This document shows positions 1 to 64,000 of a stretch of DNA of 64,000 nucleotides, in pieces. The position numbers and the translations under genes were made by a program. The notes beneath the pieces were generated by a model. That model ran no database searches. It was not told where the DNA came from and saw only the letters and a list, made by a program, of their open reading frames with translations. Origin of the DNA: Leucoraja ocellata (Eukaryota); contig JAWMAR010000151.1 in assembly GCA_036785375.1 (NCBI GenBank), positions 1,426,001-1,490,000 on the forward strand, in the 5' to 3' direction. Every line of letters starts with the position of its first letter. Within the stretch, counting starts at the first letter, position 1.

Positions 1-188
1 ACACAAGGGGCAATTTATACAGGCTAATTAACTGGTAAACTCCCATGTCTTTGGGATGTGGGAAAAAACCCACATGGTCACAGTGAGAATGTATAAACTC
101 CATACAGACAGCATCCGGGGTCAGGATCGAACCTGGGCCTCTGGCGATGTGCGTCAGCAATTTTTCTTGCTGTGGCACTGTGCAACCC
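1..188 (-). mobile_element. tRNA-derived SINE (HE1/V-SINE-like), cut by window edge
   Basis: Reverse complement shows box B (GGTTCGATCC) followed by the core (tgctgtctgtatggagttt...cattctc) shared with other copies in the window. Confidence 0.75.
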
Positions 189-543
189 TGATAGTTGCCC
201 AGTATGTTATAACTTCTAAAACAATAATTCCATTGGACTGAGCACACTATCTAATATGTGTGATTTTGCTGAAATAAAAACCACATTAAGTGTGAGCATT
301 GTCTACGTTGGTGCTTGATTTGGCAGAGGGGGCGAATGGACACTTTAACCAACACACTCCGCACTCTACAGGCAGATACAACATCCAGCATCTCCTCACC
401 TGGGCTCTGTGTAATCCTCATTCAATCATCCTTCCAGTCTGTATTTAAATGAAGAATTAAATGGAAGCATTTCTGGAAAACAGTTAAATTGCTTCTTGGG
501 TGGTTCACCTTGATCACTGAAATAGAAGGAACCTGATTGTATA

Positions 544-828
544 GTTTAGTTTAGAGACACAGCACGGAAACAGGCCCTTCGGCCCACCGAGTCACGCACA
601 TTTACACTATCTTACACACAGTAGGGACAATTTACACATACACCAAGCAATCTACATACCTGTATGTCTTTGGAGTGTGGGAGGAAGCCAAAGATTTCAG
701 AGAAAACCCACGCGGTCACGAGGAGAACGTAAAACTCCATACAGACAACACCCGTAGTCGGGATCGAACCCGAGTCTCCAGCGCTGCAAGTGCTGTAAGG
801 CAGCAACTCGGCAGCTGCGTACCACCGA
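544..828 (-). mobile_element. tRNA-derived SINE (HE1/V-SINE-like), near full length
   Basis: Box B, central core, and CR1-like tail gggccgaagggcctgtttccgtgctg followed by (ctaaa)n on the minus strand. Confidence 0.85.
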
Positions 829-1646
829 TTGGTTATTTGCACAGTAGCTCCAACTCTGCCGCAGACACCACATCACCTTGTTCAGGGCAGCTGCTCACTC
901 CAGGTAGTTCAACCATGCTTCACTTTACAGCATCCCACTTAGATATGGCATTGACAAGCAATTAACAACTGTTCGGCTAAAAGTGATTTGATATTTAATT
1001 TTAAAAGTAACCGGACTTAATAGCAAACAGATGGAAATGACTTACAAGTAAATTATGTTGTTTCTTCCTGTCCATCTCCAGGGGAGAAGCAGCTTGAAAT
1101 AGAAGAGGCGACTCCTGAACAATATGTTCGGGGACACTAGTTCAGGAGTGGGACACTCTGCTATGCTGTAACATCAGGGCACTGAGACCCCTTACCTGAG
1201 ACGCCTGTTATCAAAGGCGCTTGATTAAATTCCGAAAAAGATAAATAGATTTGGTATTTTAGATACATAAAGGATTATGAAGGAATGGACATTTTTGAAG
1301 TAAACAACAAAATCAATTGTGTTTAAGAGGGAACTGCAGATGCTGGAGAATCGAAGGTTACACAAAAAAGCTGGAGAAACTCAGCGGGTGCAGCAGCATC
1401 TATGGAGCGAAGGAAATAGGCAACGTTTCGGGCCGAAACCCTTCTTCAGACTGATCGGGGGCGGGGGTGGGTGGGGACAAGAAAGGGAAAAGGAGGAGTA
1501 GCCCGAAGGTCAGAGACGGAGTGGGAGGGGGAGTTGAAGTGCTGAGCCACCGGGAGGTCAGCTTGGTTATTGCGGACCGAGCGGAGGTGTTCGGCGAAAC
1601 GATCGCCCAATCTCCGCTTGGTCTCACCGATATAGATCTGCTGACA

Positions 1647-1767
1647 GGTTATTGCGGACCGAGCGGAGGTGTTCGGCGGTTATTGCGGACCGAGCGGAGG
1701 TGTTCGGCGTTATTGTGGACCGAGCGGAGGTGTTCGGCTTATTGCGGACCGAGCGGAGGTGTTCGGC
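1647..1767. repeat. Four tandem copies (31, 31, 30, 29 bp) of (gg)ttattgcggaccgagcggaggtgttcggc
   Basis: Read directly; the unit is the reverse complement of 1846-1876. Confidence 0.95.
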
Positions 1768-2173
1768 CTCATCTATTGCGTCCGCTGCTCTAGATGTCAG
1801 CAGATCTATATCGGTGAGACCAAGCGGAGGTTGGGCGATCGTTTCGCCGAACACCTCCGCTCGGTCCGCAATAACCAAGCTGACCTCCCGGTGGCTCAGC
1901 ACTTCAACTCCCCCTCCCACTCCGTCTCTGACCTCTCTGTCCTGGGTCTCCTCCATGGCCACAGCGAGCAGCACCGGAAATTGGAGGAACAGCACCTCAT
2001 ATTCCGTTTGGGGAGTCTGCATCCCGGGGGCATGAACATCGAATTCTCCCAATTTTGTTAGTCCTTGCTGTCTCCTCCCCTTCCTCAGCCCCCCTGCTGT
2101 CTCCTCCCATCCCCCAGCCTTCGGGCTACTCCTCCTTTTCCCTTTCTTGTCCCCACCCACCCCCGCCCCCGAT

Positions 2174-2208
2174 CAGTCTGAAGAAGGGTTTCGGCCCGAA
2201 ACGTTGCC
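2174..2208 (+). ncRNA. Minimal type I hammerhead ribozyme motif in PLE pLTR
   Basis: CUGAAGA (2178-2184), A, GGGU-UUCG-GCCC stem II, GAAA-CG-UU with palindromic ACGU stem III; mirror copy on - strand at about 1419-1453. Confidence 0.7.
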
Positions 2209-2912
2209 TATTTCCTTCGCTCCATTGATGCTGCTGCACCCGCTGAGTTTCTCCAGCTTTTTTGTGTAACAAAATCAATTGCTTGCATGCTGAAAAGATT
2301 TCACAACCTTGTTTAATAAGAAATGGAAAATGTATGGAAAATATTGCTGTGTACACTGAGGTTGCCAACTTATGTTAAGACTGCTGTGAATAAAAGGTGA
2401 GATTTTAGATTGAGTGAGTTCAGGGCAGACAGGAGAAGGTGAAATTGGAAGAAGCAAGTGAACGGAATGAGTCAATGACAGGCCGATATTTAATCCTAGT
2501 CTACAAATTGCCTTTGAGAATGTGCTGGTGAGCCACTGTGGTGTGTGTGGTGGAGAAAGTCCCACGGGACGGCCGAGGTAAGATATTCTGGGATTTTGGC
2601 CCAGCAATGATATATTTCATGGAGAGGATGATGTGGGATTTGGTGGGGTTCTTGCCCTCACGCTGTTCATTTGAAGATTTCACTGCAGGACTGTGGCACA
2701 GAGCCGTAGCTAATGGAGCTGATGCCTCACAGCTCCAGCAGCCTGAGAACATTTCTGAACTCAGGTGCTGGTGTTATGGAGTTTCCATGTTCTCCCTATG
2801 ACTGCATGAGCTTCCCCCAGGTGAATCATAAAAATATAAGTTAGAAATTTCAGTCCTCCTCATGCACCAAAGGCCATTCAATTTAGAATTCCTTCCAACA
2901 TTCATTCCAAAG

Positions 2913-3197
2913 ACAACATGGTGGCACAGCTGAAATAGCTGCTGCCTCACAGCACCAAAGATCCAGGTTCGATCCTAACTTTGGTGCTGTCCATGTGGAG
3001 TTTGCACATTCCCCTTGTGATCACGTGGGTTTCCTCTAGGTTCCCCGGTTTCCTCCCACATCGCAAAGACAAGCAGTTATTGGCCTCTGTAAATTGCCCC
3101 TGGTGTGTAGGGAGTGGATGGAAAAGTGATATAACATAGATCTAGTGTGACCGGTATGGACTCTGTGGGCCTAACGTCTGTTTCCGTGTGGCCTCTG
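2913..3197 (+). mobile_element. tRNA-derived SINE (HE1/V-SINE-like)
   Basis: Box A (ggtggcacagctg), box B (ggttcgatcc), core and LINE-like tail. Confidence 0.8.
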
Positions 3198-3269
3198 TCA
3201 ACGATTCAGCCGATCATTGATTCAATGGCCTCATCCATGCTGACCGTGCTGCCTTTCTACACTAATCTC

Positions 3270-3720
3270 ATTTGCCTGTCTTAGGCCTGTATCTCCCCCT
3301 TTGCCTTTTCGATCCAAGCACATTTTCAAATACTTTTAAACATAATTGGATCTGTCTCCACTACCTTCTCTGGCCAGGTATTCTAGATATTTACCACACT
3401 CTTTGTAAAAAACATACCCCTCAGGTAATCTTTGCATTTCCCTCCCCACCTTAAACCTGTGCCCTCAGGTTCTAGACTCCATGGCCAAGAGAAAAATATT
3501 ATCTTTGCACGTCATCATTTTATAAGCCCCTATATGGTCATCCCTCGGCCTTCTACGTTCCAGTGAGAATATAGTCAGGCCTATCCAATCTCTCCTTTTA
3601 ACCAAAGCCCTCCATTCCAAGGTGAATCTCTTCTGCACTATCTCTGCTTCATGTAATGTGGTGACCAGAGCTCTCCACAATACTCAAAGTGTGGTCTAAG
3701 CAATATTTTGTACAACTGCA
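3270..3720 (-). mobile_element. Degraded CR1 LINE 3' fragment
   Basis: Minus-strand translation contains FSLERRRPRDDHIGAYKMM, a decayed CR1 ORF2 C-terminus (LERRRLRGDLIEVYKIM type). Confidence 0.7.
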
Positions 3721-5221
3721 ATGGCACTCCCATTTTCCTTCCACATGCCAAAGATATGTAGGTTAACTGGCCACTGTAAATTTCCCCCAGTGTCTAGGTG
3801 CATGATAAAATGTGAGTGGAATTCAGGGGATTTTGGAGAATTAAATTGGATTAGTGAAGATTGGCACTTGATGGTTGGCCTGGACTCGGTGGGCCAAAGG
3901 GTCAAATTCTGTGCTGCATGATTCTGATTCTCCAAACAGATGATGATTGTAGTGTCCCGTGACATTGCTATTGCTCTGCTTACATCTCAAGAATTTATTA
4001 TTTGAATATATTTTGTAATATTTGTTTTCCTGAGGTGGTGGTACAGAATGTATAACAAGCACAAACTTTAAAAATGGCAGGCTCATTGCACTGGTCTGGA
4101 AACTATCCTCCAAAATAGTAAATATTTATTTCAGAATGTTTTCCCTTACTTGAAGTTAAAAATGGGACTGTTGTTCCTCTACCACCACCGAGGAGAAGAC
4201 GGCAGACTGGGCTAATTTTTAAGGATCTGAACATCATGGCTTACAGGGGCTCCTTGTGCAAAAAGATTCAATGGTTTTTGCAGCCATTTTCATTAAGCTG
4301 TCAGTAGGATCATGTGCCAAATGAAAGGTTTTTGTTCACCCTCACTGATGCTACCAATCACCTGATGAGAGACCACAGAAAGATGGTACATCTGAAACTG
4401 GATTCATCGAAGTGTATACAAACCAGCATCCAAAACTGGTCCAATGGCATGCCTTTTAGTCCCCAAATGTGGGAGAGGAAGTTGTGAATTTGTGACTAAA
4501 CTTCCATTCTTCAAGCTTTAAGACTCCAACTGCATTACTCTCTATTCCTGAGGTTTTGTTGTTTCTCAGTTGGTTTATGACTTTCCAACTTTTTCTCCTT
4601 CAGGGACGGTGGCAAATGGTTAGGATTGCTTCCTGTGGGATAGTCAACAGTGATCAATTTGAGGATACATATAGCCATAGTTGATCAGTGCTTCAATATG
4701 TTATTTCTAGCAGGTCGTGAATACCAATCTGAAAAGTGTAACGATGCCCTTGAAAAGAGTAAAGAATCTGTGAGCACCATGGTTATTAATGGATTGCTGA
4801 ATTGCCTCTGCTCATTCTATTCAACATCAGGTTTATTGTTGGACCTCAGCCTTCATAGTCGAGTTAAGTTAAGATTTCTGTTGGTTAGCGTGGGTCAAAT
4901 GATTGACTGTGAGGCAGTGAAAGAGCCATCTTTGCAGGATCCTTGTCCTTCAACATTGTTTTTCAATTTGCATTGCATCCACTTGAGAAGCACATTCACC
5001 GCAGCTCAGCCATTGAGCTGAAATACACAGATGATTCTTGTGCATGGGCACGTTTGTAGACTGAGCTCCAGGTTATTGTCGACACATTCACTGAAACATC
5101 AAGTGAGAAATGTCCTTACACCACAAAATGAAAGTCCTCTACCAGAACTTCACCATCACCTTGAATGTGCCAACACAGTCTATAGCTGAGAAATGAGAGT
5201 TTGAAGATCAAAATCTTAAAA

Positions 5222-5475
5222 GGTGCAGCTTGTAGAACTGCTTCCTCACACCTCTAGGAAACGGGTTCATTCCTGGCTTCAGTTGCTGTGGTGTGGAGTT
5301 TGCAGCTTCTTCTTGTGTTTGGGATGCTCCAGTTTCCTCCCACATTCCAGATTGGTTGGTTTATTGGTCATTTTAAATCAAGGGTTGGGGAGGGATGAAC
5401 AAATTGCATGTCAAATTAGTAAAGGAAGAGGATCGTTCTGTGAGCTGGCATAGCCTTGAAGGGCTGAAATGGCCT
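5222..5475 (+). mobile_element. Degraded tRNA-derived SINE
   Basis: Decayed box A/B and the core gggatgctccagtttcctcccaca. Confidence 0.6.
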
Positions 5476-6358
5476 TTTATATCAAATGGATCCCTGCAGA
5501 AGTGATCCCTGCTCTCACGTGAGCTCTTGTTCTAGACTAGCTACATGGTGCATCAAAGAAATACCACCAAGGCTGACTGCACAACATCCTCCAAATTCAC
5601 TGATACGAAATGTGAGCCAATAAGCCTAGCATTGAAGTCCTAATCACACCGTCATTTCCTTTGGGCAGGTGCCATTAGTCCTGGTATAGAGACTCAATGT
5701 CAACAGATGCTGCTTAACCACTGAGATTTGCCAGTAGTCTAGTTTTGCTCCAAATTTCATCGTCTGCAGTCTCATGAGTCTCAAACATCATTTGATTGCC
5801 TGACAACAGAGTCCCAAAACAGATCAAAAGCGAGTCTGCAGAAAGGTCCCGACCCAAAACGGGTCACTAGTCCATTCCCTCCATAGATGCTGCCTGACCT
5901 GGTGAGTAAGTCCAGCACTTTGTGTTTTATCCGAAACATGAACTGTTCTGAGCTCTTATAGGCAAGTAGTTAACAGATGGACAGGGGAAACAATTCATGG
6001 ATGTGTTCAAAGCCTTCTTAAAATATAGTAACTTCGCCACTGACTCCTGGAAATCCTTGGCTCACGGCTGCTCCGTATGGAGAAGGAGCTTTCAGGATAA
6101 AATTGAAAACTACAGAGACATACATCAGGAGCATATAGAAGCCCATCCTAAAAAGCAGCGGTAATGTAGCAGCTAGTCAATGTGCTCCTGTTCCTCCAGT
6201 GGCAGAGCTTGCAGTTATGACATGGTCTTTAATCGCCACCACACAACGGATTGGAGTGAACGCGTGCTACCCTCAAGAAAAGACACAGTGCTGGAATAGT
6301 TTGGTGGATCAGGCAGCATCTCGGGAGAACATGAATAGGCAATAATTCCGACACCAAC

Positions 6359-6558
6359 NNNNNNNNNNNNNNNNNNNNNNNNNNNNNNNNNNNNNNNNNN
6401 NNNNNNNNNNNNNNNNNNNNNNNNNNNNNNNNNNNNNNNNNNNNNNNNNNNNNNNNNNNNNNNNNNNNNNNNNNNNNNNNNNNNNNNNNNNNNNNNNNNN
6501 NNNNNNNNNNNNNNNNNNNNNNNNNNNNNNNNNNNNNNNNNNNNNNNNNNNNNNNNNN
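6359..6558. other. Assembly gap (200 N)
   Basis: Run of exactly 200 N; the round size suggests a placeholder of unknown true length. Confidence 0.99.
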
Positions 6559-6842
6559 GTTCCGATTCGTCCCAATGCCAGAGCTTCCATCATCCCGTCT
6601 AGAGGGCTTGAACAGCGGATCGTCAGCAACGGCCCCGTTCAAAGGCACCGACCACCACGGGTGAACAAAGGAGGAAGATGACTGAACTTTATTGCCTTCC
6701 AACACAGTGAGGAATGTTGATTTCACTGTGGTGGATGTTTATGGTAAATTTATTGTGTATTGCGTTCTTTTGACTTTTATGGCAGTATGGTAACTCAAAT
6801 ATCACTACCTAAGGTGCATGTGACAATAAATGTGAACTTGAT
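6559..6842 (+). mobile_element. 3' part of a GC-rich non-autonomous retroelement (related to 18380-19157)
   Basis: Shares the gccttcca.cacagtgagga...tcactgtg.tggatgttt hairpin segment and the tgacaataaa tail with 18380-19157. Confidence 0.6.
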
Positions 6843-8217
6843 CCTGGAGGACTGCCTAAGAAGAAGGGAACAGGGTGAGTTTAGGTCTAGCATTGTATAA
6901 CACCAGGGGGCAGCATGTTTACAGGTAAACTCCAAAAGTGAAGCACGAGTGAATAGAAATGTATTGCCACGTTATAATGGAATAGGGTGTGGTCAATAAA
7001 CCATCTACTGTATAGCAATCAGAGCATTAACAATGTTTGTAGATCTATTACTATACAACCTCAGTATTAATGTTTATTAGCTTGCAAAATGTTCTAAGAA
7101 TATGATATGCTGGTCATGCACTGTGGTGAAACAATGGTGAGTGCAGGCCTGTCGATGTACAGCAGGCTGGGTTACTAATGGGTGCATCGTGGGAGGTAGG
7201 AAAGGCCAAGTGACCCCTCGTTTCTGATCGTCTTGTCAAGTTGATCAGTGCTCATCCTGCATCTCAAAACTACATCCTTGGCTTTCCCCATATCTTTTGA
7301 TTCATAGTATTCCTAGTTTGTCTTTGGTTTAAGTGGCTTCTGTAATTTACCATCAGTGTAGGTTAATGGCAAAACAAAAAGAAAATTGATGACTAGGTGT
7401 GAGTGGGAATTAATTAAAGGGCAATAAGGAAAGGGTCAATAGACGAATGTGATTGCACCCTCGAAACAAGGAAAGACCGAGAGTGCCAAAAGGCCCCATT
7501 TGGTGTTTTTACAAGATAAGGATAATAACTTTACAACAATAGTGTTCAGTGCTGGCAGGTACAGAGTCTGGAGAACAGGTAGAAACAGTCTGACATGGGG
7601 AGCTAAATATTAATTTGCACAAGTGTTTTTCACAATGACTTTTCATATAACACACTAAGTACCACATTGATTTGTACTGATGACTGAGTGTTCTGGGTGC
7701 CATTAACTTACCACCTATGTTTGCATTTACGCTTCCTGTCAAATTGAAGACTGGAAAATATATATTCCTGATGCTGGACTTATACAAATCCTATTCATAT
7801 GCAGTTCATGAACTCCTAGGGCAGGCTCTGTGCGTTTAACTATTTTAAATAATGTTTTGCCTTTCAGACTATATGGTTTAGTATAATTCAGTTTTCAGAA
7901 TAGTGATTAATGTGCAAATGCAATAACACACTTGATTTTTTTAAAATAATTTCCTCTTCATGATTTTAGATTATTGTACCAGCGGTTTGGTCCCAAATAT
8001 TATTGATTGGATGCAAAATGGGAGGCCAGGGATGGGACGAGGATGATTGTATCGTTGAAAGCTAAACCCTATCCCACAGACAGCTAAAGCCAGAAAATCA
8101 TTCACTCCTAACCACTTTGCCCATATGCTGAAGTCACTTTCTGTTGCAATCTTTGTTGAATCCATTTAAAGTTTTCTGCATCTTAAACATTTCTTCCAAA
8201 TGAATTAAAACATTAAA

Positions 8218-8314
8218 GATAGGCACAGAATGTTGAAGCAACTCAGCGTTACAGGCAGCATTTCTGGATAGAAGGAATGGGAGACATTTCAGATCGAGAC
8301 CCTTCTTCAGGCTG
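8218..8314 (-). mobile_element. Short PLE pLTR-derived insert with decayed hammerhead motif
   Basis: Reverse complement reads tcagcCTGAAGAagggtctcgatctGAAAtgtc...gctgagttgcttcaacattctgtg. Confidence 0.7.
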
Positions 8315-8365
8315 AGATTAAAACATTATATCTCTCTGATTATTTTATGATTCACTATAACTGGA

Positions 8366-10130
8366 TAGAAACATAGAAACATAGAAAATAGGTGCAGGAG
8401 TAGGTCATTCAGTCCTTCGAGCCTGCACCGCCATTCAATATGATCATGGCTGATTATCCAACTCAGTATCCTGTACCTGCCTTCTCTCCGTACCCCCTGA
8501 TCCCTTTAGCCACAAAGGCCACATCTAACTCCCTCTTAAATATAGCCAATGAACTGGCCTCAACTACCTTCTGTGGCAGAGAATTCCACAGGTTCACCAC
8601 TCTCTGTGTGAATTTTTTTCTTTTCATCGCAGTCCTAAAAGGCTTCCTTCTTATCCTTAAACTGTGACCCCTTGTTCTGGACTTCCCCAACAATCTTCCT
8701 GCATCTAGCTTGTCCAACCCCTTAAGAATTTTGTAAGTTTCTATAAGATCCCCCCTCAATCTTCTAAATTCTAGCGAGTACAAGCCGAGTCTATCCAGTC
8801 TTTCTTCATATGAAAGCCCTGCCATCCCAGGAATCAGTCTGGTGAACCTTCTATGTACTCCCTCTATGGCAAGAATGTCTTTCCTCAGATTAGGAGACCA
8901 AAACTGTACACAATATTCCAGGTGTGGTCTCACAAGGCCCTGTACAACTGCAGTAGAACCTCCCTGTCCTATACTCAAATCCTTTAGCTATGAATGCTAA
9001 CATACCATTCAAATTTCTATTCTGACTAGCACGTGGCACTGGTAGTAATCCAGAGATTATTACCTTTGAGGTCCTACTTTTAAGTTTATCTCCTAGCTCC
9101 CTAAATTCACCTTGTAGGATATCATCCCATTTTTTTACCTATATCATTGGTGCCAATGTGCACCCTCCCCCTCCAGAATTTTCTGCAGCCGCTCAGTGAC
9201 ATCCCTGACCCTTGCACCAGGGAGGCAACATACCATCCTGGAGTCTCGTTTGCGGCCGCAGAAACGCCTATCTATTCCCCTTACAATTGAATCCCCTATT
9301 ACTATAACCCTTCCACTCTTTTTCCTCCCCTCCTGTGCCGCAGAGCCACCCACGGTGCCACGAACTTGGCTGCTGCTGCCTTTCCCTGATGAGCCATCTC
9401 CCCCAACAGTATCCAAAATGTTATATCTGTTTAGGAGGGAGATGACCGCAGGGCACTCCTGCACTACCTGTCTACTGCTACGCTGGATAGTGGCCACCCG
9501 TTCCCTTTCTGTCCGCTTAACTTTTACCGGCGGTGTGACCAACTCACTGTACATGCTATCCACGACTTTCTCAGCATCGTGGATGCTCCAGTATGAATCC
9601 AACCGCAGGTCCAATGATCAATTTGGTCTGCTGGACACACTTCCTGCACACGTAGTCACCACGTACACCGACCATATCCCTGATCTCCCACATGTTGCAG
9701 GATGAGCAAACCAAGGGGCCGATCTCAACTGACCTGCCTTACCCCCAAATTAAATCAACTCACTCACACTATAAAAATCTTAATCCTTTAAACTGTACCT
9801 TTACTAAAAAGCACTGTACCCTTAACTCACTGTACCCTTAACTCACTGAACCCTTAACTCACTGAACCCTTAATCAGAAAGCAGAAATACAAACCTGGGG
9901 TTGCTCCCAATCAGCTGCTTCCTCTAGTCCGCTTCCACCAATCAGCGGCTTCCTCCACACAACTTCCTTTGAAGTGTGATGGAACGTTGCAGAGTGGGTG
10001 CTCCTCCCGCTCCAACGGTTCCTGGGCCTCTGTGAAACAAAGCCCCGCGCTCGATTTTTAAACTCACCACCCGGACGCCGCTCCAACAGCTCCTGGGCCT
10101 CTGTGAAACAAAGCCCCAGGAGCCCGAATG
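8366..10130 (-). mobile_element. CR1 (HER1-like) LINE with a large internal deletion: 5'UTR, esterase-type ORF1 remnant, ORF2 C-terminus and (tttctatg)n tail
   Basis: ORF 8463..8978 has LVRPHLEYCVQFWSP...LEFRRLRGDLIETYKI (CR1 ORF2 end); ORF 9144..9614 has VIVIGDSIVRG...CCLPGARVRDV (SGNH/GDSL esterase ORF1); junction near 9010; 5' boundary approximate. Confidence 0.85.
9812..9873. repeat. 16-bp tandem repeat (cactg[t/a]acccttaact), about 3.9 copies, in the CR1 5' region
   Basis: Read directly. Confidence 0.9.
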
Positions 10131-10287
10131 TAAAGGACTTTCAAAAACTGTCTTCAGAAAATAAAAGACACATTGCCTTAAAAATAAATGTCCTGATCTG
10201 GGGTCTCAACATGCATGGACAATTCCTTCCCATAGGTGCTGCTGGACCTGCTGAGCTCTTCCATCAGTTTGTTTTTTTGCTGAAGGT

Positions 10288-10428
10288 CTTCTTCTTCTTG
10301 CGTATGGCGTGCACAGCCTAAAGTTGTCGGACAACTTGTTCTATTTGATCTTATTTGATTGTGCACGCCGGGTTGATTGCATTTGTCGAAACAGGGCGGA
10401 CCTCGTGAAGGTTGCAATCTCCCACCCC
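10288..10428 (-). mobile_element. 141-bp non-autonomous retroposon with ribozyme head and (AAG)4 tail
   Basis: 11-bp target-site duplication ttgctgaaggt at 10277-10287 and 10429-10439; (ctt)4 at 10288-10299; internal inverted repeats. Confidence 0.88.
10375..10428 (-). ncRNA. Minimal HDV-like (CPEB3-type) self-cleaving ribozyme, predicted
   Basis: GGGGUGG-GA-GAUUGCA-ACC-UUCACGA-GGU-CCGCCCU-GU-UUCGA-C-AAA-UGCAAUC gives P1 (G1.U wobble), P2, P3, L3 and the J4/2 catalytic C in the HDV nested double-pseudoknot order. Confidence 0.85.
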
Positions 10429-10704
10429 TTGCTGAAGGTTAGTGGACCTGAATGGCATGTATCCTCACTATTGAAAGGAGATTGTACAAAGCCTATTTCC
10501 CCCAAGAAATTCACAAATAGAAATGATGCCAAGTGATAAGCATAAGTGATAAGTTTAAGGAGTGTTCAAGAAAAGGGAACATGCCAGATAATCTTATCAG
10601 TTTTGTGTTAACGTTCAGAAGTCAAAGTACAGATTAGAATTCTTGTTGACTGACAAAAACATGACCTACTCAGAGACTGTATGAATTTGTTAAAGGTGTG
10701 TTAT

Positions 10705-10929
10705 AGAAACATAGAAACATTATAAAAAAAGTAGGTGCTGAAGCAGACCATTCAGCCCTTCGAGCCAGCACCGCCATTCAGTATGATCATGGCTGTTCAT
10801 CAGTACCCCGTTCTTGCTTTTTCCCCCATATCCCTTGATTCCTTTAGCCTAAAGAGCTAAATCTAACTCTCTCTCTTGAAAACGTCCAGTGAATTGGCCT
10901 CCACTGCCTTCTTTGGCAGAGAATTCCAT
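10705..10929 (-). mobile_element. CR1 LINE 3' end, 5' truncated
   Basis: Close match to 8366-8590, including the tagaaaca tail. Confidence 0.85.
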
Positions 10930-11084
10930 AGCTCGGGCTCGGGTTGGTGCCCGTTTCACACACAGAATATTCCATGAGCTTCGAGTGACGTCCAGGGGAG
11001 GGCCACACTTCCAGAACATTTTTTTAATGACTGGCTGATAGTCTAAATATCATATAAAAGAAAGGACGTGAAGGCTTTGGAGAG

Positions 11085-11425
11085 GTCATAGGAAAGTACC
11101 AGAAAAATGTCAGTGTTGAGAGATTAATTAAGAGACTGAAAAAATGGAGGTTATTTTCTTTAGAGCGGTGAAGGCACAAAAGAGATTTCATGAAAATGTT
11201 CAAAGTCAGGAAGGATTTAAAGAAAATAAACTGTTTCTGATGGCTAATGGGCTGATAACTAGGAACATGCATTTCTGATCGGCATAAGAACTGGCACAAT
11301 CATGAAAAAAAATCTAGTTTTTGATGCAACAAGTGGTTATAATTTGGAAGGCATTTGGATGACCTTGTCTCTTGAGTGATTGAAATCAATTTAATAGTAG
11401 CTTTAAAGGAAAATTAGATAAATAT
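11085..11425 (+). mobile_element. Highly degraded CR1 LINE 3' fragment
   Basis: Decayed segments of the CR1 ORF2 end (ttttctttagagcggtgaagg..., caacaagtggttataatttggaa). Confidence 0.55.
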
Positions 11426-12121
11426 GTGATGATTTTTTTTTTACATGTTATGTAGTCCATAAACATTCAAAGATGATGGTAATTATATTCTTAAATCAAT
11501 GTGTTTTAACTGAGCCATAGACTGGATTATGTAAATGCCAGAGGTTCCATAGCATCAGGCAATTATCAAATGTGCAAATATGTACCACTGACCCTGGTGA
11601 AACTTGGTCAATATGCACCCTACAGCAAGATCTTTGGGTGCAATAAAATATTTCTGTCTCTCCTCTGGTTCTGGACCCAGTATGAAAATCCCAAGAATTT
11701 TAATATTCTTTGGGAAAAAAAATCCTGATTCACCTTGAATCATCTGAGAATTTGTCAAAGAAGATGTGACAACTTGTTACATGTGGAAAATGAATTAAAA
11801 AACGCTCAGGGTTGCCACAACAATCAGGCTATGGTTCATATTCCAGTTCTAAATGATCATGAGCATTAGTTTAGCATCTGCCCATGTGGCCTCATCCAAT
11901 ACTATTGAATGACCTCGGCTGCCAACTCAACCAACTTCTCAAAGTAGCAATAAACAAGAAGGAGATTAAGCAAAATTGCAGTCCCAAATCAGCCGTATGC
12001 AACCCACTTCATCTGCATTTTGTAAATACTCAACCATAACTTCTGCTCTAAATCAATTTCAGTGTAATTTTCTTCCTGTCATCTGGTTTCCATTTTTGAA
12101 GAGAGTTTCCAGTGGGACATT

Positions 12122-12201
12122 TCTCGACCCGAAACGTCACCCATTCCTTCTCTCCAGAGGTGCTGCCTGACCCGCTGAGTAACTCCAGCTTTTTGTGTCT
12201 T
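12122..12201 (+). mobile_element. Short PLE pLTR-derived insert, 5' truncated inside the hammerhead motif
   Basis: tctcgacccGAAACGTCacccattccttctctccagaggtgctgcctgacccgctgagtaactccagc. Confidence 0.75.
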
Positions 12202-12745
12202 TCTTCACTTAACTGTTAGAATTTAACATGTTAGCTGGAGTAAAACGTTTAATATCTTTGTATGTGGGGGAAAGCTGGATTATTGCATGCAAAAAGACTC
12301 TTGAGAATTTGTTGATAAAACGTTTGTATGGAGCTTGAAAACAGGTATTGACTAGTCGGACCGCAGGTCTGTTTGCGTGGTGTGAACAATTGATAAACTC
12401 GAAAATGCTTACAATAGTAATAAACCTGCACTCATGTAGCCCATTGGTGTTGTAAAAGTGATAGAAGTGGTTCACAAGAGATTGAATATGATGTAATATG
12501 AAACGGTTAACTGACCAAAAGCCTAGGCAAATAAGTAGGTTTTATATTATGGTTTGCTCAGCAGTGCCTCCAGCTTGAATGGTATTGCTTTATATATTGT
12601 GTGCATCTGTGGTTAGAGGTGGATAGTCGTTTGGGTTTTCTGTGTTTGATTTGCATGTCCTGTGCTTTTAAAGCCTAGCACATTGCATAATTATGTATGT
12701 TACCTCTATTTTCAGTTATAAATGCAGAGTTTTCAATCCCCACAG

Positions 12746-12856
12746 GCTATTATAAAAGAAGGACTTCTAATGAAACAGACAAGTTCATTTCAGCGATGGA
12801 AGAGAAGATACTTTAAGCTCCGCGGACGGATACTGTACTATGCAAAGAATTCCAAG
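12746..12856 (+). CDS. DGKD: DGKD coding exon (exon 2 equivalent), PH domain start: [37 protein letters not shown]
   Basis: Acceptor ccccacag|GCT, donor AAG|gtaaga; 111 nt, phase 0-0. Confidence 0.95.
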
Positions 12857-13019
12857 GTAAGAATAAATGCTAAATTTTCATTTACGGTTTTATAGCAGCA
12901 GATGTGACATTATCCTATCCGAACTTTCCATGGTGTAGTTGACTGTGCGACACGGTTTCCCAAATAGTTTTTTTATTTTACACCATCTGTGATCTTTATG
13001 CCAAAATGTAAATGCTGGG

Positions 13020-13480
13020 ATCCCTGGGATGGCGTGACTGTCATATGAGGAAAGATTGAAAAGACTAGGGTTGTATTCACTGGAGTTTAGAAGGATGAGG
13101 GGGAATCTTATAGAAACATATAAAATTATAAAAGGACTGGACAAGCTAGATGCAGGAAAAATGTTTCCAATGTTGGGCGAGTCCAGAACCAGGGGCCACA
13201 GTCTTAGAATAAAGGGGAGGCCATTTAAGACTGAGGTGAGAAAAAACGTTTTCACCCAGAGAGTTGTCAATTTGTGGAATTCCCTGCCACAGAGAGCAGT
13301 GGAGGCCACTGGATGGATTTAAGAGAGAGTTAGATAGAGCTCCAGAGGTTAGTGGAATCAAGGAATACGGGGCGAAGGCAGGCACGGGTTATTGATTGGG
13401 GACGATCAGCCATGATCGCAGTGAATGGCGATGCTGGCTCGAAGGGCTGAATGGCTTCCTCCTGCACCTTTTTTTCTATG
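13020..13480 (+). mobile_element. CR1 LINE 3' end, 5' truncated
   Basis: ORF 13056..13322 reads RLGLYSLEFRRMRGNLIETYKIIKGLD...FTQRVVNLWNSLPQ; tail resumes at 13671-13690 after an insert. Confidence 0.9.
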
Positions 13481-13672
13481 TTACACAAAAATGCTGGAGA
13501 AACTCAGGGGTGCAGCAGCATCTATGGAGCGAAGGAAGTTGGCAACGTTTCAGGCTGAAACCCTTCTTCAGACTGATTTCCTTCGCTCCATAGATGCTGC
13601 TGCACCCGCTGAGTTTCTCCAGCATTATTGTGTACCTTCGATTTTCCAGCATCTGCAGTAGCTTCTTAAACA
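13480..13672. mobile_element. Fold-back PLE pLTR-derived insert in the CR1 tail
   Basis: About 13483-13537 is the near reverse complement of about 13577-13634; hammerhead-like motif on the - strand between the arms; CR1 tail (cacct...ttttctatgtt) imperfectly duplicated on both sides. Confidence 0.8.
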
Positions 13673-16346
13673 CCTATTTTCTATGTTTCTAATGAAAGTA
13701 GGTCAGACAAGGGTTTTGAGGACTATTTTGAAAGAAGTAAAGCAGTTAAAAATGTTTTGTTAAGTTTAGAGATACTTCGTTTCGAGTAGGTCAGGCTCAA
13801 ACCCAGGTCTCTGGCACAGTGAGGCAGCAGCTTTACCAGCTGTGCTACTGTGTTGCCTTTGGAAGGAATATTGGAAAGAATTCTAAATTGAATGGCCTTT
13901 TCATTGGAAACATAATCATCAGTGATGAGGAAAATGGAATTGAATGAGTCAAAGGGATGGCAAGAGGAAGAGTTAATGTTTTTAAGATCTTTATACATGA
14001 TGGTGAGAATTTTATGTTGATATTGTTGAAAGACCTATACCTAATAGGATCAACAAACAATTGGACAGAATTGTGGACAGAATTGTGGACAGAAAGTTTT
14101 GGTTTTGTTGGTTTACAGAAAACATAGATGTAGAATGGGATCCAAATCTATTACTTTCTTAGAATTTAAAACTGAATGTGATTTTTTTTTTAACAAATTG
14201 TCAAAAGAAATGAATATTCCCTTTTGTGTGTTTTTTTAATAACCCGCTGTATTTATGGCCAGATGATGGGGAAGTTAATTAACAAAGGGAAAATATAAGA
14301 TCAAGGTCTTGGAATACCGGGTAAATTTAAAAGAAGAACCAATTTAGGTTTTTTCTTAAATTTCCTGCCTTTCCACTAATTGAGATGAAAAGCTACAAAG
14401 TTGAGAAAGCGGGCAGAACGCTATATTGAAATGCCTTTGAGAACATCCTTGGTACTGGGGAAGGTACAAGTGTTTAGGCTATATGGAGGGGAAAAAAGAG
14501 GTAATATTTAAGCAAAATGATAATGCTTGTTGGGAATAGGCAAAGATACGTGTTTTGGGAGGGAATCAAGTGAGTAGTAAGGATTTGTCAGGAGTGAGTA
14601 GGCATTTGGTGATGTTGAAAGGCTTTTATCAACAGAGAAAAATGGATGACGTTCTTAAAAGCCTTGGGATAATCATTCCTGCTTCTAATTCACATGGACT
14701 GAAGTAAAAGTCTAATCTTATTGAACCATCAAAACCTTTTAAGTTCATGTTTTTCAGAGAAACAGATATGGCAAGAATTAAATTTATATTAGGATCCAAA
14801 TTGCACCCAGCACTTTAACCCCTCTCATAAAAATGAGTACGGTTGAGTTAAAGGCCCAGTATTAACTATCCTGCTGTCAAGGGATGGTTAATATTGAGGC
14901 CAACATCTTAAGCTTTGCTCATCACATTTATTTGTGGTTATAGTCCATCTGTTTACTATATTTGTGCTGTTTTTAAATACATTCCCCAATCTTTTGTGAG
15001 TTTTTTCCCCCTCATCTTGCAAAAGTTATTGACTATTTATGGAATAAAACGGGAAACGATGGAAATGTTCAGCGTTAGATGACATTTGTGAAGAGAGAAA
15101 CAGATTCAATATTTCCCGTCACTGATAAGTTGATGCGTATTGCCAAAGTATATTTGATTTCACTTTTTCAATTTCTTGGGTATTTTGCTTTGGGATTCTT
15201 GGTGGAGTCTTGTCAAGAGCCAGGTTTTGACAAGGAGATACTGTTGAAGGCATTAAAATACGGTTCAAGGCATTGGAAGGCATGAAATAATGTACAGGTC
15301 CTGATCATGCTCCCACCCTAAACACGGTACTTTCCATGAATTATCACTAGTTAGCAGTCTTAAGGATGCCGAGACCATTTGTAATGAGTTTTAATTTCTA
15401 GTAGTTTCATTAAAGCCAAAAAGCACACAAACTAGAAGATAATAATTTGATCTTGTATCGCTGATGGCCACTATTCCTGAAAGCCTGCTTTCTCCTTTTC
15501 CTCCTTCATGTGTGTTATTTTAATTGGCCTCTTCTTGGCATGCTTGGTTAGGGTTTAGCTGCAGTTCAATTCTCAAACTCTATAATCAATGTACAAAGTA
15601 TTATAATTTTGTGAAAGCACATTACAAGTAGATTTCTTGGCTGAATGGTAGGAGCAGCTAACAAAACGGATTACTGCTCTAAACAAAATAAACTCACTCC
15701 ACTAGCATTGCTTCTCTCTCTCCTAATCCTAATATGGTATAGTGCACAGTACGTTTTAATTCTCTAATATAAACCAATTTGTAGCGTGTTCAATAGCCTT
15801 CTTATTATTACTAAGTGACAGATTTGTTCTGAGCCACTGGTTCTGAAATGGTAATTCTTGGAGCGAACAGATTGTCCACATTGCCGCTATAGTTTGCAGT
15901 CATGAGAAATGTTTAAGTATGACACACACACTGGAAAATTATTTTCTGACTGTTTAGTGCCATCTACAAATTCACACGGTATAAATTTAGATTTCCAGCT
16001 CCTCGGGCCAAAGGCCTCAATAATTTGGCAGCTATCTAAAGACAAACAAAAATGTAATGTGCTCAAGCAGGAAGTGGTTAGAGGCACAGTGCTCTAGCTC
16101 AAATTTTCTTATTATTCCCAATCCAACATGTAGCAGAATAGTTCTCTTAAAATAATAGTTGATACTATGATGATCTTTTGTTATATGAACATTATTATTT
16201 ATTGTTATATCCAAAGGAACATGATTCTCCTTTCTCCCTAGGAGTGAATTTATAAGATGATATTGTACATTAAGCTCTCCTAATTAGATCTCCTGAAATG
16301 GGACAGAACTGCTTCCCATTTCACTCATAAATCTTTATAATTATTT

Positions 16347-16642
16347 TAGTTTTAATTCATTGTAGAGATAGAGAAACAGGACCTTCAGCCCACCGAGTCC
16401 ATGCTGACCATTGATCACTCGTTCACTCTTAATTCTATGTTATCCCACTTTCTCATTCACTCTCTACACATTACAGGTAAGTTACAGAGGCCAAGTAACC
16501 TACAAACCCACACAACTTTCAGATGTAGGAGAATGACCTGGAGGAAAATTCCACAGCGGAAATTGCAAAATCCACATAGACAGCACCGAGGACAGGATCA
16601 ATCCTGGAACTCTGCAGCAGCTCTACTAGCTGTGTGCCGCCC
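16347..16642 (-). mobile_element. tRNA-derived SINE (HE1/V-SINE-like), diverged
   Basis: Same tail and core layout as 544-828. Confidence 0.75.
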
Positions 16643-16959
16643 TCAGTGGGCTGGAGTTGGGTTCTACCTTTCATTAATCTTACTGTATTTTATCTTTGGA
16701 TCATTGTACGTCTTAGTAATGTGACAAAAGATCAAATTTCCTCTCTCACCTCTCCAAAATAAGCCCCATCACTCTATTCCCACCCCATAGTGAAGAAGAA
16801 AATAAAAAGGAGTTTATCACTTTGAAAATCGATAAATAACTGGGGATAGATTACATTCAATGCTGTCAGAAGAAGTGAGAAAATTGCAGAACGTTGACTA
16901 CAGTTTTAATTCCTCCCTGGCATAAAAGAGTAATGCCAGAGAATTGGCGGACTCACAAT

Positions 16960-18380
16960 TTTGTACATTTTTAGAAAAGGGAAAAAGGGATTAAATTAAT
17001 TACAGGGCAGTTAAACATCATTTTTGGATAGAATTATTAGTTTTCATTTGGACCATATTAACCTTAATTTGGGTAGGTATATCTTAATGAAAGGCAGTCT
17101 TTATAGATTTGTAATGGGAATCGGACAAATGTGTTTGAATTCTTTGAGAAATGAACAAAGTTGACAAAAGCAGTGCATTCGATGCAGTCTGCATGACTTT
17201 TACAAGCTTTTTGACAAGGTCCCTCTAAAGTTAAACCCCATGGAAATGGCAGATTGGATCTAAATTTCTCAGTGACAAAAACTAACGGGTGATGGTTGAT
17301 GAGTGTTATTTTTGTGATTGAAAGACCTCAGTACTCAGCGATTTTATTTTTGTCAGATAGTTCAGCCCTAAACTTATACGGTTTGATAAAAAACTTAGCA
17401 GATGATGCAAAAATTGACCATGCGAGTGGAAAGCTTTACAGCAGGAAGGACATGATAGTCTGGTCAGTTAGAAAGAAAAGTGCCAGTTAATGCATTTGGG
17501 GAGGTGCAACAAAGCAAGGGAATATACAATAAATGGGATCATAAAGGATGTGAAGGAACAGAGCAACCATGTAGTATATATCCACAGATTATTACAGGTT
17601 GCAAGTAAACAGGTCAAAAGGTGATTAAAAAGGATATAGTATTATTTCCTTTTTTAGTCAAAGCACAAAATATAAGAGCAGGGAAAATTTCCTGGAGATA
17701 TATTCAGCCATCGTTAGGCTGCTCTGTTAAGCAGCTACTGCCCCATCTGTGGAAGGCTCAGCAACCCCCATATTATCCTCATTGAACATACAGAATCCAA
17801 GCGGAAGCAAGTCATCCTCAATCCTGTGCCTCTACAAATGTTGTGCTTTTATTAGCTCAGGATTAATCCCATCTGGACCTGGTGATTTACCTCTTAATTC
17901 TTTTTCATTTATTATCACAGTGGACAGGGCTGAGGGGGGGGGGGGTAGTTATACAATTATGGGCTTCTTTTAGAGATATTAGGTAACTTTTAGCTTGATA
18001 TAGTAGCTAATTCTACACGCATTTTTGGTCACCGTGTTAGAAGGAAAGAAGTGATTTCACAGGAGAAGGTACAGAGATGATCGTCGAGAATGCTGCCTGG
18101 ACTGAAATATAGCTATGAGGAAATAATAGATACGATAGTGTTTTGTTTTCTTTGCAACAGAGGGAGCTGAGGAAATGATTCATTGAAAATTATGAGGAAA
18201 CTACACAGACTGATTGAGAAGGACCTATTTCCCTTAACTGAAGAGTCAAAAGCCAAAAGGCACAGATTTAATGTAATAGACAGAGGTTTGGGGGGGGGGG
18301 AGTAGATTTATGGTTTTTTTATGATCCATTTAATGGATGGTATAGGTCTGAAACTCATTGCCTGAGAGGGTAGTAGAAGT
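16960..18380 (+). mobile_element. Old CR1 LINE ORF2 remnant (continues at about 19158-19305)
   Basis: Decayed RT motifs: aattacagggcagt (NYRPV), tttgacaaggtccc (FDKVP), gcagatgatgcaaaaatt (ADDTKI), and C-terminal segments. Confidence 0.7.
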
Positions 18381-19157
18381 AGAATGTGTATATGTTTTCG
18401 TATGTTTTCAGTTTATTTTTAGTTGTGTATATGTGTGTGGGGGGGGGGTGGGGGGGGGGGGGTTGCAGGGAATTTTTAAACTTTTTAATTTCTTCCTTGA
18501 ACTGAGACGCGACCTTTTCCTTGTCGTGTCTCCGTTTCGCTGGGGCCTAACATTGTGGAGCGGCCTCCAACCGGAATCGACCTGTGGGCTCCAGTCGCGG
18601 AGCCTGCGGACTCACTTACTCACCTACCGTCGAACTCACTCACCATCATGGAGCTGGCTGACTCGGAGGCTGTGGTGGCACGGCGGCTGCGACTCGACTG
18701 CAGAGCTTCGGAGGCTTCGGCCGCAGGCCCTGTGGATGGTAAAATCGGGAGCTCCAGGTCACTGGTGGGAGACTGATTTTCGGGAGCTCCCGCAACGGCA
18801 ACTTTACCTGTCCCGAATCGCGTGGTTTGAATCGGCCAGTCGCAGGGTCTTACATCGCCCAGCGCGGCTTAACCGGCCGCGGGACTTACCATCGCCCGCC
18901 GGGGGCTTTAACATCAAGAGCCTCAATCGCCTCGACGCGGGAGAAGAACAAAGAACAGGGAAGAGATAAGACTTTTGCCTTCCATCACAGTGAGGAGGTG
19001 TTTGGAGATTCACTGTGATGGATGTTTGTGTGAAACTGTGATAGTTGTGTGATATGTTTATTTTAATGTTGTGACTGCAGGGAACAACATTTCGTTCAAA
19101 CCTCTGTTTGTTTGAATGACAATAAAGGCAATTTGTATTGTAATTTGTATTGTATTG
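18380..19157 (+). mobile_element. CpG-rich non-autonomous retroelement inserted into the old CR1
   Basis: Abrupt GC/CpG-rich block interrupting CR1 sequence; ends gaatgacaataaa plus (ttgta)n; 13-bp hairpin 18981-18993/19010-19022. Confidence 0.65.
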
Positions 19158-19511
19158 TAGAAACCCTTGATGCTTTAGAACCGTGCTTGGATGTGAAGAG
19201 CAGGGCTATCGAGTAAGTACTGGGAGGTAGGATTAGGTTGGGTAGTTCTTTTTCAACAGACACAATGGGCCTCCTGTGACGTAACATTTTTATGATTCTA
19301 TGATTGATCACTGCGATGTAAGTTTCAGATAAGATCCTCCTATTGATCTCACTAATGGGAGTGTGGGGTCATCCCACACCATTAATCTCATTGCCAGTGG
19401 GTATGGGGCCAGTTTCACAGCTCGACTTTCTATGATGTATTTCCGTCTATTTGCTTGGTCTCTTACGTACAGCACTGTGCTTTCAATAAGTCTTGTATTT
19501 TTTCCTTCCAG

Positions 19512-19592
19512 TCCATCATATTTGATGAGGTCGATTTAACAGATGCCAGTGTTGCAGAATCCAGCACCAAAAATGTTAACAACAGTTTTACA
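19512..19592 (+). CDS. DGKD: DGKD coding exon (exon 3 equivalent), PH domain: [27 protein letters not shown]
   Basis: Acceptor ttccttccag|TCC, donor ACA|gtgagt; 81 nt, phase 0-0; visible within ORF 19455..19643. Confidence 0.96.
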
Positions 19593-22129
19593 GTGAGTAG
19601 CCCTGAATTGAATGATATTTATCAAGAATCTTGTCCTATCTAATAATGTAACTGATTAGATTTTTTGCTAATAATAAGTACAAGTGGGATTGCTGCTTAT
19701 CGAGGAGGTAGCTACAATAACTCCCATTTACATTGTGTTTTTAAGGAAGCAAGAATGTCCCAATGTACTTTTCATGCAACATTACAAAATTATATCATCA
19801 GCAGTTGTCATTTGTTTTAAGTGTAATGATTCCATTTGATTTTGCATCAACTGGGGATGTTCCATGCTACAGAGCAAACTGGTATTTACTGAGGACCTAT
19901 TATTATCCCAGGATTTCAATGCACAGAGGAGTATTTCTGAAGTACAGCCGCTGTTGTAACTTCAGAACTAGTCTAATTTGTATGTAAAAGATACCCCATA
20001 TGGGGATATAGATGAAGAATCAGTTAATTGTATGATGTTGGCCAAGGCATGTGTTGGCAAGAATTGCTGTTAATTAGGCCTGAATTATTTTCAGCTATAG
20101 ATTTTAACTCCCTTTCTTGCTTTTTTTAATCATCCTGATCTATTAATTCCATTGTATAATGGAGTATTAAGTGTAAGTCAAGAATTCTGAACATCTGGCG
20201 CATAATGTTACATCTTAAGAGTTTGAGAGACTGGAGAAATCAGATGTTGTGAATTTGTATATTAAGCACAAAATGATGCAGAAGTTGGGTGCTGTGTTAG
20301 GATACAAATGGCACTTCCAGGAATTAGGTGAAATGAGCTAACTTGTAGGGTCAAAAGTGTGCTGATGTCAGGTGAAGCAAACTATGATGTAGGAGCAAAG
20401 TGGTTGCAGAGGTTAGATACAGCTGGATATGGAGTCTAATATGTAGACATGCAGTGACCTCAGTTCCTTCTTACACAAAATGCAGTGGCAGAAGTTAGAT
20501 ATAATGAACAGAATTGTGTGGATAGATTACAGAGAAATGAAAGAGCAAGGTCAAAGAAGAATGTGTGTTTTTTAACTTTGATTTATTGGGCTGAGTTTGT
20601 AATTTTTGTTTTGGCATTAAAGAGTGAGATCAATCTTCCTATATCAAAAATATCTTTTTATTTAAAATAATAAAATGTACTGCTCCCAAGTCCAAGAACC
20701 AGCTTGCAGGCTCCTCACACAGTGCTAATCTGTTCCAGGAACATCAGGCATTAGTGGTGGAATTTCCTGTGTCAATAACTGCTACTCTCACAACTCTAAC
20801 CTTGGGCAATAATCCTGATACAATGACACTACAAAACCAGCACATTCATCCTGGTGAGTGTTGGCAAGGATTGAATGCGAGCTACAAGGATGGAAGGATG
20901 CGTGGCTGTGTTCTTCCTAGAAAATAGAAGGTCCTGCACAGGTAATGCAGCATAGTTGAGTCACAGGTCAGTCTCCTTGTACAAAGGGCATCATAATAAT
21001 AGAAACCCTCCAAAAATATAAATGTAAGGGAATGTGGGAACTCTGTGAAGACCAGCACTTGGGGAGGCCGGCACGGTAGGCAAATACAAAAGTTTTCAAA
21101 AATGGAGGGTCCCTTACCCTGTCCTATTTGTCACTTTTCAGCGAGCAGCAATGTGCTATGTGAGGCATATCTCGATAGATTCTACAATAATCCTGTTAAG
21201 ATTTCCAAGAGCAAAGGTAACGATGACAATGACTTTGAGACTATTTTCAGACACTTGCGTTTGTTTGCTATTTGAGGTTTATCGAGCAACCTAACACAAG
21301 TGCAAGTACTTCTCTCAGAGTCAAATTCAAGGTCGCCCTCGCTCTCAAAAAGCTTTCTTCAAGACCGCAAGTGATATATGAAATTTACGTGCTTAATTAT
21401 TCACGTTCTATTGCAGGTGTAGAGAATAGCTCTGCTGTCAAAGTGGATAAAGTTCAACAAATGCAACGTTTGCATTCACACCTGGAACACAACATTTGCA
21501 TTCTCACCATTCACAGAGGATACATGCCTTCTAGACATCTCCTTAGTAATCTTCTGCCATTTGTCCAATGTTTTTTTATTTACTCAATTCTCATCTGATG
21601 AATATGAAACAATTTCTTTTTTAAGGATTTCTTTTCACATTTCTGATTTTTTAGTTTTGAGGGAAAAGCTGCGATAACCACAGGAATGTGAGGACAGACA
21701 TTCTGTTGGGGTCAGTTTATTTACAGATTTTCAGGCAGAGAGCTGTACAGCACTCTGCCTCTTGCTGCTGATGGGATGTGTCTGACTTTTAAAAGCAAGC
21801 CTTCATTGTTATTAAATGCTGGATCTTTGGTAACTGAACAGTGTCATCTGTAGTTCAAACCAGCATGCTTGAAAATCTTGCCCAAAATTAATTTTGTATA
21901 CTGCAGTATCTGCCATAATTTGGACGGATTTAGCACCAGAAAGCTTACAGCAAAATGTGCTTCCTTTATTAATGACTAGAGCCAGGATTTTACCATAAAT
22001 GCAATGTGCCTTTTCATGCCTTTTTTGATGATTTTAGGAAGATTATGCCTTTTTCACAATTTATTTTGCCGTAACTTAACTTAACTTACAAGAACATTTA
22101 CACCACCGGGGCGAAACCCAGCTGTAAGT

Positions 22130-22677
22130 GGATGTAAGTGGTGATTGGAGAGGGGTGTGTGGGAAAGGGTCCAGTCTTTGCAGGCTGGAGTCATACTTTA
22201 ACTAGGTGTGAAGTGGTGATTGGGGAGGAGGAGTTGGGGAAGGGTCCAGTCTTTTCAAACTGGAGTCAAGCTGTGAGTAGAAGAAGGGTTTCGGCCCGAA
22301 ACGTCACCTATTTCCTTCGCTCCATAGATGCTGCTGCACCCGCTGAGTTTCTCCAGCATTTTTGTGTACCTTCAAGCTGTGAGTAGTTGTGAAGTGTTGG
22401 TTGGGGATGGGGTGTGGGGCTACCAGGGTTAAGTTGTTGTTTATCGAACATGCAGTAGAACTCGTTCAGGTCATTGGTCAGCTGACGATTGTCCAAGGAG
22501 CCAGGGTTTTTCCTCTTGTAGCTTGTGATTTCTTGCAAGCCCTTCCACACTGAAGAAGAGTCATTTGCTGAGAACTTGCTCCTCAACTTCTCAAAGTACC
22601 TTACCTCGGCAGCTCTCATTCCTCTTCTCAGCTTGTACTTGGCCTGCCTGTAGAGGTCTGCATTGCTGCTCCTGTAG
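22130..22677 (-). mobile_element. Rex1/Babar-like LINE internal fragment
   Basis: ORF 22308..22619 reads YFEKLRSKFSANDSSSVWKGLQEITSYK...LTNDLNEFYCMFD, the endonuclease-RT linker typical of fish Rex1/Babar elements. Confidence 0.75.
22281..22371 (+). mobile_element. Short PLE pLTR-derived insert
   Basis: 15-bp TSD tcaagctgtgagtag at 22266-22280 and 22372-22386; nearly identical to 2181-2267. Confidence 0.9.
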
Positions 22678-25454
22678 GATCTACCCCTCCAAGCGTCAAA
22701 ATGCCTAAAGTCAAGTCAACGTCTTGTAAAAAATTGAACGATTTGGTGAGAGTGTATGGGAGCAATATATTCTTTACAGACAACTGTGTGCTGTTTTGCA
22801 AAGCATGTGAGAAAGCAGTGAATCATGAGAAGGAATATTTCATCTCCCAGCATGTACAGACAGCTAAACACAAGTCGGTGGCAGAGAACTGAAGGTAGAT
22901 AAATACGCTTGTCTCCTCACATTTACTGCTGGCTCCAGTCGTAAATCTGAGTTTTCGAGTGATCAGACAAGCAATACAAAGTTAAGTATTCAACCAAACG
23001 CAATGAAAATAAAATCTATTTTATCTAAACATATTAGATTAAATGTATCCTTAAACCGAACAACTCAGATATATTCCAATCTTTGTGTGGATCAGTGACA
23101 AGGCAGACCTGAATATTGGCATCATTGTCCAAACAAGTTAATAGATTGTAACCCAATTGATTCTGTACTATCCCCATGAAAATATGATGGGTTTGTGCAT
23201 TTCCTTTGTACTGTGCCAGTTTGCCCTCCTTACACAAATTGCTCTAGACTGACCAATTAGAATCCGCTTTGGCTGAAAAAGCATCTGTTAATGCCAGGAA
23301 GTCCACTTTGTAAATTGCTCAGATGACACGAATGTATGTGCCTTGAGTTATTGCCTGAGGCAGTCCCACTTCCTCTCATGCCAGAGGATTTTCATTAATT
23401 TTCACCACAAGGGGAACACAGGTTGTTTCTGCTGAGAAGTTCAGCATGCTTGCATTCTGAGCTCCTCCAGTCACCAGTCCAGTAAGATCAGAAGTCCTGC
23501 TGAATGTTTTTCTGAACAATGAGATATTGCGTGGCCTGCATTCCAATATCACTTTTTTTTTTATTGCATCAGACGTGGTATTTAGACGTGGTCAATGCTT
23601 GGGAGATGGTGCCTTCCAACACGTTTGGAAGGCGTCTGCTTAAAAAGTAGCTGAGCAGCTGTCTTTGAGCACAATGCTCTGAATTAGTGTGCCTTTGCGC
23701 TGAGTTAACAGAAATGTTTGTGAGCCGTGGTTAAAAATAGATTTGAATTTATATCCAGGATATCAAGGATATAAATTCAGGATATCCCAAAGTATTTTTG
23801 AAGTATAGCCATTGTTGTAATGCAGGAAAATATTTATGCATTCTTTTGATATAATTTTTATGCGACAGTTAGGCAAAAGAGGAAGATAATCATATATTAA
23901 TTACTTATAATTTTCATGACGATTTAATGCTAAGATGACCACTCTACTATATTTAAAGACTCATTTTTCTTTGAATATGATTTAATTCCCAAGTATAACA
24001 CTTGACCTCTTTTGTGAAATGTTCACAATGTTCAAACACAACAACACTCATCTAGTTCCTTGTCATCATACAATTATGTATCTGACAGTGGTTGAATATT
24101 ACAAGAAAATGAATCGACACCAACGTTCATGACATCATAAAGACAAACAATGTGAAATTTAATTGATCTATTATAGCCTTTTATTCTCAGGTGCTTGAGG
24201 TCTACATCAGTTCCTGTGTTTCTTCCATCCTTCCCCTTGCTCTCCTTCCAATATTTTGGAGATTATTTCTGTTTCCCATTCTCGGAATCAGCTCTAGTTG
24301 CACACAGTAATATCAAGACGATAACTTAGAATTTTGGGCTGCTGCAGGTACATCTGGCATTATGTTGGTTATCCATTGTGCTGTGTATGTTCATGACCCC
24401 TTTCACTCCCTGCACTTGAATTGATTTGCTTTCTTCTCCTGGGGAGGCAGACAGACAAAGTTAGGCATGTTTGTTAGGAAATTTAAAAAAAATAGTTAGA
24501 GGAATGGTAAGTGAATGAATCTTTGTTCATTATTTGTGCAGCCGCCATTCATGCTATGGTGATGATGCCTTACACTGCCACAGCCACGGAATACACATAT
24601 TCCTGCCAGTGTGCAGCTGAATTGCCTTGACAGATGGGATTTAATTACTCATGTTCAGGTCACCAGGAAAATAAACAAGACCAGTTCTGGCTTGAGGAAA
24701 TCAACCAGGCTAGATAAATAGCCAGCCAGCCTCTGAAAAGTGTTTTACTTTGATTCCTGCTCTTTCCATCCTGTATCTTACACACTTCTGATATATCTAG
24801 CATATCATATCTTCTATATCATTTTGCTTCATTTTCATGCGTCTATCTCTCCTATTTTGTTGAGTTTCCACCCAGATTAATTAATTTGTCTCAACCTTGT
24901 TTCTCTGTCCTGTTGCTTATTCCATTTCCTGCTCTCCTCTGCTTCCTATTCCCTTATCCATCTTTTGTGCAGCCGCTGATAACTAGTGAATTTTTCTCTT
25001 TAACTTTCTGATATCGTAGTTCCCATTTCCTCTCAGATAGAATCAGTAATTTATTTATTTGCCCATTTCCTCCTATGTGTTTGCAAAATGCCTTTTTATC
25101 AAAAATAAAGACTTTACCTTTCCATGATCTCATCCTAGAGGAACTCATTCAGTCTGGCTGATTCAGGTCTTGCTGGTAGCAGGTTCCCTTTAACATTGCA
25201 ACACCCTTACCAGTATGAACTATTTATTCTGCGCATGTGTGGAATTAAAATAGGCACTGTCACTTAAACTTTTTGCTATTACCTGTACATTCAAAACACT
25301 GCCTTCACAATTCTTTTTTTTTCACTACTTTTTAAAACAGACCACTAATACTTGGCTACACAAAGTGAATGGAAATGGCATCTCATCCCCTCTAGTGGGA
25401 GAAATGACATTGGAAGAACAGTTCTAGTTGGACGTGGGAACAGTGAGAATTTTA

Positions 25455-25785
25455 GAATCATGGAATCAAGATGTATCACAGAAGCAGGCACTTGGGACCA
25501 CTTAGTCCATACCAATTATCAAGCACATACACAAATCTTACCTTAGCTCATTTTATTCTTCCAACGTTTCCATCATCTCCTCCCCCTTCATATTTTTACC
25601 TTGGGACAATTTACAGTGGCCAATTAACCTACCTAACCCACACAATTTTAGGATGTGGGAGGAAACCCATGAGATCACAGGGTCAATGTCCAAACTCCAC
25701 ACATTCAGAACTGGCGGTCAGAATTGAACCCAAGTTGCTGGTACTATAAATCAGCGACTCCGCTGGCTGCACTGCTGCACCGCAA
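25455..25785 (-). mobile_element. tRNA-derived SINE, diverged
   Basis: Core (caatttacagtggccaattaaccta...ggatgtgggaggaaacc) and decayed box B. Confidence 0.7.
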
Positions 25786-28700
25786 GGATATTTGCAGAAT
25801 GCCTTCTATCAGAAAAGGCCTTTCCCTTCCATAACCTAATCCAGGACGAGCACGAGGCATCATGTTGAAGGAGTGAAAGTGACGGTATGTTTAGAGAAAA
25901 TATAATTCCACTTGTATTCTGCAGCACCTGACCTTTGAGTTTTTTATGAGAAAGATTAAGGGAGATTTATTCTATGTGTATGCCCACTCGTGTGGAAATT
26001 AGGAATTTTTTTTGAAGGAACTTTATTCTGAATCAAATCCCTGCTGTTCCTGATCTGGGAATTTTATTTCTGACATTATTGAGAGAGCTTTACTCTTTGT
26101 CTGACTTGCGCTGTACCTCATAGAGTCTGTTGACTAACCAAATCTGTGTCAATCATCAAGCATTCATAATGCTGATCCTATACTAATTATTTTCATTTCT
26201 CTCTATGTTCCCATCATTTTGCTTTAGATTCTACCATACAACTATGTACTAAGGGTGATTTATTGTGGTCGATTAACAAAATCATTAATATATGAGAGGT
26301 AACCGGAGCAACAATAGGGAACAAATGGGGCCACACAGACAGCATTGGAGGTTAGAGTTGCTCCTGGGTCACAGGAACTGTAAGGCAGCAGCAGCCAGGG
26401 CTCTGTAATGATAGTGAATTTGTCTCTGGCCTGCCATTCTGTAAAACTTCCTGACCATAGTTATCTCATTGATTAGGGTCAAGAGTAGGGAAGTCCTTGG
26501 GTCAAGTTTATGCAGTCCCTTAGGCCAATGAAGTGGGTGGATGACCTGAAAGCTGAATTTAGCCAGATAAGATAGATCAGGCAGAGCAAGGCTACAAGAT
26601 AGAGATTGTATAAACTGGATAAGAGTCAGCTCACCTGGCTTCATTTATTTTCCCATGTCAGCTTGCTCTGGTTTATCTTCCTGTGACTTTAATATAATTA
26701 AACGAATTACATTGCCACAGTAATTGAGTTATACAGTGACAGGCTAAACATAGCTACTGTGCAGTTACAACACTGCACATTCTCAATACCAATGGCACAG
26801 ATAGAGTGGCACAAATGTTGGACAAGGATTCACTAAGTTCCAATTCTCCCAAATGATTCCCTGTATCATGGATTTAGCATGTCTTTACCTTCAGAAGAAG
26901 GAAACAAGTAATGAAATTCAAATCCTGACAGGAAGTGAAAAGTCTTATTAACACTGCACTAGAGTAGGTGAACAGTCCTTTTTACTTCAAATGTCAGTCT
27001 TGTATTATCATGAAAATTTAAAAAATGCAGGCTGAAAATAAAAGCAAAAGATGTAGACAAAACTCAGCGGGGCAGGCAACATCTGTGGAAAAATAAACTA
27101 TTTTTCTTTCCTCAAATGTCTGCCCTGCTGAGTTTTATTTTCTTTTCTTTTTGTATTTACTGAATTACTGAATCCTTTAAAGGGATAGAAGTCCCACTAA
27201 AGAAAGAAGATTGAGAGATGATAGAAATAACAATAAAATGCTGTGACAACTATGATTGGAATTTGACTACCGCTACCATTCGCTGCAGGTTAACTTTCAA
27301 TGTCCTTGGACGAGGATTTCCTGCTGTTTATCCCACTGGACATGAACTCACTTCCTCATGTCATCCTGTTAGTGTTGACCAGACTGCTGTTTGAGACAAG
27401 GAACTTCAGATGAAGTCTATTTGCCTCAGGACAAAAAAGTGGATAGTAATGAATTATTTCTGAGATATTTAAACACAGTGTATACATGTAGCACAGATTC
27501 TAATAGAATAGAAGCAATGGCACAAAATAATTGCCAATGGCACAAAATAATAAGAGGGAAATGTGTTATTTAAATGCAAATACAAAAATCCCAAATGAAC
27601 TGAAATTCAAAGTTTGTCATCTGCAATGAGCTGATTGCTATTGACTTGACAAAAAGCAGCATGTAGCCTAGAAAATACAAAAAATGCGATGAAGTTTTTG
27701 TATTTTAATATAAATCTGAAGGAAGCACATCACAGAAGTTAGTACTTATACCTTTCAGAACTGATTTGCTGTGTTTCTGGTTTTTCTTTCATAATCCAAA
27801 ATATCTTTCTCTTTTTTACTGTATAGCTGATGAGAGCTTTGTATTCAACAGCTCTTTCTTGTTGTAAACCTGGACTGTTCTGATTGTCCCTTGGTACTGA
27901 TCCCAGATTCTCTGGAGAGACTGCCACTTGGCTTATTTTGCATGCTTTCAATAACTTATATAATCATACTCTTAAATGAGTATTGACAAGTCCAACTAAG
28001 GTTACTAAACAAAAAAGAAGAAAGAAAATTGATTGTTTCAACATATAGCTCAGTAATTTTCGGCAGTCCAAAAAAAAAGATGCAGTTTAATTGTTTTAAT
28101 CATTAGAGTAAATTTGGGAATTAAATAATAGGAATTTAAATTTAATACATGCTGCACCCTAGTATTTTACCATCTCTTTAAAAAAAATAATCTTATTTTG
28201 ATTGTCATTAAGAACCTCCTATATTTTAATGCCCCTTTGCAGAACTTCAATGACAGGCTGTAGACGTTATTTCCTTGCCAAAATAAATGATGAATAATCA
28301 TCAGTTTTCAATTTTATGTGCTCTTATGAGGTCAGAAAAGATTTCTCTCAAAGATAGACTTCTTACACAGTCACTTCGAGTTGAGGAGGACTATTCTTGC
28401 TCCAATATTTTAAGAAGTGGAAGATTTCAAAATTTCCCTCGATATGTGTGGACTTTGCACACCAACCTGCAAAAGGATTTACCAGAGTCAGGTCTTGGTT
28501 CAATGGCTTTGCTACACTAACTTATCACACATTGTAGGCACATATGGACACACATAGACAAATACACACACAGTCGCACGCACATTCTAACCACTGACAG
28601 ACAAAAAATTGTGCACTTGACCAAGCTGTCTTCCACCAACGCCTGAGTCCTCACTAGGTTTGCTCTTAATTCTCTCCCACCCTCAGTTATGCTTTCTCAA

Positions 28701-29344
28701 CCCTTCTGTCTCTGCATCCTGTCTCCTTCTCAACCCTTAAGCCTCTTAACTCACCCTCTTCCTCAATAGTTGAGCCTTCCCATTAATTTTTAACCAGACA
28801 ACAGGATAAACATTTGAAATGGAGGTTGATATTGGACTTATCTAGCACAGAATCAGTTCAGTATATAGTATTTGATCTCTTTAAACGATACTAAATTATA
28901 TTTAGTGGCTCTTATCAAGGATCCCTTTTCATCAATGATCAGGTGCACTATGTGATGTGCAGCCTAAATCACTCATATTGACATACAGATCCTTTAATCT
29001 TTTTCTTGCAAACAAGCATTTACTGTTTCAAAAAATTCTTCCTCAGTTTATATGCATGCTCTTTGTTCATTTTAGTTATCTTACTCAACAATTTATCAAA
29101 TGGGAGTGTGATGACAAGATTTCTAAGTTAGCTATTATATTTGCAGTTCATGCTGATCTTAATCCAAGCCTCCCACGTGCAACAAATTGATTGCACATTT
29201 TTTAGGATTGAGCTATAAATATATTGAAACTGAATCAGCCTATCCCGTATATCTGCAAATGTGTTGTACGACAGGCCAGCATATCTGCTTCACTTAGTTT
29301 TTTTTTTAAGTTACGTACCCTGTCCAGCAATTTACAGAAAATCT

Positions 29345-29588
29345 CTCCCTTCCCCTCCTTCCTTCTTTGCCTCCCTCCCTCCTTCCACCCCTCTCTGCTT
29401 CCCCTCCTTTCCCTCCCTCCTTCCATCCCTCCCTCCTTCTCCCCCCCTCCTCCTTAACCCTCACCCCCTTTGCCCTCACCCTCCCCTTCACCTTCTCTCA
29501 CCCCCTCCTCCATCACCACCCTCTCCCCATCCCCTCCCCCTGCCTCTTCTCCGCCCACTCCCCCTTTCTCTCGCCTCCGCCTCTCACT

Positions 29589-29624
<36 letters not shown>

Positions 29625-29632
29625 ACACACAC
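29345..29632. repeat. C/T-rich low-complexity tract followed by (CA)n microsatellite (29592-29632)
   Basis: Read directly. Confidence 0.9.
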
Positions 29633-29819
29633 TGCCTACCTAAATGCTCACCAACCTGTTTATTCTGTGAACATGCATTATGTATGCACTTCAAAAAATA
29701 GTTGTTTGATGCATTTTCGCTGCTCCATTGGAAGTATGCTGAGTAGATTATAATTTCCCTGATGTGTAAATTATGAAAATCAATAACATTTGCCGGTACC
29801 ATAATGTTATGTTACAGTC

Positions 29820-30357
29820 GTCCAAGAAGTTGTTGAGGCCACATTTGGAGTATTGTGTTCAGTTTTGGTCATTCTGCTACAAGGATGAGGGCAGGGAAGA
29901 TTTGCACGGATGTTGCCAGGACCTGAGGACCTGAGCTATCGGGAGAGGTTGGGCAGTCTAAAACTTTATTCCTCAGAATGCAGGAGGATGAGGGCGATTT
30001 GTTGGAAGTATATAAGATCATGAAGGGAATAGATAGGGATGCACAGTCTTTTACCCAGAGTAGGGGAATCAAGAACCAAAACCACGTAGGTTTAAGGTGA
30101 GAGGGAAAAAGTGATAGAAACTTGAGTGGCAACTTCTTCCACACTGAGGGTGGTGGGCATATGGAATGAGTTGCCAGAGGAGGTTGTTGAGGCAGGTACT
30201 ATAACAGCCTTTAGAAGACATTTGGAAAGATATAGGGATAGGAAAAGATTAGACGGATATCGGTCAAATGCAGGCCGGTGGGACTAGTGTAAATGGGTCG
30301 GCATGGGCAAGTTGGACCGAATGGCCTGTTTCCATGCATTATGACTCTATGACTCCA
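29820..30357 (+). mobile_element. CR1 (HER1-like) LINE 3' end
   Basis: gaggccacatttggagtattgtgttcagttttggtc (RPHLEYCVQFWS) through the tail ggcctgtttcc and (atgactct)n. Confidence 0.85.
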
Positions 30358-32795
30358 TAATCAATTCTCATAAATACATAACATGAATTCAGTACTTGGA
30401 AGCTGCCTTACCAAAATGGACAACAGCAACAGTTCCACCACAGTTAAGGGGCTTATCCTCAGCCAGTGAAATTAAGTGTAAAATGTAGATGTAAATAAGA
30501 TATCATGTCTTTAGCTTATGGTATCATTGCTTGCTGAAGAAGAAAGTGGTTGAATTTGGAAACATCAGCACCAGCACAGATCTTAATTCAATGTAGATTC
30601 CTTAAATTCTGAGTGCCACAGCTTTTAGCATAATAGAAAAAAAAAATTCTCTACATAGCAGGAATTCTTTTGTTGATTCTTCTGAAAGGTATTTTCAAAC
30701 AAATGACAAGGTTCTATGAGTTTCTCACACAAGTTAGGTTTAAATTGTCCCACCATTCCCAGCAATGACAGTGTTAAAAAGTTGGAGGAGCAGTACAATT
30801 TGTCCTTTGGAGTTCTGAATGGGTCAGTTCCGCTGCAGGGCATTCCCTGTGGGCTCTGTACTATTTTAGTCTGTTTGTCTCCAACAGACCTTCCTCATTT
30901 CTGTGAAGGGTGTGGTTTAAAGATAGTCAGGAATTTGAAGTACCTCAGATCTTCCTGGTGCCACTGTTTGGAGCTCCACGGGAGTAGCTTTTCACCACAG
31001 GATTGGCTCTCCCACAGCAGGATGTGTGTATTAGTCACACAGTCAGAGCCACAGTCAAACAGGGTGTCGAAGGCATTAGAGTTCCCTAAGTGATGCAGGA
31101 ACTTCTGCCACCTCGCTGGTTGTGTTGTATAACTGCCGCTGTATGATTACTGCTAAGTCTGAGGTGCACAAGGCGTTTACATTTCACATTTGTGAAAGGA
31201 TTTCCTCCAGTAGTAATATGACCATTTTAGAATGATACATAAGATAGAGAAGGCCTGAGTGCTGAGCTCTCTCAGATTTTAAACCCAGTCCATGATGGTG
31301 CATCCTGTGAAACGTCAGCAGTAAGTGAAGCTTTGCATTTTTAACCACGAGATTTACTAACCCTTTAGGGGCTGAGTATTTACTTGACTCTTTCAAAATG
31401 TGTTCTTATGTGTTTCTTTCATTGGTCTTGGGCTGAAGTGTTTTTTCCTTGTCCGTCAAAAGATGAATGCTTAGATCTGGAGTTAGATAGTTACGATGAT
31501 TCTTGACACTTGACTTGACTTGACGATGTGAAATATATAAACTGATCCGAAAAGTTATTTTCCTGCTGAAACTCCAGGTGCAATTCTTATAAAGATCCTA
31601 GCTGAAGATTAAAGTAAACACTGCTTGGAGTTAATACAGGATGACTTATACTGAGCTGAGGGGATCCATTAAAGTTCAAAGATATTCATTTTGTTTTCCT
31701 CGTGTTCGAAATTTTACTTTTTGTGATTTTAAAACAACACCCTGCATCAGGTATGAACATATACCAGTCAAACCTTTGGTTCCCCTCTCCCAGTTTGAAC
31801 CACAAATGTTACAGGGATTTCAACAAAATTAGAACAAGCGAAGCAACATTTTATTAACTGTAAGTATGGAAACTACTGGAAACACAATTCAGGATACTCT
31901 GTGTCAAACTTAAGATGTACAAATGAGATCTTTGGAACTAACGTCCTGGTGATTGCAGGTCTAAACTGCTGTTGCGATGTACTGATAGGGGTAGGATTCA
32001 CAATATAATATTAAACAAGTGAATTTATTGGTGCAGATTTGTCAATGTTTAACACTTTCTGAATTTCTGAAGAGTACAGATCTGTTACTGTACTGTAAAG
32101 TAGGAGTTTGTGACCGTATAACACTGCATTGAAGAAACTGATGGATCCAGGATTATAGTTCTGCTATAATTCGGAGAACAAAACAAAACAAAAATTCGGG
32201 GAATATTTTGTCTTTAGAGAGGGAATCAGCATTATCATTTCAGGGCAAATAACTTAATATCAGGCCAATCAATGTAGGAGAGACAGGTTTGTGTGGGACT
32301 GATTGAGGAAATCAAAGGGACAGGCAGCTAGAAGCTTTGGCTAACTGACTGGCATTCATCCATTATGCTAATCTTGTTGTGAAAAATGGATTAACACTAC
32401 CAGTCCTCCTCATTTGAAGCACAGGAATGTGTACTGGATGGATCCCCTTACTCAGAATTTATATAACCAGCCCACCTAGTCCCAATCTGGAAGAACCATG
32501 CTGAGCCCGGATGCTTGGAAGCTTGTGTTGAATCAGAACCTCAAAACATTTTTAGTTATGATTCAATTATGCTTTACATGTAGCTTGGTACAGTGAAATG
32601 GTTTGTTTTGCATACAAATCGTACAGCAGACCTCACCTGGGCAGCACACAATAGTTGCCACGTGCCTGGCACCGACAAAGTTACAAAAGTCCACCGAACA
32701 GTCCTATCTTCTGCCTGCCGCCACATGTGGCAGCAGGCGGCCCCACGTCTGTTCCCCCCCATAGATTGTGGCTTACCTTGTCCAATGCCCCTTTA

Positions 32796-33035
32796 TAATA
32801 GACAATAGGTGCAAGGAGTAGGCCATTCGGCCCTTTGAGTCAGCACCGCCATTCAATGTGATCATGGCTGATCATCCCAATCAGTATCCCGTTCCTGCCT
32901 TCCCCCCATATCCCCTGACTCCGCTATTTTTAAGAGCCCTATCCAGCTCTCTCTTGAAAGCATCCAGAGAACATTGCCTCCACCGCCCTTTGAGGCAGAG
33001 AATTCCACAGACTCACCACTCTCTATGAGAAAAAT
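32796..33035 (-). mobile_element. CR1 LINE 3' end, 5' truncated
   Basis: Matches 8390-8610 and 10735-10929. Confidence 0.85.
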
Positions 33036-33552
33036 GTTGTCAAACAAGGTCTATCAGTCTTAATTTTAAAATGTTTCATTCATCCATGGGCTTATTAACT
33101 TTTCATAGGAGGGAATTCCATACTTTCATTGCCATTTTTATGTTTCTTAATGGCCTTGGTTGCAATTCAATGGCTGACACCTGGCCTCTGAACTAAAGAG
33201 GCTGTGACCTCACTGCAGAGTGAAACTGAGTAGTCAGATGAAGAGGGGAAGTGGAATTTTTTTCCATTTTCGGCTATTAAGGTGGGAAACCTTTTTGAAT
33301 TTATTTTAAGTATTGAAGGAAAAAGAGATTAAATTAATTTGCTGTTTTGATCCTGAGCTGGGAATTATGTCCGTTTTTAGTTGAGTTGCAGTGAATGCAA
33401 GGCGTGAATGGATGAAATTGGATACTTTGAGTTTGAATAGCCATGAACATAACACTATTAAGGCACTGTCACACTGATGTTTACATGAATATTGGCCGAG
33501 GAGCTGTCATTTACTATTTACTATTTCTAAACAAAGAAGCTGTTTATTGTTG

Positions 33553-33653
33553 GTTACACAGAAAAGCTGGAGAAACTCAGCGGGTGCAGCAGCATCTATG
33601 GAGCGAAGGAAATAGGCAACGTTTCGGGCCGAAACCCTTCTTCAGACTGATAC
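33553..33653 (-). mobile_element. Short PLE pLTR-derived insert with intact minimal hammerhead motif
   Basis: 15-bp TSD agctgtttattgttg at 33538-33552 and 33654-33668; almost identical to 1357-1454. Confidence 0.9.
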
Positions 33654-34496
33654 AGCTGTTTATTGTTGACAGCAGTCAATTTGCGTACTCTGGCAGATTA
33701 ACAGTTGCCTGCTAATTACATCGAGGGCAAGACCACAAAGGGCCCACTTTCTATTTTACTTATCTAATCAACCTAAACATAATTGATATTCCTGGAATTA
33801 ATTAATTGTTTTAATGTTCAATTACTAATTAGTTTCTCTTCTTAAATTCATTTTGGGAAGTCGACTTATTAATTGGAAGCTAGTATTGGTTTTGAAAATG
33901 ACACAAAGAGACTGTTGCAATCTGGATTAGAAAAATAAACTGCTGGAGGAACTTTACAGATCAGGTAGCAACTGTGGAGGCAAAGTAATCTGCAATGTTG
34001 TGATAGTCAAAGTCCTGATACAGGGGGTCTCAACCCAAATGTCAGCCTAAAATATCCCTTAGTTGCCTGAGTTGCTCCAGTAGTTTTGTTTTTGAAGTTT
34101 CCTTTTTTTTCTGAATTAGTAACCACTCCTTTTTACTGCCGGTCAAAATGCAAGCTGAAAATAACTAGATTTCTATTTTTATATATTTACAAAATAGTTT
34201 TAACTGTGGCATTTTGTTTTACAATAAAACATGACATACTGGGTGTGCCAAAGGAATCTGATATGACAACTGGAGACTCTTGTCAGTTTAATCCTGGATC
34301 CTCTGTTATGCTGAGCTGTCTAGCTATTTGCTAGCAGGATAAGGCAAAGGTGATGGATTGCTTTTCATTGTCAATTAATTTGCAGGTAGACACAAAATGC
34401 TGGAGTAACTCAGCGGGACAGACAGCATCTGCCACCAAAATCATTGAGTATGGGCTTTTCTGTGGAACCTTGATTAACACCCAAACTATTTTGATT

Positions 34497-34695
34497 ATAG
34501 TCATAGAGTCATACAGCGTGCGTCAACCCAACTAGCCCACACCGGCCAACGTGTCCTATCTGTACTAGTCCCACCTGCCTGCATTTGGCCCATATCCCTC
34601 CAAACATGTCCTGTCCATGTACCCATCTAATTGTTTCTTAAACATTGCGATAGTCCCTGCCTCAACGACCTCCTCTGGCAGTTCGTTCCATACAT
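34497..34695 (-). mobile_element. CR1 (HER1-like) 3' end
   Basis: (agagtcat)n tail and reverse-complement similarity to 30160-30357. Confidence 0.75.
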
Positions 34696-36214
34696 ACATT
34701 TTTTAATCTTACATCATTTTTTAAAATCTTACTTAAAAAGCCTGCAGTTCCTTGTATAGAGTTGTTTAAATTTAGATTATGCAATGATTTAACATGTTAA
34801 TGATTTGATTGTGTAATTTTGAAGGTGCATTTGGCATGCATGTTGTGGCAATCAGAATGTGTAGGGCTCATCAAAACATGTTCACTTCAAACAATAAATG
34901 AAAGCAAAAATCAATATAAAGAATTAAGACAAATAGCTTGACTTGTTCTTCCGGGCTAACGGTTGTAATATTATAGTACATATCAAGCTGTATTTGATCA
35001 AGTTTGAGTTTTTAAAAATGCACGTCCATAACACTTTAAGGCAATTTAACGACATAAACCAAACAAGAACCACAGAGATAGGAAGCTCCAGTGCTCCCAA
35101 AATTAAAGTTAATAAAGCAATTCCATGTGAACTCCTGTCAGCATTTACTTTCTTTGCCCTGGCATAATTTGGCTAATGTAATTACTCTCCAAGATAATGT
35201 TTCTTTAAGCTGCACAGGCTTAGGTTTATAACACTGTAGCCATGGGAAATAGATCATGTGGCACTCGTTTATATTTAAAATTTTCACGTAAATCAAGTTA
35301 ACCCAATGCAGATTAACCAATCATTTCTAGGTGAAAACTTGAACCTGAATTTATGAAGACTTCTTTGGGAGCTAGCAAAGGTTTGGCATATGTTTCGGGG
35401 TATACACCATGATGTTACATTGTCTTTTGGGCTAATTTCATGCTTTCCTCCCTACCTTTCTGTGACGTGTCAGAAGTAACCCAGAAGGAGGATTGCATTA
35501 TTTTGTTCATTTATCTGGTGTGGTGGTATTTTTGGAATGAGGTTGTTCAAGAATACTATTGACCATGACAGTTTTTTAGGTATTAGTTTTCAAACAGAGT
35601 TAATTTTTAAACTTATTTTAACAACCATACAGGCACAGGTTCATCTCTTTGTATATTGCAAGAGCATATTGAAAACATAACTTTTTTTCAGTTCCTGAGA
35701 CTATATTTTCTAAGTTAAATGCCAGGTAATAATGGATTTAAAATATGAAGCCTTAATATATTGTGCAAAAGGGAAGGACAGAAAAGGCTTGATTCGACCT
35801 TGTGAATTAGATTGTGTCCGTTTTCATCCTTAATGTCCAATTTTGTAGAAATCAAGATAATAAGGCATGTTGTCAAAGATGCATCATAAAAATGAGGCGT
35901 TAGATTAAAAGGAAGAAAATAGATGAGGCTTAGGGTATTACTTTGAGCCTATGCCTACATATTAAAAAAAAAAATCCTTTGTAACAAGTGGCAAATCTCT
36001 GGAGTAACTAAAGGAAAAGCAATAAAAGGTGAAAATATTGCATATGCAGACTTGTGAAATGGACTGTATAACAGAGAAAGGAACAGTCAATGTCTGCAGA
36101 AAGAATGACAAATTGTTGGTTTGAGTACAAACTATTCAAAACTGAAAGATTCGGGAGATTTTAACAGTCAGGAAAAGGCAGGTGAAAATATATGTTTAAA
36201 TATTAAAAATATAC

Positions 36215-36375
36215 ACACTAAGCTTTTATTACAACACACTGAGCTTTTCTTTTCTCTCTCGTTTATCATATCATACTATGTTTGCATATTATTTTGTACT
36301 GCAGCAAGTAAGAATTTCATTGTTCTATGTGGGACATGACAATAAAACACTCTTGACGCTTGACTCTTGACTTGA
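36215..36375 (+). mobile_element. Rex1/Babar-like LINE 3' tail fragment
   Basis: gcagcaagtaagaatttcattgt...tgacaataaa plus (tcttgac)n; related to the insert at 52999-53261. Confidence 0.6.
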
Positions 36376-38389
36376 AATATAACTGATACAGAAATAGACA
36401 AGGCAAGATATTAATGCAATGAAAACTTGGAGAGAAAAGTTAAGACAATAAAGAATGGAAGGAATTTTAGATAAAGATGATGCCGATTTGGGATTCAGCT
36501 ATGAAACAAGGCAGTTTTAGAAAGAAAGTTGTGTTACTTTTAGTGAAATAATTGTTCAAAAAAAGTGCTGATTGCTTTCAGCAAAAACTTAGGTTTACTT
36601 CGGAGCCCCATGGAAATGTAATAAATTATAAACCATTTCATAAGAAATTTCTTATAGGAGAGGAAGATGGAGAGACAGAAAGTGAACTGAAGGCACAACT
36701 GCCACTGGTAGTGGTATCAAAGTGGGACGTACACAAAAGGACAGAGTTAAAGGGAAGCAGTTCTCCAAGGTTTATTACCTAAGGAAAAATGACACATTGT
36801 GCTCAGGTATTTTGTGAGCTTAGTTGAAGCATCATAAGCAGTCTGTTATACAGGGAAGTATTAGAATGGGTTATACTGATAAACCATACAGACCCTCTGG
36901 CTCTTCTGGTATTCAATAACATCGGAACTGGTTTCACCTGTATTGTTCAGGCTGTGCCCATTCCTAACATTGACTGTTTATCGCACAATATCAGACCTGT
37001 ATTGTTGCAGAAGTTATTTGTTTTTTGTTGAGGCTAAAACGATGTATAATAAATCCAGGGCTGAGAGAGTTAAATCACAAGAACACGTTGCATAAACTCG
37101 TGTTCAGTTGAATTTAGAAGAATGGTGATAGGATGAGATGTTTAAATAACAAAAAGATTTGATAGCAAAACTGCAAACAAACAATTTCCTCCAGTGAGGG
37201 AATCAGAATGCGAGGAAATCTTAAATTACAGCAAAATCATTTAGAAGGATAATTAGCAAGTACTTTTTCTAGAGGCACTGAAATAGAATTCTAAAATAGA
37301 TATAGGCCATAGATGTTGATGAGATAATTTAGGTTTACAGGACTGAGATTGATAGATTCTCTTAAGAGAAGGATGTCAAAGATTATGAAATAAAGGTAGA
37401 TTGTTTTGCACAAAAGTTGTTACGATCATGAATGCATTGGGTGAAAGAATGTCAGAAGAAAATTCAATGGTAACTTTCAAAAGAGAATTTGATTAAATAT
37501 TTGAGGATTATATTACAAAGGCGCAGGAAAAGAGCATGATGGTGTAATTAATTCTCAAGGAGTTATGACCAGCAATGTATGGTGTCTTGTGCTCTAACAT
37601 TGTGCGATTCCAAGGTGGGAAAATGATAATGCATTACAGGTGACCTATTAAGGCAAAGGAGGCTCAAAGGACTGAATAATTTGCTCACTATAATAAAACA
37701 GTACATCATGATTAACCTACTGTTAACAAACCCAGAATCAAAAATAAATGAGAAAGGGTTTGGTGCTTATCAGTCGCTACATCAGAGCCAAGGTTGAGTC
37801 CGGTGCGTTGAATTACCGGGGTTTGGTTTTATCTGTGCTTTCGATTCATTTGATTCTTGCATTCTATTCAAAAGAGAAACCGTCAGAGGTAAAGGGTGAT
37901 AAGAACCGGATATTTGATGCGTTTACTAATCATTTATTCGGACCGCAGCACAGCATTGATTCCCATCAATTCTCACTGGTTTCAACCAAGTAGGAATGCA
38001 GTATTGCATTATTGCTCTCATACATACCTCTGTGAACTAAATGAAAGCACACTGTCATCCGTACTTTTTCAGCTCTAGTTATAAGGTTGATGATCAGCTA
38101 GTGAATGTTTGGACTATACTTGGCTATACAGCCAAGCTTTAAGGCAGACAGCTTTTGAACAGTTAGTTATTCAGGTGAGTGTATTTTGATCTGAATTGTG
38201 CTTCATTTTGGACCTGAGCTGGTCTCTGTGTTGGAGGTGACCTTTGGATCTGGTATTAGTGTAATTTGGGGAAATGTGAGATTATCCTCAACAGTAGGAA
38301 GAATAGAACATAGAACATTGTCTTAAAGGAAATAAACCACATATTGTTCCTATACAGAGGGATATCTTTGTACTTTTTCATGATTCAAT

Positions 38390-38720
38390 TTTTCTGATCT
38401 GGATGTCATAGGTAAGGCCAATATATATCACCCATCCCATTTGCTTTTGAGCTGATGGTGCGCTAACTGTTTGAACCTTTATGATCTTTCTATTGGAGGT
38501 ACTCCCAAAGTATTGTTAGCTTGGCAGTTCCAGGATTTAGACCCATTGAGAATGAAGGACAGGAGAGATATATTTGCAAATCAGGATGTTGAGTGACTTA
38601 GAGGAGAATCTGTAGGCGAGGGTATTTTTATATTCCTTTTGATCTTCCGCTACTTGTTGGTATAGACTACAGGATTGAAGATATTATTAGTAATCTCAGC
38701 AAATATCTTCAATGCGATTT
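38390..38720. mobile_element. Ancient interspersed repeat (LINE 3' region; related copies at about 2480-2670 and 45925-46000)
   Basis: Shared segments ggcca.tatt..tc.ccat...ttgc.tttgag and ccaggattt.g.ccca...gatatattt seen in three places in the window. Confidence 0.5.
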
Positions 38721-38979
38721 GTAGGCATTAGGCTCTTAAACGTTTATGCGCTGATAATACAGGGAATCCATGTATACAGTGATGTATGAGAAACAAAGTG
38801 ATTCACGTCACGCTTCTTGAGAAATTCTGGAACTTATCTCATTCAGGCAAGTGGAAAGTATTCTTTAGTGCTTCTGACTGATGATGGAAAGATTTAGGAA
38901 TGTCAGGAGGTGACTCACTTTCTGCAGGAAACCACATGAAACTTTAAAAGTTAACATAGAGCTGCATCAACTATTTAGA

Positions 38980-39335
38980 AATGTTGGCCTTTATTGCATA
39001 GAGAATGGAATAGAAAAGTGGGAAAGTATGACCAAACATGGTATTGATAAATAGCGCACCGAGTTATTATGTAGAATTTTGATCTCCTTGCTGAGAGAGG
39101 AATATACTTGCATTGGAACTAGTTCAGAGAAGTTTCTTGAAGTTGATTCCTGTGATGAATGGGTTGTTGTATAGGAAATTGTTGAGTAGATGGGGCCATG
39201 TTTGTTCCTTAAAAAAGATTCAAGGAGACTTGATGAGGGAGATGGTGTGCAAATGTTTCCCCAATGAGGGAATATAGATCTTAGGGTATGTAGTTTCAGT
39301 TTAATAGGTTGCTCATTTAAGAAAGTGATGAAGAG
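38980..39335 (+). mobile_element. Degraded CR1 LINE ORF2 C-terminal fragment
   Basis: atgttggcctttattgc..., gcattggaactagttcagagaagtttc... are decayed CR1 segments. Confidence 0.6.
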
Positions 39336-40159
39336 TCTGACTTCTTCTCTGACTTTCCTGTGGGGTTAGGATTGTATGGTAACAGGTAGAATCTATAATG
39401 TTAGATTGATTGCTCTGAAAAACATTTGAATGGAAAACGTGAGTATATTCATTTATGGTGTGATTTTGGATGCGGTTTGTTGGAGGATGTAAGCAAAAGA
39501 AGATACAGATAAGTGGCTTGCAGTCACACGTATACTTACCGGTGTCATGCTAAATATAACTTTTGCACTGATATAATCTTTAGGTCAGTGATCAAACTTA
39601 CTTCCGATATGAAGAAATATCCTTTCCACTTGGTTAAGTATACTAAATGTGACCATGATTCAAGCTATAAGCTGTGAATGTTAAAAACCACTAAGCGTGC
39701 AAAGAGAGAAATAACATTCTGAAAATGTTAGCATTGACAACTCATTGAGGTGCTCTGCAGATTCTGCCAGCTTTTGCCACAGGGTCTAGGGATCCTTTTT
39801 AACCTGGCACAGTTGATTAAGTTATAGTAAAACAGAACTGCTGGAAGAACTCATCCAGTCAACCAGCAGCTGTGGAAGGATAAACCAACTAACATGTCAG
39901 GTCAAAGACCATTCATCAGAACTTGATTTTCATTGCTGATTATGTTATTGAGAATGGATAGAATATTGTGCAAGAACAACAAGGGCAAATTACCCTTCCA
40001 ACAAAAAAAGCAGATTTCTGAAAATAAGTGGTCAGAGAGTATCTATGGAGGATGAAGCAGAGTAATGACCACTTGTCAAAACTGCTGGACGTTGGAGGTG
40101 TACAAGGTTTTATATGTATGCAGGGGCAGAGAAATGGAATGGGTCAATAGAAAAGGTCT

Positions 40160-40690
40160 ATAGAGTCATAAAGCATGGAAATAGGCTCTTCATGCCAACT
40201 TGTCCGTACTGACCAAAATGTCTCTATAGGCTCGTTCCATTTATCTGCATGTGGCCCATATATCTTTAAATTTTTCTGTCAAGTTTCTCTGGTCAAGTAT
40301 TTCAAATATTGTAGTTCTGCCTGCCTTTACATCTTTGCCAGCTTTTCCATATACCTACTACCATCTGTGAAAAAAATTAGCCCTTGGGTTTCTTTTACAT
40401 TTTTTCCTCTCTTATCTTAAATCTATATCCTCCAGTTTTAGACTAGTCTATCCTGGAAAATAGACTGACCATCCCCCTGCCACTCATGATTTCATGTACC
40501 TCCAGAAGGTCATCCCCTAGCCTTTTAAGCTCCAGGGAAAAAATACCACATCCTATCCAGCCTTTCTTTATAAGGCCAAGCCCTTCGCCCCTCCCCCAAT
40601 CCCAGTAACATCTGCATGAATCTTTTCTGCACCTTTTCCAGCGTAATGGCATCCTTCCAATAGCTGGGCGACTAGAAATGTCATGGTATG
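40160..40690 (-). mobile_element. CR1 LINE 3' fragment, diverged
   Basis: ORF 40443..40697 includes IFSLELKRLGDDLLEVHEIMSG; tail tagagtcat at the left end. Confidence 0.75.
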
Positions 40691-41129
40691 CCACCACTAC
40701 CCCCCTCTGGCTCCTTCCACCAAGCCAATTGTATATCTCACCCTGGATGCTATGTGATCCAGACTAGACAACCATCAAGCCACTCAAGGGCCTTGTTAGA
40801 GTTCTTAATGGGATGGAAGACATTTGTTTTTAGTTTTAGCAATACAGAATGGAAACAAACATACAAAAGAAAATTAGATAAGCGCACAAAACATATAAAC
40901 TTATGCGCAAGTCAGATGATGTTACGAGACAAAAGGAAGCAGGAATGAGCTAATGAAATGAAAGATATGTTTGGAGGAGCCGCAGATTAGAACAGCAAAA
41001 TTATTACTATATCTGCTATTAATAAAAGAGCAGTGATTATGATCCAAAATTATTGAGAGCATTGAGTCTGGAAGTTAGTTGTAAGCTGCCTAATCAAGAT
41101 GTGAAGTACTAGAATTTCTATTAGCTTTT

Positions 41130-41398
41130 TAGGGTGGAACAGTTGGTAGAGTTGCTGCCTTACAGCGCCAGATACACGGGTCTGATCCTGCTACGGGTGC
41201 TGTCTATAAGGAGTTTGTACATTCACCCTGTGATCATATGGGTTTTCTTTAGTTTCCTCCCGTGCAGGTTTGTAGATTAATTAGGTTCTGTAAATTGTCC
41301 CTTATGTGTAAGATGGAATTGGTGTACAGGTTGGTTGACGCAGACTCAGTGGACTGAAGGATCTGTTTCCACGCTGTATCTCTAAACTAAACTAAACT
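41130..41398 (+). mobile_element. tRNA-derived SINE (HE1/V-SINE-like)
   Basis: ggtagagttgctgccttacagcgccaga head, core, and ctgtttccacgctgtatct(ctaaa)3 tail. Confidence 0.85.
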
Positions 41399-42082
41399 TT
41401 TATTGGACAGGACCGAATGTGTTTGGAAGAAATTGAAAGGACCAGCAATGCCTGTAGAATTGAGATAATTTGTAAAACAATCACCTATCCTGGATTGTTC
41501 TGCACACTGTTACGGTTGAACAAAAGTAGTGTATATGGATTTTCATAAGACATTTGATAGAGTGGCACACAATAGGCTGTTGACACATTAATACTCAAGG
41601 GATTAGAATTGACATTATTGCACGGGGGCATGGATCAATAGATTGTAAATGGGGAGAAATTGAATAAATTGTACATTTTGGATAGGGAAAATGGCACATG
41701 TAAAAGTTCAGCTATATTAGCAGATGGAACAGTGCTTTCATAATGTTATAAGGGGAGGGGAGGAAACACTTGTTCTTGTCTTGGTTAATGTTAGGATAGT
41801 AAATGACCTTTAATATCATTGTCATGTTATTTTTGCACTTTGCTGAAAGTTAGATCATCCCATTTGCCATCTATCTCTCACCCGCCTTTTAAATACAAGC
41901 ACAGTATTTGCCTTTCCACAATATTGATGAGTGCCAAGTTCAGCAGGTAATCATTCTGCGCACTGAAGAATGGATGAATTACACTGTACAATGATCTATG
42001 GAGAATGTCATATAATCTGTCTTCACGGTTGCTTATAGAATTATTTTGTTTCATTACTGATTGACCTGGATACTCTGGGTAA

Positions 42083-42910
42083 TCTATACATAACTAAAAC
42101 TCGGATCTTGTGCTCTTCCAGTTTGCGGGGTTTTTCTATTTGTGCAAAAACGGGACGCAATAACACAGCAATTTACTCACTATTCTCCAGTGCTGCGAGT
42201 GCAACAAGTTTTGTTCCGATCAATGGTATATTGTAAAAGTTATCGATGGTATATTGTAAAAGCGCCGAGCCCCACGGTCTACCGGCTGGCTAGGAATACC
42301 GCGGGTTCCAGGACAGGCACCGCAATGTCACACGGAGAGAAGGATCGCCGCAGCCCGGCCCACAGCATGGGAGGGGGGGGGGGTGTGTGGAGAGAAGACG
42401 GAGGGAGGGGGGGAGGGAGGGATGAGGGAGGGAGGGATGTGGGAGGGTGGGGGAGGGGGGAAGAGAGGGATGAGGAAGAGAGAGGGATGAGGGTGGGAGG
42501 GGGAGAGAGGGATGAGGGAGGGAAGAGGAGAGAGGAATGAGGGTGGGAGGGGGAGAGAGGGGTGACAGAGGGAGAGGGGAGAGAGGAATGAGGTAGGGGG
42601 GAGAGAGAAGGAGGGAGGGGGAAAGAGTGGGAGGGAGTTGGGTAGAGGGGTAGTGGAATGCAGGGGGGTAGGGAGGGGGGTAGAAGGGGTCCGTGGTGAT
42701 GGGCAAGGAGGGGTAGAGGGGGTAGAAAGGGACAGGGAGGGGTGGATTTGAATGGAGGGGGATAGGTGTGAGTGGTGGAATGTTGTGTTGGGGGAACGGG
42801 TTGCGTTGAGGGAACGGGTGAGTGGTGGAATATTGTGTTGGGGAACAGGTTGCATTGGGGGACCAGGCCTCCCGTGTGACAGGGACCCTACAGTATCTCT
42901 AGTAGTCTAG
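42083..42910 (+). mobile_element. Non-autonomous Helitron-like element with internal G/A-rich tract
   Basis: Starts TCTATACATAACTAAAA after an A and ends CTAG before a T; no TSD; purine-rich low-complexity tract at about 42370-42770. Confidence 0.7.
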
Positions 42911-43130
42911 TATCTGTTAAATGTGCTCTTTTTTGGAATGAAGCATTATCAATCTAACCATCCCAAAATAAATTTTAAAATGGCATCCAGCATTACTATA
43001 TCAATCATCTAGGAGGAAGCCTGAATTAGAAACATTTTTTAGATATTAGAAAAATATTACAGTTGTTCTATCTTGAATTGCTTAAAATGTCTCTTATTGG
43101 CTGATGATTTGAGCAAACTGTTAAAAAATT

Positions 43131-43223
43131 TGTCTGAAGAAGGGTCTCAAACCGAACGTCACCCATTCCTTCTCCAGAGATGCTGCCTGTCCCGCTGAGT
43201 TACTCCAGCATTTTGTGTCTACC
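43131..43223 (+). mobile_element. Short PLE pLTR-derived insert with mutated hammerhead motif
   Basis: gtCTGAAGAagggtctcaaaccGAA-CGTCaccc (one core A missing) followed by the shared gatgctgcctg...gctgagttactccagc body. Confidence 0.75.
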
Positions 43224-45429
43224 ATAAAATTCACTTCTCTCCCCCTGAGGCCCAAACTGAGCCAGAGGTTCCAGAAATGCTCATGGTCACACTCAGCTTG
43301 AGGTCACTCAACTGTACAATAAAAATCTTGTCAGAACTTGATCACTGAATGATGGAGGCTACCTGACATTGCAAAAGCTAAGCGATTCTAGCTTCCATTT
43401 GTGTGACAGGAGATGGATCTTGCTGGCTCAACAGCATTTCCCATCGGTCACTCTGGTACTACCCAGTCAGGGACATTGTCATCCTCCCTGCCCCTTACTA
43501 AGTTTTTTTTTGTCTCTCCTTCTCAGTTCTAATCAAGAGCTGTCATTCTGAAAAGTTCATTCTTTCTACCACAGCTTTCCCCTGACCAACTGAGTATTTC
43601 CACCATTTTTGGTTCTTAATTTAGGTTTCCAACATCTGCAGTCCAGTTGTATTTTAATCTTTAAGTCCCATTTTATTACTGCCCATGGTTTGTTACTTCT
43701 GTTTGCAACATTATTTACGAGGATGTTGCCAGTACTAGAGGGATAATTATAGGATTAATGTAGGATTAGTGTAAATGGATGATTGACTAAATAGGCCGAA
43801 GGGCCTGTTTCCCTGCTGCATCTCTCTATGACTCTCCCTTCTCTATGACACTCAGAGTTAAGGCACAGTCGACTAAGTTTTAGATGGGGTTTTTTTGCGT
43901 AGTAGAAATACTGAATCCAGTCAGTCGTTCTACTAGGTAACAAAGCCATTGATAAGGACTGAACAGCAGATGAGCTGATGTAAAGATTGGTTCTCAAGGT
44001 AGAAATTGGTGTTCTTACATACGTGTAGGTATAAGATATGCCACTCAACTTAAGGTCACATATGGCACCAACATCTGCAAGCTGTCTAATTTAGTTTTAA
44101 ATACTATAGTTGCTAAGGAGAGGAGTGGATCCTGGACAAGAATTGTAATGTAGTTGTTTAGTAGTTTACTTGGTATATTTGTTTTGTCTTGTACTATGGT
44201 GGTGGGATCTGTTTTGTTTATTGGTGTTGTAAATACTATTTTAATGTTTGAATAAATATTTTTGATTTTTAAAAAAAGGAGAGGAGTGGAATCAGTAGCA
44301 GAGGAACGCAGTATGTGGTGGAGACCTCAGACAGGTTTCTTGATATTTAATTGGAGATTTTTGCACATCCTGTACTGAATGTCACTCACTTGTTCACGAT
44401 TTTTTGAGTTGGTAAGGCAAGGCTGGATTTGCATACAGAAACTGGTGCAATACTTTTTGCATCAAGTGGAAACATGGCATGTTAATGAAAAATAATGAGG
44501 GACCTAATGATAGATCCTTTGTAAAAAATACCAGTGGTCGAGGCAAAGCATGTGTGCTTCTGGTTATCCTCTGTCAACAGTAGAATAAATAAGAATAGAA
44601 ACAGGCAATTGCAGAACCATTTACCTGGAAGACTATTGGACTAAGGGATAGTTGGGCAGAGCCTGTCAGTGCAATGGAAAGGTTAGCAGACGCTGACAGT
44701 ATGAGCAAGAGGTGAGTCGTGCTTAAGTCTGAGTGAGATGTTAGCACAATCAGTATGAGAAGACCACAGACATTACTACATAGTTCATTCTGGGAAAAGT
44801 TTTGTCAGAGATGATTGTTGGAATTCACACCGTGCAGGATTAACTGCTGGAGCTCCAGCTAATTCCTCAAATAGTTTCATTAGTATATTTGAAAGCCTTC
44901 TCTATTTTTGTGAAATGCTGAAATCCCAAACAGATGTTGGCGGTGATTTATTTTTAACTTGCTCTATTTTTGGATGTTTTGATTATGGCAAAGACTTTTA
45001 GTGAGAACATTTCTCCTAGTCCAGAACACATTGGCTGTTGGTTGAAAATAGCCGTACTGACACCAAACCCAAATTATTCCATTTGTCAAGAATAAGCATA
45101 ACAATGAATGCCAATGGGCTGCTCTTCCTTGACCAAGACCAATCTTATATTCCCTTATCATTTAGCCATTTCAGTCGCTAACTGAGCAAACAAACAGGGA
45201 TCCAGCTCGATCTTCCTCTCGAGGTGCTGCACTGGAAGGCTTTTGTATGGATCTAATCTGCTGGCATTTAAAGACTAATTGTTCATGCTCATATAGTGAA
45301 ATGTAAGCAGACGATTGCATTACAAACAAAAATTGAATGTTATGCATCTTTTACAGTTTGTAGCCTGTTTTTGCACTAATACCAAATATCACCCCCAAGA
45401 TAATTGAAATGTACTATTTACTTTTGTAG

Positions 45430-45534
45430 ATAATTACTCCTTTCCGAAAGTTAATTTTGTGTGCTGAAAACCGTAAGGAAATGGAAGACTGGATTGCAGT
45501 AATGAAAATGATCCAAAACAGGGATCACTTTGAG
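45430..45534 (+). CDS. DGKD: DGKD coding exon (exon 4 equivalent), PH domain end: [35 protein letters not shown]
   Basis: Acceptor cttttgtag|ATA, donor GAG|gtgaga; 105 nt, phase 0-0; contains the PH C-terminal helix Trp. Confidence 0.95.
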
Positions 45535-48500
45535 GTGAGATGGCTCAAAGCCTGGCAGTTTCAACGCCTTCAGGCATTTGTGTATGTGAATCAGTAATTT
45601 GCAAGTGAGTTACCTACTGAGTACTGGGCAGTTACAGGAGAGGAGAGGTAAGCTGAAAGGTTTCAAATCTGAAAGAAGAATTTAAACAGTGTTATGGATT
45701 GTAATACCTGATTTCTGTGAAAGTCTTCAGACGTTTCAGGAGAATAGATTGCTCCATATAGAAAAGTGTTTTCTGTAACCAGGCATCATCGCATCCTCTA
45801 TTCACTCCTTTTGTATTTTTGTATTGGCAATCTAATGTGCCTATTGTATCTTCCTTTTCCTAGAATGATGATTCCAAATTAGCAACATTATACTTTTATA
45901 AATTTGTTTCTGAAATTAGCTGGCATTAGAAAGGCAATGTTTATTATCCATCAGCAAACTGCCTTGAAACTGGGATGCTGGGATGGTAGTAAGAATTTGC
46001 ATTGTTAGCAATACATATTGGTGAAATCAGATATAGATGGCACTTTGCCTTCCTGGTAGGATGTTTGTGAACATATTGGTTTTTATGACAGTTAATGCCA
46101 TGCACACATAAAAGAGAAGCTATTTAAAGATTTATTAAATTTGTTGCCACAACTTTTCTGAACCTTAGTTCTGCATTTAAATGTGGAGTCAGTTGAAACG
46201 ACCCTGCCTCTACCATAAGTGCAATAATTAAATATGTAACTCCGGTGGCTTGCTAGGACTCAGTTAAGGCAGTTGAATCTTCAATGTCAAAGGTAAATAG
46301 CTGTTTTTTTTGTGTTGTAAACATAAGAGTGGTCAGCACATCCATTCAAGAACTGTTTATGGGGACTGTTTTATTTCAAGGTATAATCTATATGTTGTGT
46401 AAATAGTGTTTTTTTTTTAATTGCACAGGTATTTCTATTGGAAACTAAACAACAGGGATGTTTGTGATGTGTCAAGCTTTGCCCCATATTCTTTGAAATA
46501 TTTGTAATCTTTGCTCTCATTTTTAAAGGACCTTCTTTTTCTTATCCTTTCCAGCTGCCTGAGATAGATAGCTTTCCCAGGACATGCTGCAATCAATGTT
46601 TATCTTTTTCTCCTCACCCACCATTAATGTATTGTCTGAGGCTGGGCTGCAGATCCTCCAATAATTTCTCCAGGTGACTATTTGCCATATGTGGAGCTAG
46701 GCATGAAAAGAAGCATTGAGCAAATTGAAATCCCAGTGTGAACTAATAAGTGCACATTCAAAGTTTCCATGAACATTAATATTAATAAAGCAACAAGAAT
46801 AAAATGTTTACATGCGGAGGATATGAGATGGGATAACAGTGAGATGGTTAACCAAAGGTACAAAAGGTTTAAGATTGAGAGGTAGTTTTGACAAGTTCCG
46901 AAGTCCCAAAGATTGTTGCTTCTGTTAGGAAAATTGTTTTCCAGTTGAAAATCCAGGTCTGATTAACAGAAGCAAGCTGATCTTCTCAACTAAATTCCAT
47001 CCTTTCCATTGCTGACTTCCCAAGCAACGAAGGTGTTTTTTTTCTCAATCTTGAGTCTAAATTCATTAAACAATGGTTAGTTGATTTATCTCCTTTTTGA
47101 ATAAAGGTAATCTTGATTGCCTTCTAATTCACGTATATTACATAGCAGGTTTTGGGGAAGTTAAATGTAATTAATTTATACTTTACTGGGTTTTTTTCAA
47201 ATACACTTGTTTTACTTGTTAACAGTTTAGGATTTTTTGTAATCCCATTTTGCCTATCACTTTTCCAGACTTCCCTGATTTTTCTGTTACTGTGTGGCAC
47301 ATCTAGACATGAATTTTGAAATTCCATCTTAGTCTTATGCCCTACTGTTGTCCTACTTCTGAATGCACCTCCATCTATAATTATCAATCCAGTGTTGTCT
47401 TTTATTTGTCATGTTGCTTCCTATGCTGTTAAATTTAAATGACTTAATAAAAGTGCTTTCTTCTACTTGTCTAATACTACAACGTATTTACAAAACAGAA
47501 AATGGCCATTCAACTCAAGAGGTCCATGCCAGTGCACCACATTGGATTCTTCCCACCCTTCTTTATCAAAAGCCTTCAACATATCCTTCTACCCCTTTCA
47601 TCCAGCTTTCCCTTAAGTTTATCCCTGTTATGAGATGCATCTATTCCTTGTAGTAGCATGTTTCTGTATGCTAACCAATTTCTGTATAAAAAGATTGCTC
47701 ATTCCTGTCTGTGCAGAGCTATTGCCACATTATTTTAATCTGGGTATTAATTCCATTGCAATATAATCACAAGGATATCCGCTACATCTCTTTCCAACAT
47801 TTTGTTATTTTCCTTCCTTTATTCTACCTGTCTGATTACATCCAGTTAGAATCCTTCCAGCCATCCGAAAAATGTATTTCAATAGTGGTTCCACCACCCT
47901 CCCCATCAGAACTGTTTTTTGGGGGTTTTTTTTGCTTCTTTCTAAAATCACATTCTATTTTGTTGGGCTCTCACCGTTGCCTGGAGTGCAGGCAGATCTC
48001 TGTGATGTTTACCATCTCATTTCCTTTTGCTGGATCTTCTGCCTTTCATTTGTGACAGGTCTGGGATTGGCATGAAGACAATTTTCCTCCTTTTGTTCTC
48101 AAATGCTACTCCCTTATCCTCCACTGACACTTAATTTCTCAAACTTTCTGTGTAGGATTTCCAGCCTGCATTGTTGTGCTTGATTAATTTCCATATTGGT
48201 CATTAGTTGTGCCTTTTTCCATGAGTTTCTCGATCTCCTTATGAATGCTAGGTTTCTCACTGCAAGGTGAGGCACCATTTGAAACTCATAACACAGTTAA
48301 ATAAGCAGTTAAATGTGTCTTCCTCTAATCGACTGCATGACGTGTCCATTTTTGAGAACTGTACTCTGTCACGGTAAATGTGCTCATGATGTTGCTCATA
48401 ATTGCCCCTTTCCTGTTTTACTTCTTAACTATTGTGTAAGCATAGTATGCTCACAAGAGACTATTCTGCCAGTTTCTGTCTAATCTTTATTTAATCGAGT

Positions 48501-49110
48501 GAAACGATTGAATCCGACAGAGGAATACATTTTTGAAAGCCTATTTGCAGTAAGTTCATTGAAATCTCTTAAACATAATGGTTGAGTTCTGATAAAATTT
48601 GACCACATTCTTCGATTCATCACATCTGCTCTCACCATCCCAATCTGCCCACAAGCTACAATCAGCTGTTGATTTCTTTGGACACCAGTTTAGACTTTCA
48701 AATCCTGATTGAATAATTAACCAGCATTGTTATACAGTTGAGATGGTGAACCTGGACAAAATTGCATTGTGGTTCATTTAACCAGTATATTTCAGAACTG
48801 TGGTTACACTCACAGCTTTGGAGCAAAGAACAAAATGGTGCTTCTGCATTTTCCTCGTGTGTCGCAAATGGACTATGGCCATCACCAGATCATTTAGGTC
48901 AAACTATACATAAACTGGCAGTTAAGAAATGCTGACTTTACATTGGAAAGATATCCAAAATGGTGTACAACTGAGCACATTTTCTATTGTTTGATAACTG
49001 CTCCTACCAAATCCACGATTATTTTTGACTTAATTGGATCCAACAGTGGCAGCAAGAAATTCTTTAATAATATCTGCTAAATATTTGTATACGTTTTTTT
49101 CTCTGAGCAG

Positions 49111-49243
49111 TCAACCCAATACAGTATGGACCATTTCTCAGGAATGCACAACTGGTACGCTTGCTCGCACGCACGGCCTACTTATTGCAACGTCTGCCGA
49201 GAAGCTCTGTCCGGTGTCACATCTCATGGATTGTCCTGCGAAG
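49111..49243 (+). CDS. DGKD: DGKD coding exon (exon 5 equivalent), C1A start: [44 protein letters not shown]
   Basis: Acceptor ctctgagcag|TCA, donor GAAG|gtaagt; 133 nt, phase 0-1. Confidence 0.96.
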
Positions 49244-50018
49244 GTAAGTGGATGATATAAAAATGATGTTTCAGTTCATTCATTCACACTGTCTATCTTG
49301 CTATTCCTAATACTTGCTGACATGAAGTCTCTAAAGGTTATACTACTTCTAATGTGTCTTGTTAACAACACCACCCTTTCCTGTTTCAGTCCTCTTCTTG
49401 CCCCAGCTTATCCTGTTAACAATACTAAATGTGCTATTTTCAGCACTCTCCTTGTGCCACCAGTCCTATTGAGGACAATCAAAGTTGCTATACATTTTAA
49501 TTACTGCAAAAATACAAAGATCGAGTAGGTATAATCTCATTATTGGTGAGCTTTGGTTTTGTGCAATACTTTGCACGTTGGATTTTTGCAGTTCATCCCA
49601 CAAAGAGGAATAGAATGTTGATCTGGAGCGTATTGGTTATATTCTTTCTAATTGAAAGAAATTTGCTTTTTATCTGCAGATCTTGGCAGATTTCCCCTCA
49701 TTAGGAGAGATGCTTTATTGATTTAGAAAATGTGAGGTAATTGACACTTCCGCCTTGGAAGTCCTTATGGGAATGGATTAGTATTTGCTTGGCTTTGGGT
49801 TTTGAGAACTTGCATTTAGTGCATGTCTCCTTTCATAGCCTTTTCTCCCATCTCTCCATGAAAACATTAGTACTTGTCCTTGTGGCTATCCAACATACAT
49901 ATACTCACACAAATGTAACACACATGTGTACATACAGAATAGCTGATGATGATTCTTTCTCTCACTCTCTCTCGCTCTCTCTTTCTCTCACATGTGTCCT
50001 TTCCTTTCTGGTTCACAG

Positions 50019-50125
50019 TATGTAAGTTCAAAGCTCACAAACGCTGTGCTGTGAGAGCCACCAACAACTGCAAGTGGACAACGCTGGCCTCAATTGCCAA
50101 AGATATAATTGAAGATGAAGATGGG
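50019..50125 (+). CDS. DGKD: DGKD coding exon (exon 6 equivalent), C1A end: (V)[35 protein letters not shown]
   Basis: Acceptor gttcacag|TA, donor GGG|gtatgt; 107 nt, phase 1-0; long CT-rich polypyrimidine tract upstream. Confidence 0.96.
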
Positions 50126-50609
50126 GTATGTTGTGAATGGGAGACAAATAAATGCTGATAACATGAAAAACTGAGCAAATGCTGATCAAGGTCTGGAAAT
50201 CATTCACTGCTTTTGAATGATTTAACATGATTGTGATGTTGATATTGAGTGTTCAAATCCTTTTATAGTTGAAGTCCAGACCAATGAGGATTGAATTTAA
50301 AATGTTGCATAAAATTATTTACATCAAACTTGTAAAAGATTACCAAGGACAAAGATAGCAGTAGGCACTAAATGTTTACCATGAGGAATGTAGACCAGGA
50401 CAGCAAGTGATTACCAAAAGAATATGGCACTGAGTGCTGAGCAGTTGCTGGAGGAAAGAGCACAGCAATATACAGCAAGCAGTTACTTTGAAAGATGGGA
50501 CTGGGCTGTGATAACTTATGAAGCAGAACAAAGTACTTGTCTTCAAGTGGTTTCCAGTGGGAAATCATGCCTCCAAAAAAGAATAATGTGTTGGACTGCT
50601 GCAGAACTT

Positions 50610-50906
50610 GGGCGGCACAGTGGCCCAGTGGTAGAGTTGCTGCCTTACAGCACCAGGGACATGGGTTTGATCCTGACTACGGGTGCTGTCTGTACAGAGT
50701 TTTACGTTCTCCCTGTGATCGCATTAATTTTCTCGGGGAGCTCCAGTTTCCTCCCTTGCTCCAAGCTTGTAGATTAATAAGCTTTGGTAAAAATTGTAAA
50801 TTATCTCTAGTGTGTAGGATAGTGCTAATGTACAGGGTGAATGCAGGTTGGCACGGACTAGGTGGGCCAAAGGACCAGTTTACACGCTATACCTCTAAAG
50901 TCTAAA
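50610..50906 (+). mobile_element. tRNA-derived SINE (HE1/V-SINE-like)
   Basis: gggcggcacagtggcccagtggtagag box A, gggtttgatcc box B, core and tail. Confidence 0.85.
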
Positions 50907-51084
50907 AGCTTAAAAATTGAACTCTCTTTGAAAATCCCAATAGCTGAGTTTTGAATATTGGAGCTCCACCCAATGGTAGAGCTTGGTGAAGACAAACATT
51001 TTTTCTAGTTTAGTAAGATGTTTATGACAGAAGAAAAAAATGAACTATCCTCTCACAACCTCAGAATATTTAAAAGCCCTTGAA

Positions 51085-51350
51085 GATCAAGTAAATACTT
51101 TAGTAGGAGAGTCATTGTTGTAACATAAGCAATGATGTAAATGGCCCAATTGTTCATAGCAAAGTGGCTTGAGGGACAAATATTTTCCGGAACATCAGGA
51201 GAATTCCCAAATAATTCTTCAAGTTGTGCTTTTGGGTTTTTTTAACATCAAACCGAATAAGCAGCTTTTGTGTTAAATATTATCTAAATCATAACACCTC
51301 ACTATGCAGCACTCCATCACTATAGCACTGATATGTCAGCCGAGATTATA
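51085..51350 (-). mobile_element. DeuSINE (SacSINE1/AmnSINE1-like) remnant
   Basis: agtcattgttgtaa...ttgagggacaaatatt...gcagcactccatcactatagcactga resembles the reverse complement of the Deu domain as I recall it. Confidence 0.55.
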
Positions 51351-51879
51351 TCCTCCAGTGTTCTCAATAGCATTTGTACTGACAGGATCTCACCAGATGC
51401 TTCAATTGAACTAAGGAGGATATTAATTTACATTGATGCTTTTACAAGCATTGAATTATTTCCCTGTTCCGTTCATTCAGTTTTTTTGACAGTGCCAGAG
51501 GAAGTCTTTGCCAATGTTGCAATTATGAGATGGCGATATGTTTCATCCTTTGCTTCCATTAAAGTTTACTTGCTCACCTACGTACGTTGAACTTTGCAAT
51601 TTTTTACACTTTCTTTTTTTTTCATTGCTGCAGCTGAGTGAATAGTTGAGGCAGTGAAGCCATTTCTGGCTGTATGCCAGTCATCTATGCTGGGGTCTGT
51701 TCTGCTTACTTGCTCACCACTGTACAAATCACCACGTAAACCTTTTAACAATATCCATTGATTTTATTTGCTGCATAGACCTGATGCCTTTTTGTTGAGA
51801 GCTGCACTGGTTCATATTACTTCAGTGTTTGTAGACTTAATTGCATCATTTAATTGAGATCTCTACAAATCTTTTAGCT

Positions 51880-52540
51880 GGGATCTGTGCTTAACTCTTG
51901 CACGACAAATCAAAAGTCATTTATGCAGAGATTGGTACAGGTCCTAAGATGCTGGGATTTCTGCTGGCCCTTTTGTGTCAACAATTCTGCAGCATTTAAT
52001 TGAGTTCATAGTTGGGATCGTATCCGGTCCCTTATGCAGGAATCTATGCATCTTTTAGTTCATCTGAATTAGTTCTATGAAGCTGGCAGCTTCTTCCTGC
52101 ATTGCTGCTGTGTACTTTAACTAGGATAAATGCTGAAAATCAATTGGTGTCTTTGCTGGTTCATTGGCTCAGTCTGTGCCGGTTCTTTGGCTGGTAACTG
52201 TGCTGGTCCTTTTAATCTGGGTCCATTGTAGTTCTCCTCACCGGTTTTGTGATATTTTTAAGCCTGGGTCCGTGGTAGTCCTTTTAGCTTGTGTCTGCAG
52301 TAATTTCTTTTTAAACCTTGGTCTGCAATGATTTATTTATTTTTGCCTTTGTGCTGGTCCTTTTAGACTGAATATGTGCTGGTCCTTTTAGCCTGGGTCT
52401 GTGCTGGTCCTTTTGAGTCATGGTGTATGCTAGTCATTTAGTGGGTGACTGTGCTAGTCCATTAACTGGGATATATGCTAGTCATTTAGTCCAGTTGGGT
52501 GCTAGTTATTGATTTCTTTCACTCAGATCTGTGCCAGTTT
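51880..52540. repeat. Degenerate minisatellite, unit about 24 bp (tgtgctggtccttttagcctgggtc-like)
   Basis: Recurring tgtgct[g/a]gtc[c/a]ttt motif, clearest at 52340-52510. Confidence 0.7.
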
Positions 52541-52772
52541 CTTGACAGTTACAATTGTAGGAAAATAGGAAGTTCTCTAGTATACTTTATAAAGTATACT
52601 AGTGATTCTATCAATGAGAAGAAGCAAATGGTAGGTTGAATAATTGTTATTTGTTATTGTTAAGAAAGCTCAATATACCATCCAGGATATCCTGGAAAAA
52701 AGAAACACGACCAAAGACTCATCAAGATTACTGTAACTAATAGAAGCACGAAACAGAATCTTATAATGCTAT

Positions 52773-53369
52773 TGGCCCTGTCACACGGTACAAGTTCATT
52801 CCAAGAGCTCTTCCGAGTTAAAAAAAAAAATCCAACTCGTGGTAAGCACAGAGAATGAACGTAGCGGGTACGTCGGAGCTTGGGGACATCTCTTAGCAGC
52901 TCGTAACGCTAACGGCAGGTACTTGGGGAGACTCGCTAATAGCAGGTAAGTTCGGGAAGACTCGTGAAGATTTTTCAACATGTTGAAAAATGTCCACGAT
53001 TCAAGATTCAAGACAGTTTGTCATGTGTCCCTGATAGGACAATGAAATTCTTGCTTTGCTTCAGCACAACAGAACATAGTAGGCATTGACTACAAAACAG
53101 ATCAGTGTGTCCATATGCCATTATATAAATATATACACACATGAATAAATAAACTGATGAAGTGCAATAACAGATAATGGGCTATTAATGTTCAGAGTTT
53201 TGACCAAGCCAAGTTTAATAGCCTGATGGCTGTGGGGAAGTAGCTTTTCTTGAACCTGGTTCGAGAGCCCCGAGTACCGACGAGCGGCCATTACTGTAAA
53301 TCTCTGAGTTTGAATCGGGGCAAACTCGGGAGAGCTCTTGGAATGAACTCGTACCATAGGATAGGGCCA
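52773..53369. mobile_element. MITE (Harbinger/PIF-like) with a nested LINE tail
   Basis: Terminal inverted repeats ggccctgtcacacggtacaagttcattccaagagctc / gagctcttggaatgaactcgtaccataggatagggcc; internal sequence is inversely related to 55999-56325. Confidence 0.75.
52999..53261 (-). mobile_element. Rex1/Babar-like LINE 3' end nested in the MITE
   Basis: (attcaag)2 tail at the left end; ORF 53121..53393 includes NQVQEKLLPHSHQAIKL; short cga duplication at the junctions. Confidence 0.65.
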
Positions 53370-53399
53370 TAAACGTTTCAAATCCCATTCCAAGATTTT

Positions 53400-54560
53400 A
53401 AGTGTAGTTGAGAATGTTGCAGGTGCTCTGCCTATAATTCAGGAACTGTTAATTTACATTGGAAAAATTGGTATGTCATCTAGTTATTTAAAAGAGGTAA
53501 AATAAGTAAATCAGGGAATTACAGACTAGTTATCAGTACTTTTGTAGGTTGGAAATGTCGTGGGACTATTATAGTCCCCAGAAATAATGTAATGGGCCTG
53601 TCCCACTTTCACGACCTAATTCACAACCTTTTTTACTCGTGGACATTTTTCATCATGCTAGAAAAAACACCCTGGCCTACTTGATGCCACGAGTACCTAC
53701 AACTAGCATCACGGCCGGCTATGACCTACCTACGACCTCCTACAACCTCGTGATGACCATGCTGCGAGTATGAGTCAAGGGCAAACTCGGCAGAGGTCGT
53801 GAATTAGGTTGTGAAAGTGGGACAGGCCCTTTAGTTCGACACATTGAAAAATGTAAGTTTGTCATAGAAAGCCAGGGCAATTTTACAAAGAATAGGACAT
53901 GGCTGTTGAAACTGATTGAATTTTTCAAGAAGTGATAAAGGGAGTGGGCAGGGATTTGCTGTGGATGTTACTTATCTGAACATGAGAAACTTCATCAAAT
54001 GCCTTCTATAGAGACTGTTAACTTTAGTTAATGCTCACAGAAATTAAAGGAAATTATTAACCTGTACAGAAAATGACTGTATCTAAATAGATAAAAGTAG
54101 AGATAATTGGCAGGCCACATAGATTAGCAAACACATAGATTGATAGGATATGACAAGTGATACACTGCAAAGATTTTGGTTGAACTTTCATTAATTCACC
54201 ATATTTATAAACATCTTAGATGATAAAATAGAATATGTGTGTAAATTACCAAAGCAGTGTGGATACAAGCATTAAATTATAAAAGTTCAGTGAGTTTTAA
54301 TGCATTAACAGGTAAAGCAGTGGGAAATGAATTTTAAGATAAAAATGTGAGGTCATCCACTTTGAATCTAAAATCAGAGTGCTTTCTATCTTGTGATAAA
54401 CCAAAAGTAGTGGAAATTTAGAGCGAAGTTGATATCCATTGATCATTAAAATTCAATGAGGAGATAAGAAATTAAAAGCTATTGTGTGCTCTCCTTTAAA
54501 TCTACAAGACTGGATTACAAGGGCATAGAAGTACAGGTACTGCTACAGCTACAAAAATCT
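53400..54560 (+). mobile_element. Old CR1 LINE RT remnant (interrupted by the MITE at 53593-53830)
   Basis: gggaattacagactagt (GNYRPV), ctgattgaatttttcaagaagtg (LIEFFEEV), aaaatgtgaggtcatccacttt (KCEVIHF). Confidence 0.65.
53593..53830. mobile_element. MITE (Harbinger/PIF-like)
   Basis: TIR gggcctgtcccactttcacgacctaattcac / gtgaattaggttgtgaaagtgggacaggccc; flanked by taa / tta. Confidence 0.85.
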
Positions 54561-54569
54561 GGTTAATTT

Positions 54570-54835
54570 TGTTTAGAGATACAGCATAAAAATAGGTCCT
54601 TCGGCCCACTGAGTCCACATCAACCATCGATAACTGTTTACACTACTTCTAGTTATCCCAATTTCTCATTCATGCCTAACACACTCGGGACAATTTACAG
54701 AGGCCAATTAACCTACAAATCTGCACATCTTTAGGAACCCACGCAGACACACAGAGTATGAACACACAGATGGTACCGAGGTCAGGATCGAACCCAGGTC
54801 TCTAGCGCTGTGAGGCAGTAGCTGTGCCATTGTGC
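54570..54835 (-). mobile_element. tRNA-derived SINE (HE1/V-SINE-like)
   Basis: gtttagagatacagc tail, core, and ggatcgaacc (box B reverse complement). Confidence 0.85.
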
Positions 54836-55463
54836 TGATCCTAGTTAATCCATAGGCAGAGTCTGTAAGCAGATCTACTAACCCACATATCTTGGGGAAA
54901 AATATGTATTCATTTTGGGGAGAATGCAGCATTGGTTTATTAGAATTATACCTTATACTATTTGCAGTTTACAACTTTAAATGTTAATTTGAGTACAGTC
55001 TCCAGGTATTAAGGTACTGAGCCGAACAGAAAGGAAAATGGAAATTATTTTAGTTAGCTGGGATGTCAAGAATGATATGACAAAATTAGAATTGAAAATT
55101 TGATTTCTTCTACACACGACATTAAGGCCTAGTTAATTGTTAATTTAAAATCTGGATTTTGATTATTATAAGGATACTCTATTACTTCACATATCCCCAA
55201 AGATCTGATGGAATTACACCACTGACGAGAAATTAAATAATAATTTAACAGGTCTGGGCTGGTTTCCGCTCTGTTTTTAAATACTCTTGATATGAGCTGA
55301 ACCCTTTAGTTAAGATTTCTATGATTCATTTTTGATGGGATCTGTTCCAGATGTTTTTCAATCGGGTTATGTCTGTGCTACTGTGGTAGTTTGATTTGTG
55401 TTCTATTTTTGCTACATAGCTGTCATTGGCGGTTATTTTGTATCGTGATTCTGTTTTATTTAG

Positions 55464-55589
55464 GTCTCAATGCCACACCAGTGGTTAGAAGGTAACTTGC
55501 CTGTCAGTGCAAAATGTACTGTCTGTGACAAGACGTGTGGAAGTGTGTTGCGCCTGCAGGATTGGCGATGCCTGTGGTGTAAGGCGATG
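55464..55589 (+). CDS. DGKD: DGKD coding exon (exon 7 equivalent), C1B: [42 protein letters not shown]
   Basis: Acceptor ttttatttag|GTC, donor ATG|gtgagt; 126 nt, phase 0-0. Confidence 0.96.
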
Positions 55590-55998
55590 GTGAGTATGTC
55601 ATTTTACTATGTTGTAAATCAGAGCAAGATCCTAATACCTTTGCAATTAATTACATTTCCTGTTGATTTCTTACATTTGGAGTTAAGTGAGCCCAGTAGA
55701 GGCTTTACATTTTAAAGCCTAACAAATTGAAAAGATAAAAATAGGATTTTTACTTTTAATCTGTGAACATTTCATATTTGTCTGATAGAAATTAGTTCCC
55801 CTCTCTTACCTCTGCTCCCTATCTACACAAATTTATCTTAATCCAACCAGTTGTCTTCATAAACTTAGCTTCCATTTGCGTTGAATTCTCATTGCCCTTC
55901 CTTATGCCAGCTCACCAATTCTTTGCTCTACTGACCCTCCCTGCTCCTCGTCTCCCCACCCCAAATGTGTCTTACTATAGTCCCAACTATTAGTCTTA

Positions 55999-56325
55999 AG
56001 GACCTGTCCCACTGTACGAGGTAATTCAAGAGTTCTCCCGAGCTTCCCCTGATTCGAACTCGGAGAATTACGGTAATAGCCGTTCGTAGATACTCAGGGC
56101 TCTCTGGGTACCTACGAACCATTTTCGTAGGAACCCATGGACATTTATCACAGCTTCACGAGTTTCCGCGTTTCCTGAGTACCTGCCGTTAGCATTACGA
56201 GCCGCTACGAGACATCCACGAGCTCCGACGTAGCCGCTACGTACATTCTACGTACTTACCACGAGTTTGATTTTTTTTTAACTTGGGAGGGCTCTTGAAT
56301 TACCTTGTACAGTGGGACAGGCCCT
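55999..56325. mobile_element. MITE (Harbinger/PIF-like)
   Basis: TIR aggacctgtcccactgtacgaggtaattcaagag / ctcttgaattaccttgtacagtgggacaggccct; flanked by tta / taa. Confidence 0.85.
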
Positions 56326-56774
56326 TAAGTTAGTAATTTAGCCTTGATGAACTACATAATCAATATCAATCAATCTAGTTGCAGATTTTACCTGCCTCAG
56401 ACCCAGTGTCCTACATACAGTAATGAAACAGTGCCTTGTTTAGTAGGAAATAGGCTTGTAGTTGGGATAGACTGAAATGTTTGTACTGTACACTTGAAAA
56501 ATGTACTTTTAATATTCAGTGAATTTTATACATAACAATATGTACATGTTGACATCTTGTAGTTGATTTCAAATTGACCAGGTGTATTTGAAATTTTCGA
56601 AGTATTTAGGTTGTTGAATTAACTTGTGTCTTGGTTGCCTCAGTATACAGGGAAAGTGAATTAAGAAATCATCCTTGTTAAATTGGAATTTTGCAGGTGG
56701 CAATTGCGTGCACGCATTATGAATGTCCTCCATTACGTTTGCAGAGTAAAGAATGCTTTATGAGAAAGCTTTCA

Positions 56775-57060
56775 GGTGGCACAGTGGCGCAGCTGGTAGA
56801 GCACCAGAAACTCGAGTTCGGTTGTGACCTCGGGTGCTGTCAGTCCGGAGTTTGCATGTTCTTCCTGTGATCCTCTGGATCCGCAGGTTTCTTACCACAT
56901 CCGAAAGATGTGCGGGTTTGTAGGTCAATTGGCCTAGACAAATTGTCCCTGGTATGTAGGGAGTGAGAAAGTGGGATAACATGGAACCAGTCAACAGGTG
57001 ATAGATGGTCGCCGTGGACTCGGTGACCTGAAGGTCCTGTTTCAATGCTGTATCTCTAAA
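56775..57060 (+). mobile_element. tRNA-derived SINE (HE1/V-SINE-like), ending about 90 nt upstream of exon 8
   Basis: ggtggcacagtggcgcagctggtagag box A, gagttcggtt box B, core, and cctgtttcaatgctgtatctctaaa tail. Confidence 0.85.
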
Positions 57061-57152
57061 TCAGTGTTCTATTTACTTCTCGTGTGTTCATATACACTCC
57101 ACCTGTGTGGAGCATTGATTGCTAATTTCTATGTAATATTCATTATCTACAG

Positions 57153-57255
57153 GTGCACACAGCTTGTAAAGACATGCTTTCCATCAAATGTCCTTTGGGG
57201 CAGTGTAAAGTTTCTGTTATTCCTCCAACTGCACTCAACAGTATAGACTCTGATG
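57153..57255 (+). CDS. DGKD: DGKD coding exon (exon 8 equivalent), C1B end: [34 protein letters not shown]
   Basis: Acceptor tatctacag|GTG, donor GATG|gtgagt; 103 nt, phase 0-1. Confidence 0.95.
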
Positions 57256-57898
57256 GTGAGTTGTAGTCCTTATCTCTAGTTGCTGTTCAAAGAGCTGATT
57301 GTCTATATGCATAGTGCTAACTAAAGCTAATAAGTAGCATAAAATCAATATAAGACTTATAATAATAAATATTTGATCATAAGGTTTCCTGGAACTGTAC
57401 ATGGTTGAGAAATTATTTGTGATTATAGCAATGGATGACATATTTGAGTGCAAGTCAGAAAGACCTTGTGAAGCTATGCAAAACTGTTTTTGGACTGCAT
57501 GAAAGAGAGTTTATAGCTGACTGTTGTCTTGTGGGAGTAAATAAGAGAGAGTTTAGGATAGTTTGTGATTAGGTTTGAGCAGTTGAGGGTGTGACTGTAA
57601 GTGAGTCTGGAAAAAGATCAATCTTGGTTGTGAGAAATTATTTGGAGACAGTTTGTGAGTGACTGTGTGAGAGTGTGAATGGCTCTTGAGTCTGCAGACA
57701 TTTGCAGATACTCGAAAAAAAAGTATGAGTATCTGTTAGAAGATCTGGGAGAGTATCTGAATAGCTTTGTATGGGCGAGAGGGGATGGCTTGTAAAATAT
57801 GATGCTATAACTATGGTTAAGGATGCTGTGGCAATCCATAACTCTTCCACTCTTGTAATGTCCATCTTATTGCTGTCAACTGAGTGGAGCAACAGGTA

Positions 57899-58615
57899 CA
57901 GTGCATTCAGAGAGTATTCAGACCCCTGCACTTTTTCCACATTTTGTTAAGCTACAGCCTTATTCTAAAATGGATTAAATTCTTTTTTTTTAAATCATCA
58001 ATCTACACACAGTACCCCATCGAAATAAATTGAAAACAGGTGTTTAGAAATGTTTGCAAAGTAATTAAAAAGAAATAACTGGAATATCACATGTACATAA
58101 GTATTCAGACCCTTTACTCAATACTTTGTTGAAGGACCTTTGGCAGCAATTACAACCCCAAGTCTTCTTGTGTAACAAGCTTGGCACATCTGTATTTGGG
58201 TCATTTCGGCCATTCTTCTCTGCAGATCCTCTCAATCTCAGTCAGGTTTGATGGGGAGCGTCACTGCCCAGTTATTTTCATGTCCCTCCAGAGATGTTCG
58301 ATCGGTTTCAAGTCCAGGCTCTGAATGGGCGACTCAAGGACATTAACAAACTTGTCACGAAGCCACTCCTGCGTTGTCTTGGCTGTGTGCTTAATAGCAA
58401 AGGGTCTGAATACTGATGTAAATGTGATATTTCAGTTATTTCTTTTGAATTACTTTGCAAAAATTTATAAACACCTGTTTTCGCTTCTTCATTCTCAGGT
58501 ATTGTGTGTAGATTGATGTTTAAAAAAAAAAGAATTTAATCCATTTCAAAATAAGGCTTTAACGTAACAAAATGTGAAAAAAGTGAAGGGGTCTGAATAC
58601 TTTCTGAATGCACTG
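57899..58615. mobile_element. Tc1-like transposon, internally deleted (IR/DR-type long inverted repeats)
   Basis: TA|CAGTGCATTCAGAGAGTATTCAGACCCC ... GGGGTCTGAATACTTTCTGAATGCACTG|TA; inverted repeats of about 215 bp with inner direct repeats near 58101 and 58400. Confidence 0.92.
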
Positions 58616-58871
58616 TATCTGCTCGGATGACAAATACATACATGCCCTTCATGCTACATTTATTAACAATAACATCTAACTTAACAAGGTGGAAAAAGTA
58701 ACAGTAATCCAGAGTTACAAGTTAAACAGTGTTAGAGATATTAGGAACCAGAGCGGCAGGGATGGAAGGTTGAAGGGTTATGGTCATGAAAATGCTATAA
58801 GCGCCTCTTTGAGTGAGTAACCTGGAGCACAACTAATTCAGTAACATTCTGTTCACAATACTGTTCTCTAG

Positions 58872-59034
58872 GATTTTGGAAAGCAACATGCCCACCATCC
58901 TGTACGAGTCCCCTTCTGGTCTTTGTGAATTCGAAGAGTGGAGATAATCAAGGGGTGAAGTTCTTGAGGAGATTCAAGCAGTTACTGAACCCGGCTCAGG
59001 TGTTTGACTTGATGAATGGAGGCCCACATCTTGG
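58872..59034 (+). CDS. DGKD: DGKD coding exon (exon 9 equivalent), catalytic domain start: (G)[53 protein letters not shown](G)
   Basis: Acceptor ttctctag|GA, donor TGG|gtagga; 163 nt, phase 1-2; PLLVFVNxKSG DAGK motif. Confidence 0.96.
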
Positions 59035-59114
59035 GTAGGAGGTGCTTCAAGTTTCCTCAGTGCGCATATCTTTGCAGTTCATATTTAATAAGTATCGGCT
59101 CATTTTCGAGCAAA

Positions 59115-59860
59115 AAAATGCAGATGCCAGGAATCTGAAACAAAAGCGAAATGCTGACAAAGAACATCAGTGGGGAGAGAAAGAAAGTTAATGTTTTGAG
59201 TCAAGGATCATTTGTCAGAGCTAGAAAAGTGAGAGGACAAGCATGTTTCGAGGTGTGGAAAGGGAAGGTAGAGAGAACTGAGGGAATGTATGTGATACAT
59301 TACAGGTAATAGTATTTTTAACTAGCTGATGGAACAAAATAATAGATACATTGAAAGACAACAAATTGGCACAGAAGAATATTTGCTAGTAAAAGGGATT
59401 TATCTGTAATTGTTAAACTCAATATAAAACTGGGGATTATAAGAATTTGTGGAAAGCTGGAGCAACAATCCCCACTGAAACAGCACCTCATCTTCCAACT
59501 TCAACCCTCAGAACTTAATATTACACTTAACAATGTAAGATCAACCTTTTTTTTTTAACCCCACAGATGTGGCGGCCCTTCTTGTGTCCATTTACCATTT
59601 TGGTTTGGCTCTGTGTCATTTTGTTCCAACTGCCAATAGTTAAAGTGATTATTTATTTGATAACTCTTTCCTGCACCCAATTAAATACGTTATTTTACTT
59701 CTCTCAACCTTACCCTCTCTACAACTTAGAAAAAACATGCATGTTTCCACACTTTCCCTGTTCTGTTGAAAAATCCTTGTCCCAAAATGTCAAATCTTTT
59801 CCCCGCCCCACCTATAAATGCCTAGCTTACTGAATATTTCCAGCTTTGTCTCTTTTTATT
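59115..59860. mobile_element. Highly degraded PLE remnant with inverted ends
   Basis: gcagatgccaggaatctgaaacaaaag at the left, aaacagcacctcatcttcc (EQHLIF-like) in the middle, ctgaatatttccagc at the right. Confidence 0.45.
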
Positions 59861-60268
59861 TGGTTGAATTGAAAGGTGCATTTTATTAGAACAATAGCAG
59901 AATTGCTGTCAAATGGATTGGAATGGTGGAGGATGGGGTAAGGTGATAGGTGAAGATGGGTGGTGCAATGATGCATGTTGGTTTTTGATTAAGGAAGGGA
60001 AAGATTGTTTAAACTTCCCATTTCTCTTTACCATCCAGTGAATTTTGCACTAAAGTCTTCATAAATCATGACTGAATGGATCCTTACTGTGTGACACTCC
60101 CTTTGCCTTGGTGTTCTCACTGCCTTATTTAAATCAAGGCCATGGTGACAAACTGATGTGTTTTTGCTGAATCTATATCCAACAAGACCTTAAATCATCA
60201 GAGCCATGGTGTTAATTGTTCATAACAGGTGTTTACAACATGCTTGCAGGAGCCACAACATAGCTGTA

Positions 60269-60564
60269 CAGGCTATCCCTGGGTAACAAAAGGGTTCCAT
60301 TTTTACAGGTATCCATAAATTAATTTTGTCCATAAGCTCGAAAATACCTAAAAATTACTTAATATAGTTACCAAACCTTCACAGTTTTGTAATGAATGGC
60401 GTCAAAAGCACATTAAACTGATATAGACGACAGATTACTAAAAATGGAAAGAGAGATCAAGCGTGTGTACCTACGTCAGACTTCTGAATTTAATAATGTT
60501 ATGGGAGTTCATTCATATGTACGGATGTATATAAGTGGGGCGTTTGTAATCCAGGGATGGCCTG
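60269..60564. mobile_element. Tigger/pogo-like MITE
   Basis: TA|CAGGCTATCCCTGGGTAACAAA ... TTTGTAATCCAGGGATGGCCTG|TA; TA duplication. Confidence 0.8.
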
Positions 60565-61109
60565 TAGATGTATGATTTATTATTGAGATGCAGGAATTCC
60601 AATATTAAAATTGTAGTTATTGTATGTGTAGGCATTATAGTAGTTTGAATTATGGGTGTATAAAATGTTTTGATTGGAGATGAGTTCAAATATTTAGAAA
60701 TTTTGGATACGTGAAAACTTTCTGTTGTAGCACATTGATTTCTTGTTATCCATTTGTGGCTGATTTATTTCTTAGTAAATAAATTGCTACTCCATTGAGG
60801 ACAGGGACAATATGTACAATGTTTCTTCATAATGATTCAAAGCAGGAGATGATCTAAATGGAGAGAAATTCTTGAATGCAATAACTACACTATGATTTGA
60901 TTCAAGTTGACGACAACAAATTAAATAACAGTGACATAAATTATTTATTAAATTAAAAATTGAGAAATTGAGTCACAAGTTAGCTGGAAGTATTCAAACA
61001 GAATATTGACAAGGCAAATAAGCAAAATACTAAGCAGGAAATTGGGATGATATTGTGTTTCTTGTGAAGGACTTGGGACACTTTCAATGTTATGCCATTC
61101 TTATAAAGC

Positions 61110-61880
61110 CATACAACGAAGAAATAGGTGCCAATAGGTGCTCATTCTGCCATACCAACCATCAATTATTGATTTTGTAATTACATTTTTGAGCACTTCT
61201 GCGTCTATGTGATTAAGTGGTCATTCAGGTAGTTAAATATTGTGAAAGTACCTGCTTCAGTGTGAAAAAAAGTTATTCCTCAAATCCTCGCTGAACCTCT
61301 GACCTCTTATCCTAAAAATATGCTTTCTAATTTTCAATACATCTGTCGTGAGGAAATGTTTCCTGTTATGTACCCTGCTTACGCCTTTCATAATTGAACA
61401 TATCTCTAATGTTTCCCTCCTCAGCTTCCTCTACTCTAGGGAGAACAAACCCAACCTCTGCAGCCTTTCATAAGTAAAATGTCATGGTGAATGCCCACTG
61501 CACCCTCTCCAATGCAATCATATTATTCATAGAGTATGATGACCAAAAGTCTATACAGTACTCCAGTTGTGGCCTAACCAATGTTTTATAAAGTTTCCCC
61601 AGAATCACCATGCTATAACATTCTATGCCTTTAGCCAACAAAATGCCCCAAATGCCTGCTTCGCCACCATATTTACTTGTACGTCCACTTTAAGGGTTCT
61701 TTGGTCTTGTACACCCAAGCTCCCTCTGTTCCTCAGTACACCGTAGGGCATATCATTCATTGTGTAAGTCCTAGCTTTATTAGTCTTCCCAAAACCCATC
61801 ATCTTAGGTATGTCAGAATTAAATTCCATCTTCCATTCCTTTGTCCATCTTATCAATTGATCAATATCATCCTGTAGTTG
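61110..61880 (-). mobile_element. Degraded CR1 LINE 3' fragment
   Basis: ORF 61623..61856 reads WTKEWKMEFNSD...MGFGKTN...LGVQ...LKVDVQV (CR1 RT thumb region). Confidence 0.75.
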
Positions 61881-62427
61881 ATGACTACCCCTGCACTCTT
61901 AACATTTTTTATGTCATATGCAAAGGAAAACGAACAGCGATGTTTTCATGGTTTCATGTCATGCAGCACAGAAACAGGTCATTCAGCCCACTGGGTCTTG
62001 ACCGACTATCTGAAGTAATAATTTTTTCTCTCACAAATCCATTAACTCCCCTCCACATTCTCTGCCCCCCAGCACCTCATTTTCCTGCCACCACCTACAT
62101 TTAGGCCATTTATAATGGGCAGTTAGCCTGTGTATCATCAAATCTTCAGCATGTGGCAAGAGAACGTAGTCAAAGAGACGTGGAAACTCCCACAGACTGC
62201 ACCAAGATCAGAATCGATCCTTCTCTGGAGACCTAAGGCACCAGGATTAACCACAGCGTCATTCTGAGAGTTTACTACTTTTTTGGATTGTGCCATCACT
62301 GTGCTAGAACAATAAAGGTGGATGAATGAAAACAAATGAAGTTGAGGTATTGTTGGAAAAAGTGAAGACAGTGACCAAGGGGCACAAGCAAACATAATAG
62401 GAACATGAAATGAACTTGAACAAGTTT

Positions 62428-62595
62428 TGGAGAGAGAGTTAGATTTAGCTCTCAGGGTTACGGGAATCAAGGGATTTGGGGTAAAACCCAGAACAGGGTA
62501 CTGATCTTGGATTATTAGCCATGATCATATTGCATGGTGGTGCTGGCTCGAAGGGTCGAATGGACTACTCCTGCACCTATGTTCTATGTTTCTAT
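62428..62595 (+). mobile_element. CR1 LINE 3' end, 5' truncated, ending about 80 nt upstream of exon 10
   Basis: Matches 13322-13480; (ttctatgt)n tail. Confidence 0.8.
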
Positions 62596-62674
62596 ATCTT
62601 GTCATTTCCTACATGTGGTTTCAAATTGAATAGAATATCTAATACTTCATTTTAAATGCTGTTTTCATTTTCAG

Positions 62675-62783
62675 TTTGCGATTATTCCAGAAGTTTGATA
62701 CATTTCGCATCCTTGTGTGTGGCGGAGATGGGAGTGTTGGATGGGTGCTGTCTGAAATCGATAGCCTCAATCTCCACAAACAG
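62675..62783 (+). CDS. DGKD: DGKD coding exon (exon 10 equivalent): [36 protein letters not shown]
   Basis: Acceptor cattttcag|T, donor CAG|gtactg; 109 nt, phase 2-0; GGDGxxG ATP-binding motif. Confidence 0.96.
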
Positions 62784-63019
62784 GTACTGCCTTATTACAT
62801 ATGGCTTATTGGAAAAATATCCACTGTCTCGTTTGATTTGAGCGCAATGATTTGATTTGAGAGGCGCAATGGCAATCTGTATTGGTTGTTGTTCATGATC
62901 CCAGCTTTGTAAATTCAGAACAAGAAAATGTGGATCAGCCATTGTATGCATCTTCACACTCTTATTAGAGTATGTCTGGTTTATCTGGTTAGAGGAGTCT
63001 CCCTGTTGTCTGTGAAAGA

Positions 63020-63335
63020 GAAATCACCCACGACTGTCTTCTCTAAATTATAATCTTCACTCTGTAAATTACTGATTATCGAGCCTGTCTATGCCCCTCA
63101 TAATTTTGTAAACCTCCATAAAGTCCCCTCAGTCTCTTTTGTTCCAATGAGAATACAACCAGATTATCCAATCTCACTTTACAACTACAGCCCTCCAGTC
63201 CAGACAATACCCAGGTGAATCTTTCCTACATTCTCTATTGCTACAAAATCCTCTGATACTGTATATAATACTCCCAGTGGTAGTCGAAGCAATGATTTGT
63301 ATGTCCAAACTATTATATTCTTGCCGCAGCCTATG
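63020..63335 (-). mobile_element. Degraded CR1 LINE fragment
   Basis: ccctcataattttgtaaacctccataaagtcccctcagtct is the reverse complement of an RLRGDFMEVYKIMRG coding segment. Confidence 0.65.
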
Positions 63336-63516
63336 AAGGTTGTATAGTACAAACATTTGAGAGAGATATGGTTCAGGAGGTTATATTCCAAAGTTGAACA
63401 CAGTTTAAAGAAGAAGATTGCGTTTCATAATGGTTTAAAGGCGATATGTTTTAGGATGTTTCTAGAAATTGATGTTAGGTCTATTTTCTTTTTTAATAAC
63501 TTTAAACATTCTTCAG

Positions 63517-63656
63517 TGCCAGATGGGAGTACTACCTTTGGGCACGGGGAATGACTTAGCACGAGTGCTGGGATGGGGATCAGCCTGTGATGATGACACG
63601 CAACTTCCACAAATCCTGGAGAAACTGGAACGAGCAAGTACAAAAATGCTGGATCG
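63517..63656 (+). CDS. DGKD: DGKD coding exon (exon 11 equivalent): [46 protein letters not shown](R)
   Basis: Acceptor attcttcag|TGC, donor TCG|gtgaga; 140 nt, phase 0-2; LPLGTGNDL motif. Confidence 0.96.
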
Positions 63657-64000
63657 GTGAGAGGAACATTTGAGAATGCACTGGCTATCCTTTCTATTAA
63701 TAAATCAGAGATACGGCTATATCCCTCTATACTGATTTCATTAATGTACACGATTGTTACATAAGGAATTTGCCACCTTTAATCTTTGGAGAACTAACCG
63801 GTCAGGGTTCCTGCTTCTAATTACAATTCCCAATCTCGGCTGCTAAGTCAAGTCACCTGCTGAAATTCTAGGCTTGGGCGTTTGTTTATGTTTGTTGAAT
63901 TGCTAACTCAAAATGTGGCATTAACAAGGAAGAGAGGATATAAGGAAACCCATCCATAAGCAGTGAAGATTTGTGATGGAACCAAAAATGGTTAGTGATT

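Follow-up and report, generated by a model that had tools for sequence, protein, structure and literature searches.

LINEs that have lost their interior and persist as two joined ends are an already known kind of element (PMC5786205 and PMC4035085, each in part), and bipartite non-autonomous elements of this sort are known from four clades, Vingi among them (PMC5786205, in part). Vingi LINEs carry a compact single APE/RT frame without RNase H, which excludes Ingi proper, and Vingi-1 is under development for gene writing with its native UTRs (PMC13708176, in part). A further relevant system is the mammalian CPEB3 ribozyme, which has been reported as not found outside mammals and as unexplained in origin, its ancestral reconstruction having stopped where non-mammalian relatives were lacking (PMC8233481). 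The locus described here touches both subjects. In the largely open-access literature searched, no prior description of the family was found, and an earlier one could exist in Repbase, Dfam, patents or Kojima's supplementary tables.

The insert lies in a stretch of 64,000 nucleotides (the window), which at least 20 public runs listed from seven organisms contain; none of those listed is recorded as RNA, which speaks neither for nor against transcription. The evidence favors a model, to which we assign a probability of roughly 70%, in which the insert is a self-releasing, internally deleted derivative of a Vingi-like LINE with predicted catalysis. According to this model, a non-autonomous derivative keeping the first ~81 nt and last ~40 nt of the LINE would be transcribed from host promoters, whereupon its 54-nt P4-less HDV-type head would fold and cleave immediately before G1, so that the RNA set free would be uncapped and have a precise 5' end. 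Its 3' end with the (AAG)n tail would then be recognised by an APE/RT protein of a Vingi element, possibly aided by a stem between the 5' and 3' parts, and insertion would proceed by target-primed reverse transcription with a target-site duplication (TSD) of 10-14 bp. The features of the insert are collected in Table 1.

Table 1. Features of the insert and its surroundings, in window coordinates.
Feature	Position	Strand	Remarks
Retroposon, 141 nt	10288..10428	-	nt n of the element is window position 10429-n
TSD copy 5' of element, 11 bp	10429..10439	.	exact repeat
TSD copy 3' of element, 11 bp	10277..10287	.	exact repeat
P4-less HDV/CPEB3-type ribozyme fold, 54 nt	10375..10428	-	predicted cut 5' of G1 (10428)
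P1, 5' strand	10422..10428	-	partner 10393-10399
P2, 5' strand	10413..10419	-	partner 10375-10381
P3 (10410-10412 with 10400-10402), closing L3 (10403-10409)	10400..10412	-	10403 is a minority variant
G37-U38, putative partners of C22 and U21	10391..10392	-	CPEB3 one-pair-plus-U.U pseudoknot; from sequence, PMC9901934 (in part) and alignments
J4/2: putative catalytic C44 (10385), then N-A-A	10382..10385	-	copy and family comparison
Segment from parent LINE 5' end, nt 1-~81	10348..10428	-	84-95% identity over nt 1-77 in 15/30 loci
Junction, ~12 nt	10336..10347	-	possibly a local duplication of nt 72-80, by resemblance
Segment from parent LINE 3' end	10288..10327	-	last codons, stop, 3' UTR, (AAG)n tail; 17/19 LINE 3' ends
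TAG stop inherited from LINE	10318-10320	-	followed by 18-nt 3' UTR
3' domain: 10-bp stem, 10360-10369 (LINE-5'-derived) with 10306-10315 (LINE-3'-derived)	10306..10369	-	folding
Hairpin enclosed by the 10-bp stem	10321-10337	-	folding
Type II diacylglycerol kinase exons (PH, C1, C1, DAGK_cat)	12722..62849	+	domain matches

The boundaries given in the preliminary description, an exact 11-bp TSD and a terminal (AAG)4 on the minus strand (10288-10299), are both present. The same description placed the insert antisense to DGKD; the antisense orientation to a type II diacylglycerol kinase on the plus strand stands, the kinase being possibly delta (DGKD) or eta. The insert precedes the first kinase exon found by 2.3 kb, and the DAGK_acc exons lie just beyond the window end.

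The head follows the nested HDV order P1-P2-P3-L3-P3-P1-J4/2-P2, as had been proposed, with a 7-bp P1 and a 3-bp P3, and a descriptor parse returned its helices as claimed (P1 7/7, P2 7/7, P3 3/3, L3 of 7 nt), with wobbles at G1.U36 and U5.G32; the putative catalytic C is likewise in place, followed by AAA. A "vestigial P4 with a UUCG loop", part of the same proposal, was rejected. Because such a remnant would use up both G37, which would form the pseudoknot pair with C22, and the catalytic C44, a head without P4 and with a 5-nt linker is the preferable reading, on the pattern of the CPEB3 arrangement (PMC9901934, in part). The insert does contain L3 as UUCACGA, the terminal A not being the family form: genome-wide, the exact head pattern has A at this position in 96 copies and U in 8,200, and the U form is the L3 of CPEB3. 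Rfam returned only chance matches for the 141-nt copy and no HDV or CPEB3 model, and neither the element head nor that of its parent LINE matched RF00622 (CPEB3_ribozyme, >35 bits). Plain folding of the insert did not recover the pseudoknot (z -1.46). In a local fold prediction the upstream flank pairs with P1, and given this predicted pairing the window copy may cleave slowly. A relaxed HDV descriptor, applied to 976,820 bases of fetched loci that are enriched for the family, gave 47 distinct matches with C at the catalytic position as against 1 with A, 2 with G and 4 with T, and 0 matches in shuffled loci.

The element is a multi-copy family, as anticipated, with at least 8,200 copies and about 25,000 estimated. 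In the 3.44-Gb genome the majority head pattern occurs exactly 8,200 times and a 21-nt tail pattern 3,968 times; since 10 of 30 tail-selected copies have the exact head pattern, recapture yields ~24,600 copies, an estimate affected by duplicated haplotype stretches in the assembly and by over-sampling of young copies. Such stretches, seen in G000:C325 versus C151 and in many paired loci, inflate counts. The best 40 matches are 98-100% identical to the window copy, and the tail-selected copies, which include three assembly-duplicate pairs, 78-98%. The 5' ends pile up at G1, which the preliminary description had singled out as the property to look for: nt 1-9 are kept in 26 of the 30 tail-selected copies (counted by script, which missed L056 through an internal deletion and found L060 borderline), and in 24 the TSD reaches G1 to within 1 nt. 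None of the 30 is a LINE body. Among these copies the majority letters are U at nt 26 (26/29) and G at nt 45 (21/30), so that the family L3 and junction equal those of the CPEB3 model. The catalytic C is present in 26 of 30 and all core features, by a strict parse, in only 6 of 30; within the family, copies decay neutrally. Copies that happened to lie in other fetched loci are too rough a basis for density: 2 were seen in 582 kb of loci that overlap one another, and 7 matches, one of them self and one a duplicate, in 247 kb. A 20-nt head pattern had 0 matches in a metagenome scan. Several further arrangements were seen. Element copies ~2 kb apart form two mirrored clusters inside a tandem repeat (G000:C1:19261560-19279231 and 19408539-19431509), L018-L025 share one flank common to many places, and L064, L084 and L087, together with loose RNA ends at 10352 and 10359, point to one or more older subfamilies that differ in their middle segment and are likewise expressed.

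The origin of these copies was traced through LINE searches. A search with an RT motif that we take to be of Ingi/Vingi type gave 274 matches from several families with short 3' UTRs and mostly (AAG)n ends; the first loci were mostly 5'-truncated and had no visible parent, and the parent LINE was found via an APE search, from which 40 loci were fetched. At its 5' end, element nt 1-77 are matched at 88% by L221 and 86% by L227, with the APE frame following, and of the 30 loci retrieved with the LINE 5' UTR, 15 have the head at 84-95% identity. At its 3' end, element nt 103-141 follow the RT and the C-terminal Cys/His motif in L233 and L218, and nt ~102-141 come directly after the last codons in 17 of the 19 LINE 3' ends fetched (of 40 matches). 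L233 and L253 each carry both element ends on one LINE copy. On these alignments the element is an internally deleted, bipartite LINE, both of whose ends come from one ~3-kb LINE, and its properties (both LINE ends, no ORF, TSDs and the parent's tail repeat) are those of a bipartite non-autonomous LINE (SIDE). The preliminary reading as a SINE has accordingly been replaced: the element is not a classical SINE, its head being the LINE's own 5' end. The suggestion that it borrows a LINE RT through its 3' tail is incomplete: the 5' end comes from the same LINE too. The absence of a tRNA head, which that description had noted, was borne out by search. A tRNA/Pol III head was rejected, with no tRNA match and with A and B boxes of 3 mismatches each, and a search for a 7SL, 5S or snRNA-type SINE head found none.

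The parent LINE is ~3 kb long with a single ORF (Pfam APE and RVT_1) and begins at the same P4-less head. Pfam identified no RNase H in it, nor was RNase H present among the 120 listed of 321 homologues of a sister-family protein. A compact single APE plus RT frame of ~1,000 aa without RNase H fits a Vingi-like parent, an assignment made by the published description; neither the ESM atlas nor the homologue search gave a clade name. RTE LINEs, too, have one APE/RT frame without RNase H. It is therefore conceivable that the parent belongs to another ribozyme-bearing clade, RTE or Ingi proper, of which the element would be a plain new member, the more so as RTE gives bipartite derivatives too (PMC5786205, in part). 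However, this seems quite improbable, as the Ingi/Vingi-type motif produced the 274 matches and the ~1,000-aa frame without RNase H fits Vingi and excludes Ingi proper (PMC13708176, in part). All four long parent copies inspected are broken and resemble one another at about 85%, as against values of up to 98-100% for copies of the element; with parent copies old and broken and element copies young, another family may mobilise the element. The youngest LINE family seen, family C (L141-L170), whose copies are ~97% alike and which has a long P4 and an (AAG)n tail, is a candidate mobiliser in trans.

Ten LINE families, namely the parent P and families A-I, share this fold and start at its P1. With one natural representative each, 151 of 160 helix cells are paired and 14 of 16 pairs have a compensatory change, whereas exchanging strands between families leaves 107 paired on average and at most 126 in 5,000 shuffles; this parse was guided by structure, in that the junction fixed the position of P2 and a single bulge was tolerated. 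The catalytic C is found in 10 of 10 representatives, themselves located by that C. When 12 heads were aligned by MAFFT without such guidance, 88% of the 201 cells were paired and 15 of 17 pairs showed two-sided change, with 0 of 500 shuffles as good and slid registers at 38-47%; three rows of the alignment are family P, and kinship inflates such tests. The letters of the P1.1 pseudoknot, C22 and G37, whose pairing is predicted, and the catalytic C44 are nearly invariant in this alignment. The covariation that the preliminary description had called for is thus seen across the ten families. P4 is 15-43 nt long in nine families as against the 5-nt linker of family P and of the insert, which places the latter among minimal (P4-less) HDV-like ribozymes. 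That families alter the helix sequence yet keep the pairs, L3 and C-N-A-A argues for selection on RNA structure and not on a DNA motif. A panhandle between the 5' UTR and 3' UTR as a clade feature is only suggestive: shuffles as strong numbered 6, 5 and 5 of 500 in families A, B and C, and 127, 34 and 203 of 500 in the weaker families D, E and G; for the parent they numbered 72 of 500 with one copy and 6-176 of 300 over 11 copies, and off-diagonal 5'/3' pairs sometimes score better. L208/L127, L215/L130 and L142/L116 show such complementarity, in differing sequences, between the short 3' UTR and the part of the 5' UTR that directly follows the ribozyme. Family F (L236, L237) has many young copies on small contigs, and its head scores a weak 32.8 bits against the bacterial HDV-F-prausnitzii model.

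Transcript ends were tabulated from four raw RNA runs of organism B, possibly a relative (word share 0.55-0.73), namely single-cell X21 and X22, from one study, and bulk X23 and X24. Loose ends at 10428 numbered 1,660 reads in X21 and 1,406 in X22 (of 4,076 and 3,851 aligned). Read in reverse complement, their consensus is the full 30-nt template-switch oligo (agreement 0.73 and 0.68), identified as that of Drop-seq (PMC5927767, in part); in most of these reads, therefore, reverse transcription had run to an RNA terminus at G1, and discrete RNA 5' ends coincide with the predicted cut site. The median loose length is 31, not 30. The bulk runs have mixed flanks at 10428 (agreement 0.43 and 0.39), and the four-run tabulation contained no places where many unclipped molecules begin. 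Depth is 3.5-8x higher in the element sense than antisense. At 10298, 323 and 267 reads have poly(T) ends, which indicate priming at, or polyadenylation after, the tail. The cut could happen in the tube, and a start site at G1 would look similar. Indeed, the sense excess and the RNA ends at G1 would also fit a head that is, also or only, an internal promoter starting at G1 in the manner of Pr77 of L1Tc/NARTc, the fold being secondary or a relic. The 77-nt head of L1Tc combines promoter and ribozyme (PMC8256844 and PMC4035085, each in part), and two stretches of the element weakly resemble an A box (nt 5) and a B box (nt 37). However, ten families that alter the helices while keeping the pairs, L3 and C-N-A-A would not be expected of a promoter motif, and the loose-end consensus has no extra cap base. 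As capped RNA mostly adds one base in template switching (PMC6885630, in part), the consensus fits uncapped RNA, cap status at the G run of the junction being ambiguous by one base. A head that acts, also or only, as a promoter is considered unlikely; a dual role, promoter and ribozyme, is possible.

The same reads bear on a further alternative, in which full-length Vingi heads are active and the P4-less head is dead or nearly so, the junctions arising from copying of the whole 141 nt and the template-switch signal being a G-run artefact. Minimal forms are fragile in principle and most copies have decayed; in addition, template switching is biased toward a 5' G (PMC6885630, in part) and strand invasion is a known artefact (PMC6280765). 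However, the oligo's three G lie beyond the element's four, and the resulting seven G at the junction are unlike strand invasion, which would overlap the G runs and leave three or four. A read-through template would include the upstream flank, yet the TSD abuts G1 in 24 of 30 copies; the parent LINE also starts at a P4-less head, and P4-less HDV-like ribozymes are active in vitro (PMC10879173, in part). We regard a dead head as very improbable and retain self-release by the P4-less head as the working model.

The sister heads extend the comparison to CPEB3. Against RF00622 (cut-off 35) they score 64.2, 60.4 and 50.1 bits, and up to 64.7; genome-wide, 56 of 59 scored candidates, a lower bound, exceed the cut-off, which families A, B, H and I reach. 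Family A heads score 56-64 bits and lie ~190 nt before the APE start in LINE copies that are nearly full-length (e.g. L208:4101-4174 - and L203:343-416 +). Another 20 RF00622 matches that were fetched come from more families; in L290 the head continues into the APE start, and L294/L299, which are internally deleted copies, combine it with a C-terminal segment and a 3' end of Vingi-like type. Of the heads seen, those of the Vingi-like family H (L293-L295, L298, L299, L301, L304, L307; e.g. L293:321-391 -) resemble the mammalian ribozyme most closely: by hand count L293 agrees with the RF00622 consensus in 55 of 62 aligned positions and has one inserted base, and the agreement extends to all 14 P4-stem bases. 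This stem can vary freely and is unrelated among the other families. A second short bipartite derivative of ~160-170 nt, with a CPEB3-like 5' half, LINE 3' end and (AAG)n tail, was seen in L305 and L309, where the catalytic junction is not obvious. The simplest reading of these matches is that the sister heads and the CPEB3 ribozyme are homologous, and the CPEB3 ribozyme is probably an exapted Vingi head. Jointly, we consider it fairly likely that the Vingi clade starts with HDV-type ribozymes, that the element is a P4-less, self-releasing 141-nt version, of which a vertebrate genome has acquired tens of thousands of copies, and that the CPEB3 ribozyme is an exapted Vingi-type head inserted in CPEB3 before the marsupial-placental split. 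No text treating CPEB3, ribozyme and Vingi together was found in the largely open-access literature searched, and the available passages covering both Vingi and ribozymes held no link between them.

The present data add a vertebrate, high-copy, P4-less case to the ribozyme-headed non-autonomous LINEs and record transcript ends at the predicted cut site. They also offer a source and outgroups for the CPEB3 ribozyme, whose origin becomes testable from flanks and assays. The pre-mRNAs of host genes could be cut by thousands of intronic copies in sense orientation. As Vingi-1 gene writing uses native UTRs, the design of its templates is touched by a 5' ribozyme and by a minimal template of 141 nt.

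Among known systems, the trypanosomatid NARTc, RIME and SIDER1/2 of L1Tc/ingi resemble the element in joining two ends of an Ingi-group LINE and in carrying at nt +1 an HDV-like ribozyme with activity in vitro (PMC4035085, in part); the element differs in its vertebrate host, its Vingi-like parent without RNase H, its 141-nt length and its tens of thousands of copies, and its 54-nt head has no P4, whereas L1TcRz has one. The R2 SIDEs of Drosophila likewise retain a 5' ribozyme and a 3' end after internal deletion (PMC3414825, in part); however, R2 is rDNA-specific and uses a restriction-like endonuclease, while the element is dispersed with TSDs of 10-14 bp. Vingi-1_EE derivatives, Bov-A, RTESINE1/2 and WALLSI3, bipartite elements of Vingi or RTE origin, have the same architecture (PMC5786205, in part). 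Minimal HDV-like and theta ribozymes share the lack of P4 and a catalytic C placed first in J4/2, although nearly 99% of them are in tailed phages beside tRNAs (PMC10879173, in part) and the present head belongs to a vertebrate LINE and its derivative. The CPEB3 ribozyme (RF00622) shares with the element family its L3, the G-U after P1, the C-G-A-A junction and the G1.U wobble; however, the element head has other P1-P3 sequences, no P4 and no match to the RF00622 model, and CPEB3 is single-copy, intronic and conserved by selection where the element is multi-copy. Seen against these systems, the element is a P4-less, vertebrate, Vingi-like variant of the ribozyme-headed, internally deleted LINEs.
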